The translations under genes and the position numbers were made by a program. This document shows, piece after piece, positions 1 through 64,000 of a stretch of DNA of 64,000 bases. Location: contig CAWKJE010000033.1 in the NCBI GenBank assembly GCA_963849735.1, positions 1,239 to 65,238 of the forward strand, given 5' to 3'. The notes beneath the pieces were generated by a model. That model saw only the letters and a list, made by a program, of their open reading frames with translations. It ran no database searches and was not told the origin of the DNA. This DNA is from an uncultured delta proteobacterium. Lineage in GTDB: Bacteria > Myxococcota_A > Polyangia > Fen-1088. Numbering within the stretch: position 1 is the first letter of the stretch; each line of letters starts with the position of its first letter.

Positions 1-1
1 G

Positions 2-325
2 GGATGTGATGGAAATGCCGAGGGAGTGGGTACTTGCACGTGGGCCGAGGCCAAGGCGTACTGCGCCGGGCTTTCCTTGGACGGTTCTGGTTGGCGCTTG
101 CCCACGCTCACGGAGCTGGAATCTATCGTGGATGCGGCGGTGCCGTTTCCAGGCCCGACAATCGACCAAACTGCCTTCCTAGGCACGCCATCAGGTGGTT
201 TCTGGACATCGTCCCCAGGCTCTGGTGTCCCTCCTAGCCACTGGGTCTCGATCGTCACCTTCGATTCAGGCGATTCCTTTGTGACCCCGGAGACCGACTA
301 CGAATGGACGCGCTGCGTCCGCTAA
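2..325 (+). CDS. DUF1566 (Lcl C-terminal-like) domain protein, 5' end cut by window edge
   Basis: The frame is open from nt 2. 'WAEAKAYCAGLSLDGSGWRLPTLTELESI' matches the DUF1566 signature (YC...WRLPT..EL). Stop at 323-325. Confidence 0.6.
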   Translation, partial: GCDGNAEGVGTCTWAEAKAYCAGLSLDGSGWRLPTLTELESIVDAAVPFPGPTIDQTAFLGTPSGGFWTSSPGSGVPPSHWVSIVTFDSGDSFVTPETDYEWTRCVR

Positions 326-599
326 GGGCGGATGGGTTAATGTAGCTGACCTAGGGCCGAACTCGACAACACCACCGGCGATAGCCCATCGGAGGCGATA
401 GGGAGGCCCGCGAATGCGCCGAGGTCGGCCCCCGTGTTCCGCCGGTTACTGCTGGGCTTGCCGGTGACATCGTCACTGGACAATGTCGATTGCCGCTATC
501 GGGGGAAGGCTGTGCCGCAGCGGACCATGCGTAGAATGAGCCTTGCGACGACTCGCATCTCGATGGGCGGAGTACGAGAGCCGCGCCACCCAGGTCAGG

Positions 600-1631
600 C
601 TATTGGTATACGGCCTTCGCGTTGTTGGAAGCACAGGTTCCCCCGTCCGATTCGCCGCTGCCAAAATTGCGCACGATGGTTTGGACGTGATACGAGCCCG
701 CTTGCATCGAGCCACGCCGTTCCTGGTAGACGAAAAATTCGCCCGTGGTTCCGGCCAGAGCGGCGAGTGCTTGACGCGGAATTGTCCCCTGGCCCATGGT
801 CGCATCGAACGAGCATGAGACGGAAACGTATGTGGCGGGATTTCCACGTCCTCCAAGCAAGGTCACGCCAACGAATGCGTTGGATTCGCCTCTCGTCCAG
901 GAGATCTGAAGGTCATCCGAGGTTGGAATGAGGTAGCTCCCGTAGATGACGCCGCCGTCAGGGCCCGCTGGCGCCGTCATCGCCACACAACCAGGGGCAA
1001 CAATGTTCTGTTGAAACGGGGGAACATCAGCACCCGGGGCCGAAAATGTCAGGATGTCTCCATCCATAAAGACAGGCGCTTCCGAGGGAGGATAAGTCCC
1101 GTTTGGATTTGGAGTGATGGCTAAATCATCGAAGACGGTTCCAGAGATCGTGATAGTGCCGGCCCTTGGAACGGGCTCGCAAGATGGAGGCGGCGGGTCG
1201 CACCCATACATCGCGTTCGCCGAGACTACTGCGCACGCGCCCACCGTGATTGCTTCGCAGGCCGGATAGAAAGCTAGCGTTGCGCCGTCAAGGTTGTGCC
1301 AGGACTGAAATGTGTAGGCACTTTGCCCCGCGCGGTAGAAGAACGCCTGCGCCGTGCCCATGTCGCTGTAGGTTATGTCCTGAGCGGCGGAGATGATCAC
1401 GCTACCCCCGTTCTCGGTCGCGATGACCGCGGCGCTTGCGTCTCCCTCCGCGGCATAGCAGGCGGTGATCGAGTCGTTTGCGGGCATAGACGCATTGTCC
1501 TGCCCATTATCCGCGGGCGCATCCTGCGGACCTGCGTCCAGAGAAGTCTGGGGTGCCTTGGTGCCACCACACGCCCAGAAGACGAGCGCCGTCGCGACGA
1601 TCCTCGTCCGAGCATTCACTCTACAGCACAT
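600..1631 (-). CDS. putative secreted lipoprotein, function unknown
   Basis: 343-aa ORF with an N-terminal signal and lipobox-like 'ALVFWACGG'. No catalytic motif recognised. Confidence 0.5.
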   Translation of the reverse strand: MCCRVNARTRIVATALVFWACGGTKAPQTSLDAGPQDAPADNGQDNASMPANDSITACYAAEGDASAAVIATENGGSVIISAAQDITYSDMGTAQAFFYRAGQSAYTFQSWHNLDGATLAFYPACEAITVGACAVVSANAMYGCDPPPPSCEPVPRAGTITISGTVFDDLAITPNPNGTYPPSEAPVFMDGDILTFSAPGADVPPFQQNIVAPGCVAMTAPAGPDGGVIYGSYLIPTSDDLQISWTRGESNAFVGVTLLGGRGNPATYVSVSCSFDATMGQGTIPRQALAALAGTTGEFFVYQERRGSMQAGSYHVQTIVRNFGSGESDGGTCASNNAKAVYQ

Positions 1632-2115
1632 GATGTGTCCACCATGTGGACGATGATCGCCCCGTTCGGGCTCTGCCGCAACCAGCCGGGTGACGGCGTC
1701 GGCGCTCCCTGGAGAGACAATCTCACAGGAGTGGGAGGAGGATGGTGCGTCTGTACAAGGTGGATCGCAAATTCAGGTGTGTCGGTCGGCGCGGCGAGCA
1801 GGGCGGCAATGCTGCTGCCACGTGCGCGGAGAAGATGTGCGACCAGGGAAGGCAACATCCCCCTGGCATGTATGACTCAGATTCGCAGGGGTGGCCTCAT
1901 TCTGTGGGTCGATAGCTAACTGGACTCAGGCGTCGTTTTCACAGCGGCGGCGGGAAGAGTGGGAGAACTTCAGTTCACCGGCGAGCACTCGCCCAGGTGT
2001 AAACCAACCTGTTCCGAGCTTGCCAAATCGGCACTCAGCCCACGGTTGAACGCTTCCTTGGTGCCCGACGACAAAGGCGCGGCGTCTCTCTCGTGAGGTT
2101 GGCGGACGAGCCTCC

Positions 2116-2577
2116 TCACCGAGGCGTAGGCTGGGCTAGTGCCGCAGGCGGAGGGCCGGGCGTTTCAGCTGGTGCAGGCAGGGCACCATGAGCTCCTGCG
2201 GTGGCGGTACGAGAGGGGCGGGGTGGCGTGGTGGAGACGGGCTGGCTGTAGACGACACAGCTTGCCTGTACCGTTGGCTCCCGCCGGCGTTCGTAGGCGA
2301 CGTAGGCGACGGAGGTCACCAGGATAGCGTCGCACCCCCTGGCCGCAGCCTCGGCGCGCAGGCTAGCAATCAGCGAAGCAGTGTCGAAGGCGCCGCCGAT
2401 GCCCGGGGAGATCTGGTAAAGGCCGATGTCCGTGTGCGGGACGGACGGCGGCGTAACAGCCAGGACCTGGACGTCCTCGATCCTGTGGGAGGCAAGCTGA
2501 TGCGGGGCCGGCTGCAGCGGCGTGTAGTAAATTTGTGGGCCGCAGCCTCCCAGGAGTGTGCCCAGGACGATTGTCAT
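2116..2577 (-). CDS. putative lipoprotein, function unknown
   Basis: The longest ORF runs to 2793. An internal ATG (2575-2577) gives a classical lipoprotein signal 'MTIVLGTLLGGCGPQ'. The C-terminus is Pro/Ala-rich. Confidence 0.45.
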   Translation of the reverse strand: MTIVLGTLLGGCGPQIYYTPLQPAPHQLASHRIEDVQVLAVTPPSVPHTDIGLYQISPGIGGAFDTASLIASLRAEAAARGCDAILVTSVAYVAYERRREPTVQASCVVYSQPVSTTPPRPSRTATAGAHGALPAPAETPGPPPAALAQPTPR

Positions 2578-3185
2578 CGCTCCTGCTCCTGTGCTCGGGG
2601 CGCTCGCACTACGGTGGGCAGTGAACTGAAGTGGCTCGCCAGGCATCGGTGGGGTGAGATTCAGTCGGAGCTGGCGGACGATCCGAAAGAAAGGGGCACC
2701 AAGGGAGTGAAGTGCCATGGCCCGTATTCGAACACGATTTGGCCGGGCAGTCCAGGCCCTCCCCTTTCCCGTGGCGATTGGCTGTCTCGCCAAGAGGCCA
2801 GCGTTTGGGGAAGGGTGCCGTGGGGCCCCTTATCGCTGTGGGGACCCCGAGAGCCGAACGGGCGAAGGGCTGCTTGACGAGCCGCACCCCGGCGAAGCAG
2901 TATTCATGGCACATCGCTGGGTCACCACGAGTGGCATCGCTATCAGCGTGACTGGCGCACGTGAAGACAATCTCGGTGCCGTATGAGGCACCCGGGGGTA
3001 CTCATCCACGCACGACGACCGGTCACTTGTTGTGACCACTGGGCACGCCGCCATCTCCGCGGTGGCCATCAGAATTCTGAGATCGAGGCTAGACTGGAGT
3101 CGGCAGGGCAAGGAGATTTGGCGTAAGCTGCCAGCCGGGTGCCTGGCATGCTTGTTGCGGCTAGTCAGGCCGGAGAGCACTTTCG

Positions 3186-4424
3186 ATGGATAATGCGCTG
3201 CGGCTCCTTATCGTATCAACCTTGCTCGCGTTGCTTGCCGTCGGCTGTGACCGCACGGGGCTGGATACCATCGGACCTGAGGGTGGGAGTGGTGGAGGGA
3301 GCAGCGGTGTAGGAGGTTCTGGCGGAGAAGGGAGCGTCCAATATGGTGGCGTCTCCGGCAGCGGTGGCTCGCAGGCCGGCGGGACGATCGGCAGTGGCGG
3401 AATCATCTCCACTGGTGGCATATCCGGATCTAACGGCGGTGGTACGGCCTCCTATGGCGGTGTCTCGGGCGGGTCCGGCAGCGGTGGTGTCCGTTCCCTT
3501 GGCGGCGTCTCCGGTTCGTCTGGCAGGGGCGGTGTCGGTGGTACCTTCGGCTCCGTTGGAAGCAGCGTGACATGCATTCCGCCACCTTGTCCTCCTGCAT
3601 GCACCCCTGGCTTGCTCAAGGTGCCGTCCAATGACTGCGACTGCAGTGGGCCGTGTGGCTGCCCGTGCGGTTGCTGGACCTGCGTGCCCATCTCCACATC
3701 TGGTACGGGTGGGACGATCTCGTTCGGTGGTGCGTCCGGCTCGTCCGGCACCGGTGGAACCATCTCCCATGGCGGCACTACTGGCCCGTCCGGCAGCGGT
3801 GGTGTTGTTTCCTCTGGTGGCAGCTCCGGCAGTTGCTCTGGGCAGGCACCAGTCAATCATCGCCCAAGTTCGGTGCAGTGCCCATCGCAGCGGGGTCCGG
3901 GACCGCAGGTATGTGACGGAGTGACCTGTACGATAAGCCAGCCCTACCCATCCCCCTACGCTTCGACGTGCTCCTCCGATTCCCAGTGCACAGCCGGAGT
4001 CAACGGTCGCTGCTTCCCTTGGGAAGGCCTGGTCTCGGCCGGAGGATGTTCGTATGACGAGTGCTCCAGCGACTCAAGTTGTGGAGCGAAGACGCCGTGC
4101 GCTTGCCGCAGCTCATCTACGGACAACAGCGCGAACATTTGCGACACCGGAGGTAACTGCGCGGTGGACTCGGATTGTGGCCCATGCGGATATTGCTCCC
4201 CCTCGGGCGAGGCTACTTCAAATCCCGATGTCGAGGCTGAAGGCATAGGCGCGCAAGAGGCCTACTATTGCCATACGCCAGGGGACCTATGCGTCAACGA
4301 TTCAGACTGCCCTGGGCCCGACGCGGGGATAGACACCACTGGCTGTCCGACATACACATCTTGTGCCTACATCGCGCAGAGCAACCGTTGGGAGTGCACC
4401 CAGGGCTATGTGTGCCCTCCGTGA
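3186..4424 (+). CDS. Gly/Ser-repeat, Cys-rich secreted lipoprotein
   Basis: Lipobox 'LLALLAVGCDRTG'. About 200 aa of degenerate GG(V/T)SGSGG repeats are followed by a Cys-rich region with repeated 'DSxC' motifs. Confidence 0.6.
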   Translation: MDNALRLLIVSTLLALLAVGCDRTGLDTIGPEGGSGGGSSGVGGSGGEGSVQYGGVSGSGGSQAGGTIGSGGIISTGGISGSNGGGTASYGGVSGGSGSGGVRSLGGVSGSSGRGGVGGTFGSVGSSVTCIPPPCPPACTPGLLKVPSNDCDCSGPCGCPCGCWTCVPISTSGTGGTISFGGASGSSGTGGTISHGGTTGPSGSGGVVSSGGSSGSCSGQAPVNHRPSSVQCPSQRGPGPQVCDGVTCTISQPYPSPYASTCSSDSQCTAGVNGRCFPWEGLVSAGGCSYDECSSDSSCGAKTPCACRSSSTDNSANICDTGGNCAVDSDCGPCGYCSPSGEATSNPDVEAEGIGAQEAYYCHTPGDLCVNDSDCPGPDAGIDTTGCPTYTSCAYIAQSNRWECTQGYVCPP

Positions 4425-4666
4425 TGGGGGGCCGAACCATCTTCGTGCAATCTTCGCACCGCCCACGGCTGGATCATCCGAAACGGGCCGCCCGCATAGC
4501 AGCATGACACGGATATCGCCCTGGCTGGAACACTCTCGGTGCCGCTGGTTACCCTGCTGATGAAGACGGAGGTGACGACGGGCTAGTGGGACTGACCAAC
4601 TTCGATTTTGTTGCCGATCGCGGCCATCCCCCATAGCATGCGCCGGACACAACCCCAGGAGAACGC

Positions 4667-5041
4667 ATGTCCGATCTGAACATCACCGCCATCATCGATA
4701 CCTTCGTCAGCCAAATCACCGCCGCCGTGGAATCGGCAGCAGCCCAGCGTCTCCAAGCTGCCATCGCAGGTGCCTTCGGTACGCCCCAAAAGCGTGGACC
4801 TGGTAGGCCGGCCAAGCAGGTTGTGGCACCTGTGGCACCCGTGGCGGCACCAAAGGCGGCAGCAAAGAAGGTGCGGAGGGTGACGCCTAAGGTCATACGG
4901 GCACGGAAGATTCAGGGGCAGTACCTGGGTGCGCTGCGAGCGCTGTCTGCCGCGGACAAGGCGAAGGTCCAATCGGTCGCCAAGGAGAAGGGCGTGGCTG
5001 CGGCGGTGAAGATGGCAAAGGGGATGAAGAGGGGGAAGTAG
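4667..5041 (+). CDS. small basic AT-hook DNA-binding protein
   Basis: 124-aa Lys/Ala-rich ORF with AT-hook core 'KRGPGRPAK'. An AGGAGA sits 4 nt upstream of the ATG. Confidence 0.55.
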   Translation: MSDLNITAIIDTFVSQITAAVESAAAQRLQAAIAGAFGTPQKRGPGRPAKQVVAPVAPVAAPKAAAKKVRRVTPKVIRARKIQGQYLGALRALSAADKAKVQSVAKEKGVAAAVKMAKGMKRGK

Positions 5042-5153
5042 GCGGTATCGTTCAGCCCATCCAAAATATCAACGCTCGCCACAAAGCTTCCATTGTGACG
5101 GAGGTGGCAATCCCGTTCGCGACCACGCCGTCTGCTGATTCAAAGATTGGCCA

Positions 5154-8100
5154 ATGCAATTCGTAGCTGGCGGACCGGACATTCCTGAACCTCTACTGCA
5201 GGCGCACGAGGAGGGGCGCGTGGTGTTCTTCTGCGGAGCTGGCATCTCCTATCCGGCGGGACTTCCAGGGTTCAAGGGATTGGTAGACAAAATCTACGAC
5301 CTCGTCGGCACCAGTCACACTGATATCGAGCGGGTGGCCTATGACCGGGGCCAGTTCGACGCCACATTAGATCTGCTGGAGCGCCGCCTACCCGGTCAGC
5401 GGTTGGCGGTGCGCAATGAACTCGCGGAAGCGCTGCGGCCGAAGAGCCGGAGGAGAGGCGCTACCGAGACCCACGCGTCTCTGCTGCAACTGGCGCGCGG
5501 ACGCGATGGGGCGGTGCGCCTGGTGACCACCAATTTCGACCGCATCTTTGCGAAGCTAACGGCCAAGGGAAAGCCCACTGTGCCAGCCTACGAGGCGCCA
5601 TTCTTGCCGATTCCGAGAGACAGCCGCTGGAATGGTCTAGTCTATTTGCACGGTCTTTTGCCGAAGGACCCCGACCCTCGCGTGCTGAACCAACTTGTTC
5701 TCACGAGCGGCGATTTCGGACTGGCCTATCTGACCGACCGCTGGGCGGCCCGCTTTGTGAGCGAGCTGTTTCGTAACTACATAGTCTGCTTCGTCGGCTA
5801 TAGCATCGATGATCCAGTTCTGCGTTACATGATGGACGCATTGGCCGCAGACCGGATGTTGGGAGGAAAAACACCTGAGGCTTACGCCTTCGGCGCATGC
5901 GCACCGGGAGACGAGAAGAGCAACACCATCGAGTGGGACGCCAAGGGCGTTCGGCCCATCCTTTACGATGACCGTAACAACCACTCGGCTCTGCACCTTA
6001 CCTTGAAGGCTTGGGCCGAAACCTACCGCGACGGCCTTCTTGGCAAGGAGCGCATCGTGGTCGACTGCGCAATCGCACGACCTTCCGCTAGTACCCAGCA
6101 GGACGATTTCGTCGGCCGCATGCTCTGGGCGCTTTCGGACGAGTCGGGCTTGCCGGCGAAACGATTTGCTGAATTCGATCCTGCACCGTCGCTGGAGTGG
6201 TTGGAGCCGCTATCCGCGGACCGATACAGCTTCAGGGACCTGGCCCGCTTCAAGGTCGTTCCCCAGGGCGACATTGATGGGAAGCTTGCCTTCAGCCTGG
6301 TCCACCGACCTGCGCCATATGCCCTGGCGCCGCCAATTATGCTGGCCTCCCATGGCGCCCACGAGACCAGATGGGACGACGTCATGCTTTATGTGGGCCG
6401 ATGGCTGGTCAGGCACCTCGACGACCCGGCGCTTATCCTATGGTTGGCCAAGAGGGGCGGCCGTTTGCACCATCAACTAGCTTCGCTGATCGAACACCAG
6501 CTTGAAGAATTTGCCCGCTACGAGCGCGAAGGCCAACAGGCTGAGCTGGCAAGCATCCGGGTTCGATCACCGAACGCGATTCCCCGTGAGTCGCTGCGCC
6601 AAGTGTGGCGCCTGCTGCTATCGGGCCGAGTAAAGTCCCCACGACAAACGGCGGATCTCCATCGCTGGCAGGCTCGACTCAAGCACGAGGGGCTTTCCTC
6701 CACGCTCCGCTTCGAGTTGCGCGAGCTATTGGCCCCCAAAGTGGTGTTGAAGGAGCCCTTCCGCTGGCCGAAGGATGACCCGGAGACCAAGACGCCGGCG
6801 CGTTTGAAGCAGCTTGTGGGCTGGGAATTGGCGTTGACCACTGACTATGTCCGTCTATCTATGCGCAATGTGGAAGTCGACGCAGATTGGCACCGTGCAC
6901 TTCCGGAGCTATTCGATGACCTTCAGCAACTGCTGCGCGATGCGCTGGACTTGCGGCGAGAACTTGGCGAGGGAGACGACCGTGGCGACGGATCGCTTTG
7001 GGAGCTCCCGTCCATTAGCGCCCACTCACAGAACCAAGATTTCCACGAATGGGTGGTCTTGATCCAGCTCGTTCGCGATGCCTGGCTGGCCATCCGCGAG
7101 CGCGATCCAACTCGCGCCACACAACTCGCTCGGGCGTGGTTTGGCACGAGGTATCCGACTTTCAAGCGTCTGGCCTTGTTCGCGGCCAGCCAGGACGGCT
7201 GTCTCGCGGCAGAGGAATGGGTGGACTGGTTGCTGGCCGACAATGCATGGTGGTTGTGGTCGCTTGACGTTAGACGCGAAATGCTACGACTCCTGGTGCT
7301 CCAAGGGACTCGCATCTCCCCGGAACTGCGAGTTCGTCTAGAGGCAGCGATTCTGGCTGGCGCACCGCGTTCGATGTTCCGCAATGACTTTGACGCAAGA
7401 GACTGGCAAGCACTTGTAGACCACTCGGTCTGGCTGCGTCTGGCCAAGCTGCAATCTTCAGGTGTACTTGGTGAGTCTGCCGCCGAGAGATTGGCTGCGT
7501 TGGCCACCGCAAATAAGTGGCGTCTTGCAGAAGACGAGAGAGATGAGTTCCCCGTTTGGTGGAGCAGGACTCGTGCTCGCAACCTTGATGAAAACTACCA
7601 AGGGGAGGTTGCCCCGCGCACTCGGGCTGAACTGGTTGTTTGGCTAAGACGACCGCCGCCCCAGCATTCCCTTAACGATGACAGGTGGCGTGAGACCTGC
7701 CGGACCCGCTTCTTTCATTGTGCCCTTGCACTTTGCGATCTTGCCGGCGCATCGCAATGGCCCGAGAACCGTTGGGGCGAAGCCTTGCAGGCATGGAGTC
7801 AGGAAGGTCTGGTGTTGCGCTCGTGGCACTTCCTCGCCCAGCTGGTTCGCAGCATGCCTGACGAAGTCCTGCAGAAAACCGTCTACGACATCGCTTGGTG
7901 GTTGGAGGTTGTCTCAAGATTGTTGGACCGCAACGAGGACATCCTTCTGGATTTATGTCACCGCGTCTTGGCGTGCGAATACAAGGATCGGGATGACACC
8001 GGCAACCCGGTGGACCGGGCCATCAACCACCCGGTTGGCCACGCTACTCAGGCCTTGCTGAACTTGTGGTTCAAGGGGAAGCCAAAGGATAACGAGAACC

Positions 8101-8942
8101 TGCCGGCCGACCTGAAGCCTCTCTTCACCCAACTTTGCAACACGAATGTGGCGAAGTTTCGCCATGGCCGCGTGCTGTTAGCATCCAATTTAATCGCACT
8201 ATTCCGTGTCGACCAGCCCTGGACGGAAGAGAACTTGTTGCCTCTCTTTGATTGGGCGACGGATTCTGCGGCGGCGCGCGTAGTTTGGGAAGGATTTTTG
8301 TGGTCCCCGCGCTTGTACCGGCCTCTCTTGATCGCATTCAAGACCCAATTGCTCGATACCGTCAAACACTACCAGAAACTGGGTCAGCATGCCGACCAGT
8401 TTGCGGCGCTTCTGACCTACGCGGCTCTGAACATGGGGGACATCTGCACGAAGCCGGAATTCCGGGAGGCATGGGCAGCATTGCCCCAGCGTGGCCTGGA
8501 TGCGTCGGCGCAAGCACTCGTCCATGCCCTAGAGGGTGCAGACGAACAACGCGAGGACTACTGGAGTAATCGCATCCAACCATTCTGGCAGCACATCTGG
8601 CCCAAGTCTCGGCAGTTGCGTTCAAAGAGCATTGCGGAGAGTCTGGCTCGTGTCAGCATCGCGGCCCGAAGCGCATTCCCCAAGGCTCTGGCTGGCGTTG
8701 GCGCATGGCTGATGCCGACTGAACACCCGGACACGATCGTCCACCTGCTGCGCGAGTCGAAATTGGCCGAGCGATTTCCGGAGGATGCGCTACGCCTATT
8801 GGATGTCCTTATCAAGGACCAGGCGTGGCCACCCTCCGAGCTCAACGAGTGCTTGACCACCATTTTTCAGAAAGCACCCAGGTTGTCTCGGGATCGGCGG
8901 TATATGCGTCTGCAAGATTATCTTCGCCGGCATGGAACTTGA
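5154..8942 (+). CDS. SIR2-family (SIR2_2 type) protein with ~950-aa helical C-terminal region; DSR1-like defence-associated sirtuin
   Basis: N-terminal motifs 'FFCGAGISYPAGLPGF', 'VTTNFDRIF', 'LVYLHG' and 'FVGYSIDDPVLRYM' are typical of the defence-type SIR2 fold. The rest is long, Leu/Trp/Arg-rich and helical-looking. Confidence 0.75.
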   Translation: MQFVAGGPDIPEPLLQAHEEGRVVFFCGAGISYPAGLPGFKGLVDKIYDLVGTSHTDIERVAYDRGQFDATLDLLERRLPGQRLAVRNELAEALRPKSRRRGATETHASLLQLARGRDGAVRLVTTNFDRIFAKLTAKGKPTVPAYEAPFLPIPRDSRWNGLVYLHGLLPKDPDPRVLNQLVLTSGDFGLAYLTDRWAARFVSELFRNYIVCFVGYSIDDPVLRYMMDALAADRMLGGKTPEAYAFGACAPGDEKSNTIEWDAKGVRPILYDDRNNHSALHLTLKAWAETYRDGLLGKERIVVDCAIARPSASTQQDDFVGRMLWALSDESGLPAKRFAEFDPAPSLEWLEPLSADRYSFRDLARFKVVPQGDIDGKLAFSLVHRPAPYALAPPIMLASHGAHETRWDDVMLYVGRWLVRHLDDPALILWLAKRGGRLHHQLASLIEHQLEEFARYEREGQQAELASIRVRSPNAIPRESLRQVWRLLLSGRVKSPRQTADLHRWQARLKHEGLSSTLRFELRELLAPKVVLKEPFRWPKDDPETKTPARLKQLVGWELALTTDYVRLSMRNVEVDADWHRALPELFDDLQQLLRDALDLRRELGEGDDRGDGSLWELPSISAHSQNQDFHEWVVLIQLVRDAWLAIRERDPTRATQLARAWFGTRYPTFKRLALFAASQDGCLAAEEWVDWLLADNAWWLWSLDVRREMLRLLVLQGTRISPELRVRLEAAILAGAPRSMFRNDFDARDWQALVDHSVWLRLAKLQSSGVLGESAAERLAALATANKWRLAEDERDEFPVWWSRTRARNLDENYQGEVAPRTRAELVVWLRRPPPQHSLNDDRWRETCRTRFFHCALALCDLAGASQWPENRWGEALQAWSQEGLVLRSWHFLAQLVRSMPDEVLQKTVYDIAWWLEVVSRLLDRNEDILLDLCHRVLACEYKDRDDTGNPVDRAINHPVGHATQALLNLWFKGKPKDNENLPADLKPLFTQLCNTNVAKFRHGRVLLASNLIALFRVDQPWTEENLLPLFDWATDSAAARVVWEGFLWSPRLYRPLLIAFKTQLLDTVKHYQKLGQHADQFAALLTYAALNMGDICTKPEFREAWAALPQRGLDASAQALVHALEGADEQREDYWSNRIQPFWQHIWPKSRQLRSKSIAESLARVSIAARSAFPKALAGVGAWLMPTEHPDTIVHLLRESKLAERFPEDALRLLDVLIKDQAWPPSELNECLTTIFQKAPRLSRDRRYMRLQDYLRRHGT

Positions 8943-9144
8943 AGATTGGCTGACTCGTGCCTGCCCAAGGACTAAACGCTGGTACCCGAACGGGGACCGC
9001 GGAGGCTCGGATGCTAGCCGGTGTAGGTGTTGCACCTGTTCAGCAGATTGAGCATCTTGCGGTCCTGGCCTTCGGGTATGCTGCCCCAGCGCACGTGCCG
9101 ACCCCATCGGCAAATGTGCCCGCGCTCAACGAGAGGAAATCAAG

Positions 9145-9456
9145 ATGCCCAAAGGCCCCCTGTCCAAGTCCGACCTAATCCGGAAAATTGCCGACCAGTT
9201 CGACGGCAAGCTCACCCGCAAGGACGTGAAAGGTGTCATCGAATCCGTGGCCAGCATCGGGCATGCAGAGTTGAAGAAGAACGGCGTGTTCGTCGTTCCC
9301 GGCCTGATACGCATGGTCGTCGTCAAGAAGCCCGCCACCAAGGCGCGCAAAGGCATCAACCCCTTCACCAAGGAGCCCACCGTTTTCAAGGCCAAGCCAG
9401 CTCGCAAGGTCATCAAGGGCCGCCCGGTCAAAGCAGCCAAGGACGCCATCGCGTAG
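9145..9456 (+). CDS. HU-family DNA-binding protein
   Basis: 103 aa. 'LSKSDLIRKIA...LTRKDVKGVIESV...ELKKNGVFVVPGL...ARKGINPFTKEP' follows the HU/IHF fold pattern. Confidence 0.85.
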   Translation: MPKGPLSKSDLIRKIADQFDGKLTRKDVKGVIESVASIGHAELKKNGVFVVPGLIRMVVVKKPATKARKGINPFTKEPTVFKAKPARKVIKGRPVKAAKDAIA

Positions 9457-9612
9457 CGATAGGCTCCCGGGAGACCTACAGCAGGCTGGGACCGCCCCTA
9501 CCACCCCCCAGCCCTATTTCGCCGCCGAGATTTGGGAACCCGAATGCATAGCATATCGTAGGCATCGGTGTTTCACGGATGGCCAAGCTGGTCTAAGCTG
9601 CCTCGTGCAAGA

Positions 9613-10398
9613 ATGACCACACCGGTGCTGTATCGAGGCGACTCTCTCGTGGCGCGACGGCTCGATCCAAATGCACCCCATCGAGGTCGGACATTCGTTC
9701 AACACGCGCTTAGCGATGGCCTGGCGGCGAGGTTTGCTGACTTCGGCAAGCTCAACGACCTGGCCAGGCATGAACAGGTTGACCTCCTGCTTGCTCACGT
9801 TGGGTACGATCGGGGCGAGCCAGAAGCGGACCTTGCGTACCATAGTCCGATGATTTCGTTTTCGACCAACGAGATGACAGCGATGGGATTCGCAAACCGT
9901 CCCGGGAAAACTCTCTGCGCCTGCTCGCCGGCTCAGGCGACCCATTTCATTTGGAAATTCACTCCTGCGCTGGTCCCGAAGCTGGGATTCAAGGGGACCA
10001 TCCTTCCCGGTGTCTACGAGTACCGCTATCGCGAGAACCACGAGAACGTTCTCGCGATCCTGGAAGAGCATCTCCACGATGGACTCCGTTCCTGGGCAGA
10101 CGGCGGAGCTTTCCCCGTCAAACAGATTGCCGCAGAGATGGTTGTCCGATCAGCGAACAACGATATGCATGCCGCTCTGGTGTTCGATGTGGCAACAGTA
10201 GCCAGTTCCAGGCTGGTTGATGGGAAGGACGCTCGGCTCGTGGAGAATGCGAGAGTACGCGGTCAACGGGACAACGAATGGTTGGTGCTTCCCTGTGATC
10301 TCATGCCTGACGGATTGCAACCAGTTTCGCGCCTGCGAATGAACGAGGACCTATTTCTTCACGCCTCACTCTGCTCTCCCGGAGAGCCGAAGCTCTGA
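9613..10398 (+). CDS. hypothetical protein (weak R-S-E ADP-ribosyltransferase-like motif pattern, unverified)
   Basis: The ORF is open from 9568; the ATG at 9613 gives 'MTTPVLYRGDS'. Motifs 'LYRG', 'SFSTNE' and 'DNEWLVLP' are present, but their spacing is atypical. Confidence 0.4.
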   Translation: MTTPVLYRGDSLVARRLDPNAPHRGRTFVQHALSDGLAARFADFGKLNDLARHEQVDLLLAHVGYDRGEPEADLAYHSPMISFSTNEMTAMGFANRPGKTLCACSPAQATHFIWKFTPALVPKLGFKGTILPGVYEYRYRENHENVLAILEEHLHDGLRSWADGGAFPVKQIAAEMVVRSANNDMHAALVFDVATVASSRLVDGKDARLVENARVRGQRDNEWLVLPCDLMPDGLQPVSRLRMNEDLFLHASLCSPGEPKL

Positions 10399-10938
10399 AG
10401 GCTGATGCCCTGCGTACGGCCACCTGCTCGCCGGCCAGGAGACGAGAACCGGCAACAACTTCGTCCGGCCACCCGTGGGCATCTCGTTGAGACCCGAAAC
10501 GACCTGTGGCAAAGGACCTTGCTCTTGTGATCCCCCCGCCTTGCGTTAGGCTCCGCTCATGCCGACTCCTGAGATTAACTTGCGTGCGCTGGTTCAGCGC
10601 TTGTCGGCCCCCCTCCCGGTCCGGGATCCACCCAAGGGTGGGCGTACGACCTGAAGCCGAGTGCCTGTCGGTCCCCGGTACCGCCATCACCACGGCCGGC
10701 ACGGTCACGCTGCCCACCACGGCCGAGTAGCCGCGGCTACCGGCCACCTACGGTATCCCGTGCCACCTACGGGGTGGTCAGAAGGTACCATGGTCTTGCC
10801 TCCTGGCGCAGGTGGCGCAGTCGGAAGCAGCATTGCCGATGGCTCAGGCCGGACCGTGGCAGCGCCTGATGGCAGTAGGTGCCGACTCCGGCTGCATCAC
10901 GCCAACCGCAGGCGCCAGCCGCTCATGGTTGTACTCGC

Positions 10939-11817
10939 ATGGTACCTTCGTTCCCCAACCAAGAGGTCAAGGTGACACCCGGGCAGGAGAGCCAGACCGC
11001 TATAATGGTTTGCGCGACACGAGCGGCTGCGCATGGCAGAACCGCGGTAGCGGCATTCACCGACCCGATCGCACTCGCTCTGCTTCCAGAGAACGCTCGA
11101 CTGCGCGTCGAACGCTTCCGCTCGGGAATGCCGCCGACAAACCTGCGTGAACGTGTTCGGTTTGCGTTCCTCGAGAAGCGGTCGAAGATGATGGTGGCCC
11201 GCACCGTTGCCATCGATAAGGCGATACGAGAGGCTCGGTCTTTGCAGGTTGTCATCCTTGGCGCTGGTCTTGATGGGCGGGCGTGGCGAATGCCAGAGCT
11301 GGCCGACGCGACCGTGTTCGAGGTAGACAATCCCGATTCCCAACGCGAGAAGCGGGCGCGGGTCGCATCGCTGAAGCAAGCCGCTCGTGACGTTCGTTTC
11401 GTGCCCGTCGATTTCACTCGCGACCGCCTTGAGGACGCGCTTGCATGTGCCGGTCACGATTCGGCTCGCCCAACGACCTGGGTGTGGGAAGGGGTCGTCA
11501 TGTATCTCGAGCGTGCCGACATCGAGGCAACGCTGCGAGTTGTCGAGGCGCGTTCGGCACCGAGGAGTCGCCTTGTTGTCTTGTATCACTCCCCCTCCGT
11601 CATCCGGAAGATGGCTGGGGTCTACCTGCGCCGGATTGGCGAGCCGGTCCGCTCTGCCTTCACCGCAAACGAGATGCGCGCGTTGCTCGCAGGGTTCGGT
11701 TTCACCGTGGTGGAGGATGACGACTTGGCGACAATCGCCACCAGAATGTCAGACGAGCTCACGGGAGCAGAGCAGTTCGTGAAGGCCTTGCGAATCGCGA
11801 CTGCGGACAGGCGGTGA
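10939..11817 (+). CDS. class I SAM-dependent methyltransferase (TIGR00027 / Leu carboxyl MTase-like family)
   Basis: 'TAIMVCATRAAAH', 'DPIALALL', 'VVILGAGLDGRAWR' and 'FEVDNPDSQ' are typical of this family. The start is uncertain (ORF open from 10879). Confidence 0.75.
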   Translation: MVPSFPNQEVKVTPGQESQTAIMVCATRAAAHGRTAVAAFTDPIALALLPENARLRVERFRSGMPPTNLRERVRFAFLEKRSKMMVARTVAIDKAIREARSLQVVILGAGLDGRAWRMPELADATVFEVDNPDSQREKRARVASLKQAARDVRFVPVDFTRDRLEDALACAGHDSARPTTWVWEGVVMYLERADIEATLRVVEARSAPRSRLVVLYHSPSVIRKMAGVYLRRIGEPVRSAFTANEMRALLAGFGFTVVEDDDLATIATRMSDELTGAEQFVKALRIATADRR

Positions 11818-11917
11818 TAGAGCAGTGGTCCTAGCGCCGTGAGCTGGACGCTGCGTCCAAAGGGCATTCGGTACTTGCTGACGTCCCAGCCGTTTCTGGC
11901 CGTGGAAGCCGCCGCGC

Positions 11918-12850
11918 TCAAGGGGTGTTTCTATTCGCGGCCGGCATGTGGATGGCGAGGTGCTCCTCGCTCCTAGCGTAAATCTGCTCGTCCGACCTGA
12001 CGAAGATCATCCGGTTGTACTCTTCCACCTCGCCCTCGGTCAGGGTTCTCTTCTCTCTGACCGCCTTCGTGTGATCGAAGTCCAACAGCAGTGCTCGTGT
12101 TGGTGTTACCGGGTAGTAGTATTCGAGTTCGGTCGGTGGCGGCCCGGCCTCGCCCCCCGTCCCGCGAGTGTTCACTATTGGTTGGTCCCCCGTCACGAGT
12201 TCCGTACCAACCGGGGAGTCCAAGAACACGAGCCGCAGCTTTCGCCGTCCGGCGTACAGGCTTGCCCCAAGGTTCGTGGAAAATATGGTGCGCAGCAGTC
12301 CCAAGGTTGCCTTGACCTGGAAAACGGGTGTGGTCCGTTGAACTCTCTCGGCAATTCGTCTCGCCACCCCAGGCGTCCGCAGCGATTGCGCCGCAATGAA
12401 CCGGGCAAAGTCGATAAACTGCCCATCGTTATCGAGCACGCTGGCATCTCCGTCACGCAGCGCCGCGAGCAACGGAACCGCCTTCTCCTCAATGGATTCG
12501 TGAATGTCCTCCTCCATGTTGTTAATGGCAATGTCCAGGCATTCCTCCAATTCGCGGTCGCTGCGACCGTTCGCTTCCCAGGCCCGCTTGATTTCAAAGA
12601 TTTGCTGGAAATGTGGAATCCATCCCCTCGCCAAAATGCGGAGTGGTTCGGTCATTTGCGAAATGAGCATCTCGACAAGCTGTAGGTCCTCCGAGGACAT
12701 TTCCTTCAAACGGTAAAAGTCGCGGCGATGTCCGACATTGCCAGTGTTTGCCCGAAAGACAGACTCGCCCCGACGACACCACACCTGCCCGCCGACAGCC
12801 CAAGCCTTGAGGTAGTGTTCCCATACGTAGTGTTGCTTTCTCTTCTTCAA
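11918..12850 (-). CDS. DUF4238 domain protein
   Basis: N-terminal 'KQHYVWEHYLKAW' matches the DUF4238 'HYVPxFYLxxF' signature. 310 aa. Confidence 0.6.
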   Translation of the reverse strand: MKKRKQHYVWEHYLKAWAVGGQVWCRRGESVFRANTGNVGHRRDFYRLKEMSSEDLQLVEMLISQMTEPLRILARGWIPHFQQIFEIKRAWEANGRSDRELEECLDIAINNMEEDIHESIEEKAVPLLAALRDGDASVLDNDGQFIDFARFIAAQSLRTPGVARRIAERVQRTTPVFQVKATLGLLRTIFSTNLGASLYAGRRKLRLVFLDSPVGTELVTGDQPIVNTRGTGGEAGPPPTELEYYYPVTPTRALLLDFDHTKAVREKRTLTEGEVEEYNRMIFVRSDEQIYARSEEHLAIHMPAANRNTP

Positions 12851-12874
12851 GCGGCCGCCTTCGCCTCCGACCCG

Positions 12875-13741
12875 CTAGTTCTGGTTCAAGCCGAACTCGC
12901 GCGTGGCGAGCCTATCTTTCCAGTTCGATTCGAGACGAATGACGTCCTCCGCCGGAGAGTCGGGTGCAACACGCTGGAGAATGGCGAAGCTGAAGTTCCG
13001 TGGGTCACGTCCCCTGAGGTCGACGTTACCGCCGTGGCCGGTTCGGGCGTAGGCTTGCCAGCGCGCCAAGACGTTCTCGCGCCCATATGCGCTCCCCACG
13101 TATGACTTGCCGCTGGCGCGATCAAGAACCAAGTAGACGCCTCGCCACTGCCCCATCGCTGCTTGCCAAGCTCGCGGCAGAGACTGCAGCTCCGCCCAGG
13201 TCAGCACAATCTCGTTCCACGTCGGCATTTGCTTGACCAAGATGCTCTCCGCGTGAACGGCGTCTACCGGCATCCGGTTTCGGGCTGCCCAGCGCCACCA
13301 CGAACGTTCGGGAGGAGGCCAGTTGACGACAAGCCGGCCTTTCCAAACTGCGATGTGCTCGGTGCAGACAAGATTAAACAGCTTCAGCCGCCGCACCGCC
13401 TGGGGGCCTCGGTCGCCGAGCTGGACGAGCCTCCTGCTGGTTTCGAGCGCCGCCCATCTCTTGCCTGTCATGTTGCGCCACCCATCGACACGGTAGACGC
13501 CGACGAAGAGCGCCTTGCCTGGCTCATGGCCGATGAACGACGCCAGGTAAGCAGCTCGTCCAAGCGCACGTTCGACAGTTTCATGATGTTGGCATTGGTA
13601 CGCGTTGTAAAGGTCTGGCTCTTCGGCCGCGAACCAAGGCAGCGCCTTGCGCAGCTCTGGCTCGGTCGGCCGATGGCGCATCACGATTCCCATCTTCGGG
13701 TCCAAGCCCTCTTTTTCCAGCAGGTCATTCAGCTCAATCAT
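12875..13741 (-). CDS. GIY-YIG nuclease family protein with unknown ~190-aa N-terminal domain
   Basis: The C-terminus 'GVYLVLDRASGKSYVGSAYG...RW..Y...GHGGN...NFSFAIL...E..WKDRL' follows the GIY-YIG pattern. It lies 24 nt upstream of the DUF4238 gene on the same strand. Confidence 0.7.
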   Translation of the reverse strand: MIELNDLLEKEGLDPKMGIVMRHRPTEPELRKALPWFAAEEPDLYNAYQCQHHETVERALGRAAYLASFIGHEPGKALFVGVYRVDGWRNMTGKRWAALETSRRLVQLGDRGPQAVRRLKLFNLVCTEHIAVWKGRLVVNWPPPERSWWRWAARNRMPVDAVHAESILVKQMPTWNEIVLTWAELQSLPRAWQAAMGQWRGVYLVLDRASGKSYVGSAYGRENVLARWQAYARTGHGGNVDLRGRDPRNFSFAILQRVAPDSPAEDVIRLESNWKDRLATREFGLNQN

Positions 13742-13852
13742 GAACCCAGACCTCCAGGTCCATGGTAACGCACCCCATGATCTGCGTCGACTAGTGGTGA
13801 TATCATGCGGATGCGATGTACTCCCCCACGCACGGCCACCCGGAGATGAAAC

Positions 13853-15448
13853 ATGGCGAAGGGTAGCGACAGGGCCCCGACGCCAAAATCTAAATCGAAC
13901 GGCACCGTCGCCAACGGCTCGGCAGCGAACCTAGGTTTCGAGACCAAGTTATGGCTGGCCGCCGACAAGCTCCGCAACAACATGGACGCGGCGGAATACA
14001 AGCACGTCGTTCTTGGGCTCATCTTCCTCAAGTACATCTCGGATACCTTCGACGAGCACCACGCCAAGCTGGTCGCGGGCAAGGGCGACTACGCGGGTGC
14101 CAACCCCGAGGACAAGGACGAGTACAAGGCCGAGAACGTGTTCTGGGTGCCCAAGGAGGGCCGCTGGGCACACCTGCAGGCCAGCGCCAAGCAGCCGACC
14201 ATCGGCAAGGTCGTGGACGACGCCATGGTGGCCATCGAGCGTGACAACCCGCGTCTCAAGGGTGTCCTGCCTAAGGAGTACGCCCGCCCTGCGCTGGATA
14301 AGCACCGCCTGGGCGAGCTTATCGACCTCATCGGCACCATCGGCCTAGGCGACCGTGAAAACCGCGCCAAGGACATTCTGGGCCGCGTGTACGAGTACTT
14401 CCTCACCCAGTTCGCCAGCGCCGAGGGCAAGAACGGCGGCCAGTTCTACACGCCATCCTGCGTCGTGCGCTGCCTGGTTGCCATGCTCGCGCCCTACAAG
14501 GGCCGCATCTACGACCCCTGCTGCGGCTCAGGCGGCATGTTCGTGCAGTCGGAAAAGTTCGTGGAAGCGCACGGCGGCAAGCTGGGCGACATCAGCATCT
14601 ACGGCCAGGAGAGCAACGCCACCACCCGTCGTTTGGCCGTGATGAACCTGGCCCTTCGCGGCATCGAAGCCGACTTCGGACCTGAGCACGCCGACACCTT
14701 TCGCCGTGATCTGCACCCAGATCTACGCGCCGACTACGTATTGGCAAATCCCCCCTTCAACGACTCGGACTGGTTCCGCAAGGACGATGATGTCCGCTGG
14801 CAGTACGGCATCCCGCCCAAGGGCAACGCCAACTTCGCCTGGGTCTCGCATTTCATCCATCACCTCGCACCCAACGGCATGGCTGGCTTCGTCCTCGCCA
14901 ACGGCAGCATGTCGTCCAACCAGTCCGGCGAGGGCGAGATCCGCAAAGCCATCATCGAAGCCGACCTGGTGGACTGCATGGTCGCCATGCCCGGCCAGCT
15001 CTTCTACAGCACGCAGATTCCCGTCTGCCTGTGGTTCCTGGCCAAGAACAAGAATGACGGCAAGCGTCGCGACCGACGTAAACAAACCCTGTTCCTCGAC
15101 GCCCGCAAGCTCGGCACCCTCATCGACCGCGTTCATCGTGAGTTGACCGACGCCGATCTGGACAAAATCGCCGGCACCTACCACGCATGGCGCGGGGATA
15201 AAGGCGCGGGCAAGTACAAGGACATCCCTGGGTTCTGCAAGTCTGCCACCACCGCTGAAATTGCCACCCATGGCCACGTGCTCACCCCTGGCCGCTATGT
15301 CGGTGCCGAGGAGGTCGAGGACGACGGCGAGCCCTTCGGCAAGAAGATGGCGCGCCTCGTGGCGGAGCTGAACGGGCAGTTCGTCGAGGGGGCCAAGCTG
15401 GAGAAGGCCATCAAGGCGAACCTGAAGGGGCTGGGATATGGGGGGTGA
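13853..15448 (+). CDS. hsdM: Type I restriction-modification DNA methyltransferase subunit
   Basis: N6-adenine MTase motifs 'DPCCGSGGM' (motif I) and 'LANPPFN' (motif IV), plus an HsdM N-terminal helical region. Confidence 0.95.
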
Positions 15449-16739
15449 GTGGAAACTCACTTCGCTTCGCGAGGCTGGCGTGTCGCTGATCGACTGCGAC
15501 CACCGCACTCCGCCAGCTTCCGAATCTGGCTACCCCTACATTGCGATTCCGCAGCTCAAGGAAGGCCGGCTTAACCTTGCTGACGTCCGCCACATTTCAT
15601 CCGAGCACTTCGTCGATTGGACCCGCAAGGCCAAGCCCCAGCACCACGACGTGATTCTTTCCCGGCGCTGCAATCCGGGGGAAACAGCCTACGTCCCTGC
15701 GGGTCTTGCATGTGCCCTTGGTCAGAACCTTGTCCTCCTCCGCTCGGACGGAGCTAAGGTCTGGCCGCCATTTCTTCGATGGCTCGTTCGTGGACCGGTC
15801 TGGTGGGAGCAGGTCGGCACGTTCATCAATGTGGGCGCGGTTTTCGACAGTCTGAAGTGTGCGGACATCCCCAACTTCAAGGTGCCACTCCCACCCCTCG
15901 CCGAGCAAAAGGCCATCGCGGCGATCCTCGGGGCGCTAGACGACAAGATAGAGTTGAACCGGCGGATGAACGCGACGCTGGAGGCGATGGCACGGGCGCT
16001 GTTCCAGAGCTGGTTCGTGGATTTCGACCCCGTTCGCGCCAAGCTCGACGGTCGCAAACCCGATGGCCTCGACACGGCCACCGCAGCGCTGTTTCCATCT
16101 GCCTTCCAGGACTCCGCCCTTGGCCCTATTCCACAGGGATGGAAGGTGGCCGCCCTACGTGAGATTGCCGAGGTGTCTTCGGGCGGCACGCCATCCAAAG
16201 CCACGCACGCCTATTGGCACGGAACCATCCCCTGGATCTCCCCCAAGGTCATGACGGGGATACACGTGAATGATTCCGACGACCGCGTCTCGGAAGACGC
16301 AGTTGGCAATGGAACGCGGCTAGTCCCCAAAGGAGCTGTCCTTGTCATGGTTCGAGGCATGGGGCTGCATCAAGGTGTCCGGATTTCGGAGGCTCAGCGC
16401 GACGTCACCTTCAACCAGGACGTGAAGGCCGTCGTCGCGAAGACTGTTCCCGGCACGTTCTTGCTGTATGGGCTCCTCCATGCAGCCCCGATGCTGCTGT
16501 CGAAGGTGCATGCGTCTGGGCATGGCACCGGCGTCCTATCGACGGAATTTCTCGACCAGCTATCGTTCACCGTTCCGCCGTACGACCGCATTGCCGCGCT
16601 GGTACAGCCTCTGGTCACCTTGAATTCCAAGCTAGCCACCAATGATGGCGAGGCTCGCACGCTGGCAACGCTGCGTGACAGCCTGCTTCCTGTCCTTCTC
16701 TCGGGCAAGCTGTCCGTTAGAAGCTCCGCCCGCGCATAG
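15438..16739 (+). CDS. hsdS: Type I restriction-modification specificity subunit
   Basis: Two variable target-recognition regions are separated by the conserved helices '[48 protein letters not shown]' and the C-terminal '...[17 protein letters not shown]'. It overlaps the hsdM stop by 11 nt. Confidence 0.9.
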
Positions 16740-16749
16740 GGGGCCAAGA

Positions 16750-19035
16750 ATGAAGATTACCAGCATTTCCAGGCTCAAAGCGTACGGCATCTTTCGGGAC
16801 TTCACCTGGCCGAAGGACCTCCAAACATTTGCAAGGTTCAACCTTGTGTACGGGTGGAACGGGACAGGCAAGACGACCCTTGCCGGGCTGTTTCGCAATC
16901 TACAGGACAAGACCGCCATTACCACCGGGGAGGTGGTCCTCGGGGTCGATGATGAGCAGGTCAAGGGCTCTGAGATCCCCGGGTCAGCTATCCCGGCCGT
17001 ACGGGTCTTCAACCGCGACTCCATCGCAGCTACGGTTGCGGCCTTCGGCGAGGAGATTGCTCCGATTTATTTTTTCGGCCAGGACAGTGTTGAGAAACAG
17101 CGACGGGTCGAGGAACTAAAGAAGGACTGTGGTGTTGCTGATGCCGGAGCCGCGACGGCCAAGGCGACCCAGGTGGCTGCCGTGAAGGCCCTCGACGATT
17201 TCTGCATCGCAAAGGCGAAGGTCATCAAGGAGGTCTTGATCTGCTCGCGCTCCACGGCCTACAACAACTACGACAAGCGGCGCTTTCGGCAGACGGTCGA
17301 GAATCTAAACCCAACCTCTCAGCAAGCGGCGTTGCTCCGGGACGACCAGAAGGCCAAGTTCCGCAGTCAGAAGGATGCTCAACCCAAGCCGGTCCAGTCC
17401 ACCGTTGCGTGCGAGATCCCTAATTTTGCACAACTGGTCGCCCGCACCAATGCGCTCTTGAATCGCTCTGTCGTGTCCAAGGTGATTCCTGCCCTTGCTA
17501 GCGATCGCGATGTTGGCACATGGGTTCACCAGGGCCTTGCGCTCCACACAGGCGACCGAAGTATCGGCGAGTGCCGTTTTTGCGGCCAGAAGCTGCCACG
17601 TGAACGGGTGCTTGCCCTGGAGGCCCATTTCAATGATGCATTTGCTCGGTTCCAGGCCGAGATAGACAGCCTGGCGACGACGGTCGAAGATGACAGAAAG
17701 CGCTTGGCGGAAGTTGCGCTGCCAGATTCCTCTAGGCTGTATGACCATCTGATGACCGACTGGGAGGTGGCACAGATAACGACACGTGGACTGCTTGAAC
17801 CTGCGATTGCCTATCTGGGCGTGCTACATGCGCATCTAGTGGCAAAGAGAGGTGCCCCATTCACGCCGGCATCACTCAATGCGCCCGTTACCCCTAACCG
17901 TGATGTCATCGTGGGAGCCATTGCGGCGGTCAATGGTGTTATCGAGAGGCACAACGCAACGACATCGCGTTTTGAGAACGAGGTCGAGTCTGCATGCCAG
18001 ACGCTCGAGCGTTGCTACGTGGCCGAGGCATTCGATGACTTCACCCGACTTCGAAACGCAATCGGAGAAGCCGAGGCTGCGGCAACCGTCGCAACGATCG
18101 CCGCTCAGGGACTGCGCGACAGCATTGCCAAGATCGAGCGCGAGATCGTCGAGCACCTCCGGCCGGCCGAAGAACTTAATGCAGAGCTGCAGGCGTATCT
18201 CGGTCGTGACGAACTTCGTTTCGAGGTGAAGGAAGCCGGGTACATGATGACGAGGAATGGCCTGCCCGCGAGCGGCCTCAGCGAAGGAGAAAAGACCGCG
18301 GTCGCCTTCCTCTACTTCCTCAAGTCGCTCCAGGACAAGTCCTTTGACCTCGCCAACGGCGTGGTCGTGATCGACGACCCGGTGTCGAGCCTCGATGCGA
18401 ATGCTCTGTTCTCGGCGTTTAGCTACATGAAAGAGCGGACGAAGGCGGCCGGCCAGCTCTTTGTCCTAACGCACAATTTCTGTTTTTTCCGTCAGGTTAG
18501 GAACTGGTACCACTACGTCAATCGCCACCAGAAGGGCCCGAAGGACGAGCGCCCGCCTGCAAGGTTCTTCCTTCTCAGTGCCATCGGCAACCATGACAGC
18601 GACCGTGAGGCGATGCTGGGGCCGATAGACAGAATGCTGGAAGAGTTCGATTCTGAGTACCATTACCTGTTCAAGCTTGTATCCAAGGAGGCCTGTCGCA
18701 GGAAGGAGAGCATTCCCATGGATACCCGGTACTCGATGCCGAACCTTGCTCGTCGGCTTCTTGAGGCGTTTCTTGCTTTCAGGTATCCTGACTGCAGCGG
18801 AGAAAACCTTCTCTTCGCCGCCCTGGAGCGCGTCAACGTCGATTCCGCGAAGAAGAACCGGATCTTGCGCCTGGTCAACACGCACTCGCACTCCGGAGGG
18901 ATTAGCGACACCAACGACGATCCCTGGGCTCTGTTGGAAACTGGGGTCGTTCTCCAAGATGTCCTCGATTTGATCCGCCACGAAGACCCTGCTCACTTCG
19001 AAGGGATGGTGAGGCGCATAGACTCGGCATCGTGA
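16750..19035 (+). CDS. rloC: RloC-like anticodon nuclease (AAA_13 / Rad50-like ATPase with zinc hook and PrrC-type C-terminal nuclease motif)
   Basis: Walker A 'GWNGTGKTT'; CxxC hook 'ECRFCGQ' inside long helical segments; 'LSEGEKTAVAF'; Walker B 'VVVIDDPVSSLD'; 'VLTHN'. The C-terminal 'RRLLEAF...NTHSHSG' resembles the PrrC Arg-Glu-His triad. Its position between hsdS and hsdR is classical. The ATG at 16750 is preferred over the 16642 start, which overlaps hsdS. Confidence 0.75.
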   Translation: MKITSISRLKAYGIFRDFTWPKDLQTFARFNLVYGWNGTGKTTLAGLFRNLQDKTAITTGEVVLGVDDEQVKGSEIPGSAIPAVRVFNRDSIAATVAAFGEEIAPIYFFGQDSVEKQRRVEELKKDCGVADAGAATAKATQVAAVKALDDFCIAKAKVIKEVLICSRSTAYNNYDKRRFRQTVENLNPTSQQAALLRDDQKAKFRSQKDAQPKPVQSTVACEIPNFAQLVARTNALLNRSVVSKVIPALASDRDVGTWVHQGLALHTGDRSIGECRFCGQKLPRERVLALEAHFNDAFARFQAEIDSLATTVEDDRKRLAEVALPDSSRLYDHLMTDWEVAQITTRGLLEPAIAYLGVLHAHLVAKRGAPFTPASLNAPVTPNRDVIVGAIAAVNGVIERHNATTSRFENEVESACQTLERCYVAEAFDDFTRLRNAIGEAEAAATVATIAAQGLRDSIAKIEREIVEHLRPAEELNAELQAYLGRDELRFEVKEAGYMMTRNGLPASGLSEGEKTAVAFLYFLKSLQDKSFDLANGVVVIDDPVSSLDANALFSAFSYMKERTKAAGQLFVLTHNFCFFRQVRNWYHYVNRHQKGPKDERPPARFFLLSAIGNHDSDREAMLGPIDRMLEEFDSEYHYLFKLVSKEACRRKESIPMDTRYSMPNLARRLLEAFLAFRYPDCSGENLLFAALERVNVDSAKKNRILRLVNTHSHSGGISDTNDDPWALLETGVVLQDVLDLIRHEDPAHFEGMVRRIDSAS

Positions 19036-19219
19036 GGAGGGAAAACCAAGAGCCTCTTGTTCCCTGGTCGTCCCTGCGGCATTCGACGCTGTCAGTGTGG
19101 GAACATCCGACGGATCAGGGCGCAGTGAGCCCAGCTGGGAGAGTCGCCCGCACGCCTGAGGAAAGGGGAAAAGGGAGCCCGGCCGGAAATCGAGTTACAA
19201 TGCCGCAGGACGATCCGGC

Positions 19220-22141
19220 ATGCATGGTCGTTCTATGAGCATGACCCTCAACGAATCCACCGTAGAAGACGCCGCCCTGACTTGGTTCGATGAGTTGGGC
19301 TATGCGGTCGCACACGGACCGCACCTTGCGCCGGGTGAGCCCGCCGCCGAGCGTGATGGATTCGGCGACGTTGTCCTCATGGGGCGGCTGCGCGACGCGG
19401 TCCAGCGCCTCAACCCGGAGGTTCCCGATGAGACTCGGGAGGAGGCCCTGCGGAAGGTGTTGCGGGTGACGACACCCTCGCTCACGCGGACCAACCACGC
19501 CTTCCACAAGATGCTCCGCGATGGCGTAGAGGTGGAATGCGCAAGGCCCGACGGTACCATCGCAGGCGACCGTGTGAGGCTGGTGGATTTCGAGGCCGAG
19601 GGAATGAACGACTGGCTCGCGGTGAACCAGTTCACGGTCATAGAGGGCCAGAACAACCGGAGACCGGACATCGTGATCTTCGTCAATGGTCTGCCGCTTG
19701 GAGTCATCGAGCTGAAGAACGCGGCCGACGAGGAAGCGACCATCTGGACTGCCTATGAACAGCTTTGCACCTACAAGGCCGAGATTCCCTCGCTGCTGCA
19801 CTACAACGCCGTGATGGTGGTCAGCGACGGCCTGGAGGCGCGCATCGGCTCGCTCACCGCCAACCAAGAATGGTTCAAGGTCTGGCGGACCATCGACGGC
19901 GAGAGCGATGTGCCCAAGACTGCCTTGGAGCTGGAGGTGATGATACGCGGTGTGTTCGAGCGACGGCGTCTTCTCGACATGCTCCAGCATTTCATCATCT
20001 TCGAGGAAGACCCCGATAGCGGTGCTCTCCACAAGATCATCGCGGGCTACCACCAGTTCCACGCGGTGAACATGGCGGTGCAAGAAACCATCCGCGCCAG
20101 CGGCATGGCCGAGCGAAACAGGATGCGTGACGCCCCAGGGGTGTCCTGGGCGGGACGGATGCTTGATGGCAAGCCTGGTGACCGTCGCGTAGGTGTGGTC
20201 TGGCATACCCAGGGCAGCGGCAAGAGCTTCTCCATGCTCTTCTACGCCGCCCGGGTGATTCGTCACCCTGTTATGGAGAACCCGACGCTGGTGGTGCTGA
20301 CCGACCGCAACGACCTCGACGACCAGCTCTTTGGCCAGTTCCAGCGCTGCCACGACATCCTGGGTCAGACGCCCGTGCAGGCCGAGAGCCGGGAGCGCCT
20401 CCGTGAGCTGCTTGCAGTGGCCTCCGGTGGAGTGGTCTTCACCACCATCCAGAAGTTCTTGCCCGAGAAGGGCGAGAAGATGCCCAGGGTGAGCAACCGG
20501 CGAAACATCATCGTCATCGCCGACGAGGCCCACCGCAGCCAGTACGACCTCATCGACGGTCTGGCCCGGCACATGCGCGATGCATTGCCCGAGGCGTCCT
20601 TTATCGGTTTCACCGGCACACCCATCGAGAAGACCGACGCCAATACGCGGGTAATCTTTGGCGACTACATCAGCATCTACGACATCCAGCGTGCCGTTGC
20701 CGACAAGGCCACGGTGCCGATTTACTACGAGAGCCGCATAGCCAAGCTGGCCTTGAACGCGACCAAGCTGCCCAAGCTCGACCAGGACTTCGACGAAATC
20801 ACCGAGGGGGAGGAGCAGTCGCACCGCGAGAAGCTGAAGACCAAGTGGGCCGCCCTGGAAGCTCTGGTTGGCGACCCGAAGCGCTTGAAGATGGTCGCCG
20901 CCGACCTTGTAGCCCACTTCGAGAAACGTCAGGAGGCCATGGAAGGCAAGGCCATGGTCGTGTGCATGAGCCGCCGCATCTGCGTGGCTCTGTACGAGGC
21001 GCTCATCAAGCTGCGCCCAGATTGGGTTGGTTCGGATGATGCCGAGGCCGAGAAGGGCAAGACCTGCGTGATCAAGGTGGTCATGACGGGCGGTGCCGAT
21101 GACGGGCCGGAATGGCAGCAGCACATCCGCAACAAGGAGCGTCGACGCAAGCTGGCCGTCCGCTTCAAGGACAGCCGTGATCCCTTCCGCATCGTCATCG
21201 TGCGCGACATGTGGCTGACCGGGTTTGATGCTCCGTGCCTGCACACCATGTACGCCGACAAGCCCATGCGGGGGCACGGCCTCATGCAGGCCATCGCTCG
21301 GGTGAACCGCGTCTTCCGTGACAAGCCCGGCGGGCTGGTGGTGGACTACCTGGGCCTTGCCGACCAGCTCAAGCGGGCGCTGGCTACCTACACCGAGAGC
21401 GGTGGCAAGGGCGAGGCGGCACACGATCCGAAGCAGGCCATCGCCGTCATGCTGGAGAAGCACGGCGTCGCCAGCGACATGCTCCACGGACTCAACTGGC
21501 AGAAATGGACCACCGGCAAGCCCGCCGAAAAGCTCGCCCTCATTCCCGCAGGCCAGGAGCTAATCCTCGGGCAGGAAGATGGCAAGCGGCGTTTTGTCCA
21601 GGTGGTGACCGAGCTATCCCGCGCCTTTGCCCTATGCGCTGCCAGCGACGAGGCGACCGAGATACGCGACGACGTTTCCTACTTCCAGGCCATCCAGTCC
21701 GCCCTGAACAAGAAGAGCGGGAGCAGTACCAAGACGCCTGAGCAAATCGACGCTGCCATTCGCCAGCTCGTGTCCATGGCCATCACCACCGATGGCAAGG
21801 TCATCGACGTGTTCACGGCTGCAGGCCTAAAGCGGCCGGACATCGGCATCCTGGACGACCGATTCCTCGCTGAGGTGCGCGGGCTCAAGTACAAGAATGT
21901 CGCCGCCGAGCTGCTCGAGAAACTGCTGAAGGACGAAATCAAGGTCCGCGCCAAGCGCAACCTGGTGCAGTCGGAGCTGTTTTCCGAAAAGCTCAAGAAG
22001 GCGCTCAACGCCTACCACAACCGCGCCATCGCCACCCAGGAGGTCATCGAGGAGCTCATCAAGCTCGCGAAGGACTTGGATGCTGCCGGCAAGCGCGTAT
22101 CCGATGCACGGAGGGCGTCTTTCGTTCGGGTGAACGGATGA
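19220..22141 (+). pseudogene. hsdR: Type I restriction enzyme R subunit, 5' 959 codons, interrupted by IS66 insertion (reads 15 codons into the IS before stopping)
   Basis: Nuclease motif '[19 protein letters not shown]'; helicase motifs 'TQGSGKS' and '[10 protein letters not shown]'. The native sequence ends at 22096 ('...DLDAAGKR') and continues at 24822. Confidence 0.9.
22089..22096. repeat. left copy of 8-bp target-site duplication GCAAGCGC
   Basis: Identical octamer at 24814-24821, immediately outside the IS inverted repeats. Confidence 0.9.
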
Positions 22142-22156
22142 GGCATCTTCAGGTGC

Positions 22157-22549
22157 ATGGCAAGAGCAGCGACGTGGCGCGACCGAGTAAGAGAATGGCG
22201 AGAGAGCGGATTGGAGGCGAAGGAATTTGCAGAGGCGCGGGGTTTGTCCGTACATCAGCTGTGGAATTGGGCAGCGAAGTTCCGCAACGAGGATCGCGCC
22301 AAGGCAGCAGACGCCGCGCCGGCGATTGCTACATCGACAGCACCTGGATCCGAGGCCACGAAGGCCGACGGCGTTAGACTGGCGCGGGTGGTCCGTCTGC
22401 CTACACACGGCGCGGCTGGCCAATCACGCTGCATGTCGATCGAATTTTCGGAGGCTCGCATCGTAGTGCCGGAGGGATGCGACCGCGCAACGTTTGCGCT
22501 CGTGCTTGATGCTATCGAACGTCGCAAGGCGGGGCCAGGCGAGCGATGA
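22157..22549 (+). CDS. tnpA: IS66 family accessory protein TnpA (orf1)
   Basis: 130 aa, first ORF of the IS. HTH-like 'WRESGLEAKEFAEARGLSVHQLWNW'. Its stop overlaps the tnpB start (ATGA). Confidence 0.8.
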   Translation: MARAATWRDRVREWRESGLEAKEFAEARGLSVHQLWNWAAKFRNEDRAKAADAAPAIATSTAPGSEATKADGVRLARVVRLPTHGAAGQSRCMSIEFSEARIVVPEGCDRATFALVLDAIERRKAGPGER

Positions 22550-22908
22550 TTCCCCACGGTGTCGAAATTTTCGTCGGACTGGAGCCGATCGATCTGCGGT
22601 GGTCGTTTGATAGGCTGGCCGGAATCGTGACAGAGCGTATTGGGCATGACGTTCGCAGCGGGGCATTGTTCGTCTTCTTTGGCAAACGACACGACGCCAT
22701 CAAAGTGATTTTTTCTGACGGGTCAGGGTTATGCCTCTTCTACAAGCGTCTCGACGCCAGAGTGTTCCGAGTGCCAGAGATGCCACCTGGGGAGAGCGCG
22801 GCGGTCGAAATCGACGAGGCTGCACTCGACGATTTGCTCGATGGGATTGATGTGGAGCCGAGAACACGGACGCGCACTCCGTCTCCACGCACACCGACGG
22901 TACACTGA
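22546..22908 (+). CDS. tnpB: IS66 family Orf2 / TnpB
   Basis: 'IFVGLEPIDLRWSFDRLAGIV...GALFVFFGKRHDAIKVIFSDGSGLCLFYKRLD' is the conserved IS66 Orf2 pattern. Confidence 0.85.
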   Translation: MIPHGVEIFVGLEPIDLRWSFDRLAGIVTERIGHDVRSGALFVFFGKRHDAIKVIFSDGSGLCLFYKRLDARVFRVPEMPPGESAAVEIDEAALDDLLDGIDVEPRTRTRTPSPRTPTVH

Positions 22909-22979
22909 CGAACTTTCTTCTGCGTTTTCGAAATAGGGGATCGACAAGGACAGAATTAACCGATACATAGACACCATCA

Positions 22980-24737
22980 GTGATGGACACGGTGGACCCA
23001 GCAACCACGATGAGCGAGAGCTTGCTTGCTCGTGTTGTCGCGCTGGAGTCGGCACTCGCAACAGAGCGAACGGCGCATGCCGAAAGCCGCGCTCTCGTCG
23101 AACAATTGACCGAGGAGCGTGACCATCTGCGCGCATCGCACGACAGGCTTCGTCAGGAGCTTGAGCTTCTCCGACGGCGCATCTTCATCGCCAAGGCCGA
23201 GCGAGTGGACAGCAAGCAGCTCGAATTGGAGTTCGCGGCAAAGCTATCCGCACTCGATGCCTTGTCAGGACGTCTTGCCGAGCAGCCTATGCCCAGCGAG
23301 CCAGGGTCCGGCACGAGCAGCGACGGTACCAGCAAGCCCTGCGACACGCCGGCTGCCAGGCAGAAGCCCAAAGGGCGGCGCGACTTGCGCGCTCTCGACA
23401 TTCCTGAAGTGCGCGTCGAGATCAAGGACCCGGTTTTCGAAGAGCTGGTGCTCGCGGGGAAGGCCGAGGGGATCGGGTTTGACGAGAGCTACAAGTTGGC
23501 CTGGCAGCGCGGTGGTCATCGCCGTCTGGTGATTGCCAGAGTGAAGTACCGCACGGTCAGTGCCGAGAAGGAATCCAAGGTCGCGACCGCGCCCATGCCC
23601 GAGGAGACCTTTCCCCGCTCCCTGGCCGCGCCGTCTATGCTGGCGCACATCATCGCCGAGAAGCATCTGCAGGGCCTGCCGCTTTACCGGCTCGAGGACC
23701 GCTATAGCCGCGAAGGCGCGTCTATCGATCGAGGCACCATGTGCCGCTGGTTGGAGAATGCCGGTGCCACCGCGGGCGCGACAGTTATCGAAGCCGCGAA
23801 GAAGGACGCTTTTGCAAACGCCTTCTGCCTCGCTACTGATGCCACCGGCGTCGCAGTCCAACCGATTCCCACCGGCGACAAGAAGCGTCAGCCGTGCAGG
23901 CGCGCCCATTTCTTCGTGCAAATCGCCGACCGCGACCACGTCTTCTTCGAGTTCACCCCGCGTGAAACCAGCGCTACCGTAGCACAGATGTTCAAGGGCT
24001 TTGGTGGATACGTCCAAGCCGATGCCAAGAGCGTCTACGACATCTTGTTTCGCCCGCCCGACGGTAAGGCCGCCGAGGAAGATCGGCGCTTGGAAGTCGG
24101 TTGCTGGGTTCACGGCCGGAGAGGGCTGTGGGAAGCTGCCATCGTACTGAAGAGCGAAGTTGCTCGCGAGGGGCTCTATCGCATCAAGCGCATGTACGAT
24201 GCCGACCGAAGTTTTAGGGGCAAACCGCCCGACGAAATCAAGCGGCTGCGCAACACCCACGTCCGGCCCCTGGTCGAGGCATTTTTCGCCTGGGCTGCCG
24301 TTGAGTACGAGAAGGTGCGTGCCGTTCGGGGTCCCTTGCGTAGCGCCTTCGGCTACCTCATCCGGCACAAGGACGCCCTCATGCGTTTCCTCGACGACGG
24401 ACGACTGCGAATGGACAACAACCATTCCGAGGGTCAGCTCAGAAAAATTGCGACGGGCCGTCAGGCATGGTTGTTCGTGGGCAGCGATGACCACGGGACC
24501 AGCGCCGGCCACCTGTTCTCGCTCATCGCCTCGGCACGCCTGCATGACCTCGATCCCGAGGAATACCTGCGCGACCTCTTTCGGGTGCTCGGCCAATGGC
24601 CCCGCGATCGCTACCTCGAGCTTGCCCCGAAGTATTGGGCTAAGACCCGTGCTCGCCTCGACCCTGGCCAGCTTGCCAACGAACTCGGTCCGCTCAGCAT
24701 TCCGCCTGCCTCGCCGGAGCAGGCGCCATCGGGTTGA
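22980..24737 (+). CDS. tnpC: IS66 family transposase TnpC
   Basis: 585 aa. N-terminal coiled coil, then 'LQGLPLYRLEDRYSREGASIDRGTMCRWL' and later 'DNNHSEGQLR', typical of IS66 DDE transposases. Confidence 0.9.
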   Translation: MMDTVDPATTMSESLLARVVALESALATERTAHAESRALVEQLTEERDHLRASHDRLRQELELLRRRIFIAKAERVDSKQLELEFAAKLSALDALSGRLAEQPMPSEPGSGTSSDGTSKPCDTPAARQKPKGRRDLRALDIPEVRVEIKDPVFEELVLAGKAEGIGFDESYKLAWQRGGHRRLVIARVKYRTVSAEKESKVATAPMPEETFPRSLAAPSMLAHIIAEKHLQGLPLYRLEDRYSREGASIDRGTMCRWLENAGATAGATVIEAAKKDAFANAFCLATDATGVAVQPIPTGDKKRQPCRRAHFFVQIADRDHVFFEFTPRETSATVAQMFKGFGGYVQADAKSVYDILFRPPDGKAAEEDRRLEVGCWVHGRRGLWEAAIVLKSEVAREGLYRIKRMYDADRSFRGKPPDEIKRLRNTHVRPLVEAFFAWAAVEYEKVRAVRGPLRSAFGYLIRHKDALMRFLDDGRLRMDNNHSEGQLRKIATGRQAWLFVGSDDHGTSAGHLFSLIASARLHDLDPEEYLRDLFRVLGQWPRDRYLELAPKYWAKTRARLDPGQLANELGPLSIPPASPEQAPSG

Positions 24738-24813
24738 ACGACCTTTCGTTTCCACGTAGCCAGATTGCCCTCATCGTCGGCGCTGCGAAAGACGTCCTCT
24801 GTGCAGCGGATAC

Positions 24814-24821
24814 GCAAGCGC
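24814..24821. repeat. right copy of 8-bp target-site duplication GCAAGCGC
   Basis: Identical to 22089-22096. Confidence 0.9.
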
Positions 24822-25124
24822 GGCGAGAAGCTTGGCCTGACCGATGACGAAGTGGCGTTCTACGACGCCCTCGCCGCCAACGAGAGCGCCGTGCAGGTCA
24901 TGGGCGACGCCAAGCTCAAGGTCATCGCCACCGAGCTCATCTCCAAAGTCCGCACGAGCGTGACTATCGACTGGACCCTGCGCGAAAGCGCGCGGGCAAA
25001 GATCAGGGTCATCGTGAAGCGCATCCTGAATAAGTTTGGCTACCCGCCGGACCTGCAGGAAGAAGCCGTCAAGACGGTGCTCATGCAGGCCGAGCTGCTG
25101 TGCGCGGATTGGGCGGTGGCGTAG
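24816..25124 (+). pseudogene. hsdR: displaced 3' fragment (about 100 codons) of hsdR
   Basis: '[31 protein letters not shown]...[26 protein letters not shown]' is the conserved HsdR C-terminal domain. It is in frame with 19220-22096 once the IS and one duplication copy are removed. Confidence 0.9.
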
Positions 25125-25136
25125 AACCGTTCTCCA

Positions 25137-25892
25137 TCACGTGCTCGGTGCCGGTGTCGCCGGTTCCTGACCGGCCCAACGTAACCGCCTACGGTTCGCC
25201 AGCTCTCTGAGGGCTGCTTCAAAGTCCGTCGTCGGTTCACGGTACGCCAGGTCAAACAGCATCGGGCTGTATAAGGTCCCGGTGGCGGCCACCTGGCTGC
25301 CAGCTCTCTTGAGCCGCTCAGAGATCGTCTGGTGGACAACCTGCTGTAGGGCGTCTTCGTGTTTCCTGCTAAGTGTACCCCCAAACGCGACGATGAAAGC
25401 GTACACTTGTTTTCCGTATTCAAGGGCCTCAGCTTCCGTTGGGAACCTTCCCTTGTGGACGACAGCATTGCGGAGTTCTGTCATCTTCTTTGCGAGGTCA
25501 GGAGCCTCTCCCTCCTCCAGAAGGCACAGGAACACGAAGGCCCCAACTTGACGCTCAGACTGAGCGGCAACTAGCTTCCATGCTGCATCGAACTTGGCAC
25601 CGCCGGCCCCACGAGCCTCGCAGACGACGCGCACGAAGAATTCCAGAAACCGTTCGTATGCTGCGGCGAATGTGGACACGGCTTCCCGGTAGTAGCCGTC
25701 AAGCAGAGCCATAGCTCCCATCTCCAAGAGGACCTCGAATTTCTGCTGCTGGAGCGCAAACACTTCCTCATGGCCCTTGGTGCAGCGCGTGCGAATAAGA
25801 AAGTCCTCGGTCAACTCGACGTAGAGAGCTTCAGGCGGGTCGAGCGAGTCTCGGTCCATCGCACACTTGACACATGTGGTTAGAAGCCTCAT
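25137..25892 (-). CDS. hypothetical protein with HEPN-like Rx4H motif and N-terminal Cys/His cluster
   Basis: The ATG at 25892 is preceded by AAGGAGA. It has 'CVKC...CTKGH' near the N-terminus and 'MTELRNAVVHKG' (R-x4-H) in a helical region. The ORF is open upstream to 26264, but without an ATG. Confidence 0.45.
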   Translation of the reverse strand: MRLLTTCVKCAMDRDSLDPPEALYVELTEDFLIRTRCTKGHEEVFALQQQKFEVLLEMGAMALLDGYYREAVSTFAAAYERFLEFFVRVVCEARGAGGAKFDAAWKLVAAQSERQVGAFVFLCLLEEGEAPDLAKKMTELRNAVVHKGRFPTEAEALEYGKQVYAFIVAFGGTLSRKHEDALQQVVHQTISERLKRAGSQVAATGTLYSPMLFDLAYREPTTDFEAALRELANRRRLRWAGQEPATPAPST

Positions 25893-26382
25893 CCCTTTTC
25901 TCCTTGTGAAATGCGAGTCGAATCTTCCATCACTGACTGTCAGATCCACTCTACCCTTCGTGAGGGCGGCCTTCCGCTCCAAGACAACATCCGATTCGTG
26001 GTCGTGCCAAAGGAGGTCCCGAGGAAACCCGCAAATGGCCAAGCAATCATCGTCTTCAACCACGACGTCATGACCGGGGGAATGAGCAAGGCTAGGCGAT
26101 TCATATCTGTCTCCCTTTCGCGAGGTGCGCGGGAACGCCTGCAGGCCGCGTGAAAGGGGACCATGAGCGCACCCGGTACGCAAGCGTTTTGGAGCAGGAC
26201 CGTGTTCTAGCGGAAGAAGACACGACGGATTACGCCACAACTCGTCCAAGAAATCCTGCGTCAATGACGGCGGGTGACCATCTCCGCTGCGGCTAGGCGG
26301 TATAACTCAGCGAGGAGGGCTGGTTGGTTGCGCACCGCCCTCCTGGACGCGCAGGCGTGGCCGGGGTAACAGAGGTCTAGAT

Positions 26383-26489
26383 ATCCAGCCCACCCCCAAA
26401 TTTTCCAGCCGCCGACATACCTGACCCCTGGTGCACAGACCACCGTGGGCATGAGGATCATAGGGGACCCGGTCTCCGTAGCTAACTGG
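26383..26489. repeat. copy 1 of ~107-bp intergenic repeat (partner at 39356-39463)
   Basis: Hand alignment. The core 'CCAGCCCACCCCCAAATTTTCCAGCCGCCGACATACC' aligns with 'CCAGGCCACCCCAGAAAATTTCTAGCCGCTGACATACC'. Both copies end in 'TAGCTAACT(G/C)GGC'. Confidence 0.6.
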
Positions 26490-26785
26490 CCATGGGTGGA
26501 AAGACGTCTCGTGCCCCTTTTCGCTCGCGGTCGTGAAGACCAGAACGCCTTTTTGCGTGTCGTCAACGGGCTCCAAGGGTCTCATTTCCGCCTGAATTAC
26601 CGTGTCCCACGAGCCCACCCGGTGGCGCGCGTTTGAGAACATCGCCAACATAACACACTTGTGGCATCGGGCACGTCCAGTCTAGGCTGAGTCGACGTGG
26701 ACGAACGACGGATCCGTATCGCCGGATGATGCTGCCATCATCGATGCGGACACGCCGTGGTTTGAGCCACTCTCGCCTCGGGCGT

Positions 26786-26837
26786 CACCAACTCCCGGTC
26801 CTGCTATTCCTGCGGCTGGGTCCAAGGCCTCTTGGTT
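26786..26837. repeat. copy 1 of ~52-bp repeat located just 3' of a minus-strand gene (partner at 29070-29121)
   Basis: 'CACCAACTCCCGGTCCTGCTATTCCTGCGGCTGGGTCCAAGGCCTCTTGGTT' aligns with 'CACCAACCCATGGTCTTGCTATTCCTGCGGCCGGCTCGAACGCCTGTTGGTT'. Confidence 0.6.
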
Positions 26838-26851
26838 CGATAACGCTCTCA

Positions 26852-27427
26852 CTATTCAACCGTGATCACAATCTTGGCTGCCTCCCCTGCCTTGTTCGTG
26901 AGGATTCGGACCATGCCGGCTTGGCCGGCGGACAGCTCCGGGTTACTTGCGAAACCATCGTCGATCTTCGTCCCGTCCTTAGAAAGAACGGCATATTGGA
27001 TGTTCCGCACGGGCGTTCGACCGTCATAGGTAACCCGCACCTCCCAGCCGCTTTCCAGGAAACCGCGGCTGTGCCAGTTCTCGAACCGCAAAGATTTTGC
27101 CGCTGGCCCGGCGACCTCGAACTGCGGGTTGGAATAGCATGAGCGAGGGACTATCCAATAGAGCAGAGCGAGGAACAGCGTAAGGCCGATCAGCGCACGC
27201 GGCCAGGCGAAAGCCGATCCAGCGGCGCGTAACGATGTCTTGTGTCTGCAGCTGCCACATGTCATCTCCGTCCACTCCGCGACTACGGGAATGGCGACGC
27301 GGCACCCCTCACACCGGGCAAACTGTATATTGGCGTGGCACTCCGAACACTGATGAGAGGTCGTGCCTACGAATACCTCTTGCACCTCCTGAGAAACATC
27401 GCATTTCGGGCACTTGAACGTGAGCAT
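26852..27427 (-). CDS. double zinc-ribbon, single-pass membrane protein, function unknown
   Basis: Four CxxC pairs in the first 60 aa (CPKC, CSEC, CEGC, CGSC), TM helix 'ALIGLTLFLALLYWIV', and a ~95-aa C-terminal domain. Confidence 0.55.
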   Translation of the reverse strand: MLTFKCPKCDVSQEVQEVFVGTTSHQCSECHANIQFARCEGCRVAIPVVAEWTEMTCGSCRHKTSLRAAGSAFAWPRALIGLTLFLALLYWIVPRSCYSNPQFEVAGPAAKSLRFENWHSRGFLESGWEVRVTYDGRTPVRNIQYAVLSKDGTKIDDGFASNPELSAGQAGMVRILTNKAGEAAKIVITVE

Positions 27428-27454
27428 GACTTGGCCATCCTTTCGAACGCCGGC

Positions 27455-27964
27455 TCAGCTCAGTTCGTCGTCGCTGAACGCTGACCAGTTGAATTTGTAA
27501 TTCAGAGGGGGCAACTCGCCAAAGACACGGAAGTAGTTTCTGAGAAGCCAGCCTTCCCATTCGTACGCCTCCTTCTTACTCCCGACCTTGGACCAAGCTA
27601 CGAGCAGGTCATCGGGGTCGAGATCAAGTCGACGGATCAGTCGCAAAGTTCCCAGTCGCCACCCTGCCATGTGTCCCTGTAGGCCGCGGTTAGCGCAACA
27701 GTCGCGCAACTGACCGATACGGGTGCGAAGACAGATGGCCTCACCTATGTCGAGAATGCCCCACGGATCATCGGCAAGCAAACGACCGATGGGACCAGCC
27801 GAGGTTCCTCCTTGCCGCTTTGGTCGAGCGAGGAGATACACGCCCGGTTCTTCCGGGCTGTCTTTAACGGTATTTTCGGTCAAACGGTGCCATTTACTAC
27901 CGAACCTGCCGTGGCTCTTGAAGTTCCAGTTTTTCCATTGCCTAAGGTTGGCCAGCATGCTCAT
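27455..27964 (-). CDS. GIY-YIG-like superfamily protein
   Basis: 'PGVYLLARP', 'GILDIGEA', 'LRTRIGQL', 'HMAGW', 'EAYEWEGWLL' and 'ELPPLN' follow the order of GIY-YIG core elements, but the GIY-to-YIG spacer is long. It lies 27 nt upstream of the zinc-ribbon gene. Confidence 0.45.
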   Translation of the reverse strand: MSMLANLRQWKNWNFKSHGRFGSKWHRLTENTVKDSPEEPGVYLLARPKRQGGTSAGPIGRLLADDPWGILDIGEAICLRTRIGQLRDCCANRGLQGHMAGWRLGTLRLIRRLDLDPDDLLVAWSKVGSKKEAYEWEGWLLRNYFRVFGELPPLNYKFNWSAFSDDELS

Positions 27965-28415
27965 CGCTCTCCCGGAATGTGTTCGTCACCCAGCGGGGCT
28001 CTGCCCCGGCATGATGTGCCAACTCCGGCTGAATGGCAACCCGACGGACCACCCGAACCACCCGACGGACGATCCGCAGGTCCGTCGAAGCCAATAGGTT
28101 TTACTGGAACGCAGGATCGCACAGATGACCTGGCGGCGGTACGGGGAGTCTGGGTATTTCCCGGCCGAGTCGGACTAAGGCGCAGCAGCGAGACCACGAT
28201 TCCCGCACGGTCCCACCGGAGCCAGGTCGTGCGGACAGGCGGTGTGGGCTGACGGCAGTTATTCTCCTACACGCGCTTGGCGCACATCTTCAGTCCAGGG
28301 AGCGCGGCACCTATGGCTTCTACCAATGATGCGAGGCGGTGCAAGATGGAGCCTGGCTGGCAGGAGTCGAGGGTCTCGCCCAACCCGGAAACCTCCTCAG
28401 CGGTCTTCCGCCTCC

Positions 28416-28968
28416 TCAAATCCACGTTCTACGCGCGCCGATGGCGAAGCCGATGACGTTGATGAGGAGATGCGCTAGCACGACCATCACGAAGGCCACG
28501 GCAAGCTCCGTGGGTGGCATGACCCAAATCGGAGCCAACGCCAGCCACACCACGGGTACGAAGTCACCCTGGTCGTAGATGGCGAGGAGCGCTGAGCAGC
28601 GCGATGGCGCTTGCTCTCCCGGAGCGATGCCCAATCGCCGCTTGAGGAAGCTGTTGGGCAGTTCGCCGACCCACCCCGGCGAGGCCGAGGATGCCACCGA
28701 GCCACCAGGGACTCGTACTTTGCACCGCCCCCGGCAGCCGGGACCAGTAGGCGTTGACATGCGAGAGTCCCCAGGTCGCGAGCACCACGCCCAGCGTCAT
28801 CACCACGGCTCCACGCCAGGTCTTGTTGTCACCCAAGAGCCGTATGCCGTTCAGGGTGCGGCCTCCATCGATAGGCCTCTTGAGCACCCGCAGCAGATCG
28901 AAGCGCAACACCGGCGCGTGCAGCAGCGCCGAGCCGAGGAATGGGAGGAAGAAGAGCAGGGTAAGCAT
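28416..28968 (-). pseudogene. CDP-archaeol synthase-like (CarS/DUF46 family) membrane protein, apparent 1-nt frameshift
   Basis: The N-terminal frame (28968 down) has 'LLGDNKTWRGAVVM'. The C-terminal frame (down to 28416) has 'GELPNSFLKRRLGI'. The frames switch near the G-run at about 28670-28690. Confidence 0.55.
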
Positions 28969-29069
28969 GGGGTGGTGAGAAGCCCGACGATACTACCCCC
29001 GATTGCAGAGAACACATCGCTTTGGCCACCACGGGCACTCACCTGGCCGGTGTGCAGCGCCGCGGCTCT

Positions 29070-29121
29070 CACCAACCCATGGTCTTGCTATTCCTGCGGC
29101 CGGCTCGAACGCCTGTTGGTT
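29070..29121. repeat. copy 2 of ~52-bp 3'-flank repeat
   Basis: See 26786-26837. This copy overlaps the stop codon of the 29120-29590 gene by 2 nt. Confidence 0.6.
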
Positions 29122-29590
29122 AGCCACCGACGCCGCGATTGGGCCTCTCCTCCGGAATGGTGCGAGCAATCGTTTCAGAATCGTCTCTCGCTCGAAGGTG
29201 CAGCAGGCTCCGGGTCGCTGTTTCAAGAGCGAGATCTTCTCGCAGCGACGTCCGTAGTTCTACCAACAGAGGCTGCCAATCGACTCCTTGGTGCTCCGCA
29301 AAGTCCCTCACCAACCGCTGAGCAAGGTCGATTTGTTTGGGCGTCCCAAGAAGCTGAATCGATTCCAGCGCTCGCTCAACCTCGAGAGCCGCATCGCCTA
29401 CGAGGGGTCGATGAGCCGAGTTGGCAAGCGCTCGGTAGGCGTCAAGCATCATCGTAAGACGGAGATCGCGGCGCTTGTTTCGCTGATCCCGCTCGGAGGT
29501 GAGTTGATGGCTCTTGTGCCAGCCGAAGACGACGACAGCTGCACCGATAAGGGTTGCAACCGCAGGGACGATAATCTTGAGCCATTCCAT
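29120..29590 (-). CDS. hypothetical N-terminally anchored membrane protein
   Basis: 156 aa. TM helix 'IIVPAVATLIGAAVVVFGW' followed by a charged helical region. Confidence 0.4.
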   Translation of the reverse strand: MEWLKIIVPAVATLIGAAVVVFGWHKSHQLTSERDQRNKRRDLRLTMMLDAYRALANSAHRPLVGDAALEVERALESIQLLGTPKQIDLAQRLVRDFAEHQGVDWQPLLVELRTSLREDLALETATRSLLHLRARDDSETIARTIPEERPNRGVGG

Positions 29591-29694
29591 ATGTCGACCT
29601 CCAGAGACTAGCTATCCGTGTGACTAACGAGTGCGCGTTCAGGAGCGGCGCGGCAGCGCTGTCTCCTGCAATGCATGGTCGGCCGGCATCACCG

Positions 29695-30639
29695 TCACTC
29701 CCGGGGTGCTACGACCACGTGCACGTGCGGAGAACTCAGATTGCTACCCAAGTCGTTCTCCAGCTCAGCCGGGTTTCCGATGCGATGTTCCGGGTCGTAA
29801 ACAAAGCAGACCAGCGTGGCACAATCCGGATGAGCCTTATAGCGTTGAATATCGCTGATCAGCTGCTCCCCGACCTCCTTCGCCCCGAGGTCGTCCCGTG
29901 TCATCTTGACCTCGAGGACAAGCTTGTCCCGCTTCAAGAGGAAGTCCATGCGAGAGCTCTTGCCCGCATAGCTTGGCGTGTATTCCTCGGGTCGAACGTC
30001 ATCGAACTCCAAGCGGAGCAAGGCATGCATGAGGTCCTGCACGTCATACTCGTCGCTGATCGCGAACGGGGCACGCTGATTATGTCGCTTCTGGAGTTGT
30101 CGCGCGAAGACGGGAAAGCGGCGGCATATCCTGACAAGTCGATCGCTCGGGTTCTGCAGACCCGCAGGGCTCTCAGCCGGAAGGGATGGGCGCGGGCAGA
30201 GGTCGACCTGGCTGTCGATGGAGCGAAGACGCGCAACCTTGTCCTGGACCTTCGAGATGCATGAACGGACCCTGGCGCACGGGTCGGACATGAGGTTTAT
30301 TATTCCGCCGCTGACGCCTTGCCGCTTGTACTGATCGAGGAAGCGCGTACCGTCGAAGATGGTGGTCAACAGCGTCTTGTTGTACTCGTCCCACGTGTTC
30401 AGCTGCCTAACGTATTCGTCGTCCGGGAGGGGCCTACCGCCGGACTGCCAAGTCTCCACGAGCGACTCCCCCTGGGCAATTCGCTCAGCTACTTTCGCTC
30501 GGGCTTCCTCCGGAGAAAGGCGAAGACATGGAACTCCGGGTTCCGCGGGTGGAGCAGCGGGTCGCTTTTGTGCCATTGTAAAGGGATAGTACCTTGACCC
30601 ACCGATCATTGTCAGCATGCCGCCGGGAACGCTGGCCAT
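29695..30639 (-). CDS. PD-(D/E)xK nuclease-like protein with unknown N-terminal domain
   Basis: The C-terminal 'DEYDVQDLMHALLRLEF...SSRMDFLLKRDKLVLEVKMTR' fits an E...D...ExK restriction-endonuclease-fold pattern. The true start is uncertain (ATGs at 30639, 30618, 30609 and 30576). Confidence 0.5.
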   Translation of the reverse strand: MASVPGGMLTMIGGSRYYPFTMAQKRPAAPPAEPGVPCLRLSPEEARAKVAERIAQGESLVETWQSGGRPLPDDEYVRQLNTWDEYNKTLLTTIFDGTRFLDQYKRQGVSGGIINLMSDPCARVRSCISKVQDKVARLRSIDSQVDLCPRPSLPAESPAGLQNPSDRLVRICRRFPVFARQLQKRHNQRAPFAISDEYDVQDLMHALLRLEFDDVRPEEYTPSYAGKSSRMDFLLKRDKLVLEVKMTRDDLGAKEVGEQLISDIQRYKAHPDCATLVCFVYDPEHRIGNPAELENDLGSNLSSPHVHVVVAPRE

Positions 30640-31150
30640 CTAGCTGCTCGTAGCGCTGCAGAGCGAACTATTTCCGAGCTACCCTCGCGGCCCGATGGGC
30701 AGCCGGGAAGCATCAGCGGTTGCGCGCCGATGCAAAGCGGCCCAGGAGGACAGGCGACCCTCGGGCCGTTAAATCGAGCGTCCTCACCTGCGCCTCGCCG
30801 GTCGAGGGGCTGCGAACGCCGCAGGGGTTGGGCGCACGTGCACAGGTGTAGAGCACGGCGGTGCTCACGTCGCCCTGGCCGAGGACCTCTTGGCTGGTGA
30901 AGGCCATCTTCCAATCGGTGGGTGTCAAGCGAACGTGTGGATGCTGGCGCGGCATGGTTGTCGCATGCAGCCATAGTAGCCGCTCTTTCCGCGAGCACCG
31001 CCTTAGAAATCCGAGACTCGTTGTCGGGTGGTTCGTGGAAGGTCCCGAGATCGCTGAGACTTGGCCGCCCCGCGGCGTTGAAGAAGCGTGGCCTGATAGT
31101 TGCTGGAGCCTCCAAGGCAGCCGCACGTTGCTGCTACCATCGAGGTGCCC

Positions 31151-31888
31151 ATGAAGGAAGTTCGAGAACGTATCCCCAGGCTCCGCATCCTGGTCCTGCC
31201 GCTCTTGGTGGTATGTTCGTGCAACGGAAACGGGATACAGATCCTGACTGGTCACGATGCTGGGAGCACTGGCGGGAGTGGCGGTGTCATCGCCACCGGT
31301 GGCAGCGGCCAGAATGCGGGAGGCGGAGGTTCAAGCGGAGCTACCGGCATGGGTGGAATGGTCGGTAGCAGTGGAGGGATGGGCGGAACCGGGAACACCG
31401 GCGGCGCTTCGGGCAGCCAAGGTACGAGCAACAACCACGCCCTTGGCGCCAACCAGTGTCGGGGAGACAAAGACTGCGATGTTCAGCAGGACGAAACCTG
31501 TGTCCCGCCGGGAGGTCAGGGACCGTGTGGCATTTGTGAGGAGGTTGCATCACCGTGCACATCAGACAGCGAGTGCCAGGGTGACGGGGCGGCTTCGATC
31601 TGCGAGGTGCCCGTGGGGTGCATCTGCCCGCCCGGCACCAAGACCTGCGTTCCAGGGTGCGCGGATTCTTCGGACTGCAGCATCGGCGAAGCATGCGTCG
31701 GCCTCCATTGCGTCCCGGCAACGTGCCAGACCGATGCAGATTGCCCGACTGACTTTGGCTGCAGCGTGACTGGGATGCGCGGGACCTGTGGCCGCAAAGC
31801 CTGCACCACGGATAGCGATTGCAGCGGCTACTGCGTGACCGGGTCGTGCTACTCCGCGCCCGGGACTTGTTATGGAGCTGTCGCATGA
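31151..31888 (+). CDS. Gly-rich, Cys-rich secreted lipoprotein
   Basis: Signal and lipobox 'LRILVLPLLVVCSCNG'. GG(S/T)G repeats are followed by repeated 'D(S/A)DC' Cys motifs. Confidence 0.6.
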   Translation: MKEVRERIPRLRILVLPLLVVCSCNGNGIQILTGHDAGSTGGSGGVIATGGSGQNAGGGGSSGATGMGGMVGSSGGMGGTGNTGGASGSQGTSNNHALGANQCRGDKDCDVQQDETCVPPGGQGPCGICEEVASPCTSDSECQGDGAASICEVPVGCICPPGTKTCVPGCADSSDCSIGEACVGLHCVPATCQTDADCPTDFGCSVTGMRGTCGRKACTTDSDCSGYCVTGSCYSAPGTCYGAVA

Positions 31889-32120
31889 GTATGGCTTGCT
31901 GACACCGCGCTGGTCCTCAACACCTCCCCAACGATTTTTCCCACCGAACCCTCAGGGACGACATGGGGGACCCTTCCAGCACGTCGCCCGGGCCCAACTC
32001 GGGGGTCGTCGTGCCCGCCGAGTCTCGCACGATGCTCGGCGCTGGTGAGCTATCCCACGTGCCTTACCGGCCACGACCGGATGGGTCTCGTGGTTGCGGA
32101 AAGCCACGAAAGGGTCGATC

Positions 32121-33866
32121 ATGATGCGCATGGGCACTCGCTCGCATATCTTCGTTGTGTGTCTTCCTTTGGCAATTCTAGGTGCTTGCGGCAGCAGTGG
32201 AAACGGGGCGACCAAGTGCATCGAGGGAGCCAGCGCATCGTGCGCATGCCCGACCGGTCAGCAGGGCGCACAGGTCTGCACATCTGCCGGAACGTTCGGG
32301 GCGTGCGCGTGCCTGGGCTTTCAGATTGATGCTGGGGGAACAGGAGGCTTCTCGGGAATGGTGGACGCGCCATCCCTGAGCGCACCGGAGCTTGGTGCCG
32401 ATACACCAGGAAACAGTGCAATGGACACTGGTACAGGAACGGGCGCGGTAGGTACTGCCGGCGTGGATGCAGTCCCTGCAATGGAAGGTGGCGGTGGTAG
32501 CGACTCCTCAAGCACTAATGCTTCCGGCGACGGGGCGGTGGTCGCGTGCGCTGATGCTGACTGCGTCTGCCCAACGCTGAATGTCGCTGTCGTCGGAACT
32601 CCGGGTGACTGGCTTGATAGCAATGACACGGCCTTTCAGAATTGGCTCAGCGCTAGTACCGGGAAGGTGGACAACTACACCAAGAGATCGTCGTTCACCT
32701 TCACCGCGGATTTCCTGGGCCAATACAACCTCATCATTCTGGCCGGCCTGGGCGACGACTCCAACGTCGGTCCCTGGTGGACCTTCAGCACGGACGAGGT
32801 GGCAGCGTTTCAAGACTGGATCGAGAACAAGGGCGGCGGCGTCATCTCGCTGAGCGGCTATTCCGGCGACAGCAACGAGATAACCTCCAAGAATGCCCTG
32901 CTGGCCTTTTCCGGCATCGCCTACCAGGCGGAGGAGCCTGCGACTCCATGCGCTATCTCAATGTGTGACTACCAATGTGGTAACCCCTCTGGCCAGATTA
33001 CCGACTTCAACCGCACCGACCCTGTGATTGCGAGTCTTAGCCTCGGCGTCACCATGATCGGCATCGATGGCGGACGTCCCATTACCGCCCCCAGCAACGC
33101 CCACGTCGTCGCTATGTCCACGAATATGCCGGCCGGCTCCATGCCGAACAATTCGCCCCTGGCCAACTGGCTGGTGGGCGAGATCGCCGGAACCGGGCGG
33201 GTGCTCGCGTATGCTGACGAATGCATTACCTACACCAGCCAATGGAGTGGACAGGATAGTCAGTATGCCAACGAGCCTTCGTGCCAGGGCCAAACTCCCG
33301 CGGACCTCTATCAAACCGCCCAGTTCTGGTACAACATGATCCGCTGGGCACAGCCGGCCACCACCTGTTTCGCGACCACGGCACAAGGTATGAGCGGAAC
33401 CAGCGCCAGCGCCAGCGCCAGCTCCAGCGCCATGGGCGCGTTGACGGTCTACACCTTTGGCACCGGGCCCGAGCCCTGTTCTCCCCCCAAGGATGTCTCC
33501 GGCGGACAAAGCGGCGACTTAGGAATGGGCCCGACATGTCTGCGAACTGCGGACGACTTTACCGCCTGGAATTGCACCGACATGGATGACCGCACCGTCA
33601 AGATCAACAACGTGGTCACGAAATGCGGCGCCAGCCCACCGGCCAAGCTTGGCAGCTTCTATTACTTTGACGTGAGCGCCGGAGCTACTGCGTGGGCCAG
33701 CTTCAGTTGGTTCTGCACCGAGCCAAACTCAAACTGCTACTCACATCCCATTCCAAGCTGCGGATCGTATCCAGCTTGGGTTGCTGGTGGCTCTGCGGCT
33801 CCCTGCTCGACCACGGGAGCCGGCGCCCTGGACGCAGGAGCTTCCAACGAAGTCGACGCATTCTGA
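32121..33866 (+). CDS. secreted lipoprotein, function unknown
   Basis: 'MMRMGTRSHIFVVCLPLAILGACGSSG' lipobox, an EGF-like Cys cluster 'CIEGASASCACPTGQQGAQVCTSAGTFGACAC', then a large globular region. Confidence 0.6.
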   Translation: MMRMGTRSHIFVVCLPLAILGACGSSGNGATKCIEGASASCACPTGQQGAQVCTSAGTFGACACLGFQIDAGGTGGFSGMVDAPSLSAPELGADTPGNSAMDTGTGTGAVGTAGVDAVPAMEGGGGSDSSSTNASGDGAVVACADADCVCPTLNVAVVGTPGDWLDSNDTAFQNWLSASTGKVDNYTKRSSFTFTADFLGQYNLIILAGLGDDSNVGPWWTFSTDEVAAFQDWIENKGGGVISLSGYSGDSNEITSKNALLAFSGIAYQAEEPATPCAISMCDYQCGNPSGQITDFNRTDPVIASLSLGVTMIGIDGGRPITAPSNAHVVAMSTNMPAGSMPNNSPLANWLVGEIAGTGRVLAYADECITYTSQWSGQDSQYANEPSCQGQTPADLYQTAQFWYNMIRWAQPATTCFATTAQGMSGTSASASASSSAMGALTVYTFGTGPEPCSPPKDVSGGQSGDLGMGPTCLRTADDFTAWNCTDMDDRTVKINNVVTKCGASPPAKLGSFYYFDVSAGATAWASFSWFCTEPNSNCYSHPIPSCGSYPAWVAGGSAAPCSTTGAGALDAGASNEVDAF

Positions 33867-34081
33867 AACGGTGCGAGCTGTCGAACGTGTCGTTGCAATC
33901 CGGCAATCCCGGCCCTCGGGACCGTGGAGAAGCGAGGCACTATGTCGGCGACTCGAAAAGGGACTTGGTCGATCATCTTCGGGCCACACGCTATCGGTTA
34001 CGAGCTAAATGCGTTATGATCATCCCATGCCGCGTTGCGCGTGCCGACGGCGCATGAGACTATTATTGCCTGACTTGGTCG

Positions 34082-35659
34082 ATGCAGGGCGTATGTCTGG
34101 AGTCGGCTGGCGTGTCTGAGAATGCCCAGCCAGGCGCTCTCAGCGGCGCGGTGTTAGGAGGAGCCTATCAGGTCACACGCCTTATCGGCGAAGGTGGCAT
34201 GGGAGCTGTATACGAGGCCCTCCAGCTCCGCCTGAACAAGCGGGTCGCCATCAAGGTGATGTCTCGCGAGTTGGCCTCGAATTCGGAAGCCCTGACACGT
34301 TTTCGCCGGGAAGCCGAGGTGACCTCGCACCTTGGCCACCCTCACCTGGTCAACGTCATGGACTTCGGCGCCACGGACTCCGGCGAACCCTACCTGGTCA
34401 TGGAGTACCTGGACGGGGAAGACCTCGACCATCGCATCCGAAGCGTTGGGCGCTTACCCCTAGAGGTCGCAGTCGAGGTTACCCGACAGGTCGCCTCGGC
34501 TCTGGCTGCCGCCCACGACGAAGGTATCGTCCACCGCGACCTCAAACCAGCTAACGTCTTTCTCCTCAAGGTCAAGGGTGAAGCTGACTTCGTGAAGGTG
34601 CTCGACTTCGGGATCTCCAAGATCAAGGCGTCGAGGACGAAGCTCACCCGTGCCACCGCGGTGATGGGTACTCCCGAGTACATGTCGCCCGAGCAGGCAA
34701 CCGGTCTCATCGAGGAGATTGACCACCGGGCTGACCAGTGGGCGCTTGGTTGCATCACCTGGGAGATGCTCTCAGGTCATGCCCCGTTCATCGCGGAAGA
34801 CATGGCGGCGCTCTTCTACCAGGTCATCAACATGGACCCGCATCCGCTGTCGAGGCGCGCACCTGGCTTGCCAGCTGATGTCGAGCCCGTCCTTCGTCGT
34901 GCGCTTGCCAAGCGACCAGCAGATCGATTTCCATCAATCAAGGACTTCTCCCGAGCTTTCGAGACCGCGGCCACGAGCAAGGTTCGTGAGCTGACACCAC
35001 CACCGATGGTGATTCGCCGAACGACCCCGATGAAGGGAACGGTAGCATACTCGGAGCGTCCCCCTTCGGTGAGGCCGGGACAGTCAGTCCCCCAGGCGAT
35101 GCCCCCAGCTCGCACGACAACGCTTCCCGAGGAGCCCCTCAGCACTGGCGCCGCGCAGGGTGATGATCTCGATGATGATGAGGCGCCGAGGCGGCCCAGG
35201 CTGGCCTACTACAGCATCGCTGCCGCAGCGATGGTCTTGTTGGTGGCGGTCGTGCTGCTGCTCTGGCCTCGAAAGCAGCAGGTGTCAGCGAGTCATCCCT
35301 CCACGCAGGGTACTCTGGCCCCAGCGGTGGTGCCGAGACCCCCGGAGGTGGTCACACTGCCTACATCGACACCTACGCCTGCGCCTCCACCCACACTCGC
35401 GCCCACACCGTCCCCTGCGATCCAGGCTGCAGCACCCATCCAACAGCTCGAGCCTTCGCATGCCCCGAAGGCGAAGGCGCCCAAGGGGACATCCGACAGC
35501 CCCAGCAAGTCAGCCTCCGCCGACAAACCTGCGGGCGTCGTCGGCAGGAAGCCCTCGCCATACGCCGACCCGTTCGAATTCGAGCCTCCAAGTCCCAAAC
35601 CAGCTAAACCGAAACAGAGCAGGGCGCAACCTCAACGAACCATCATCGAGGATCTCTGA
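34082..35659 (+). CDS. Hanks-type Ser/Thr protein kinase with C-terminal TM and Pro-rich tail
   Basis: 'GEGGMGAVY', 'VAIKVM', 'HRDLKPANVFL', 'DFGISK' and 'GTPEYMSPEQ', then TM 'IAAAAMVLLVAVVLLLW'. Confidence 0.9.
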   Translation: MQGVCLESAGVSENAQPGALSGAVLGGAYQVTRLIGEGGMGAVYEALQLRLNKRVAIKVMSRELASNSEALTRFRREAEVTSHLGHPHLVNVMDFGATDSGEPYLVMEYLDGEDLDHRIRSVGRLPLEVAVEVTRQVASALAAAHDEGIVHRDLKPANVFLLKVKGEADFVKVLDFGISKIKASRTKLTRATAVMGTPEYMSPEQATGLIEEIDHRADQWALGCITWEMLSGHAPFIAEDMAALFYQVINMDPHPLSRRAPGLPADVEPVLRRALAKRPADRFPSIKDFSRAFETAATSKVRELTPPPMVIRRTTPMKGTVAYSERPPSVRPGQSVPQAMPPARTTTLPEEPLSTGAAQGDDLDDDEAPRRPRLAYYSIAAAAMVLLVAVVLLLWPRKQQVSASHPSTQGTLAPAVVPRPPEVVTLPTSTPTPAPPPTLAPTPSPAIQAAAPIQQLEPSHAPKAKAPKGTSDSPSKSASADKPAGVVGRKPSPYADPFEFEPPSPKPAKPKQSRAQPQRTIIEDL

Positions 35660-35661
35660 CG

Positions 35662-36645
35662 ATGAACGCCGTCTCCCTGGTTATCTTATCGATCCTAGCG
35701 CAAACCAGTGCACCGACTCCAGAGCAAGAGGCGAAGGCGAAGGCGCAAGTGGTGTTGAAGGAAGGTGCGCAGCTTTACCAGCATGGGGCCTACGCCGATG
35801 CGTTGGAAAAGTTCGAGCAAGCCTACTCGGTGTTTCCGAGCCCAAAGCTGTTCTTCAACATCGGCCAAGCGAATCGAGAACTCGGTCGTCCGGCCGAAGC
35901 CGTCGTCGCCTTCGAGAGGTTCATCGCCGAGGTGGTCGATGCGTCGCCCGAGCTGCTTTCTGAGGCAAAGCGGTCTGTGAACGAGCTCGCCCCCAAGATA
36001 GGCAAGCTGATCATCGACTGCGATGTCACCGGAGCCGAGATCACGGTGGATGGGAAGGTCGTCGGGAGGGCACCCCTCGCCGACTCGATTCCCGTGAGCC
36101 CCGGGAGTCACCAGGTTACCGCAACCAATCCGACAATAATGCCAGTGGTCCAGACCGTGGTCGTTGCCGCCGGGACCATTCAGACCCTCACGCTCCAACC
36201 TCGCAGTCTCGCGCCTAGCCCGGCGCCGTCGCGGATGGCGGCCTCGCCCTCACCAGCTCCAGCAGTTGATTTACAAGCTAGGAAGGCCCCTGCGGAATCG
36301 CCAATCACCGACGGCTGGTGGCTTGGGCGGAAATGGACATGGGTAGGGGCAGGTTCGACGGTCGTGTTCCTCGGGGTTGCCGCCATCTCGGGCTCGATGA
36401 TGCAGTCGAAGTACAACGACCTCCGGACAAGTTGTGGCAAAGGCGCGGGAGCAAATTGGACGGGGTGCAGCTCTGACGAAATCAGCTCATTGAACACCCG
36501 CAAGGACATCGCCAACGCGTTCTGGGGGCTCAGCGCTGCTGCTGCCGTCACCACGGGCGTGCTGTTCTTCGTGGAAGGCCATGGGGTGACCGTGGCACCC
36601 CTGGCCGGCAGAACGACCGGCTTTCTCGCGAACGTGAGGTACTGA
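35662..36645 (+). CDS. TPR + PEGA domain membrane protein
   Basis: TPR-like 'YADALEKFEQAY...GRPAEAVVAFERF'; PEGA-like 'LIIDCDVTGAEITVDGKVVGRAPL'; C-terminal TM. It starts 2 nt after the kinase stop. Confidence 0.65.
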   Translation: MNAVSLVILSILAQTSAPTPEQEAKAKAQVVLKEGAQLYQHGAYADALEKFEQAYSVFPSPKLFFNIGQANRELGRPAEAVVAFERFIAEVVDASPELLSEAKRSVNELAPKIGKLIIDCDVTGAEITVDGKVVGRAPLADSIPVSPGSHQVTATNPTIMPVVQTVVVAAGTIQTLTLQPRSLAPSPAPSRMAASPSPAPAVDLQARKAPAESPITDGWWLGRKWTWVGAGSTVVFLGVAAISGSMMQSKYNDLRTSCGKGAGANWTGCSSDEISSLNTRKDIANAFWGLSAAAAVTTGVLFFVEGHGVTVAPLAGRTTGFLANVRY

Positions 36646-36647
36646 CC

Positions 36648-38750
36648 ATGCGGATGATAGCGAGAATCTTCATCCTGGGGCTCATCACCGCTGTTGCCTG
36701 TTCATACGACGCCAGCCAGTTGGCCGGACCGCCCGCAAGCGGCCTCGACGGCTCTTGGGTTCCGGGAGATGGCGGTCAAAGCGGAATTGGTGGTGAAGGT
36801 GGACTTCCTGTGGTCGATGGTGCGATTGTCATGAGGGATGGTAGCGGAGGCGCTGGAGCGACGGGTATGGGTGGCACAACTAGCGCAGTCGATGCGCCAA
36901 GGACGGGCGAGACGACGAGCACGGGCGACGCGACCGGCACGGACGGAACAGTGGCAGCCGGAGACGCGTCTGGCGCACCTTACAACCCACAATCCTGCGG
37001 CGACGGGGTTGTCAACTTGGGAAAGCAATGCGACACTGGCAATAACGCGCCCAACAAGCCGGACGACGGGTGCTCTCCCACCTGTCAGATCGAGCCGGGC
37101 TGGAGCTGCACGGGCCAACCCAGCGTTTGCACCAAGGCAGTGTGTGGCAACGGTATCGTGGAGGAAGGCGAATCGTGCGACTGCGGAACCGATCCCAAGA
37201 ATCTGCCGAGCGGCTGCGAGGGAGTGAACGGCCTGTTCTACGGCGATGGTAAGGGGTGCTCGAAAACCTGTACCAAGGAGCCGAGCTGCCTGGATAGCAG
37301 CGGGAAGACTCAGGCGTGCTCGACCACCTGCGGCGACGGCAACATCGACCCAGGCGAGCAGTGTGACGACGGAAATCAGGTCGGCGGTGACGGTTGCTCC
37401 TCGACATGCCAGATCGAGGCCGGATGGACCTGCACGGTGCAAACCAAGCAGGATTCGAGCACCTGCCAGTCAGGGTCAGGGCAGTGCCTCGAGCTGCCCG
37501 TCATCTACCGCGACTTTCAGTCGGAGAACATCGCTAACGGCGGTCATCCGGACTTCCCGTTCTACGGCACCCGGTACAATGGGTCGAAGGCCCCAACCAC
37601 CATCTGTGTTCCCAACTCCGGCGGCCCGAGCAAAGGCAATGACTCGACGGCGCGTTGCTGGGGCATCGCGGCAGGCAATCTGCTCAACGGTAAACCGCAA
37701 CCCGGGCCAACCACCACCTGCGCCTGCCAGTTCAGCGACTGGAATATCGGCAACAGCAGCCACATAACCGGAGGGTACACCCAGGCCAACAACGACAGTC
37801 CGCTGTCTGACGGCAACGGCGGCTATCAGGGCATGACGGCGGGCGCGAGCGTGAGCACCATCAGTACGATGGGGGCCTATGCCGGCACCATCACCGGTTA
37901 CACTGCGAGCAGCCCCGGCGGCCCGATATTCAAGGGTACGGTGCCTGCGTACAAGAACGCGGCGAGCTTCAACCAATGGTTCAACGACGATCCCACCGTG
38001 AACCAGAAGTTCGTAACCGTATTGGAGCTTCAATCGATTGGCACCAACGTCTACCAGTTTGCCAGCACATCACACCTGGCCCAGGGGGGCTTCTTCCCCT
38101 TGAACACTCTCAACAAGAGCCAGGACATCCAGTGCATGCTCTGGCCGTACTGGGATCGCTACAACGGAACACCCATCTGGACCACCTGTCAGGGCGACCA
38201 GTATCTGTACCCGCCTCGCGTGGTTCAAAGCGATTGCCCGAACCAGAATCCGCTCAGTAACGGGTGCTGGGTCGACAACGTGACAGGCGCGATGAATGAC
38301 AACTACTTCACCTACGAAGCTCACTACTACTTCATCTATAACGGGACCACGGGCCTTAGCCTGCAGTTCTACGGGGACGACGACCTCTTCGCCTTCATCA
38401 ACGGGGTATTGGTCCTCGACCTCGGGATGACGCACCAGCAGCTACCGGGAAGCGTGACTGTTACCGGAAGCCCGGGCGATGCCCAGGTCACCGAGGGTGG
38501 ATGTCTTGACGCGGCAGGGAATATCACCGGGGTGACGGTGGGCTCGAACGCGTGCTCACCCACCAACTCGACGCCTCCCACGGCAACGACCCCTGATGAT
38601 TTTCGGGTCCATCCCGTCAGTCTTGGGTTGGTCACCGGAAGTACCTACGAGATCGCCATCTTTGGGGCTAATCGGGAGGCCGGTGAATCGGAGCTTGAGA
38701 TTACCCTAAACGGCTACACGACCCAGAAATCGATCTGCACTCCGAACTGA
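36648..38750 (+). CDS. Cys-rich-repeat (DUF4215-type) + fibro-slime domain secreted protein
   Basis: Three 'CGDG/CGNG...(E/Q)CDxG...C' repeats, then 'LPVIYRDF...HPDFPF' and 'FYGDDDLFAFINGVLVLDLG', typical of the fibro-slime/PA14-like domain. It starts 2 nt after the previous stop. Confidence 0.8.
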   Translation: MRMIARIFILGLITAVACSYDASQLAGPPASGLDGSWVPGDGGQSGIGGEGGLPVVDGAIVMRDGSGGAGATGMGGTTSAVDAPRTGETTSTGDATGTDGTVAAGDASGAPYNPQSCGDGVVNLGKQCDTGNNAPNKPDDGCSPTCQIEPGWSCTGQPSVCTKAVCGNGIVEEGESCDCGTDPKNLPSGCEGVNGLFYGDGKGCSKTCTKEPSCLDSSGKTQACSTTCGDGNIDPGEQCDDGNQVGGDGCSSTCQIEAGWTCTVQTKQDSSTCQSGSGQCLELPVIYRDFQSENIANGGHPDFPFYGTRYNGSKAPTTICVPNSGGPSKGNDSTARCWGIAAGNLLNGKPQPGPTTTCACQFSDWNIGNSSHITGGYTQANNDSPLSDGNGGYQGMTAGASVSTISTMGAYAGTITGYTASSPGGPIFKGTVPAYKNAASFNQWFNDDPTVNQKFVTVLELQSIGTNVYQFASTSHLAQGGFFPLNTLNKSQDIQCMLWPYWDRYNGTPIWTTCQGDQYLYPPRVVQSDCPNQNPLSNGCWVDNVTGAMNDNYFTYEAHYYFIYNGTTGLSLQFYGDDDLFAFINGVLVLDLGMTHQQLPGSVTVTGSPGDAQVTEGGCLDAAGNITGVTVGSNACSPTNSTPPTATTPDDFRVHPVSLGLVTGSTYEIAIFGANREAGESELEITLNGYTTQKSICTPN

Positions 38751-39355
38751 ATCCCATGAAGGAGATCCTCCGCGAGACTCTCTGGTTGCCCGCAAATTGG
38801 CCGGTAGTGGTAGGGACCCGCGACCCAACTCAAGGGCCAAGAATAGCAACCTCGCGGGCGTGCTCTTCTTTGTCGAAGGTCGCTGTGTCGCACTGCTCGG
38901 CTGGCCGTGATCGCCTCCGGCGACACCGCCACTTCTTCGTTGGCGCGCGCCATGCGAGCGACAGGGGCGTTCCGGCCTTACCCATGTCAAACCGTCAACC
39001 GCGACGCAACGGAGAGCCGAGGAGCTAGACGGCGCAATCGTGTCTCTCCACGTGCTCTCCCCATCCACCCCTCCAACGACTTTCCGCCCTCGGCCATGGG
39101 TTTCCTAGGGTCTGCGGGTCCCAACCTTTGGCCGCTCTGGGCCCGCCTGCCTCGTCCGGGGCTTGCGTGACAAGCTTCAGGCCGAGGTCGAGCCTGCTCC
39201 CGAGGCGGGCCGTCGCGGGCACGGGCGTGGCCTCACGCATGTCGACGCGCCAAATTATGGACAGCACGTCCATGAATCTATGCGTCAGCGGGCGCGGGTT
39301 ACCGTGGCAAGAACAGGTCCAATCATAGCGGCTTCAATGTCTCTGTGTGTCAGAC

Positions 39356-39463
39356 AGCCAGGCCACCCCAGAAAATTTCTAGCCGCTGACATACCCACCC
39401 CCCGGCACGCTCGACACCGGTTCATAGCCACCGGCGGTTTCTGCAGGGATATAGCTAACTCGG
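39356..39463. repeat. copy 2 of ~107-bp intergenic repeat
   Basis: See 26383-26489. It lies directly 3' of the XRE gene stop (39482). Confidence 0.6.
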
Positions 39464-39481
39464 CTAGCGGGACCGAGGGTG

Positions 39482-39781
39482 CTACGACGACTTGACCTTC
39501 TTCTCGTCGCCCATGCTCCGCCGCTTCGGTCGCCCAGGCCCAGCTTGTTGCGTGCGCGGGTTGCGAAACAGCTCTGTCACGGGGACACCGAATACGCTGG
39601 CGACCTTGACCAGGGACCTGATGGTCAGGTTCTCCCCGCCGCTCTCGATGCGCTGGAGGTACTTGAGCGTGAAGCCAAGGCGCTCTGCCTGCTGCTCCTG
39701 GGTGAGCCTGGCCTTGGCACGTAGCTCTGCCACCCGTCGTCCGACGTTCTTGACCGTGTCGTCGATGTCGTGAGAGCGCAC
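39482..39781 (-). CDS. XRE-family helix-turn-helix transcriptional regulator
   Basis: 'VGRRVAELRAKARLTQEQQAERLGFTLKYLQRIESGGENLTIRSLVKVASVFGV' is a canonical HTH_3/XRE pattern. Confidence 0.8.
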   Translation of the reverse strand: MRSHDIDDTVKNVGRRVAELRAKARLTQEQQAERLGFTLKYLQRIESGGENLTIRSLVKVASVFGVPVTELFRNPRTQQAGPGRPKRRSMGDEKKVKSS

Positions 39782-39893
39782 ACATCGGACGCTGCGACCA
39801 GAGACTCTTGCTTAACACCCACTCTTATGTTGGCATTTAGATCGGCCGAGGATCTGAGGCGGCCACCCGAACCCAATAACCTGGAGGACCACC

Positions 39894-40877
39894 ATGGGTA
39901 GACAGCAGCTGGGTCACGGCACGAAAGTTCTGGCGAAGGCCGAGGAGCTCGTAGAACGCTTCAAGCAGGAACTTAACCTCGGATCGAAGCGGGGGTTCAG
40001 CTTTCTCCTTGTGGGACGAACTGGTGTCGGCAAATCGAGCACGGTCAACTCGCTGATGGGCCAGGATGTAGCGCCGACGGACGCATATCAGCCAATGACT
40101 TCCACGGTCCAGCCCTATCCCCACACGATCAACGGCGTCAAGTTCACGCTGGTGGATACGCCAGGGCTCTGCGACGAACTAGAAGAACAAGGCAAGGACA
40201 AGGAGTACCTGGACCTTATCCAGGCCTCGGTGAATGCCATCGATTCCTTGTGGTACGTCACCCGTCTCGATGATGCCAGGGTCAGCTCCGACGAAAAGCG
40301 CGGTATCAAGATCCTATCCGAGGCCCTCGGAGAAGGAATCTGGAAGCATGCTGTTCTTATCTTCACTTTCGCAGGTAAGGTCGAACCTGAGCGCTACCAC
40401 GAGGCGCTCCGTCGGCGTTCGGAGCTTCTAAGGCAAGAGATTGCTAAATATGCGCCAAAGGAGGCGACGAGCATCCCGTCCGTCGCTGTTGACAATACTA
40501 CCGATACGACCCCGGACGGCGAGGAGTGGCTGGGAGAACTATACACGAAGGTCTTTTCTCGGATCTCCAAAGCAGGAGCCGCGCCATTCTTCCTCGCACT
40601 TGCGAAAGACCTCATGCCCGTTCGTGGCAAAACACCGCTGCTTGCTCCTTCGTCTGCGAGCAGCGATGGGGGAGGAAGGCAACAAGCCACTCCTGAGCCA
40701 CGAATCAAGTTGAACCGGGAGCAGGAAGATGAGGTGAAGCGGACTATCGACGCGAAGATCATTCCAGGGCTGGCGGCGACTGGAGCCACCATCGGAGCGT
40801 ACTTCGGACCTGTCGGTGCGGCGATAGGGGGTGCCGTTGGTGCGGCGCTTGGCCTTGTGGCGTGGCTTTGGGACTAG
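39894..40877 (+). CDS. AIG1/Toc34/GIMAP-like (paraseptin-type) GTPase with C-terminal glycine-zipper membrane segment
   Basis: GGAGGA lies 7 nt upstream of the ATG. G1 'GRTGVGKSS'; G3 'LVDTPGL'; 'VLIFTFAGK' in place of NKxD, as in the AIG1/Toc clade. C-terminal 'GLAATGATIGAYFGPVGAAIGGAVGAALGLVAWLW'. Confidence 0.7.
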   Translation: MGRQQLGHGTKVLAKAEELVERFKQELNLGSKRGFSFLLVGRTGVGKSSTVNSLMGQDVAPTDAYQPMTSTVQPYPHTINGVKFTLVDTPGLCDELEEQGKDKEYLDLIQASVNAIDSLWYVTRLDDARVSSDEKRGIKILSEALGEGIWKHAVLIFTFAGKVEPERYHEALRRRSELLRQEIAKYAPKEATSIPSVAVDNTTDTTPDGEEWLGELYTKVFSRISKAGAAPFFLALAKDLMPVRGKTPLLAPSSASSDGGGRQQATPEPRIKLNREQEDEVKRTIDAKIIPGLAATGATIGAYFGPVGAAIGGAVGAALGLVAWLWD

Positions 40878-40891
40878 CTACGCGCCGCGGG

Positions 40892-41467
40892 ATGAAACGA
40901 TTCCTTCTCTTGGGGAGAACCGGGGTTGGGAAGTCCAGTCTGGTCAATTCGACATTTGGCGGCAATCCAGCCAAGACTGATGCCTACGACGCCTGCACCA
41001 AGATTGTCGAGTATTTCGCGCAGGGTACGTCATGGGGCAACATCACACTGATTGATACTCCAGGCATGGCCGAATCGGACCGCAATCGGGCATACCTTAG
41101 AATGATAAAACGCCAGGTCGATCTCGCATCGGTGGACGCCGCCATTTATGTGACCCGTCTCAACGAGACCAGGTTCTATCCGTCAGAGAAGGAGACCATT
41201 GCCAAAATCTGCAATGTCCTTGGTACTGACGTCTGGGTGCGATCAATACTGGTTATGACCTTCGCTGCTAGCGTGGACAATGCGGAGAGGCCCAAGAGGG
41301 TCGACCGCCGATGGTCGGACGTGCACGACTACGTAAAGCAGCAACTCCCCTACGGTTGGTGTGGCTTCGACAAGGTTCTCGTCGTTGACAACGTCGTCAC
41401 TGGTTGGCAACCTGGTCTCGAGTCCATTGCCAAGGTGCTTTCAGCGCGTGTCGGGCAGAGACGGTAG
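40892..41467 (+). CDS. AIG1/Toc34/GIMAP-like GTPase paralog (no membrane segment)
   Basis: G1 'GRTGVGKSS', G3 'LIDTPGM', and 'ILVMTFAAS' at the G4 position. It starts 14 nt after the previous stop. Confidence 0.7.
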   Translation: MKRFLLLGRTGVGKSSLVNSTFGGNPAKTDAYDACTKIVEYFAQGTSWGNITLIDTPGMAESDRNRAYLRMIKRQVDLASVDAAIYVTRLNETRFYPSEKETIAKICNVLGTDVWVRSILVMTFAASVDNAERPKRVDRRWSDVHDYVKQQLPYGWCGFDKVLVVDNVVTGWQPGLESIAKVLSARVGQRR

Positions 41468-41599
41468 CTACTAGCCGGTTCAGGCTGCGCCCACCTCCCG
41501 CAATTTGCTGCGCACCGCAAAACCCACCCTAAAGTGGGTATAAGGATCTAGCAGGGAAATCTTTGCGGGTGGCCCTGTCCCGTCGCTGGCCACCCGTTC

Positions 41600-42094
41600 T
41601 TGACGGGATACGTGTGCCTCGACGGTCCACATCCCGCGAGAAAGGCATTGCTATGTCCATTTCCCGACCATTACGAACGCACACGCATCGACGGCAAAGA
41701 ACATCCCGCCGATGCGGTCATCGACAAGTTGCCCGCCGTTGTTCGTGCCCGGCGCCGCGTGCTGGGGCTGTTCGAAAAGATGCTCCCATCGACCAAGGAC
41801 CAGAGGGCTCTCCGGGCCTACGCGGATGCTCATGGCCAGTACCAAACGTTGCGGGAGGGTTTGTTCTACGATGCCGGCTACGAGCATGGGTTGATTCGTG
41901 CCCGTCAAGACCATCTGGGGAGGAGGACAGGTAAAGATTCAGCGGCTCATGATCTCCTGAGGGAAATCAGCCAGCTCGTCTTGTCCGCCGGGTTACCTCA
42001 GAACCGCGTGGTGATGCTGTTGCTCGAAGCTGCGTGGGCGCTGGTTCCCGGCATCTCCCAGCGGGAAAGCAAGCTCTCCCGACACCATCGATGA
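41600..42094 (+). CDS. hypothetical protein
   Basis: 164-aa ORF with a non-ATG start in the track and a helical-looking sequence. No motif recognised; the start is uncertain. Confidence 0.3.
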   Translation: MTGYVCLDGPHPARKALLCPFPDHYERTRIDGKEHPADAVIDKLPAVVRARRRVLGLFEKMLPSTKDQRALRAYADAHGQYQTLREGLFYDAGYEHGLIRARQDHLGRRTGKDSAAHDLLREISQLVLSAGLPQNRVVMLLLEAAWALVPGISQRESKLSRHHR

Positions 42095-42151
42095 GATTGC
42101 TCGTATAGCGCGACTGCGAGAATCGGTTAAGCGCGAGACTGGCCGCCATGC

Positions 42152-42604
42152 CTAGATCCCGCATCCCCAGATGGAAGTGGTTATGCCCGTGGTGCAGGAG
42201 CAGGTCTGGGGGCCGCCAGGGTAGTACGGGTCCTGGGTGGGCACGTAGACTACACAACCGAGTGGGTAGCGGAGGGACTTGTCTACTCCGCCGCCATGCC
42301 AGTCGAAGATGGAGATGTCCGGAGCAGCGCAACCGCCGTCGTCTCCGGGTGGCAGGGGTGCACAGTTAATGCACGGTTCACATGGCAATGGGAGGCTGTA
42401 GCTACAGCTGTTCGCGCCGGCATCGAATGCTTCGTTGATGCAATTGCCGCCTATGGCGTTGTTAGCGCTGCCCCCAACGCCGCCTGAACCTGTCTCACTA
42501 AAGCCGCCCGCTGCTCTGGCATCGCCAGGCGAAACGCCACTGCGCAAGCTGGTTTGCTCGCAGGAGAGCACGGCAAGAAGTCCGAGTACGGTCACTGCAC
42601 GCAT
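42152..42604 (-). CDS. small Cys-rich secreted lipoprotein
   Basis: An internal ATG at 42604 gives 'MRAVTVLGLLAVLSCEQ' (lipobox). The mature part has many Cys. The longer ORF to 42958 overlaps the neighbouring gene's start region. Confidence 0.5.
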   Translation of the reverse strand: MRAVTVLGLLAVLSCEQTSLRSGVSPGDARAAGGFSETGSGGVGGSANNAIGGNCINEAFDAGANSCSYSLPLPCEPCINCAPLPPGDDGGCAAPDISIFDWHGGGVDKSLRYPLGCVVYVPTQDPYYPGGPQTCSCTTGITTSIWGCGI

Positions 42605-42972
42605 GAAGGAATCCCCGTGTTCGAAAGAGCCTGCAAGCAGCGGTCCGGGGCGAAGGCCGAGAAGCGCCGGTCCTTGTACCACGATCCTGTCGGCATCGAC
42701 AACTATGTTGGCGGGTAAACCAATCCAGAGGCAGCTCCAGGTCCAAGGGGACTTGGCTGCAAGAACGCTGGGAGGCGCTGAGCCTCCCTTGCTGGAGACC
42801 TGGGATGTGGTGGTGGGCCTTTCTCTCCGCCGGCTGTAAGCGAGCCCCTGCACACGCAAGAGGGCTCCCAGGCTCGCCACTGGGATAGGCGAGTCACCGC
42901 CACCAAACGCGATGGTCATGACCTGCCCGACGTGTGCCTCGTTTTCACGAAAACCCAATCGAAAGGAAATCC

Positions 42973-43860
42973 ATGCAGAACCAACTCGATCTCATCCGAC
43001 GTAACACGAACCATGGTGGTCAGCCCCTCGGAGATCTGCTCTGGTGGGAGCTTGCCAGCGCTTCTGTCTCCCGCCCCGATTTGACCAAGCTCTGGGTCCA
43101 GGGCGGCTTGCCAATAGAGCTTCTCCCCGACGAGCCGACCGCCGAGAAGGCCTTCAAGACGGCCGCACGTGAAACGCAGGTTGGCCATCCCGACCGGCTG
43201 CTCCGCCTCGCCATGGAGAACGAGCAAGAAACGGTCTTTGGCATCGTCCACGAGCAACGTGATGGCAGCGGTGGCTTGCAATACCACCAGGAGGCCCGCA
43301 TCACGCTCGATCACAGCAGCGACAGCGTCCAATCCGACCAGCCCGGTGACATCATGGTCCAGAAGCTGATGGCTCGCTTCGAAGAGCTGAAGACGCTGCA
43401 CACGACCGACGACATCCGCCGGACCATCACCAAGACGCTCGACTCGTTTGCAGCCGTGACGTTACGACAAATGGGTGGCGTGTACTGGGTACCTGCTCCG
43501 TATGCGTCTTCTCTCCGCCGCTTGCAGACCGTCATAGAGCAGCTGGGCAAATCCAAGATGCATCTCGTTCCGATCACAGCCACCAAAGAAGGCCAGGCAG
43601 CGCTGGCACAGGCGGCCAAGGCCAACATCGAGGAGGAGCTGGCGGCATTGCAGACAGAGATGCAGCAGTTCTTGCAGACGCCACCCGACCGGGCGTCAAC
43701 GCTCATGCGCAGGCTTGAGCACTTCGATGACCTGCGCCGCAGGGCGAGCCTGTACCAGACGGTCTTGCAAGCTCAGGTCGAGGGCCTGGCGGAGAACCTG
43801 ACAGCAATGGAGCAGCAGGTGCGCAGCCTGCTCGACGAGAAAAGGGCCAAGGCGGCCTAG
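42973..43860 (+). CDS. hypothetical protein, upstream partner of the MoxR/VWA pair
   Basis: The ATG at 42973 is preceded by AAGGAA. 295 aa. Central 'LRQMGGVYWVPAPY' and a C-terminal coiled coil. No catalytic motif recognised. Confidence 0.55.
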   Translation: MQNQLDLIRRNTNHGGQPLGDLLWWELASASVSRPDLTKLWVQGGLPIELLPDEPTAEKAFKTAARETQVGHPDRLLRLAMENEQETVFGIVHEQRDGSGGLQYHQEARITLDHSSDSVQSDQPGDIMVQKLMARFEELKTLHTTDDIRRTITKTLDSFAAVTLRQMGGVYWVPAPYASSLRRLQTVIEQLGKSKMHLVPITATKEGQAALAQAAKANIEEELAALQTEMQQFLQTPPDRASTLMRRLEHFDDLRRRASLYQTVLQAQVEGLAENLTAMEQQVRSLLDEKRAKAA

Positions 43861-43934
43861 GAAACACACACAGCAACCCTGATGGGGCAGTCCTGGCAAC
43901 GGGGCTGCCCCTTCGCATTTCCAAGGAGATCTAC

Positions 43935-45071
43935 ATGAACCAGAACATCACGACCCTACGCAACGAACTGAACAGCATCTTCATTGAACGCGGCACCGTC
44001 ATCGATGGCTGCCTGGCTTCTGTCCTGGCTGGCGAGCACGTCCTGCTCCTTGGCCCACCCGGCACCGGGAAGAGTGCATTGGCCCGTGCCATCGCACAGG
44101 CATTCGGTGCCAGGTACTTCGAGACCTTGCTCAACCGATTCACCGTTCCCGAAGAGCTCTTCGGGCCGGTGAGCTTGAAAGCCCTGGAGCAGGACCAGTT
44201 TGTCCGCCTGACCGCAGGCAAGTTGCCCGAGGTCGAGGTGGCATTTGTAGACGAAATCTTCAAGGCCAGCTCGGCGATCTTGAACACGCTGCTGACCATC
44301 GCCAACGAGCGCGTGTTTCACAACGGTGGCGTGCCCGTCGCCTGTCCCCTGGTGACGTTGTTCGCCGCATCGAACGAGCTGCCCGAAGGCCAGGAACTCG
44401 AGGCTTTGTTCGACCGGTTCATGGTCCGTTTCAGCCTCGGCTACATGGTCCGTGAGGCATCGTTCAGGACCGTCGTGACCGGTGATGAACCTGCCATCAC
44501 GACCAGGCTCGACATGGCTGCGCTCGGTCAAGCCCAGTGGGCATCCCAGCAAGTCAAGGTCCCCGACGCCACCTACGACGCCACGATCGCCATTCGTGAC
44601 GCCTGCAGGACCGATGGCATCATTGCCAGTGACCGCCGCTGGAAGAAGCTCATCAAGCTCATCAAGGCCACGGCGTATCTCGCAGGTGAGAAGACAGCAG
44701 CGCCCGAGGACCTGCACATCCTGGCCGACGCGCTCTGGCGTGACCCAAAGGACCGTCCCAAGGTCGCACGCATCGTCGGCCGCATTGCCGACCCGACCAG
44801 TGCCCAGGCACAGGAGATTCTCGATGCTGCCCGGGAGCTGACGGGCAAGGTCGCAGGGCTCAAGAGCGGGGATAGGAAAATCTATCTCACCGAGGCCGCC
44901 AATGCGCTCGGGCAGTTCCAGGCCCAGAACCAAAAACTCGCCACCTTGGCCAAGAGTGCTGGTCGCAGGGCCAAGACGGTCATTGCCGACGTCAGCGCAG
45001 AGATCACCGCTCTGCATGGCGAGCTGGCCAGGACCGTCAGCGCAGGGCTGGGCCTTGGGGGCACGCGATGA
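43935..45071 (+). CDS. MoxR/RavA-like AAA+ ATPase
   Basis: AAGGAG RBS. Walker A 'LLGPPGTGKSALARAI'; 'FETLLNRFTVPEELFGP'; Walker B 'VAFVDEIFKASSAILNTLLTIANER'. These closely follow the RavA/MoxR pattern. Confidence 0.85.
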   Translation: MNQNITTLRNELNSIFIERGTVIDGCLASVLAGEHVLLLGPPGTGKSALARAIAQAFGARYFETLLNRFTVPEELFGPVSLKALEQDQFVRLTAGKLPEVEVAFVDEIFKASSAILNTLLTIANERVFHNGGVPVACPLVTLFAASNELPEGQELEALFDRFMVRFSLGYMVREASFRTVVTGDEPAITTRLDMAALGQAQWASQQVKVPDATYDATIAIRDACRTDGIIASDRRWKKLIKLIKATAYLAGEKTAAPEDLHILADALWRDPKDRPKVARIVGRIADPTSAQAQEILDAARELTGKVAGLKSGDRKIYLTEAANALGQFQAQNQKLATLAKSAGRRAKTVIADVSAEITALHGELARTVSAGLGLGGTR

Positions 45072-46342
45072 AGCGGATCATCTATGACATTGGTCGCTGG
45101 GCCTGCTTTCTCCACCGTGAAGCCCGTGGTCTAGAGATGGCCTCACCCAAGGACGCTCCTATCCAGCGTTTCGAGGACGAGCTGTTCGAGAAGCTCTACG
45201 CAGGTGAGGCCGAGGCGCTGCCCGAGAAGCATCGAGACGCCAGGTGGGCTACCTGGGCGAGCGCCATCCACGACGCCTGCGAGAAGCTCCCAGCATTCAA
45301 CCGGCTGGCCGATGAGACCCGTGGGGATGCCGATGCTGCTGCCCTGGGCGTAGAGGAGCTGCTCAAGGAACTCCAGCCCATCATCGACGAGCAGAACGCA
45401 AACCAGCCACCGGAGGAGAACATCCGCAAGCTGGTCCGTGAGGGCGCAGAGGCTGCATCGGCGGCGCTCGAAGAATATCGGGATGCGGTCGAAGGTCTCG
45501 GGCAGGTCATGTTCGGCGGCGGCAAGGGCAATCACGAGAGGCAGGCGTTGGATGACAAGAAGGTGGGTCTTGCCCGGCGCTTGCGTGGCGACCACAGGCT
45601 CAAGCGCATTGCCCAGCTGGCAGGTCGGTTCACCCGCATCGGCCAGCAGAAGCGCAGGTCCAAGGTCAAACACGGGGCGGAGGAGATATGCGACGTCGAG
45701 CTGGGGAATGACATTGGTCGGCTCTTGCCCGTCGAGCTGGTAAAGCTGCGGCACCCACGTCTACACGCACTGGCTCTGCGCGATCTGCTCGAACGCAAGG
45801 CCATGCAGTACGCGGTCACCGGGAAAGAAAAACTGGGCAAGGGTCCCCTGGTGCTCTTGCTCGACCGCTCGTGGTCGATGGAAGGTCCAGCGGACACCTG
45901 GTCCGTCGCAGTGGCCCTGGCATTGCTCGGGCTTGCCCAGGTCGAGCGTCGGACATTCGCCCTCGTGGCATTCACCGACCAGGTTATCTATGAAGCCGTC
46001 ATCAAGCCAGGCGAGAGGCTCGACGAAGAGGCCTTGAACCTGACGTGCAACGGTGGAACGAGCATCGATGCGGCGGTATCGAGGGGCCTGGACATCATCG
46101 AGCGCAATTTAGGAGCGCTGAACGAGGCAGACCTGGTGCTGGTAACAGATGGGTGTTCCGATTCCGACCGAGCACCTGAGCTGCGAAGGAGGGCAAAATC
46201 GCTGGGCGTAACGGTGCTGGGCATAGGCATAGGTGTGGCCAAGGAGCAGCTCGAACCATGGGCCGATGCGATCGAGACCATCACCAGCCTCGAGAGCCTC
46301 GGTGAACAAGTAGCGGATGCCCTGTTCTCAGGCACCGCGTGA
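45068..46342 (+). CDS. von Willebrand factor A (VWA) domain protein, ViaA-like partner
   Basis: The start overlaps the ATPase stop (ATGA). MIDAS 'LLLDRSWSMEG' and 'LVLVTDGCSD' in the C-terminal half. Confidence 0.8.
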   Translation: MKRIIYDIGRWACFLHREARGLEMASPKDAPIQRFEDELFEKLYAGEAEALPEKHRDARWATWASAIHDACEKLPAFNRLADETRGDADAAALGVEELLKELQPIIDEQNANQPPEENIRKLVREGAEAASAALEEYRDAVEGLGQVMFGGGKGNHERQALDDKKVGLARRLRGDHRLKRIAQLAGRFTRIGQQKRRSKVKHGAEEICDVELGNDIGRLLPVELVKLRHPRLHALALRDLLERKAMQYAVTGKEKLGKGPLVLLLDRSWSMEGPADTWSVAVALALLGLAQVERRTFALVAFTDQVIYEAVIKPGERLDEEALNLTCNGGTSIDAAVSRGLDIIERNLGALNEADLVLVTDGCSDSDRAPELRRRAKSLGVTVLGIGIGVAKEQLEPWADAIETITSLESLGEQVADALFSGTA

Positions 46343-46367
46343 ACCCAAAGCAAGAACGGAGACTCAC

Positions 46368-46475
46368 ATGACCAAGAAGAAACTGGTCCAAATCCTGCTC
46401 GGCACCGGCAAGGCGCTGATCATCGTAGCCCACGTCATCGCCCGGACCATGGTCCGCCGATTGCCGTTGAAGTAG
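46368..46475 (+). CDS. possible 35-aa hydrophobic peptide
   Basis: 'MTKKKLVQILLGTGKALIIVAHVIARTMVRRLPLK', with GGAG 8 nt upstream of the ATG. Too short to validate by composition. Confidence 0.25.
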   Translation: MTKKKLVQILLGTGKALIIVAHVIARTMVRRLPLK

Positions 46476-46563
46476 CACGCATCACAACCAAGAAGCCCCC
46501 CTCGGTCGCCATGGCCTTGGGGGGCTTCGCCGTTTTCGAGAACAACCAACGAAGGAGACAGCC

Positions 46564-47247
46564 ATGAAGAAAGAGACCATAGAAATCCTGACCCGACCGT
46601 TCGACAAGAGCCTCATCAAGCACCGTCAGGGCCACGACGGCAAGCAGCTCGACTACGTGCCGGTCCAGCACTACGTGGACAGATTGAACGAAGGCTTCGA
46701 GCATGACTGGTCGTTCGAGCTGACCAGCCGTGAGATCATCGGCGAGCAAATCGTCGTCGAGGTCAAAATCACCGCTGCTGGCCTGACCAAGACCGGCCTC
46801 GGTGGTGCGGCCATTACACGTAGCGATGACAAGAAGACCATTATCGCTCTGGCCGATGACATCAAGACGGCTGAAGCCGATGCCCTGAAACGTGCGTGCC
46901 GATTGCTCGGGGTGGGTGCCGAGCTGTACGCCAGCGAACAGGACGACGCCGGAGTCATCAGCAGTCCCCCGCCCGCCTTTGCGACTCAGCATCATGTTGG
47001 TCCCCATTCGCTACCGCCGAGCCCAATGCCACCACGGGAGCGGTTGACATCGGCCCAGCTGAATGCAATCAAGACAATCGCACGCAAGCAAGGGCTGGAC
47101 CCCGCCGATGTCCGACGTGACATCAAGGCCAGGTACGGTATCGAGGTCGAGTATCTCACAAAGCGTCAAGCCAGCGAGGTCATCTCAGCCCTCGACGCCA
47201 ACAGGTCCAGCCACGGTAGCAACGGCCAGCACGCACAGGCAGGGTGA
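46564..47247 (+). CDS. Rad52/Sak-type single-strand annealing protein
   Basis: AAGGAG RBS. 'LTRPFDKSLIKHRQGHDGKQLDYVPVQHYVDRLNEGFEHDWSFE' and 'TAEADALKRACRLLGVG' fit the Rad52/22 annealase fold pattern. Confidence 0.7.
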   Translation: MKKETIEILTRPFDKSLIKHRQGHDGKQLDYVPVQHYVDRLNEGFEHDWSFELTSREIIGEQIVVEVKITAAGLTKTGLGGAAITRSDDKKTIIALADDIKTAEADALKRACRLLGVGAELYASEQDDAGVISSPPPAFATQHHVGPHSLPPSPMPPRERLTSAQLNAIKTIARKQGLDPADVRRDIKARYGIEVEYLTKRQASEVISALDANRSSHGSNGQHAQAG

Positions 47248-47251
47248 CGCC

Positions 47252-48043
47252 ATGACCACCACGCTCACGCAGATGCGTGATGGCCTGCACGTATCGGTCT
47301 CGCAGATCAAGTGCTACCTGCGATGCCCACGCCAGTACCAGATGCGCTACGTCCTCGGTGCCGAGCCCGAGTTCACACCAGCCAACTTGGTCCTGGGCAG
47401 TGCCGTCCACGAAGGCCTGGCGGCGTTCTACAGGTCGGTCATGAATACGTCGGAGTCACCCGAGTTCGATACGTGCATGGCCGCCTTCCACGCTACGTTG
47501 GTAGGCTTTCGCAAGAGCAGCCTGCCCATCAAAGACGGTGACGACATCGAGACCCAGGGCGGGGCGTTGCTCAAGGTCTTCTACGAGAGCACGTACCAGC
47601 ACCCGCCCAGGGTGGTCGGTGTTGAGGTGCCATTCACCATCGACCTGGCCGACCCGGTAACCGGTGAGATACTTGAAGAACGTTTGGTGGGTGCCCTCGA
47701 CCTGGTCGTCGAGCAGGACAAGAAGAACATCGTCGTCGAGCACAAGACGGCGGCCAGGAAATGGCCCGAGGACCAAATCAAGCACGACATCCAGCTGTCG
47801 GCCTACAAGCTGGTGGCGAGGGCACTGGGCCTTGGCGACGTGCGGCTAAGGCTGCAGGTCATGACCAAGACCAAGAAGCCAGCGATGATCGTGGAGAACA
47901 CGGACCGCACAGACCGGGACGAGCGGAAGTTTCTGGAAACCGTGGTTGGGGTGTTACGAGCCATCGATGCCCAGGCCTTCTTCCCGGTCCGCAACGGGAT
48001 GTGCGGTGGGTGTACGTTCCAGAGGCGGTGTGAGAGTAGCTGA
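47252..48043 (+). CDS. Cas4/RecB-like PD-(D/E)xK exonuclease with Fe-S Cys cluster
   Basis: N-terminal 'CYLRCPRQY'; 'ALDLVVE...IVVEHKT' (D...ExK); 'QLSAYKL' (QhxxY); C-terminal 'CGGCTFQRRC' (CxxCx5C). The ATG at 47252 is 4 nt after the annealase stop. Confidence 0.75.
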   Translation: MTTTLTQMRDGLHVSVSQIKCYLRCPRQYQMRYVLGAEPEFTPANLVLGSAVHEGLAAFYRSVMNTSESPEFDTCMAAFHATLVGFRKSSLPIKDGDDIETQGGALLKVFYESTYQHPPRVVGVEVPFTIDLADPVTGEILEERLVGALDLVVEQDKKNIVVEHKTAARKWPEDQIKHDIQLSAYKLVARALGLGDVRLRLQVMTKTKKPAMIVENTDRTDRDERKFLETVVGVLRAIDAQAFFPVRNGMCGGCTFQRRCESS

Positions 48044-48408
48044 TCTGGTGATGGGGAAGGCCGCGTCACCGGGGATTCAAGCTGGGAACAACCTGGCTTG
48101 AATTTTAGCCCCAGAATTTTTCCACGGCCGATACATAGCTGGCCCTCGGCATGTGGACGACCGTGGGTACGGCGAGCAAAGGGGACCCAGTTTCTGTAGC
48201 TTACTGGATGTAAGGTATGTCTGGCGCGGGCCGCCCATCGCGCGCCAACGATCGAGAGAGCTACCCGACGGACGTCTGGCTCATTGCTGGCTGCTTCGCC
48301 CTCGGGCACCAGGTCACCCGTAGGACGAGGGATCGCTCACGACCCTGAAGAATTGCCCGTCAACCATCATTGAGGAGAATCATCTCGGGGACCTTGGGCG
48401 CCTCATCG

Positions 48409-50184
48409 TCAGGGGCAAGCGGTCTCAGGTCCGGGTCCTCCTTTTCGAAACAAGCGCTCTCGAATTCGGGTGGTTAAGACATTCCAATCCTGATTGAAGA
48501 AGGGCAGGCGCCGTCGCTTTCTCGGCAACGCGTGTTCATAAATGATCTGGTCAAGCCGACGATATCGGTCCGCATGCTCTCGCCGACGCAGCAGTTCCAC
48601 TACAGACTTTCCGTCCGCTGTGCGAGCCATAAGATCCTCGAATTCATCAATGCGTGCCAGCGTGATAGGTCCAATCATCGAACCTTGGAGCAGACCCTCT
48701 GTCACACATTGAGCCTCAAGCCATTTGTAAAGAGCATCTGATTCTCCGAGGCCATCGTACGTCACGATGACAGGAAGGATCCGTGCTCGAGCCATAATCC
48801 CTTGCGATTCGAATCTTCCCTCCTGAATCATCCGGATCCTCGCATCAATCTGGCGGATAGCACCACCGCGATAGTCGTCACCTTTCTCCTCGAAGAAATA
48901 GCTTTTGTACCAATGCATCGTTTTCGACACGGAGATAGCCTCTCTAGCTGCCCCGGCTTCCATAACTCTGCTCTTTACCGAAAACAGCACGACTGCACGA
49001 CCCTCTGTGAGAACCACGTCCTCAACCTCGTCCGCGCCTCCTGGCACTTTGGGCATGTGAAATTTCGCACGGCATGTTGGTGAACGTTCTGCCTCTGTCG
49101 CCAGTCGGCGACACCAGCTTTCCAGCTGACCACCAAATGCCCTGAACCAAGAATTCGGAGATCGCTTTGGGCACAAGCCCTTAGCAGAGCGCAATAGCTG
49201 CGCCCAAGGGGCGAAGCGCACCTGGTGGAGGACTGCCCATGGGGATGCGGCCACGAATCGGTTTGACCCCATCCTAACGAACGGATGATAGAGCAGCGCC
49301 GTTGGGGCGTGCGGCAAGCCATCTATAGTTCGTTGCCGCGCCTCCTTGGACAACGTGGCCCGGTCGGCGGACAGGGTCTCCATGAGACACTGAAACCGCA
49401 TCGGGTCGACGCTCGTCTCTTTGAGAAACAAGGACATGTCTATTTCCGGCTCTGGCCACCTGCTGTTCTTATCACCCCACATCCGGGACAGCATGAATAG
49501 CGTGCCGAGCACACTGTCAAAGAACTCGTCATAGTCACCCCCAAAAGCGTTCTTTTTGAGGGATTCCCACGCTGCCGTTGCCGACAGTTCGCCATGCGTA
49601 GGTTGGTTCGCAAACAAGCGCGCTGTACGAACCAGAGTTCGCACCGGGTCCGCCTCGTTGTTGAACCTAAGAGCGGTGCTCAATTCAGCAATGAGGGCAT
49701 GCTCTTCGGAACACGACTCCTCCTCCGCTTGCTGCCACCTGCCAAGGAACGCCCCGCTACACGCAAGCCAAAGAGACATTTCCGGTGGGAGAGGCTGATT
49801 GTTGCTATCTCCGCCCTCCATCAATACTAGGTGCTGAAGGAAGGAAATCGCTTGCTCGTGGGCGAGAATCATGTCGTTTCGTCGTTCGCTTACCGCCTTG
49901 CGCGCCGCGGAAATGATGGGCCCAGCACTTAGGTCCCCTGTCAGCTGCAATAACGGATCTACGGTCAACAGGCGGATCTCCTCTGAATCGAAGCCGTGGT
50001 GCGCGACCTTGGCGGCAAGATGAGCCAGTTGGGTATAGCTTTTTTCCCACGAGCAGGTGCGAACTCGACCTATCAGGAATTCGGGGGGCACCTTTGCCCC
50101 GAAGAGGCTGAGCGGATCTTCCCATGCCCCAGCGTATGCCAGACTTGAATGAGTCCTCACCCGTCTTAAAGTTGATCCTGTCAT
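48409..50184 (-). CDS. hypothetical 591-aa protein (possible degenerate PD-(D/E)xK core)
   Basis: Long ORF with non-repetitive sequence. 'EVEDVVLTEGRAVVLFSVKSR' loosely resembles a D...(E/S)xK nuclease core. No other motif recognised. Confidence 0.5.
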   Translation of the reverse strand: MTGSTLRRVRTHSSLAYAGAWEDPLSLFGAKVPPEFLIGRVRTCSWEKSYTQLAHLAAKVAHHGFDSEEIRLLTVDPLLQLTGDLSAGPIISAARKAVSERRNDMILAHEQAISFLQHLVLMEGGDSNNQPLPPEMSLWLACSGAFLGRWQQAEEESCSEEHALIAELSTALRFNNEADPVRTLVRTARLFANQPTHGELSATAAWESLKKNAFGGDYDEFFDSVLGTLFMLSRMWGDKNSRWPEPEIDMSLFLKETSVDPMRFQCLMETLSADRATLSKEARQRTIDGLPHAPTALLYHPFVRMGSNRFVAASPWAVLHQVRFAPWAQLLRSAKGLCPKRSPNSWFRAFGGQLESWCRRLATEAERSPTCRAKFHMPKVPGGADEVEDVVLTEGRAVVLFSVKSRVMEAGAAREAISVSKTMHWYKSYFFEEKGDDYRGGAIRQIDARIRMIQEGRFESQGIMARARILPVIVTYDGLGESDALYKWLEAQCVTEGLLQGSMIGPITLARIDEFEDLMARTADGKSVVELLRRREHADRYRRLDQIIYEHALPRKRRRLPFFNQDWNVLTTRIRERLFRKGGPGPETACP

Positions 50185-50512
50185 TTTTGCCCTCGAGAGC
50201 TCATCCTAGTGGTCGTCCATACCCATTCCGGCTGTCCCTGCGGGAAACGACGACCATCCTCTCGAACGCCGCCAATGCCCCGAAGAGTGAACCGCACGCG
50301 AACGCCTGATTCCTCATCGGGGTCACGTGCCTCTGGATGGGATAGCGCCGTCGAGCTTGAGCGCAGTGATGCGGCCTCCCCGGCCCACGGTCTGGATGCG
50401 GGTGTTCGGTTTCCGTGGGCGCAGTGGTATCCCCAGGAGGACCGTCGCCCTTAGCGTGATTTCATCCGAAGTACTGGGACGTTGCGGTGTCGCGCGGGGC
50501 CGCTTGGACATG

Positions 50513-51433
50513 CTACCCAAGGTAAATTTGCTCATTGTGCCACCTCAGAAACTCCGGCGCGGGTCGATACTTGTCGATCTCAGGTAGCACCTTGAGCGGC
50601 CTACCATCCAACGCGTAGTACTCCTTGCCGTTCTGGAACTCTTCTCGGATGCGCTTGCTGATGATCACATGGTGGTCGGGAGTAACGGTGAAATAGCCCT
50701 GGTCGAAGAGGATGTGGAGGTCCGAGCGGAGGAGAAGCCCGTTCTGGATGCGGTGGGGGCCCTTCTCAGCGTACGGCTTGATGTGCGCTGCCTCAAGCAC
50801 TGGCAGGGTCTTCTCCCCAGTCAGGGCGCATCGTCGTTGGTAGGTCTCGGTCACCAGCACGCGGAATGCCCCTTGGCCAAGCCGAGGCCTGACCATCAGC
50901 GGGTTACCGTAGCGCGCTTCATCGTCAAAGGTTGAGTCGCCGATCGGCACGCCGGGCGCTGCCAAACGGAGGCGCAGGAGCTCAACGAGCTGCCTACCCT
51001 CGGTGGTTTCGGACTCGTAGGATTTTCCGACGACGATGTTCTTCCTGAAGGTTTCTGGGGCGGCAATCCAGTCATCCTGCTCGAGGAAAAAGGGTTGCGT
51101 GAGGATGATGCAGCCGATAACGGGATCGTGGCCTGCCCCGTCTCGCCGATACTTGCGGATGCGTGCCTGGAACTCGGCCAGGTCCCTTACGCCGTTGTTC
51201 AGGCCGAAGGCTTTCCATGCCAGCGATGCCGGCAGGAACGATTGGCGCACGAAGTATCCACCGCCGACGACGTAGTTGTCAGGGTGGTGGAGCTTAAACA
51301 GGAACAATCCCTCTTCGGACAACACCTTGAAGTTCGTGGCACCGCCTGGCTGCCAGAAGTTGACCTCCTCGGGAGCCTGGGCCTTCAGCTGGTCGAACCA
51401 GTCGCGGTCGGTGATGCCGATCCAAATCTTCAT
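50513..51433 (-). CDS. HNH_2-type endonuclease with N-terminal putative PUA-like (EVE/ASCH-like) reader domain
   Basis: The C-terminal 'RCALTGEKTLPVLEAAHIKPYAE...NGLLLRSDLHILFDQGYFTV' is the HNH_2 (restriction-type HNH) pattern. The N-terminal ~130 aa 'MKIWIGITDRDWF...NFWQPGG' is a separate domain. Confidence 0.75.
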   Translation of the reverse strand: MKIWIGITDRDWFDQLKAQAPEEVNFWQPGGATNFKVLSEEGLFLFKLHHPDNYVVGGGYFVRQSFLPASLAWKAFGLNNGVRDLAEFQARIRKYRRDGAGHDPVIGCIILTQPFFLEQDDWIAAPETFRKNIVVGKSYESETTEGRQLVELLRLRLAAPGVPIGDSTFDDEARYGNPLMVRPRLGQGAFRVLVTETYQRRCALTGEKTLPVLEAAHIKPYAEKGPHRIQNGLLLRSDLHILFDQGYFTVTPDHHVIISKRIREEFQNGKEYYALDGRPLKVLPEIDKYRPAPEFLRWHNEQIYLG

Positions 51434-51444
51434 GCTTGGCCTTC

Positions 51445-52434
51445 CTACCTCACCGCCATGAGCAGGACCTTGTCTCGATGCCAGTCCAAGAAACTCTTCT
51501 GGCCCGAGGTGAAGTCGCCGACGTTCACGGACCTCTCGGTTTCCACGCCCATCTTCTGCAGCGACGGCTTGTGGGCCACGGGGCTAATGATTAGCCTGCC
51601 TGAATCTTCGAAGCCGATGAACCCCCTGTCGAACAGATGGTCGATGCTGGCCGTTAGCAACAACCCGTTTTCTCCGTCGAGCCGCTCCTCGTTGCTCGAA
51701 TCCCGCCAGGGCTTGCAGTGGCTGGCCACGAGGTGGGTCAGCCTGTCTACCCCGGTGATGCGGCACCGTCGCTCATGCTGTAACACACGCCGCTTGAACT
51801 CACCTTGGCCGCGCCGTGACCGCACGATGGCTTCGCGCTCGGTTTCGGGGATGGAGGCGTCCTCTGCGACGGCTTGCTCCAGCCTATGCTCCCAGTAGTC
51901 CAGGTCGTCCCCGGTGGGGTGGAGGGGTGCCTGGTCATCTGCTGGCACGCTCACGGTCGCAGGCTGGTGAAGCACGGGCTCCGCCTCTGCACCGATGAGG
52001 CCAGCCAGGACCTCCGCGAACTGCTGCGGAATCTCGGTCAGGTAGACGCTCTGGAGGCCGTCACCGTTGGCCCGCAAGGGCGAGTACTTGGTGGGCAACA
52101 GCGAAGCCAGGATGCCCATGTGGTCCTTCGGGCGGACCTGGTGCCGGAGCTGGACGAAATTGACCCTGACCTTCCAGCCGATGTTCTCCCAGTTCATTCC
52201 GGCGGTGCCAAACTCGATGGGCTTGGGGCTTTCCCAGCAGTAGGACTGCGCGACGCCGATGGCGAATATCTTGGTATCGACGAACGAGAAGACGATGTCG
52301 CCGATGGCAACCTCACGCATGAACTCATAGAAGTGGTTACGCGCGCCGTTGGCGTTGCGCTTGGGCGACCATAGGTACCCCCCCGCAATCTCATGGCGGT
52401 ACGTCTGGTTCTGGTTGACCCACCAGTAGCGCAA
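51445..52434 (-). CDS. HNH_2-type endonuclease with a different N-terminal putative modified-DNA reader-like domain
   Basis: C-terminal 'RCRITGVDRLTHLVASHCKPW...NGLLLTASIDHLFDRGFIGF'. N-terminal 'MRYWWVNQNQTYRHEIAGGYLWSPKRNANGARN', a type seen at the N-termini of Type IV-like enzymes. It lies 11 nt upstream of the other HNH gene. Confidence 0.75.
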   Translation of the reverse strand: MRYWWVNQNQTYRHEIAGGYLWSPKRNANGARNHFYEFMREVAIGDIVFSFVDTKIFAIGVAQSYCWESPKPIEFGTAGMNWENIGWKVRVNFVQLRHQVRPKDHMGILASLLPTKYSPLRANGDGLQSVYLTEIPQQFAEVLAGLIGAEAEPVLHQPATVSVPADDQAPLHPTGDDLDYWEHRLEQAVAEDASIPETEREAIVRSRRGQGEFKRRVLQHERRCRITGVDRLTHLVASHCKPWRDSSNEERLDGENGLLLTASIDHLFDRGFIGFEDSGRLIISPVAHKPSLQKMGVETERSVNVGDFTSGQKSFLDWHRDKVLLMAVR

Positions 52435-52837
52435 GGGCCTGGAGAGATAGTATCACGTTGTCGTCAGTGCGTCAGTGCGGCTTCCATTTGCCTGCCACGT
52501 GCGCGAAGTGCGGCTCCACCTTAGGCTCGTCCATCACGGCGACGGAATTCGCCAAGATCCAGCTGCGACCGTCTTGCTTACCTGGCGAGCAATGGCGTCT
52601 TCATTGGCACGTGCTCATTCCACAACGGTTGACTCGTGGTCGCAGGTGCATGTGGGAGGACTCCCACCTCCGCAGCACATGTCGGAGACGCTGAACGTCG
52701 GCGGATAGGTCGCAATAACGCAAATGCTTGTAACGATCAGCCAACCTGAGAAAATGCAGACTAGTCGCCCAGCCCGCGCATCACCACACGGAGCCCCGCA
52801 TTGCAAGGATTCTCCACTTACCTAAGAGGGCCCAATA

Positions 52838-54538
52838 ATGGGACGTCGCCTTACATCATCTGAGCGCCGCAAACGCGACGCCGAGAAGCTGGCTGCACAT
52901 CGTCGGGGACAGCGGCGCCACGCGCATGCACTTCGCAAGGAAGAAGAACTCCAAGAGCGACGCCTTGACCGCAAACTTGAACGACGATGGCGTAAGGAGG
53001 ACGCTGAGGAGGCCCAGGAGGCCGCCGATCAAGAGTTTGCAGCGTGGCAAGCCGTTGAGGAGCAAATGCGAACTTTGGCTGCGCCCACCTCCGAACTCAG
53101 CGCAGCCGAACAGAGGTTGCGCGACCTACTGGCGCCACAGGTCTTCGTCGGCGCGACTTTTGATGAGCACCCGTATAATTTCGAGCATCCCAGTGGTCCG
53201 AACGCAGGGCTTGTCAACGAGATTCGTTTGAGCACGACTCACCAGTTCGACAAGGAAGCTCCTCAGATCAAGGATGTGTTCGGCATCTTCTTTGTTGTTG
53301 GAATCCTCGTCGGATTGGGCGGAATAGTTGCTCTCCTGAGCGGAAGCGTTGGTGGCTTGGTCACTGGAGCGCTGGTGATGTTCGCTACTTGGGGACTTGG
53401 ATTCGTAATCGACAAAGTCCGAGAAATAGCCAATAGAGAAGAGCGAGCATCGCTCTGGCAGGGTCTTGCAACAATGGCGAGCGCTCGGGCCCTTGCGGAC
53501 TATGAACGTGCTGAAGGGTTCCGACGGGCGAAATTTGAGGCGGAGCAGGAAGAACTAAAGAGGAATTTCAACGAGTCGGAGGCGGTCAGGGTTGCACGGC
53601 TCTCCCGCGTGCTTGAGCGAGACCAGAGCGCGATGCAAGAGGTGCTGGATGCTGTCCTTCTACCCCTAGACGACTTGCCTTTTGAGTGCGCAGCGACAGC
53701 AAAGATCCGCACTGCGGAGATAGTCGATCTTGCGTTCATCATGCCCACTCGCAGTGAACTCCCTTCACAGAGGGCACGAAGAACACAGGCAGGCGTGAGC
53801 TATGCGCAGAAAGGCGAAGCAGTACTCGTCAAAGAGTATCGTCGGACACTTCCGGCCCTTGCGCTTCGTCATGCGAGCGAAATTATGGCCATTCTACCAT
53901 CAGTCGACGACGTCAAAGTGGATGCCTACGACGTTCGAGCAGACCCGCGCGATGGTTCATCCTTTCGAGCATGCATCCTTTCGATGTCTGCGAAGAGAAG
54001 TGACTTGGAGAGCGTGGATCTGGCTGAGGCAGATCCCGATGTCCTGGTCAAAGATCGACTTGAGGGTAGCTACCGATGGAGCAAGGAGGATTTCTTGGAG
54101 CAGCAGCCGCGCTCTCGAGTTGATCCCAAGGAAATTCATAACTTGTCCCTGGGGGATCTTGAATCGGACGAGAAGGATGACGTCGTCGAGGCACCTATAG
54201 CTGAACCAGAAGGCGAATCGCTAAACCTTGCCGCATTGATGTTGCTAACCCCAGTCGATGTCGGACCGATAGAACCCAAGCTTAGAAGCCGCCTTGAACG
54301 AGAATTTCACCACTGGAGCAAGCTGTCACGCTTCCTGACAGACATTGGCCTCTCGCATGAGGAGTCTGACGAGAAAGCGAGGCTCGAGCTGAAGGGCAAT
54401 TTGGAGCCGATCGAACACAAAAGGCTATTCACCCTTCGTCAAAGATCCTCGCGCCTTTCATTCCGTTTTAGCGAATTGGACACTGACAAGCAGGAGCACA
54501 TCCGCGAATTGTGGATAGCTCAACATTTCCAGAGCTGA
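52838..54538 (+). CDS. coiled-coil protein with two central TM helices, function unknown
   Basis: The first ~80 aa are Arg/Lys/Glu-rich. TM pair 'VFGIFFVVGILVGLGGIVALL' / 'LVTGALVMFATWGLGFVI'. Long acidic C-terminal region. One sampled 60-nt line was 48% GC. Confidence 0.55.
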   Translation: MGRRLTSSERRKRDAEKLAAHRRGQRRHAHALRKEEELQERRLDRKLERRWRKEDAEEAQEAADQEFAAWQAVEEQMRTLAAPTSELSAAEQRLRDLLAPQVFVGATFDEHPYNFEHPSGPNAGLVNEIRLSTTHQFDKEAPQIKDVFGIFFVVGILVGLGGIVALLSGSVGGLVTGALVMFATWGLGFVIDKVREIANREERASLWQGLATMASARALADYERAEGFRRAKFEAEQEELKRNFNESEAVRVARLSRVLERDQSAMQEVLDAVLLPLDDLPFECAATAKIRTAEIVDLAFIMPTRSELPSQRARRTQAGVSYAQKGEAVLVKEYRRTLPALALRHASEIMAILPSVDDVKVDAYDVRADPRDGSSFRACILSMSAKRSDLESVDLAEADPDVLVKDRLEGSYRWSKEDFLEQQPRSRVDPKEIHNLSLGDLESDEKDDVVEAPIAEPEGESLNLAALMLLTPVDVGPIEPKLRSRLEREFHHWSKLSRFLTDIGLSHEESDEKARLELKGNLEPIEHKRLFTLRQRSSRLSFRFSELDTDKQEHIRELWIAQHFQS

Positions 54539-54834
54539 ACCGCTCGCCGGACCAGCTACCACAAGAGACTCAAGTGGCAAGTTGGGCTAAGAGGATAGTC
54601 CTTCCCACCAGCAGCGAGAAGAGCATTTGGCGAGATGGATACCTGTTCGGCTTGGGCCTACTGGTGCTGCCCTTCGTATTCTTTCCAATCCTTGGGTTTG
54701 GCAGCGCCACGTACTCCCCTGCCCAGGGGACCGGATTGGTGTCTCGCCCGCAGGGCGGTACCAAGTGAGGGTGGATGGATTTTGCGAACCGACTGCGTTC
54801 CGGTAGGATGAGGGGGGAATTCCAGGAGAGGACG

Positions 54835-56157
54835 ATGGCCACTGACCCGATCAACCTGTACATACATGGCGTTCAGGCGCTGACGCTCTTCCTTCTCGTT
54901 GCACCTGGATGTGGGCGAACCGCCCTCGACGTGGCCGGCGTGGGAGGGACGGATGTCACGGGTGGCTTTGGCGGCAGCGCCCAAGCTGGGGGATTCCCTG
55001 GCTCCGGCGGCACTCTGGCTGGTTCAGCGGGTGTGCGCAGTGCCGGTGGGGTTGCAGGCAGTGGCGGCATCGTAGGCACCGGTAACACGGTGGACCGAGG
55101 TGGAACGTCTGGGTCTGGCGGAGTTGAAAGCAGAGGCGGGCTGACTGGCTCAGGCGGTGTAACCGGAGCTGGCGGTGCGTCCTCGAGCAGTGGTGCGGCG
55201 TGCGGCTCCGATGTCACGCCATGTGCGGGCGACGTGAGCGGAACATGGACGGTGGTATCAGGGTGCCTGCAGGTGTCCGGGCAAATGGACGTGACCCTAT
55301 TGGGTCTAGGTTGCTCTACTGCTGATGTCACGGGTACCCTCCACGTGACGGGAACCTGGACTGCCAACTCGGACGGCGCGTTTGTCGACGACACGACCAC
55401 GACGGGTAACGAGGTGCTCACTCTGCCCGCTGCTTGCCTGTTCATCTCGAGCACTGCCGTGGCGTGCCCCAAGCTCAATTTGTTAATGGCGGTCTACTAC
55501 AGCGAGGCGTCTTGTACTGACGCTGCGGGTGGAGGCTGCACGTGTGCGGGCACGGTGAACCAGCAGGGAGAGATGGGCGTTGTGACTCCATCCTCGCTTA
55601 CAAGGGGCGACTACAGGGCATCGAATGGCACCCTCATGCTCGAGGATGGTACGACCTACTCGTACTGCGTCTCGAATGACAATCTTACGGTGACCCCGCA
55701 GCGCACTAGCCCTCCCACGACCGGCGAGATTTCGCTTCGGAAAGCCAACACAATCGGTAGCGGTGGAACTCGCACAGGCGGAGTCCAGGGTAGCGGAGGT
55801 GTCGTAGCCACCGGTGGCATGATGGGCGGAGGTGGACAAGCGAGCGGCCAGAACGATTGCGAGAAGGCGGGCGGCACCTGCGACCAGGTATCACCAGGAG
55901 TTTGCTCGGATGGCTGGGTTCCCGACACTGGGTCGTATTCCTGCGGTTCGAGTATGATGGTTTGCTGTCTTCCGGTCAGCCATTCGCCCTGCGAAACGGC
56001 AGGCGGCACGTGCGCTTACGACGTTTGCCCCAGCGGCACGGTTGATGTTGCAACGCTGCCCAGCCAATGTACCACATCACTGGGATCGCCGACGTGCTGC
56101 ATGCCATCTGCGGATGCTGCCGTGTCTAACCTCGATGGCGGGAGAAGCGTAAGCTAG
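54835..56157 (+). CDS. Gly-repeat, Cys-rich secreted lipoprotein
   Basis: 'LTLFLLVAPGCGRT' lipobox, 'GG(x)(S/T)GSGG' repeats, and a C-terminal duplicated 'AGGTC...CC(L/M)P' Cys module. Confidence 0.6.
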   Translation: MATDPINLYIHGVQALTLFLLVAPGCGRTALDVAGVGGTDVTGGFGGSAQAGGFPGSGGTLAGSAGVRSAGGVAGSGGIVGTGNTVDRGGTSGSGGVESRGGLTGSGGVTGAGGASSSSGAACGSDVTPCAGDVSGTWTVVSGCLQVSGQMDVTLLGLGCSTADVTGTLHVTGTWTANSDGAFVDDTTTTGNEVLTLPAACLFISSTAVACPKLNLLMAVYYSEASCTDAAGGGCTCAGTVNQQGEMGVVTPSSLTRGDYRASNGTLMLEDGTTYSYCVSNDNLTVTPQRTSPPTTGEISLRKANTIGSGGTRTGGVQGSGGVVATGGMMGGGGQASGQNDCEKAGGTCDQVSPGVCSDGWVPDTGSYSCGSSMMVCCLPVSHSPCETAGGTCAYDVCPSGTVDVATLPSQCTTSLGSPTCCMPSADAAVSNLDGGRSVS

Positions 56158-56347
56158 GCTGTCAGGCTCTTTGCGTCGAACGCAGCTCAAGTGGATCCCG
56201 AGGTGACCAACTACTACAGGCTGACAGTCGATGGAGAGGACACATCACGCAGGCGCTGTCCTGAACCGCTGAGGGACTGCCGAGGATCGTGTACAATGTG
56301 CAATCAATCAGGGGGCAACTCGCCTCAGACTGTGAAGGGTTGAAGCC

Positions 56348-56692
56348 ATGGCAAACATGAAGTTCAGACACCCGGCAGAGAAATTGTCGCAGGCACGCCG
56401 AGCATTGATGCTGCCGCATTCCCAAGGGGAAGCGCAGAGCATCGCAGACGCGTTCAGCGTCTGCTCACTCGGCCTTAATCGGCTCAGCCCTACCGATCTC
56501 GACGATGACGCCCGAAGATGGTTCAGCAAGATCAAGGAGCTGATGGACACTTCTGGAGTTCAAGATCCCGCAGGTCGCGGAACGTTTGCCGTCAAGGCCG
56601 AGGGTTTCAGCCTTGACCAGAAGCTCGAATTGGCGGACGCGGTCGATCAGTTGGCTGATTGGTTCGAGAACGCCTTTTGGGAACGGACGTGA
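56348..56692 (+). CDS. hypothetical protein
   Basis: 114-aa ORF with ATG start and a helical-looking sequence. No motif recognised. Confidence 0.35.
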   Translation: MANMKFRHPAEKLSQARRALMLPHSQGEAQSIADAFSVCSLGLNRLSPTDLDDDARRWFSKIKELMDTSGVQDPAGRGTFAVKAEGFSLDQKLELADAVDQLADWFENAFWERT

Positions 56693-56921
56693 TAGCGGCC
56701 TTGGTCGTGCTGGCTGCCCATAACCGATACTGCGCTCGTGGCAACGCCGACGACCTCGGGTCTTCCGGGTTTGTCGAGGCGCGGTGCGCGAGGGGAAGGC
56801 TCCGCTTTGATGTTGATGGCCGCGAAGCCGCCTAATGCCATTGGTGGCTGGGAATTTCGCTGCAGGGACATCGTAGTATCCTCGAGGTGCCCACTCCTGC
56901 TGGCTGGCGAACGGCAAGAAG

Positions 56922-57746
56922 TTGGACGGTCTGGAAATGGAGTTGTGCCAAAATTTGGACTCTGAACTCGAGCGGATGCTCGTCGTAGAAGAGAACGTTC
57001 TCTCTGGTATTGGTCGCCGCCTTGGCGACGTCGAAGCCTTTCAAGGGGAACTTGACCGAGCCACCAAAGGAAAACCCTTCGCCATCCGGAATGCCGTCGT
57101 CTGGACGATGGTAATCGATTGGCGAGACGCTCTCGTCACTCACTTTGCTTCGTGGATCAGGGGTATGTACGAAAATGGTGGTTTCCTCCGACAGATTCAG
57201 GCTCACCATCTCAGGGCACTTCGGAGGAAATGGCGAACAGGTGAGGAGACACGACCCAGGGAGTGGCTTCACCAACTACTCGCGAAGAATCACTTTGCCT
57301 CATTCGAGCGGCTCTTCCCCGATGTCAAGACCGCGTTTCCAAAGCCCAACGACGTTGAGTTGGTCAGGAGCCGCTTTGTCGAGGCTTTCAAGTCCGTCGT
57401 CGGGGACCGCGACAGCAATCGGGCGCATCCCTACGAGGAGGAGCACGCCAAGAATGCGAAGATGCTTGATTTGAGGGAACTTCGGCAATTTGTATCGCAG
57501 GCCGAAGCATTCCTGGGCGATTTTCGGCTGGTAAGTTTCCACTCTTCCTTCGGGTATCCAAAGCCGAATCGTACAGATTCCCAGGGGGTCATGAGTGAGC
57601 TTGTCGACCTAATCCTGTTGGGCACTGAACGGCGCAGAGGAGCTGTTCTCTGCGGACGCTCCCGAGATGAGTACTACCACCACCGCCACGCCAAACATGA
57701 TCTCCTGACGAGGGAACCGAAACCACTATTCAACGGAAATTGGTGA
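56922..57746 (+). CDS. hypothetical protein with possible Rx5H (HEPN-like) motif
   Basis: 274-aa ORF. 'VGDRDSNRAHPYEEE' is the only motif-like element, and it is weak. Confidence 0.4.
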   Translation: MDGLEMELCQNLDSELERMLVVEENVLSGIGRRLGDVEAFQGELDRATKGKPFAIRNAVVWTMVIDWRDALVTHFASWIRGMYENGGFLRQIQAHHLRALRRKWRTGEETRPREWLHQLLAKNHFASFERLFPDVKTAFPKPNDVELVRSRFVEAFKSVVGDRDSNRAHPYEEEHAKNAKMLDLRELRQFVSQAEAFLGDFRLVSFHSSFGYPKPNRTDSQGVMSELVDLILLGTERRRGAVLCGRSRDEYYHHRHAKHDLLTREPKPLFNGNW

Positions 57747-57789
57747 AGGGTGAAGCCACCTAGCGGCGCGTTGCGCCGGGCGCCACCCA

Positions 57790-57900
57790 GGGAAAGAAAC
57801 GTGGGGGATTTTCTCCGTACCGTGGTCGGCGTGTTGCGAGCCATGGATGCTCAGTGCCTCTACCGGCAGGGAACGTGCAAGTGGATGGGCTGCGTTCCCG
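57790..57900 (+). pseudogene. remnant of the 3' end of a second Cas4-like exonuclease gene
   Basis: 'ERNVGDFLRTVVGVLRAMDAQCLYRQGTCKWMGC' parallels 'ERKFLETVVGVLRAIDAQAFFPVRNGMCGGCTFQRRC' at 47921-48043. 36 of 46 nt are identical in the best ungapped block by hand. No upstream nuclease body is present. Confidence 0.55.
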
Positions 57901-58432
57901 CCGGCCCATCAGCGCTTGATGAACCGAGATTCTGCGGAAAAACAATGGTAAGTGGAAAACCTACAGCCTGGTGGCAGGTATGCCATCCGGTCCATGTTCC
58001 GTCGCGTGAAGCGCTCGGGATAGCACGCCAATATGGATGATTCCCGATGCACTGTCGGGTCGCCGGTTGACACACGAAGGGCTTCAGCGATGGCCATTGG
58101 AATCTGATTCCTCCCGCCGGTAGGTAGTCGCAGCGATGTGGACGGAAATGTAACCAAGACACCGCAGGTCGCCGGGGAAGGAGAGACGAACACCCTCTGT
58201 ATGCGACAGATTTTTTCTTACTGGTCAGGCAGTTTGGACGTACGATAACGCCTGGTCGTGTCGTTCAGCGACCGAAGGAGTCAGACGTAATGACATCGGA
58301 CGGTTACCGTGAGAAGCGGTTCCTCGACAGTGCGAAGGTAGCTCCCAGCACCTCGCCAACACGAGTTTCTAATGCAACCGTCGCCGCCAGCGCGCAGTAC
58401 ATCTGTGAATGTTAATGGATGATAGGGGCACT

Positions 58433-60304
58433 ATGCGGACCGTAGAAATGCTCCTTGCTGTCATGGCGATCGCTGGCGAGGTCGGATGTGCCACCGTGTC
58501 GCCGATGCCGACCACCACGATATCTCGAAATATTGCAAGGACCAGGACGGTAACCAGCCAAAAACACGGTGACCATGTCCTGGTTTCAGCCTCAATCGCC
58601 CAAGGCGACATTCTGTCCGCGAGGGTAATGGCGGAATCACTATGCAGGAGGACTACAATAGACGATGTCTCCTACACACAGCACACCTCCAGACAAACGC
58701 AAGGGGTGAGTTCCGACATTTTAGCCGGCATTGCGGGCGTCGTTGGCTCATCGATTGGTTTGATAGTGTCGTCCCAACTTTCCAGCAAATCATATGTCGA
58801 CTCTAATGGTGAAACGACCTCTGATCGTGACACCGGCCTCGCAGCTAGTGCTGTGCTTGGTGCGATCGGCCTTTCCTTCGTGGGCCATGGCCTCTTCGTA
58901 GCTAACCAGGGGGCAACCCACGACGAGTTCGTGCGCTCAGGCTCGGAAGCCCGCCCAAGCACTTCTCCGTGGGTACCGTGCGGGGCTAAGGAACCGGGCT
59001 CCGCCGACATCATTGTTGACACTGGCGAGAAGAGAATGCCTCTGCCGACCCGCGTTACTGGCTCTGCCTTCAAGGTTCAGCTTAGGACCTACGCGGACGT
59101 TATTTGCACTGACGAGGGGCTCCTTAACACCGGGCCCGGAACGCTGCGAATTCTATATGTGCCAAGATCCGAGCAAGAGGATCCGTTCGGAAGTTCCGTG
59201 GAGCGTGCCAAGAGCGACCTCTTCCTTGCTGACTTCAACGCACGGGCATGCACGCGAATTTATCTGTCAGGTCGGCGAACTGCGGAAGCTGCAGCTCTGC
59301 TCGAAAATGCGGAAACCGTGGCGGATTTTGAACGGGCAGCGACACTCGTCCAATCGGCCTATCAGCTAGCGCAGGAGGTCGCGACGGACGAAGCTGAACG
59401 GACGCCGCTGTTGTCCGGGATCGCCACTATCCGCCAGTCACTATCGGGACGGGTCGCAGGCAGGGTTTCTGCTGCGACGGCAACTGCTCTAACGACCTTG
59501 CGGGCCAATGGGCCGGTCGATGCCGAGCCTGTCATAACTGCTCTGAATCTCATCGGAATATCGGATGACGGCGCTTCAGCGTGGAACCAAATATACGGAG
59601 TCATCGTCCAGCAATCAGTTGGTAAAGGAGCGCAAGGGGAAATGACAATCGAGGCCCTTCTCCAAAAGGAGCCCTCGACGCGAAACTGCATGCGCGAGAA
59701 TGTGTGTCCGTCTTGGCTTAGCTCCGAGCACGTCAAGGACGTCCTTCGATCCGTGACAAAAGATGCCGCATCGGATGTCGAGAGGACCACCGGAAAACTA
59801 CGGGATCTTTGCGCAACATTGACGAAACGGACTACTTCGCGCGCCGTAATGGCTTACGACGCTGCGGTCACTGCGGCGTCAAGCATGAACGATTTTTGCA
59901 CGGAGTCTGAGCCGATGCGGCTCAAGCCAGTGGTAGACAGTTGCAGTCGACTCAGGGAGGCGCTCGCTTGTGAAAAGGGGCTCGATGGTGAACGGTCGAG
60001 TCATGTAGAAGCGATTCGCGCTTCACTCCGCAGGGATGCTGAAACCAAGGCCAACAAGAAGGCAGCAGCTGATTGGCGTTCTCATTTCTCGGCGTGCCGA
60101 ACGCTCGGCACTGCCGCGCGGCAAGTTCAGGCCGCAGAAGACAGGGGCGCGTGTGGAGCTGACTGTCAGACTGTGGTCGTGCGGATGCAGAAGGAGCTTG
60201 AACGCCTCCATAGCTTCCACGGCGAAGCTATTTCGGATGACGACGCCTTAGTCTCTAAGCTACGGGCTGAATGTCAAGCATCCGACTGTGAAGTCTGCCC
60301 CTAA
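58433..60304 (+). CDS. secreted or lipid-anchored protein, function unknown
   Basis: 'MRTVEMLLAVMAIAGEVGCA' signal-like N-terminus (imperfect lipobox), ~620 aa, helical C-terminal half ending in 'CQASDCEVCP'. Confidence 0.5.
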   Translation: MRTVEMLLAVMAIAGEVGCATVSPMPTTTISRNIARTRTVTSQKHGDHVLVSASIAQGDILSARVMAESLCRRTTIDDVSYTQHTSRQTQGVSSDILAGIAGVVGSSIGLIVSSQLSSKSYVDSNGETTSDRDTGLAASAVLGAIGLSFVGHGLFVANQGATHDEFVRSGSEARPSTSPWVPCGAKEPGSADIIVDTGEKRMPLPTRVTGSAFKVQLRTYADVICTDEGLLNTGPGTLRILYVPRSEQEDPFGSSVERAKSDLFLADFNARACTRIYLSGRRTAEAAALLENAETVADFERAATLVQSAYQLAQEVATDEAERTPLLSGIATIRQSLSGRVAGRVSAATATALTTLRANGPVDAEPVITALNLIGISDDGASAWNQIYGVIVQQSVGKGAQGEMTIEALLQKEPSTRNCMRENVCPSWLSSEHVKDVLRSVTKDAASDVERTTGKLRDLCATLTKRTTSRAVMAYDAAVTAASSMNDFCTESEPMRLKPVVDSCSRLREALACEKGLDGERSSHVEAIRASLRRDAETKANKKAAADWRSHFSACRTLGTAARQVQAAEDRGACGADCQTVVVRMQKELERLHSFHGEAISDDDALVSKLRAECQASDCEVCP

Positions 60305-60313
60305 GGAGAGCTC

Positions 60314-61174
60314 ATGGATCGCATCACGGGATTCGAGAGAAGATTTGTTTTCCGAGTGGCTCGAGGTTACTTCTTCGCGATGGCGATTCTCGCCGTTGCG
60401 ACGTTTGTCGGCGGTGGCGTGCTCGCGGTCCAGTCTCTGACGAGGAGGGACGTGCCAGCGCCGGCGGCACTGCGTCCACCAACGCCGCATTCTGCGATTT
60501 CGTACGCCCAGGTGTCAGAGCATATTCGAAAGACGGAAGAGGAGCGGCAGCGTCGCAGCGGCGGAACTCTGGAGCAGGCGGCGAACCGCTCGTCAAGTTC
60601 AGCCGAGCGTGTGGAACGGACGGACCCGACCGCAGCCCGACTTGACGAAATTGGCAAGAGGCTGCGCGCACTCTTCCCGGACTCGAGTTATGCCTGGGCC
60701 GATGAAGTCGAAAACGTGTGTGTGGAGCCAACAGCTTTTGGATGTTTGCGACGGGAAAATCGAATCAAGCGAAGGGGCATAGTAGGCACGATCAACTCAG
60801 TCATGCGCGGAATCGATAGCGACGACGAGCGCATGCGTATTCTCGAATTGTTGATTGGGGTTCTCGAGCAGACCCCCGTGCTGAAACGGGGCGATATGAT
60901 AATACCGACGATCCAGCTGGAGATTAGCCTCTCCGCAGATGATGCGGCTGCCAAGGAATCCTACGAGGGAAAAGTCACCGACCAGAGGGCGCAGTATGCG
61001 CGCGAGGTCGAAGAGAATGAAGCGAAACGACAAAGATGGTGGAGATGGGGCCTCACTGGATTGGGCACTGGCTTTGGTCTTCTCATCGTCGTGAGTGTTT
61101 TTCTTGCCCTTCTTTCGATGGAGCGTCACACGCGCGCGTTGGAACGACTGGCTACCAACTCGAATGCCAGCTAG
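60314..61174 (+). CDS. membrane protein with N- and C-terminal TM helices, function unknown
   Basis: TM 'YFFAMAILAVATFVGGGVLAV' and 'GLTGLGTGFGLLIVVSVFLALL'. It starts 9 nt after the previous gene. Confidence 0.5.
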   Translation: MDRITGFERRFVFRVARGYFFAMAILAVATFVGGGVLAVQSLTRRDVPAPAALRPPTPHSAISYAQVSEHIRKTEEERQRRSGGTLEQAANRSSSSAERVERTDPTAARLDEIGKRLRALFPDSSYAWADEVENVCVEPTAFGCLRRENRIKRRGIVGTINSVMRGIDSDDERMRILELLIGVLEQTPVLKRGDMIIPTIQLEISLSADDAAAKESYEGKVTDQRAQYAREVEENEAKRQRWWRWGLTGLGTGFGLLIVVSVFLALLSMERHTRALERLATNSNAS

Positions 61175-61325
61175 GAAGTTGTCTCAGTTCAAGTAGGGCA
61201 GCGTGGCGGGGTCGCGACTCCAATGCAGGGTTTCACGTGTCGAGGGCGTCTTGACGGAAAATGGGAGTACCCCGAGAGGTGGCTGTCTTGGGAGACGAGC
61301 GGATAACGATGGAAAGGATCACACG

Positions 61326-62043
61326 ATGCCCAGAGCCGGAGCATGGATTGCCCTCTTAGCAGTCGGCCAGCTTGCGGGCTGCTCGTCGACACTGACCCAG
61401 ATTTCGCCCACCCAGCCTTCCGGGGAGCCCAGCGGGAGACTTGGACCCTTTCTTAACTCGCCATTCGTCCTCACGGTCGTAGGTGGCCTTGCGGTCGCTG
61501 GCATCACATCCGGGTACAGCTACCTCAAAGCAAGCCACGACGAGAAGTTGGCCAAAGACAACTGTAAGAGAGCAGCAAATTGCTGTACTCTCGTCGGTCA
61601 CGAACGACCTGCCGAGCTATGTCTCGACAATCGGATCCCTACGGAACTTCAGAGAGTGGCTTGAGGCCCATGATAAGAACAGCACAGAAGTAGACAAACG
61701 CGGTCGGTCTCGCGATGAGATTGAGAAGCTCTACGAAGATCTCTTCAAGTCGTATCTTAAAGCAAGGAATGAGGTGTCCATCCTAGCGCAGGTAAGCTCA
61801 TACTACGAGAGTCAGGAAGTGTGCAGTCGCTTGAATGATGAGGCCCGGGCCATTGATAAAATAAACGCTGCGAGAGGCTATGACCAACGCGAAGAAGCCA
61901 TGAAGGCCGAGGGTCCAGTGTTCGAATCCCTGTTGAGCGCCATGTCCACGGAGATCAGGCAGCGACGCCGGAACGAGAAGTTTAAGGAGCGACAATCGGA
62001 TTGGTGCCTATCCCAAGTTGCCAAGGCTCCATCCAAAGATTGA
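61326..62043 (+). pseudogene. lipoprotein-like gene apparently split by a frameshift near 61555-61565
   Basis: Frame 0 gives 'MPRAGAWIALLAVGQLAGCSS...YLKASHDEKLAKDN'. Frame +1 continues plausibly with 'REQQIAVLSSVTNDLPSYVSTIGSLRNFREWLEAH...' to 62043. Confidence 0.35.
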
Positions 62044-62392
62044 GTTGAGCAGCGTTCACCGGCGCGTGCCCGGTTGAGCACAAATTCCTGTTGTGACCTA
62101 CTTTCCGCACATCTCGGATATGATTTGGACTGAGGTTCCTTCGCCTGGTAAGGCCCGATCTTTGCTTGCGGAGAAGTAGGCAGTGGGCGGCTGGCCGAGG
62201 AGGTGTGTCCGTCCGCCGGTCGGGCGTTGGTCTGGGCCCCATCCACCATCCAGCCTGGTGAAGACTCGGTCGGACGGGCAAGCAAATTGACTTCGAGCAC
62301 GACCTGACTAAGGCGATCGTAGTGGCGCTGGACACGCCAGCACGCCAAGGCTGTGCTGCCGGCCTGCTGCGACGAGAGCGGGTTGTCGATGC

Positions 62393-62623
62393 CGGCGTAC
62401 GCCTGGGAGCCACGTGGATAGCTTCCGCCGTTCTTGGCTTCCGCCCCTCATAGGCCTCATAGCTACCGACCCTGAATGCCCCAAACCCACGTAGCTCGAT
62501 TCGTTCTCCCCGGCGAAGACCCTGCTCCACCCTGGCGAAAGCGGCCTCGACGATGAGTTCGGCCTGCTACAGGGTCAGCTTTTTGTCTTGAGCCAGGCAC
62601 ATGACCAGGTCGAATTTCGTCAC
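62393..62623 (-). pseudogene. IHF/HU-family gene remnant with in-frame TAG and lost C-terminus
   Basis: Translation from the GTG at 62623 gives 'VTKFDLVMCLAQDKKLTL*QAELIVEAAFARVEQGLRRGERIELRGFGAFRV...YEGRKPRTAEAIHVAPRRTP'. The stop is at 62567-62569. The conserved FKPG tail is absent. Confidence 0.6.
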
Positions 62624-62832
62624 GCCGGGTGAGTCTCTTACCGCTCGCAGTTGTGACGAGCCGTTCCTCGGCGTGGGCGTCGAGAAACGGGGAGTTCTTT
62701 AACAGATAGCGATAGACAGGAACACGACCTCGAGAGATCATTGGTGTCCAAGAATACGTGTTGCCGCATCGCCCCGCCGAACTGTCCGCACGTTCGGACA
62801 GTTCACCTGACACCCGAACGGGAGACAAATAG

Positions 62833-63531
62833 ATGACCAAGAAAACATCCGCAGATAGCACGGGCGTGGTGGCCCTCAAAGGGGAACTCGTTGACAAGAA
62901 GTTGGTCGAGGAGGCGGTTGAGTGGATAAAGCAGACTGCTGTCGAGCCGGCCAAGAAGGCGATGGTCGAGGTCGGGGAGTATATTCTCAAGAAATTCTTT
63001 CAGGACGACGTGGAGCTTGCCAAGTCGAAGAACCCCTTCAAGAACGCATCTTTTCGCGCTCTTGCCGACAGATGCGGAACACCACATTTTCCGCTCTCCA
63101 AGACCTGGCTGAACAACGCTGTCGGGGTGGCCATGATGAGCCGACAACTGCCGCAACCCACCGCAGCGTTCAAACAGCTCCCATCCTCGGCACAAGAGAG
63201 ACTTCTCTCCCTAAAAGATCCTGACCGCGTTGAGAAGGTGGCCAAGAAGGCCATCGAAAGCGGCTTCACCATCGTCGAGCTTCGAACTGCGGTGCGCCAA
63301 GAGCGTGCAAAAATGCCCAAGGATGAGTCCCGAGGGCGACCGCCCACGCCGGTCATCACGAAGGCATTGGATCGTTCGCTCAAGCAGTTCACATTCGAGG
63401 GCGGTAAGCGGTCGTTCACGAGAGCCGATCTCGATGCCCTTGGCGAGGACCAGAAGAGGGACGCCTTGAAGTCTGCCGAGAAGCTTGCTGAGAAGCTCAA
63501 GGCGCTAATCGACAAGCTCAAGAATGCTTGA
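62833..63531 (+). CDS. hypothetical Lys/Glu-rich protein (possible DNA-binding, unverified)
   Basis: 232-aa ORF with ATG start. Helical, with a charged C-terminal coiled coil. No firm motif. Confidence 0.45.
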   Translation: MTKKTSADSTGVVALKGELVDKKLVEEAVEWIKQTAVEPAKKAMVEVGEYILKKFFQDDVELAKSKNPFKNASFRALADRCGTPHFPLSKTWLNNAVGVAMMSRQLPQPTAAFKQLPSSAQERLLSLKDPDRVEKVAKKAIESGFTIVELRTAVRQERAKMPKDESRGRPPTPVITKALDRSLKQFTFEGGKRSFTRADLDALGEDQKRDALKSAEKLAEKLKALIDKLKNA

Positions 63532-63729
63532 TGTTCCCCCGAAAAGTCCATATACGACGTGTTGGACTGTCCGTAGAAACCCCGTGCTCGGGGGATGACG
63601 AACGTTCGCTCTCCCGGCGGGAGAAGACGACCGTTCCGCTCCCAGGCAACGACATGATGCTCCACGTTCCTACCGCTGCTGTCTGGGCAACGGCGGCCAA
63701 GCGGACTTCTCTGAAGCTCCCGATAAACG

Positions 63730-64000
63730 GTGGCGTCGCTATACCAGCCTACGATTCTCTGCCGCCCCTCCTTGGGGTGCGGCGAAACCCAAACGACGAG
63801 CGAAATCTACGGGAGCGGCATCGACGGACTCATTCACGTTCACCACCTATCGCCGCTCGCGACAGTTCGGCGGGCACAAAGTGTAGATCCCGTCAAAGAC
63901 CTTCGGCCGGTTTGCCCGAACTGCCATGCCGTCATTCATCATAGCAACCGAGCCCTCACCATCGAGTCGGATGCTCGTCAAGGAGGCAAGACGTGCGGCC
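63730..64000 (+). CDS. HNH endonuclease motif-containing ORF, 3' end beyond window (possibly a fragment)
   Basis: The frame-1 translation 'YGSGIDGLIHVHHLSPLATVRRAQSVDPVKDLRPVCPNCHAVIHH' is a classical HNH core. Stops at 63712 and 63724 leave only a GTG (63730) as a possible start. Confidence 0.4.
   Translation, partial: MASLYQPTILCRPSLGCGETQTTSEIYGSGIDGLIHVHHLSPLATVRRAQSVDPVKDLRPVCPNCHAVIHHSNRALTIESDARQGGKTCG

Follow-up and report, generated by a model that had tools for sequence, protein, structure and literature searches.

What are the two tandem GTPase genes that lie beside a divergent regulator in this window (the whole stretch of 64,000 nucleotides that was analysed), and how much of their surroundings belongs to them? 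The earlier note, made from the letters alone, had taken 39482-42094 as one candidate conflict module, composed of a small XRE regulator, two AIG1/Toc/GIMAP-like GTPases and a 164-aa ORF. Taken as a whole, the explanation that fits best is a self-contained two-gene operon for a Toc34/AIG1-type GTPase pair, which may act at the membrane by exclusion or abortive infection, and we give it about an even chance of being right.

The first gene, gtpA (39894..40877, + strand), encodes a 327-aa Toc34/AIG1-type GTPase, and the second, gtpB (40892..41467, + strand), encodes a 191-aa paralogue, predicted to be soluble, with the G domain alone. The open reading frame of gtpB begins at 40862 or 40892 and ends at 41467, and an independent gene call on the identical contig takes the ATG at 40892, which gives the 191 aa. 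The gtpA stop codon at 40877 and this ATG are separated by a spacer of 14 nt, and the two proteins share 39% identity across 145 aa (E=1e-29), which bears out the adjacency and paralogy claimed in the earlier note. In GtpA an N-terminal helix leads into the G domain (about aa 34-240), after which come a variable linker, an amphipathic helix and the glycine-zipper tail; its motifs lie at 41-49 (G1), 88-91 (G3), 124-130 (the arginine-finger motif RLDDARV), 157-160 (FTFA) and 199-201 (VDN). GtpB retains all the catalytic motifs and has neither the N-terminal helix nor the membrane tail. As the same note had pointed out, GRTGVGKSS and DTPG are present in both proteins and the NKxD position is occupied by other residues, namely IFTFA in GtpA and VMTFA in GtpB, which align with LTHAQ of Toc34. 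The motifs are invariant across the alignment of the GtpA family (the long, or A, form), and in 30 sequences of the short B form G1, the switch-I Thr, DTPG, RL(N/D)ETRF, TFA and DN are conserved. The arginine-finger motif RLDxxR(V/F), which holds the equivalent of Toc34 R133, is conserved in A (RLDxxRV) as well as in B (RL(N/D)ETRF), and GtpA R129 corresponds to R133 of psToc34. Judged by these residues, GtpA and GtpB both have complete GTPase motifs and a Toc34-type arginine finger.

To place the two proteins, we ran profile and fold searches. With Pfam AIG1 (PF04548), a search that had been proposed for this locus, GtpA scored 86.8 bits and GtpB 57.8 bits, so that with a gathering cut-off of 27 the match is not due to chance. 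The best NCBIfam models turned out to be Toc159 and Toc34, both below their cut-offs (Toc34 TIGR00991, 79.0 bits for GtpA versus 421.55; Toc159 TIGR00993, 78.7 bits versus 660.7), and because 79 bits is so far below the Toc34 family cut-off, GtpA is not a Toc34 orthologue. Against PDB, the family profile matched Toc33/34 over the whole G domain (E=5e-29), followed by GIMAP7 (2e-16), EngA/Der (2e-14) and GIMAP2 (5e-6). The AF2 model of GtpA (pLDDT 81) gave Foldseek ranks 1-15 that are all Toc34/Toc33 and ranks 16-30 that are GIMAP1/2/5/7. The housekeeping GTPases (Der/EngA, Era, MnmE, YsxC, YlqF and RsgA) were tried and rejected, with 20-37 bits versus cut-offs of 116-953, and their matches span the N-terminal half of the G domain alone. 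Thus the Pfam, NCBIfam, PDB-profile and Foldseek results agree with the earlier assignment to the AIG1/Toc/GIMAP clade and not to the Era/Obg/Der type. GtpA and GtpB are closest to the chloroplast receptor Toc34/Toc33, the GIMAPs are further away and the housekeeping GTPases are far.

Over the whole soluble domain the best match of GtpA is this outer-envelope receptor (PDB 1h65, 3bb1 and 3bb3; Foldseek E=1e-10, about 28% identity). Toc34 and GtpA have in common the N-terminal helix, G1, DTPG, T-x-A in place of NKxD, the (E/D)N motif, the dimer arginine finger and a C-terminal hydrophobic segment as anchor, which in GtpA is a prediction. Toc34 works with a second paralogous GTPase, Toc159, and GtpA may likewise be paired with GtpB. 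Unlike Toc34, GtpA is bacterial and there is no chloroplast; its tail forms a glycine zipper that may be a hairpin, whereas that of Toc34 is a plain single helix, and its partner is a minimal G domain, whereas that of Toc34 is a large Toc159-type protein. GIMAP2 and GIMAP7, the vertebrate immunity-associated AIG1 GTPases, share the Pfam family and the fold with GtpA and GtpB, and by the profile values above they are more distant than Toc34; tandem paralogue clusters are common to both sides, and an immune association may be as well. A membrane-anchored and a soluble GIMAP are reportedly able to dimerise across the G interface, stimulating hydrolysis, in work attributed to Schwefel and colleagues from 2010 and 2013. 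Pea Toc34 scored 60-82 bits versus the bacterial family, 55 versus Chlamydomonas Toc120/90 and 34 versus GIMAP7, values that measure similarity and not phylogeny, and with which a transfer from eukaryotes to bacteria would also be compatible. The mostly cyanobacterial GtpA-type family outscored every other non-Toc34 protein that was compared against pea Toc34.

The glycine-zipper hydrophobic segment (40755..40874, + strand; GtpA aa 288-327, IIPGLAATGATIGAYFGPVGAAIGGAVGAALGLVAWLWD) is predicted to form a membrane anchor or a helical hairpin, and the C-terminal end of the protein reads GATIGAYFGPVGAAIGGAVGAALGLVAWLWD. In a 22-sequence alignment of the family, G297, G308, G316 and G320 are invariant, and glycine is invariant or near-invariant at 297, 301, 305, 308, 312, 316 and 320. 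Nearly the whole family has the Gly-rich tail, which is carried by most of the 85 family-A ORFs, and AF2 predicts helices at 294-303, 306-310 and 314-326. The (GxxxG)n pattern is thus plainly present and conserved in GtpA, and with GtpB tail-less the earlier claim of a zipper in the first paralogue alone holds. The glycine-zipper families that had been suggested for searching gave nothing: no curated model (Pfam Gly-zipper_Omp, Gly-zipper_YMGG and others) matched GtpA at E<=0.01. Weak tail matches were to PADLOC LeoB (441-477, 4e-9), which may be compositional, and to Pfam C19orf12 (18 bits versus a cut-off of 30). Glycine-zipper peptides are known membrane toxins. The zipper of GtpA could equally do no more than anchor the protein by its tail, as happens in Toc34 and the GIMAPs.

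It had also been stated that no named defence system has such a composition, and in agreement with this PADLOC 2.0 has no model for it and gave partial Leo matches alone. The LeoBC, LeoB and LeoA models match the N-terminal half of the GtpA G domain (3e-10). The Eleos/LeoA-LeoBC dynamin-like anti-phage system is also a pair of membrane-associated GTPases, the anchor of GtpA being predicted. Leo proteins, however, have 550-600 aa, while GtpA (327 aa) and GtpB (191 aa) are without dynamin stalk and helical bundle. Membership in Eleos was rejected, for profile positions 57-161 and 441-477 alone were matched and AIG1/Toc, rather than dynamin, gave the best family matches.

To figure out the extent of the unit, we compared the region with related elements. 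The XRE-family HTH regulator (39482..39781, - strand; 99 aa; Pfam HTH_3 E=4e-11) is small, divergent from gtpA and 112 nt upstream of it, just as described before. Over its full length it is 64% identical to the XRE of the related element L091, where it faces different cargo. By blastn, 39521-39843 corresponds to L091 3278-3600 with 76% identity, and this match breaks off about 50 nt short of the ATG of GtpA. No sigma-70 consensus site or inverted repeat, and no promoter or operator, was detected in the divergent intergenic region, the XRE-proximal part of which (39782..39843) is conserved with L091 and is likely the divergent promoter/operator site. Between 39843 and 41509/41537 there is no homology to L091, L093, L097 or L098, while both flanks are conserved. 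Homology is lost at 39843 and picked up again at 41537, and gtpA and gtpB, the only genes in this segment of about 1.7 kb (39844..41536, + strand), make up the exchangeable unit by themselves. In L091 the same slot is taken up, behind the orthologous XRE, by two unknown proteins; L097 has an Lcl_C protein there, and L098 a hydrolase together with small ORFs. In L093-L096 an HKD-Snf2 helicase and a type IIG restriction enzyme lie directly upstream of the same junction. The GC3 of the GTPase genes is 0.65, compared with 0.83 for XRE and 0.73-0.85 for the flanks, which suggests that they were acquired.

The right-hand junction of the slot is a non-coding leader or promoter region (41537..41647, + strand) of an orf164-like operon, conserved in the window, L091, L093, L097 and L098. 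It contains a perfect 8-bp inverted repeat (GGGTGGCC/GGCCACCC), has an RNA fold z-score of -3.3 and has no Rfam match. The first gene of the element's operon is orf164 (41600..42094, + strand), a shortened member of a family of about 200 aa, for which gene callers take the start TTG 41648 (148 aa). The window copy aligns with residues 6-145 alone of a 202-aa homologue, its start having been lost via a 33-nt deletion. Its 45 homologues (51-99% identity, most 51-67%) include none with a Pfam family on record, and in the relatives the gene is followed by small ORFs and then by DUF6744-bpMoxR-VWA-Rad52. The downstream ORF of the earlier note is therefore a real gene family on the same strand, although it belongs to the operon of the element and not to the GTPase unit. 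In 80 GTPase loci elsewhere there is no homologue of the XRE, the 164-aa ORF, DUF6744 or VWA, and MoxR has one weak match (L017, 2e-05), probably from generic AAA similarity.

Further downstream, a phage-like block (42934..48043, + strand) encodes, according to Pfam, DUF6744, a bpMoxR ATPase, a VWA protein, a Rad52-like annealing protein and a PD-(D/E)XK exonuclease. MoxR (phrog_19600, 2e-74), VWA (phrog_24053) and the exonuclease (phrog_1218/69) have PHROGs matches, homologues of MoxR were found in 29 phage and 80 plasmid records, and the DUF6744-MoxR-VWA block shows 74-76% nt identity to L091 and L093, all of which supports the placing of the pair at the edge of a mobile-element-like block. 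By these comparisons, XRE and orf164 are conserved flanks of a phage-like element and not partners of the GTPases, so the proposed module 39482-42094 contracts to the homology gap. The gtpA-gtpB pair fills an exchangeable slot that has the XRE regulator of the element on one side and the leader of its early-type operon on the other.

Outside the window, gtpA-gtpB-type pairs are widespread in bacteria. In 29 of 80 related genome loci B comes after A; these 29 represent several phyla, and in 26 of them the spacing is -41 to +17 nt. The same order is found in every one of the small number of nearest metagenomic relatives for which contigs were examined. The pairwise identities of A and B correlate (r=0.90; 0.79 without near-identical pairs), as expected from the earlier idea that the paralogues are conserved together. 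By gene order and these identities, the long+short pair is a conserved operon-like unit, inherited together in several phyla; we found no published description of it. The distribution is patchy and crosses phyla, with most weight in filamentous cyanobacteria and some Anaerolineae, whereas the window is probably myxobacterial; tandem arrays of 3-4 paralogues occur, the copy number ranging from 1 to 4, and about half of the family members are without B. For the A-alone orthologues, stable synteny with a phosphoketolase-like gene was found in 21 loci across cyanobacterial orders, while a divergent NB-ARC STAND ATPase adjoins A+B in 9 loci. The expected location in defence islands or prophages was not what we found: most of the 80 loci lie in ordinary chromosomal neighbourhoods (NadA, PntB, GGT, ligase, FeoB, succinate dehydrogenase), and toxin or defence neighbours are scattered (PIN 5/150, Uma2 4/150, single DpdF and ThsB matches). 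None of 50,697 phage records matched the family, and there was one match among 72,556 plasmids and one weak match in IMG/VR. Among the best 150 family representatives there are 68 long forms, with TIR_2 (17), HSP70-like (8), EAD11 (4), EAD7 (3), CHAT (3) and caspase (1) as fused domains; those fused to TIR or EAD may form a branch with a function of its own. In one relative, P0173, an XRE HTH is fused to the GTPase.

The TIR, CHAT/caspase and EAD7/EAD11 fusions and the position in a cargo slot speak for a conflict role; the ordinary chromosomal neighbourhoods of most members, and how rarely the family is met in phages and plasmids, speak against a gene of defence islands in general. A conflict role of the pair, perhaps against invading DNA, is plausible on these comparisons. 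In such a mechanism GtpA would be held in the cytoplasmic membrane via its tail and would recruit GtpB through GTP-dependent dimerisation across the G interface, where the arginine finger of each GTPase would complete the active site of its partner, as in Toc33/34 homodimers and GIMAP2-GIMAP7. Clustering of the glycine-zipper helices would depend on the nucleotide state and, on a cue from an invader, would perturb the membrane or block entry. The outcome would be exclusion or abortive infection, to the benefit of both element and host. Transcription probably begins in the conserved XRE-proximal promoter region, and by this position XRE may control the pair here.

The pair might instead be a physiological membrane GTPase switch without conflict role, a bacterial counterpart of Toc34-type receptors that serves a stress response, the targeting of membrane proteins or the remodelling of envelope or thylakoids; it would be native to cyanobacteria and other complex bacteria, and the copy in the window would be a passenger of the mobile element. 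We consider this rather unlikely. The family is overwhelmingly chromosomal, has metabolic and housekeeping genes as neighbours and keeps the phosphoketolase-like synteny, and its closest solved relatives, Toc33/34, are receptors and not toxins, with a tail-anchored architecture like that of GtpA. However, the patchy cross-phylum distribution, the variable number of tandem paralogues, the TIR, CHAT/caspase and EAD fusions, the STAND neighbour and the variable cargo slot occupied here are typical of accessory or conflict genes and not of core physiology.

An addiction module of toxin-antitoxin type that stabilises the element, with the GtpA tail as membrane toxin and GtpB or XRE as restraint, seems very unlikely to us. 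The adjoining XRE-type regulator weakly matches antitoxin models (HipB-like TIGR03070 and MqsA-like), glycine zippers are a known toxin type, PIN toxin genes are the commonest family neighbours and P0173 joins the two kinds of domain, but B cannot be an obligatory antitoxin because about half of the family members are without it, and GtpA and GtpB both look like intact enzymes. A type II toxin-antitoxin system with XRE as antitoxin was rejected, since the XRE is divergent and not co-transcribed, its orthologue in a GTPase-free element faces other cargo, and a homologue occurs in 0 of the 80 other loci.

The systems with vWA and MoxR come close in domain content: AIG-subfamily GTPase effector domains of the same bacterial clade are found in the vWA-MoxR iSTAND ternary systems (Kaur, Burroughs, Iyer, Aravind 2020, PMC7159879), and relatives of GtpA bear the EAD7/EAD11, TIR and CHAT/caspase domains typical of them. 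That the neighbouring MoxR-VWA system, with its bpMoxR and VWA genes on the same strand 2.5-5 kb downstream, uses the two GTPases as its effector arm is nevertheless highly improbable, and membership in a vWA-MoxR ternary conflict system was rejected, because GtpA and GtpB stand alone with no EAD or other adaptor domain, a separate gene and the conserved leader intervene, the DUF6744-MoxR-VWA block is conserved in the GTPase-free L091 and L093, and the 80 GTPase loci have no VWA homologue and the single weak MoxR match.

A wider reading of the tail-anchored and soluble pair is that it represents a bacterial, largely cyanobacterial, prototype of Toc34/Toc159 and, more distantly, of AIG1/GIMAP, which would serve immunity or exclusion as a GTP-gated module that acts on the membrane; we regard this as doubtful. 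In recent papers on plants and algae the TOC GTPases are still seen as inventions of eukaryotes or as derivatives of septins, and the group of Aravind has already placed the ultimate origin of AIG-type GTPases in bacteria (PMC8195603). Since a large family, most of it cyanobacterial, resembles Toc34 this closely, phylogeny offers a direct test of the "mysterious" origin of the TOC GTPases.

New accessory or defence genes may usefully be sought in the exchangeable slot that separates the XRE gene from the conserved leader. The pair itself offers a tractable bacterial model for the membrane dimerisation of Toc34- and GIMAP-type GTPases, which is debated for the chloroplast import receptors. Should it turn out to give protection from phages or plasmids, the pair would represent a new and compact kind of immune system with two genes, built from the GTPase type that is used in plant (AIG1/IAN) and animal (GIMAP) immunity, and would add another immune link from bacteria to eukaryotes.

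The two GTPase genes lie in tandem on the forward strand, gtpA at 39894-40877 (327 aa) and gtpB at 40892-41467 (191 aa), with 14 nt from the stop codon of gtpA to the ATG of gtpB. An alternative GTG start for GtpB exists at 40862, and the start at 40892 is the one chosen in a separate gene prediction on an identical contig from a metagenome. The XRE gene (39482-39781, reverse strand; Pfam HTH_3) is located 112 nt upstream of GtpA, and a 164-aa ORF, orf164, is found at 41600-42094. An earlier note, made from the sequence alone, had read these four ORFs at the same positions and assigned both GTPases to the AIG1 family, and the profile search agrees: the Pfam AIG1 scores are 86.8 bits for GtpA and 57.8 bits for GtpB (gathering score 27). 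The two proteins share 39% identity over 145 residues (E=1e-29).

For both proteins, the top-ranked NCBIfam models were chloroplast Toc159 and Toc34 (E=1e-22 to 1e-15), with scores far under the trusted cut-offs, so GtpA and GtpB are relatives and not orthologues of these proteins. A housekeeping identity, which the earlier note had itself raised against its reading, was rejected, as the Der, Era, MnmE, YsxC and RsgA models match weakly and in the N-terminal half only. A profile of 22 family members (A1) covered the whole G domain of Toc33/Toc34 chains with E=5e-29; it matched Chlamydomonas Toc34 at 7e-25, Toc120/90 at 2e-17, GIMAP7 at 2e-16 and EngA at 2e-14, and septins at 1e-7 or worse. The AlphaFold2 model of GtpA (mean pLDDT 81, pTM 0.82, G domain mostly above 85) gave the same picture in a Foldseek search of the PDB, where Toc34/Toc33 take the first 15 places (E=1e-10, about 28% identity over about 240 aligned columns), followed by GIMAP2, GIMAP1, GIMAP7 and GIMAP5 and then by IRGs and septins. 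Besides, the dimer arginine finger of pea Toc34, R133 (DRLDAYRV), aligns with the invariant R129 of GtpA (RLDDARV).

It turned out that G1, the switch-I threonine, DTPG, RLDxxR(V/F), a T-F/R/Y-A segment in place of NKxD, and a (D/S)N motif are all conserved in 85 sequences of family A (GtpA and its relatives) and 30 of family B (GtpB and its relatives). Because the GTPase motifs are conserved in family B, GtpB is, as judged from these motifs, an intact enzyme and not a pseudo-GTPase; it has neither the N-terminal helix of GtpA nor anything C-terminal of the G domain. Taken together, GtpA and GtpB are members of the AIG1/Toc/GIMAP clade, and they are outside Toc34 proper, the housekeeping GTPase families, Eleos, the MoxR-vWA ternary systems and the XRE-type TA pairs.

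In the tail of GtpA, a variable linker with low pLDDT (residues 246-264) leads to a conserved amphipathic helix (PRI.LN..Q....K..ID) and then to the glycine-zipper segment IIPGLAATGATIGAYFGPVGAAIGGAVGAALGLVAWLWD. Gly 297, 308, 316 and 320 are invariant in the 22-member alignment and 301, 305 and 312 nearly so, and most family-A ORFs from the 80 genomes have a Gly-rich C-terminus. None of the curated glycine-zipper families in Pfam matched the tail, C19orf12 alone being hit, below its cut-off, while the PADLOC LeoB model matched it with E=4e-9, which may be a compositional match. The C-terminus shows the features of a predicted membrane segment, either a single helix or a hairpin, and its sequence fits equally a mere anchor, as in Toc34 and the GIMAPs, or an effector.

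A word-indexed search with GtpA found at least 366 proteins at E<=1e-5 among 8,000 scored candidates, and an exhaustive search gave 366 family clusters (50% identity) at E<=1e-30. The named members come mostly from filamentous cyanobacteria such as Nostoc, Calothrix, Microcoleus and Tolypothrix; further hosts include Anaerolineae, Longimicrobium, Thermoanaerobaculia, Poribacteria, Saprospiraceae, Gemmatales, Methylotuvimicrobium, Massilia and more. We summarized 80 genome loci with GtpA relatives, and in 29 of them a GtpB orthologue of about 190 aa (130-173 bits) is located directly 3' of the long gene, which agrees with the proposal that the two paralogues occur together. In the remaining loci the long gene stands by itself or in tandem with long paralogues, and arrays of three or four paralogues were also found. 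The pair is present in every close metagenomic relative whose contig was read (the proteins P0002, P0006, P0010 and P0019). The spacer between the two genes is -41 to +17 nt in 26 of the 29 loci, and the pairwise identities of A and B are correlated (r=0.90; r=0.79 without near-identical pairs). Since the pair is found in several separate clades and phyla, the evidence points to its transfer as a cassette.

The unit had been drawn more widely in the earlier note, with the XRE gene and the 164-aa ORF as parts of it, and this extent was not borne out. A three- or four-gene module of XRE, GtpA, GtpB and orf164 was rejected: the flanks are also conserved where the GTPases are missing, and GTPases are found elsewhere with none of these flanks. 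No homologues of XRE, orf164, DUF6744 or VWA were found in the 80 GTPase loci, and the sole MoxR match there (L017, 2e-05) is weak and probably reflects generic AAA similarity. The orf164 family consists of proteins of about 200 aa, which in other contigs are encoded by the first gene of a conserved operon in the order orf164-like gene, several small ORFs, DUF6744, bpMoxR, VWA and Rad52-like gene. Compared with these homologues, orf164 in the window is shortened at both ends, a 33-nt deletion having removed its start and about 55 residues being missing from its C-terminus. Where relatives have small ORFs next to it, the window has a Cys-rich lipoprotein-like ORF (42152-42604, reverse strand); the same variant is also found in L097, a contig of a related element, with 92% identity.

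The related metagenomic contig L091 contains an XRE protein 64% identical to that of the window in the same divergent position; opposite it, in place of the GTPases, are two unrelated genes for proteins of 344 and 325 aa. Neither of these has a PADLOC match or a Pfam family on record. Nucleotide homology between the window and L091 covers 39521-39843 and then begins again from 41537. The right junction at 41536/41537 is common to the related contigs L093 and L097, and in L098 it lies at 41509. Left of the junction there are an HKD-Snf2 helicase and a type IIG restriction-modification enzyme in L093-L096, an Lcl_C protein in L097, and small ORFs with a hydrolase in L098-L103. Because homology ends at 39843 and resumes at 41537, and relatives differ left of the junction, the segment 39844-41536, with gtpA and gtpB as its only genes, is an exchangeable cargo between conserved flanks. 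GC3 is 0.65 for the GTPase genes, 0.83 for the XRE gene and 0.73-0.85 for the flanking genes.

The right flank starts with a conserved non-coding leader of about 110 nt (41537-41647, GGTATAAG...GCGGGTGGCCCTGTCCCGTCGCTGGCCACCC), which precedes the orf164-like gene in five or more related contigs. A perfect inverted repeat of 8 bp (GGGTGGCC/GGCCACCC) lies within it, and the predicted fold of the leader surpasses all 200 shuffles in stability (z=-3.3). This leader might serve as an operator, act as a leader RNA or mark a recombination junction; Rfam gave no match in 38700-43000, which includes it. The promoter scan found no sigma-70 site and terminator-like sites at chance level, and no operator repeats were found in the 112-nt intergenic region between XRE and gtpA.

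Downstream, a conserved phage-like block (42934-48043) encodes DUF6744, a bpMoxR ATPase, VWA, a Rad52-like annealing protein and a PD-(D/E)XK exonuclease, with 74-76% nucleotide identity to the metagenomic contigs L091 and L093. In PHROGs, the MoxR protein matches phrog_19600 (2e-74) and the VWA protein phrog_24053, and the Rad52-like and PD-(D/E)XK proteins match phage annealing-protein and exonuclease families. MoxR homologues are found in 29 phage and 80 plasmid records. We infer that the flanking region is a phage-like mobile element, either a prophage or an integrative element; the tRNA and attachment-site search found no tRNA in the window, and no integrase or structural phage gene was found there, with ten further ORFs (26-32 kb and 56-64 kb) lacking a Pfam match.

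The window (GC about 60%) also holds a DUF4215 protein and a Ser/Thr kinase, features which suggest that its host is probably a myxobacterium. A type I restriction locus (13853-22141; hsdM, hsdS, hsdR) carries a gene for a 797-aa AAA_13 ATPase between hsdS and hsdR, an insertion that resembles the way in which the anticodon nucleases PrrC and RloC are embedded in type I loci. The genes at 22980-24737 and 29695-30639 encode an IS66-family transposase and a DpnII/MboI-type restriction endonuclease, and with them 13-31 kb is an accessory- or defence-rich stretch. Within the lower-GC stretch of 48-64 kb, two tandem paralogous HNH_2 endonuclease genes are located at 50513-52434 (reverse strand); nearly all other tested ORFs of this stretch have no Pfam family, and PHROGs gave one weak match among four scanned.

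For the function of the pair, we put a role in conflict or exclusion at about even odds. The position in an exchangeable cargo slot between conserved flanks argues for it. In a Pfam survey of the best 150 family representatives, 68 are long forms, and their N-terminal extensions include TIR_2 (17), HSP70-like (8), cold-shock (5), EAD11 (4), EAD7 (3), CHAT (3), caspase (1), FHA (1) and XRE HTH (1) domains; all the N-terminally extended forms keep the GTPase and glycine-zipper module. Examples are P0171, P0222, P0234, P0251, P0201 and P0173, with TIR, TIR plus cold-shock, CHAT/caspase, HSP70-like, EAD7/EAD11 and, once, XRE HTH. In P0003 and P0168, a degenerate G domain is fused in tandem with an intact one. 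EADs are adaptor domains of NTP-dependent conflict systems (Kaur et al. 2020, PMC7159879), and AIG-subfamily GTPase effector domains in vWA-MoxR iSTAND systems are noted in the same paper. Besides, a divergent NB-ARC STAND ATPase lies beside the pair in nine loci (L019, L021, L024, L025, L028, L037, L038, L045 and L058). Its gene, for about 460-500 aa, occurs in Microcoleus and its cyanobacterial relatives, where it lies a short distance 5' of the pair on the other strand (144 nt in L028). Against a conflict role, PADLOC has no model for the GtpA-GtpB composition, in line with the earlier statement that no named defence system of this composition is known.

A membrane GTPase switch without any part in conflict is possible, though on the whole unlikely: the cargo slot, the TIR/EAD/CHAT/caspase fusions and the nine NB-ARC STAND neighbours speak against it, whereas the carriage and most neighbours of the family favour it. 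The family is found in 0 of 50,697 phage records and 1 of 72,556 plasmids, with one weak IMG/VR match, and ordinary genes predominate among 150 representative neighbours taken from the 80 loci, with PIN, Uma2 and defence-model matches scattered among them; both observations argue against a conflict role. In 21 loci, of which 20 are cyanobacterial and one comes from a Thiothrix MAG (L007, L008, L029, L031, L035, L036, L041-L044, L046, L049-L056, L059 and L064), the long gene has a fixed position directly 3' of a divergent phosphoketolase/transketolase-like gene (about 740 aa) on the same strand, an arrangement due either to ancient synteny or to a functional link. Other neighbours of the pair are FeoB, succinate dehydrogenase and DNA ligase genes. 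A conserved link of the GTPases to the downstream MoxR-VWA genes was rejected, since the block is conserved without GTPases in relatives and the 80 GTPase loci contain no VWA and the one weak MoxR match, and a role as effector of MoxR-VWA is thus very improbable. An addiction module is equally hard to credit for this pair, which is outside the XRE-type TA pairs.

In the mechanism that we propose, GtpA would be tail-anchored in the inner membrane, and in the GTP-bound state GtpB would bind it via a Toc34-type G interface, with the arginine fingers of both proteins acting in trans. The closest analogues of such pairing are the Toc33/34 dimers and GIMAP2 (anchored) with GIMAP7 (soluble). The nucleotide cycle may then cluster the glycine-zipper helices and affect membrane integrity or access. 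Because the conserved XRE-proximal region (39782-39843) is the probable site of transcription start, the XRE protein of the element may gate the pair.

Earlier papers mention AIG-type GTPases of bacteria in passing, as predicted effector or switch domains and as ultimately of bacterial origin (PMC7159879, PMC8195603, PMC3417536). In the literature we found no description of a stand-alone pair of a tail-anchored and a soluble protein, no experiment on such a pair, and no cyanobacterial AIG1 or Toc34-like protein. Recent plant papers still hold that prokaryotes lack AIG1-like genes, or trace the TOC GTPases to septins with YihA as outgroup (PMC12845241, 10.64898/2026.03.28.715002). Under one scoring scheme, the G domain of pea Toc34 (PDB 1h65) scores 60-82 bits against bacterial family A (L001-L080), with GtpA at 67.5, compared with 55 bits for Chlamydomonas Toc120/90 (Toc159 family), 34 for GIMAP7 and 27 for EngA. 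A phylogeny could test the descent of the TOC GTPases from the largely cyanobacterial GtpA family.
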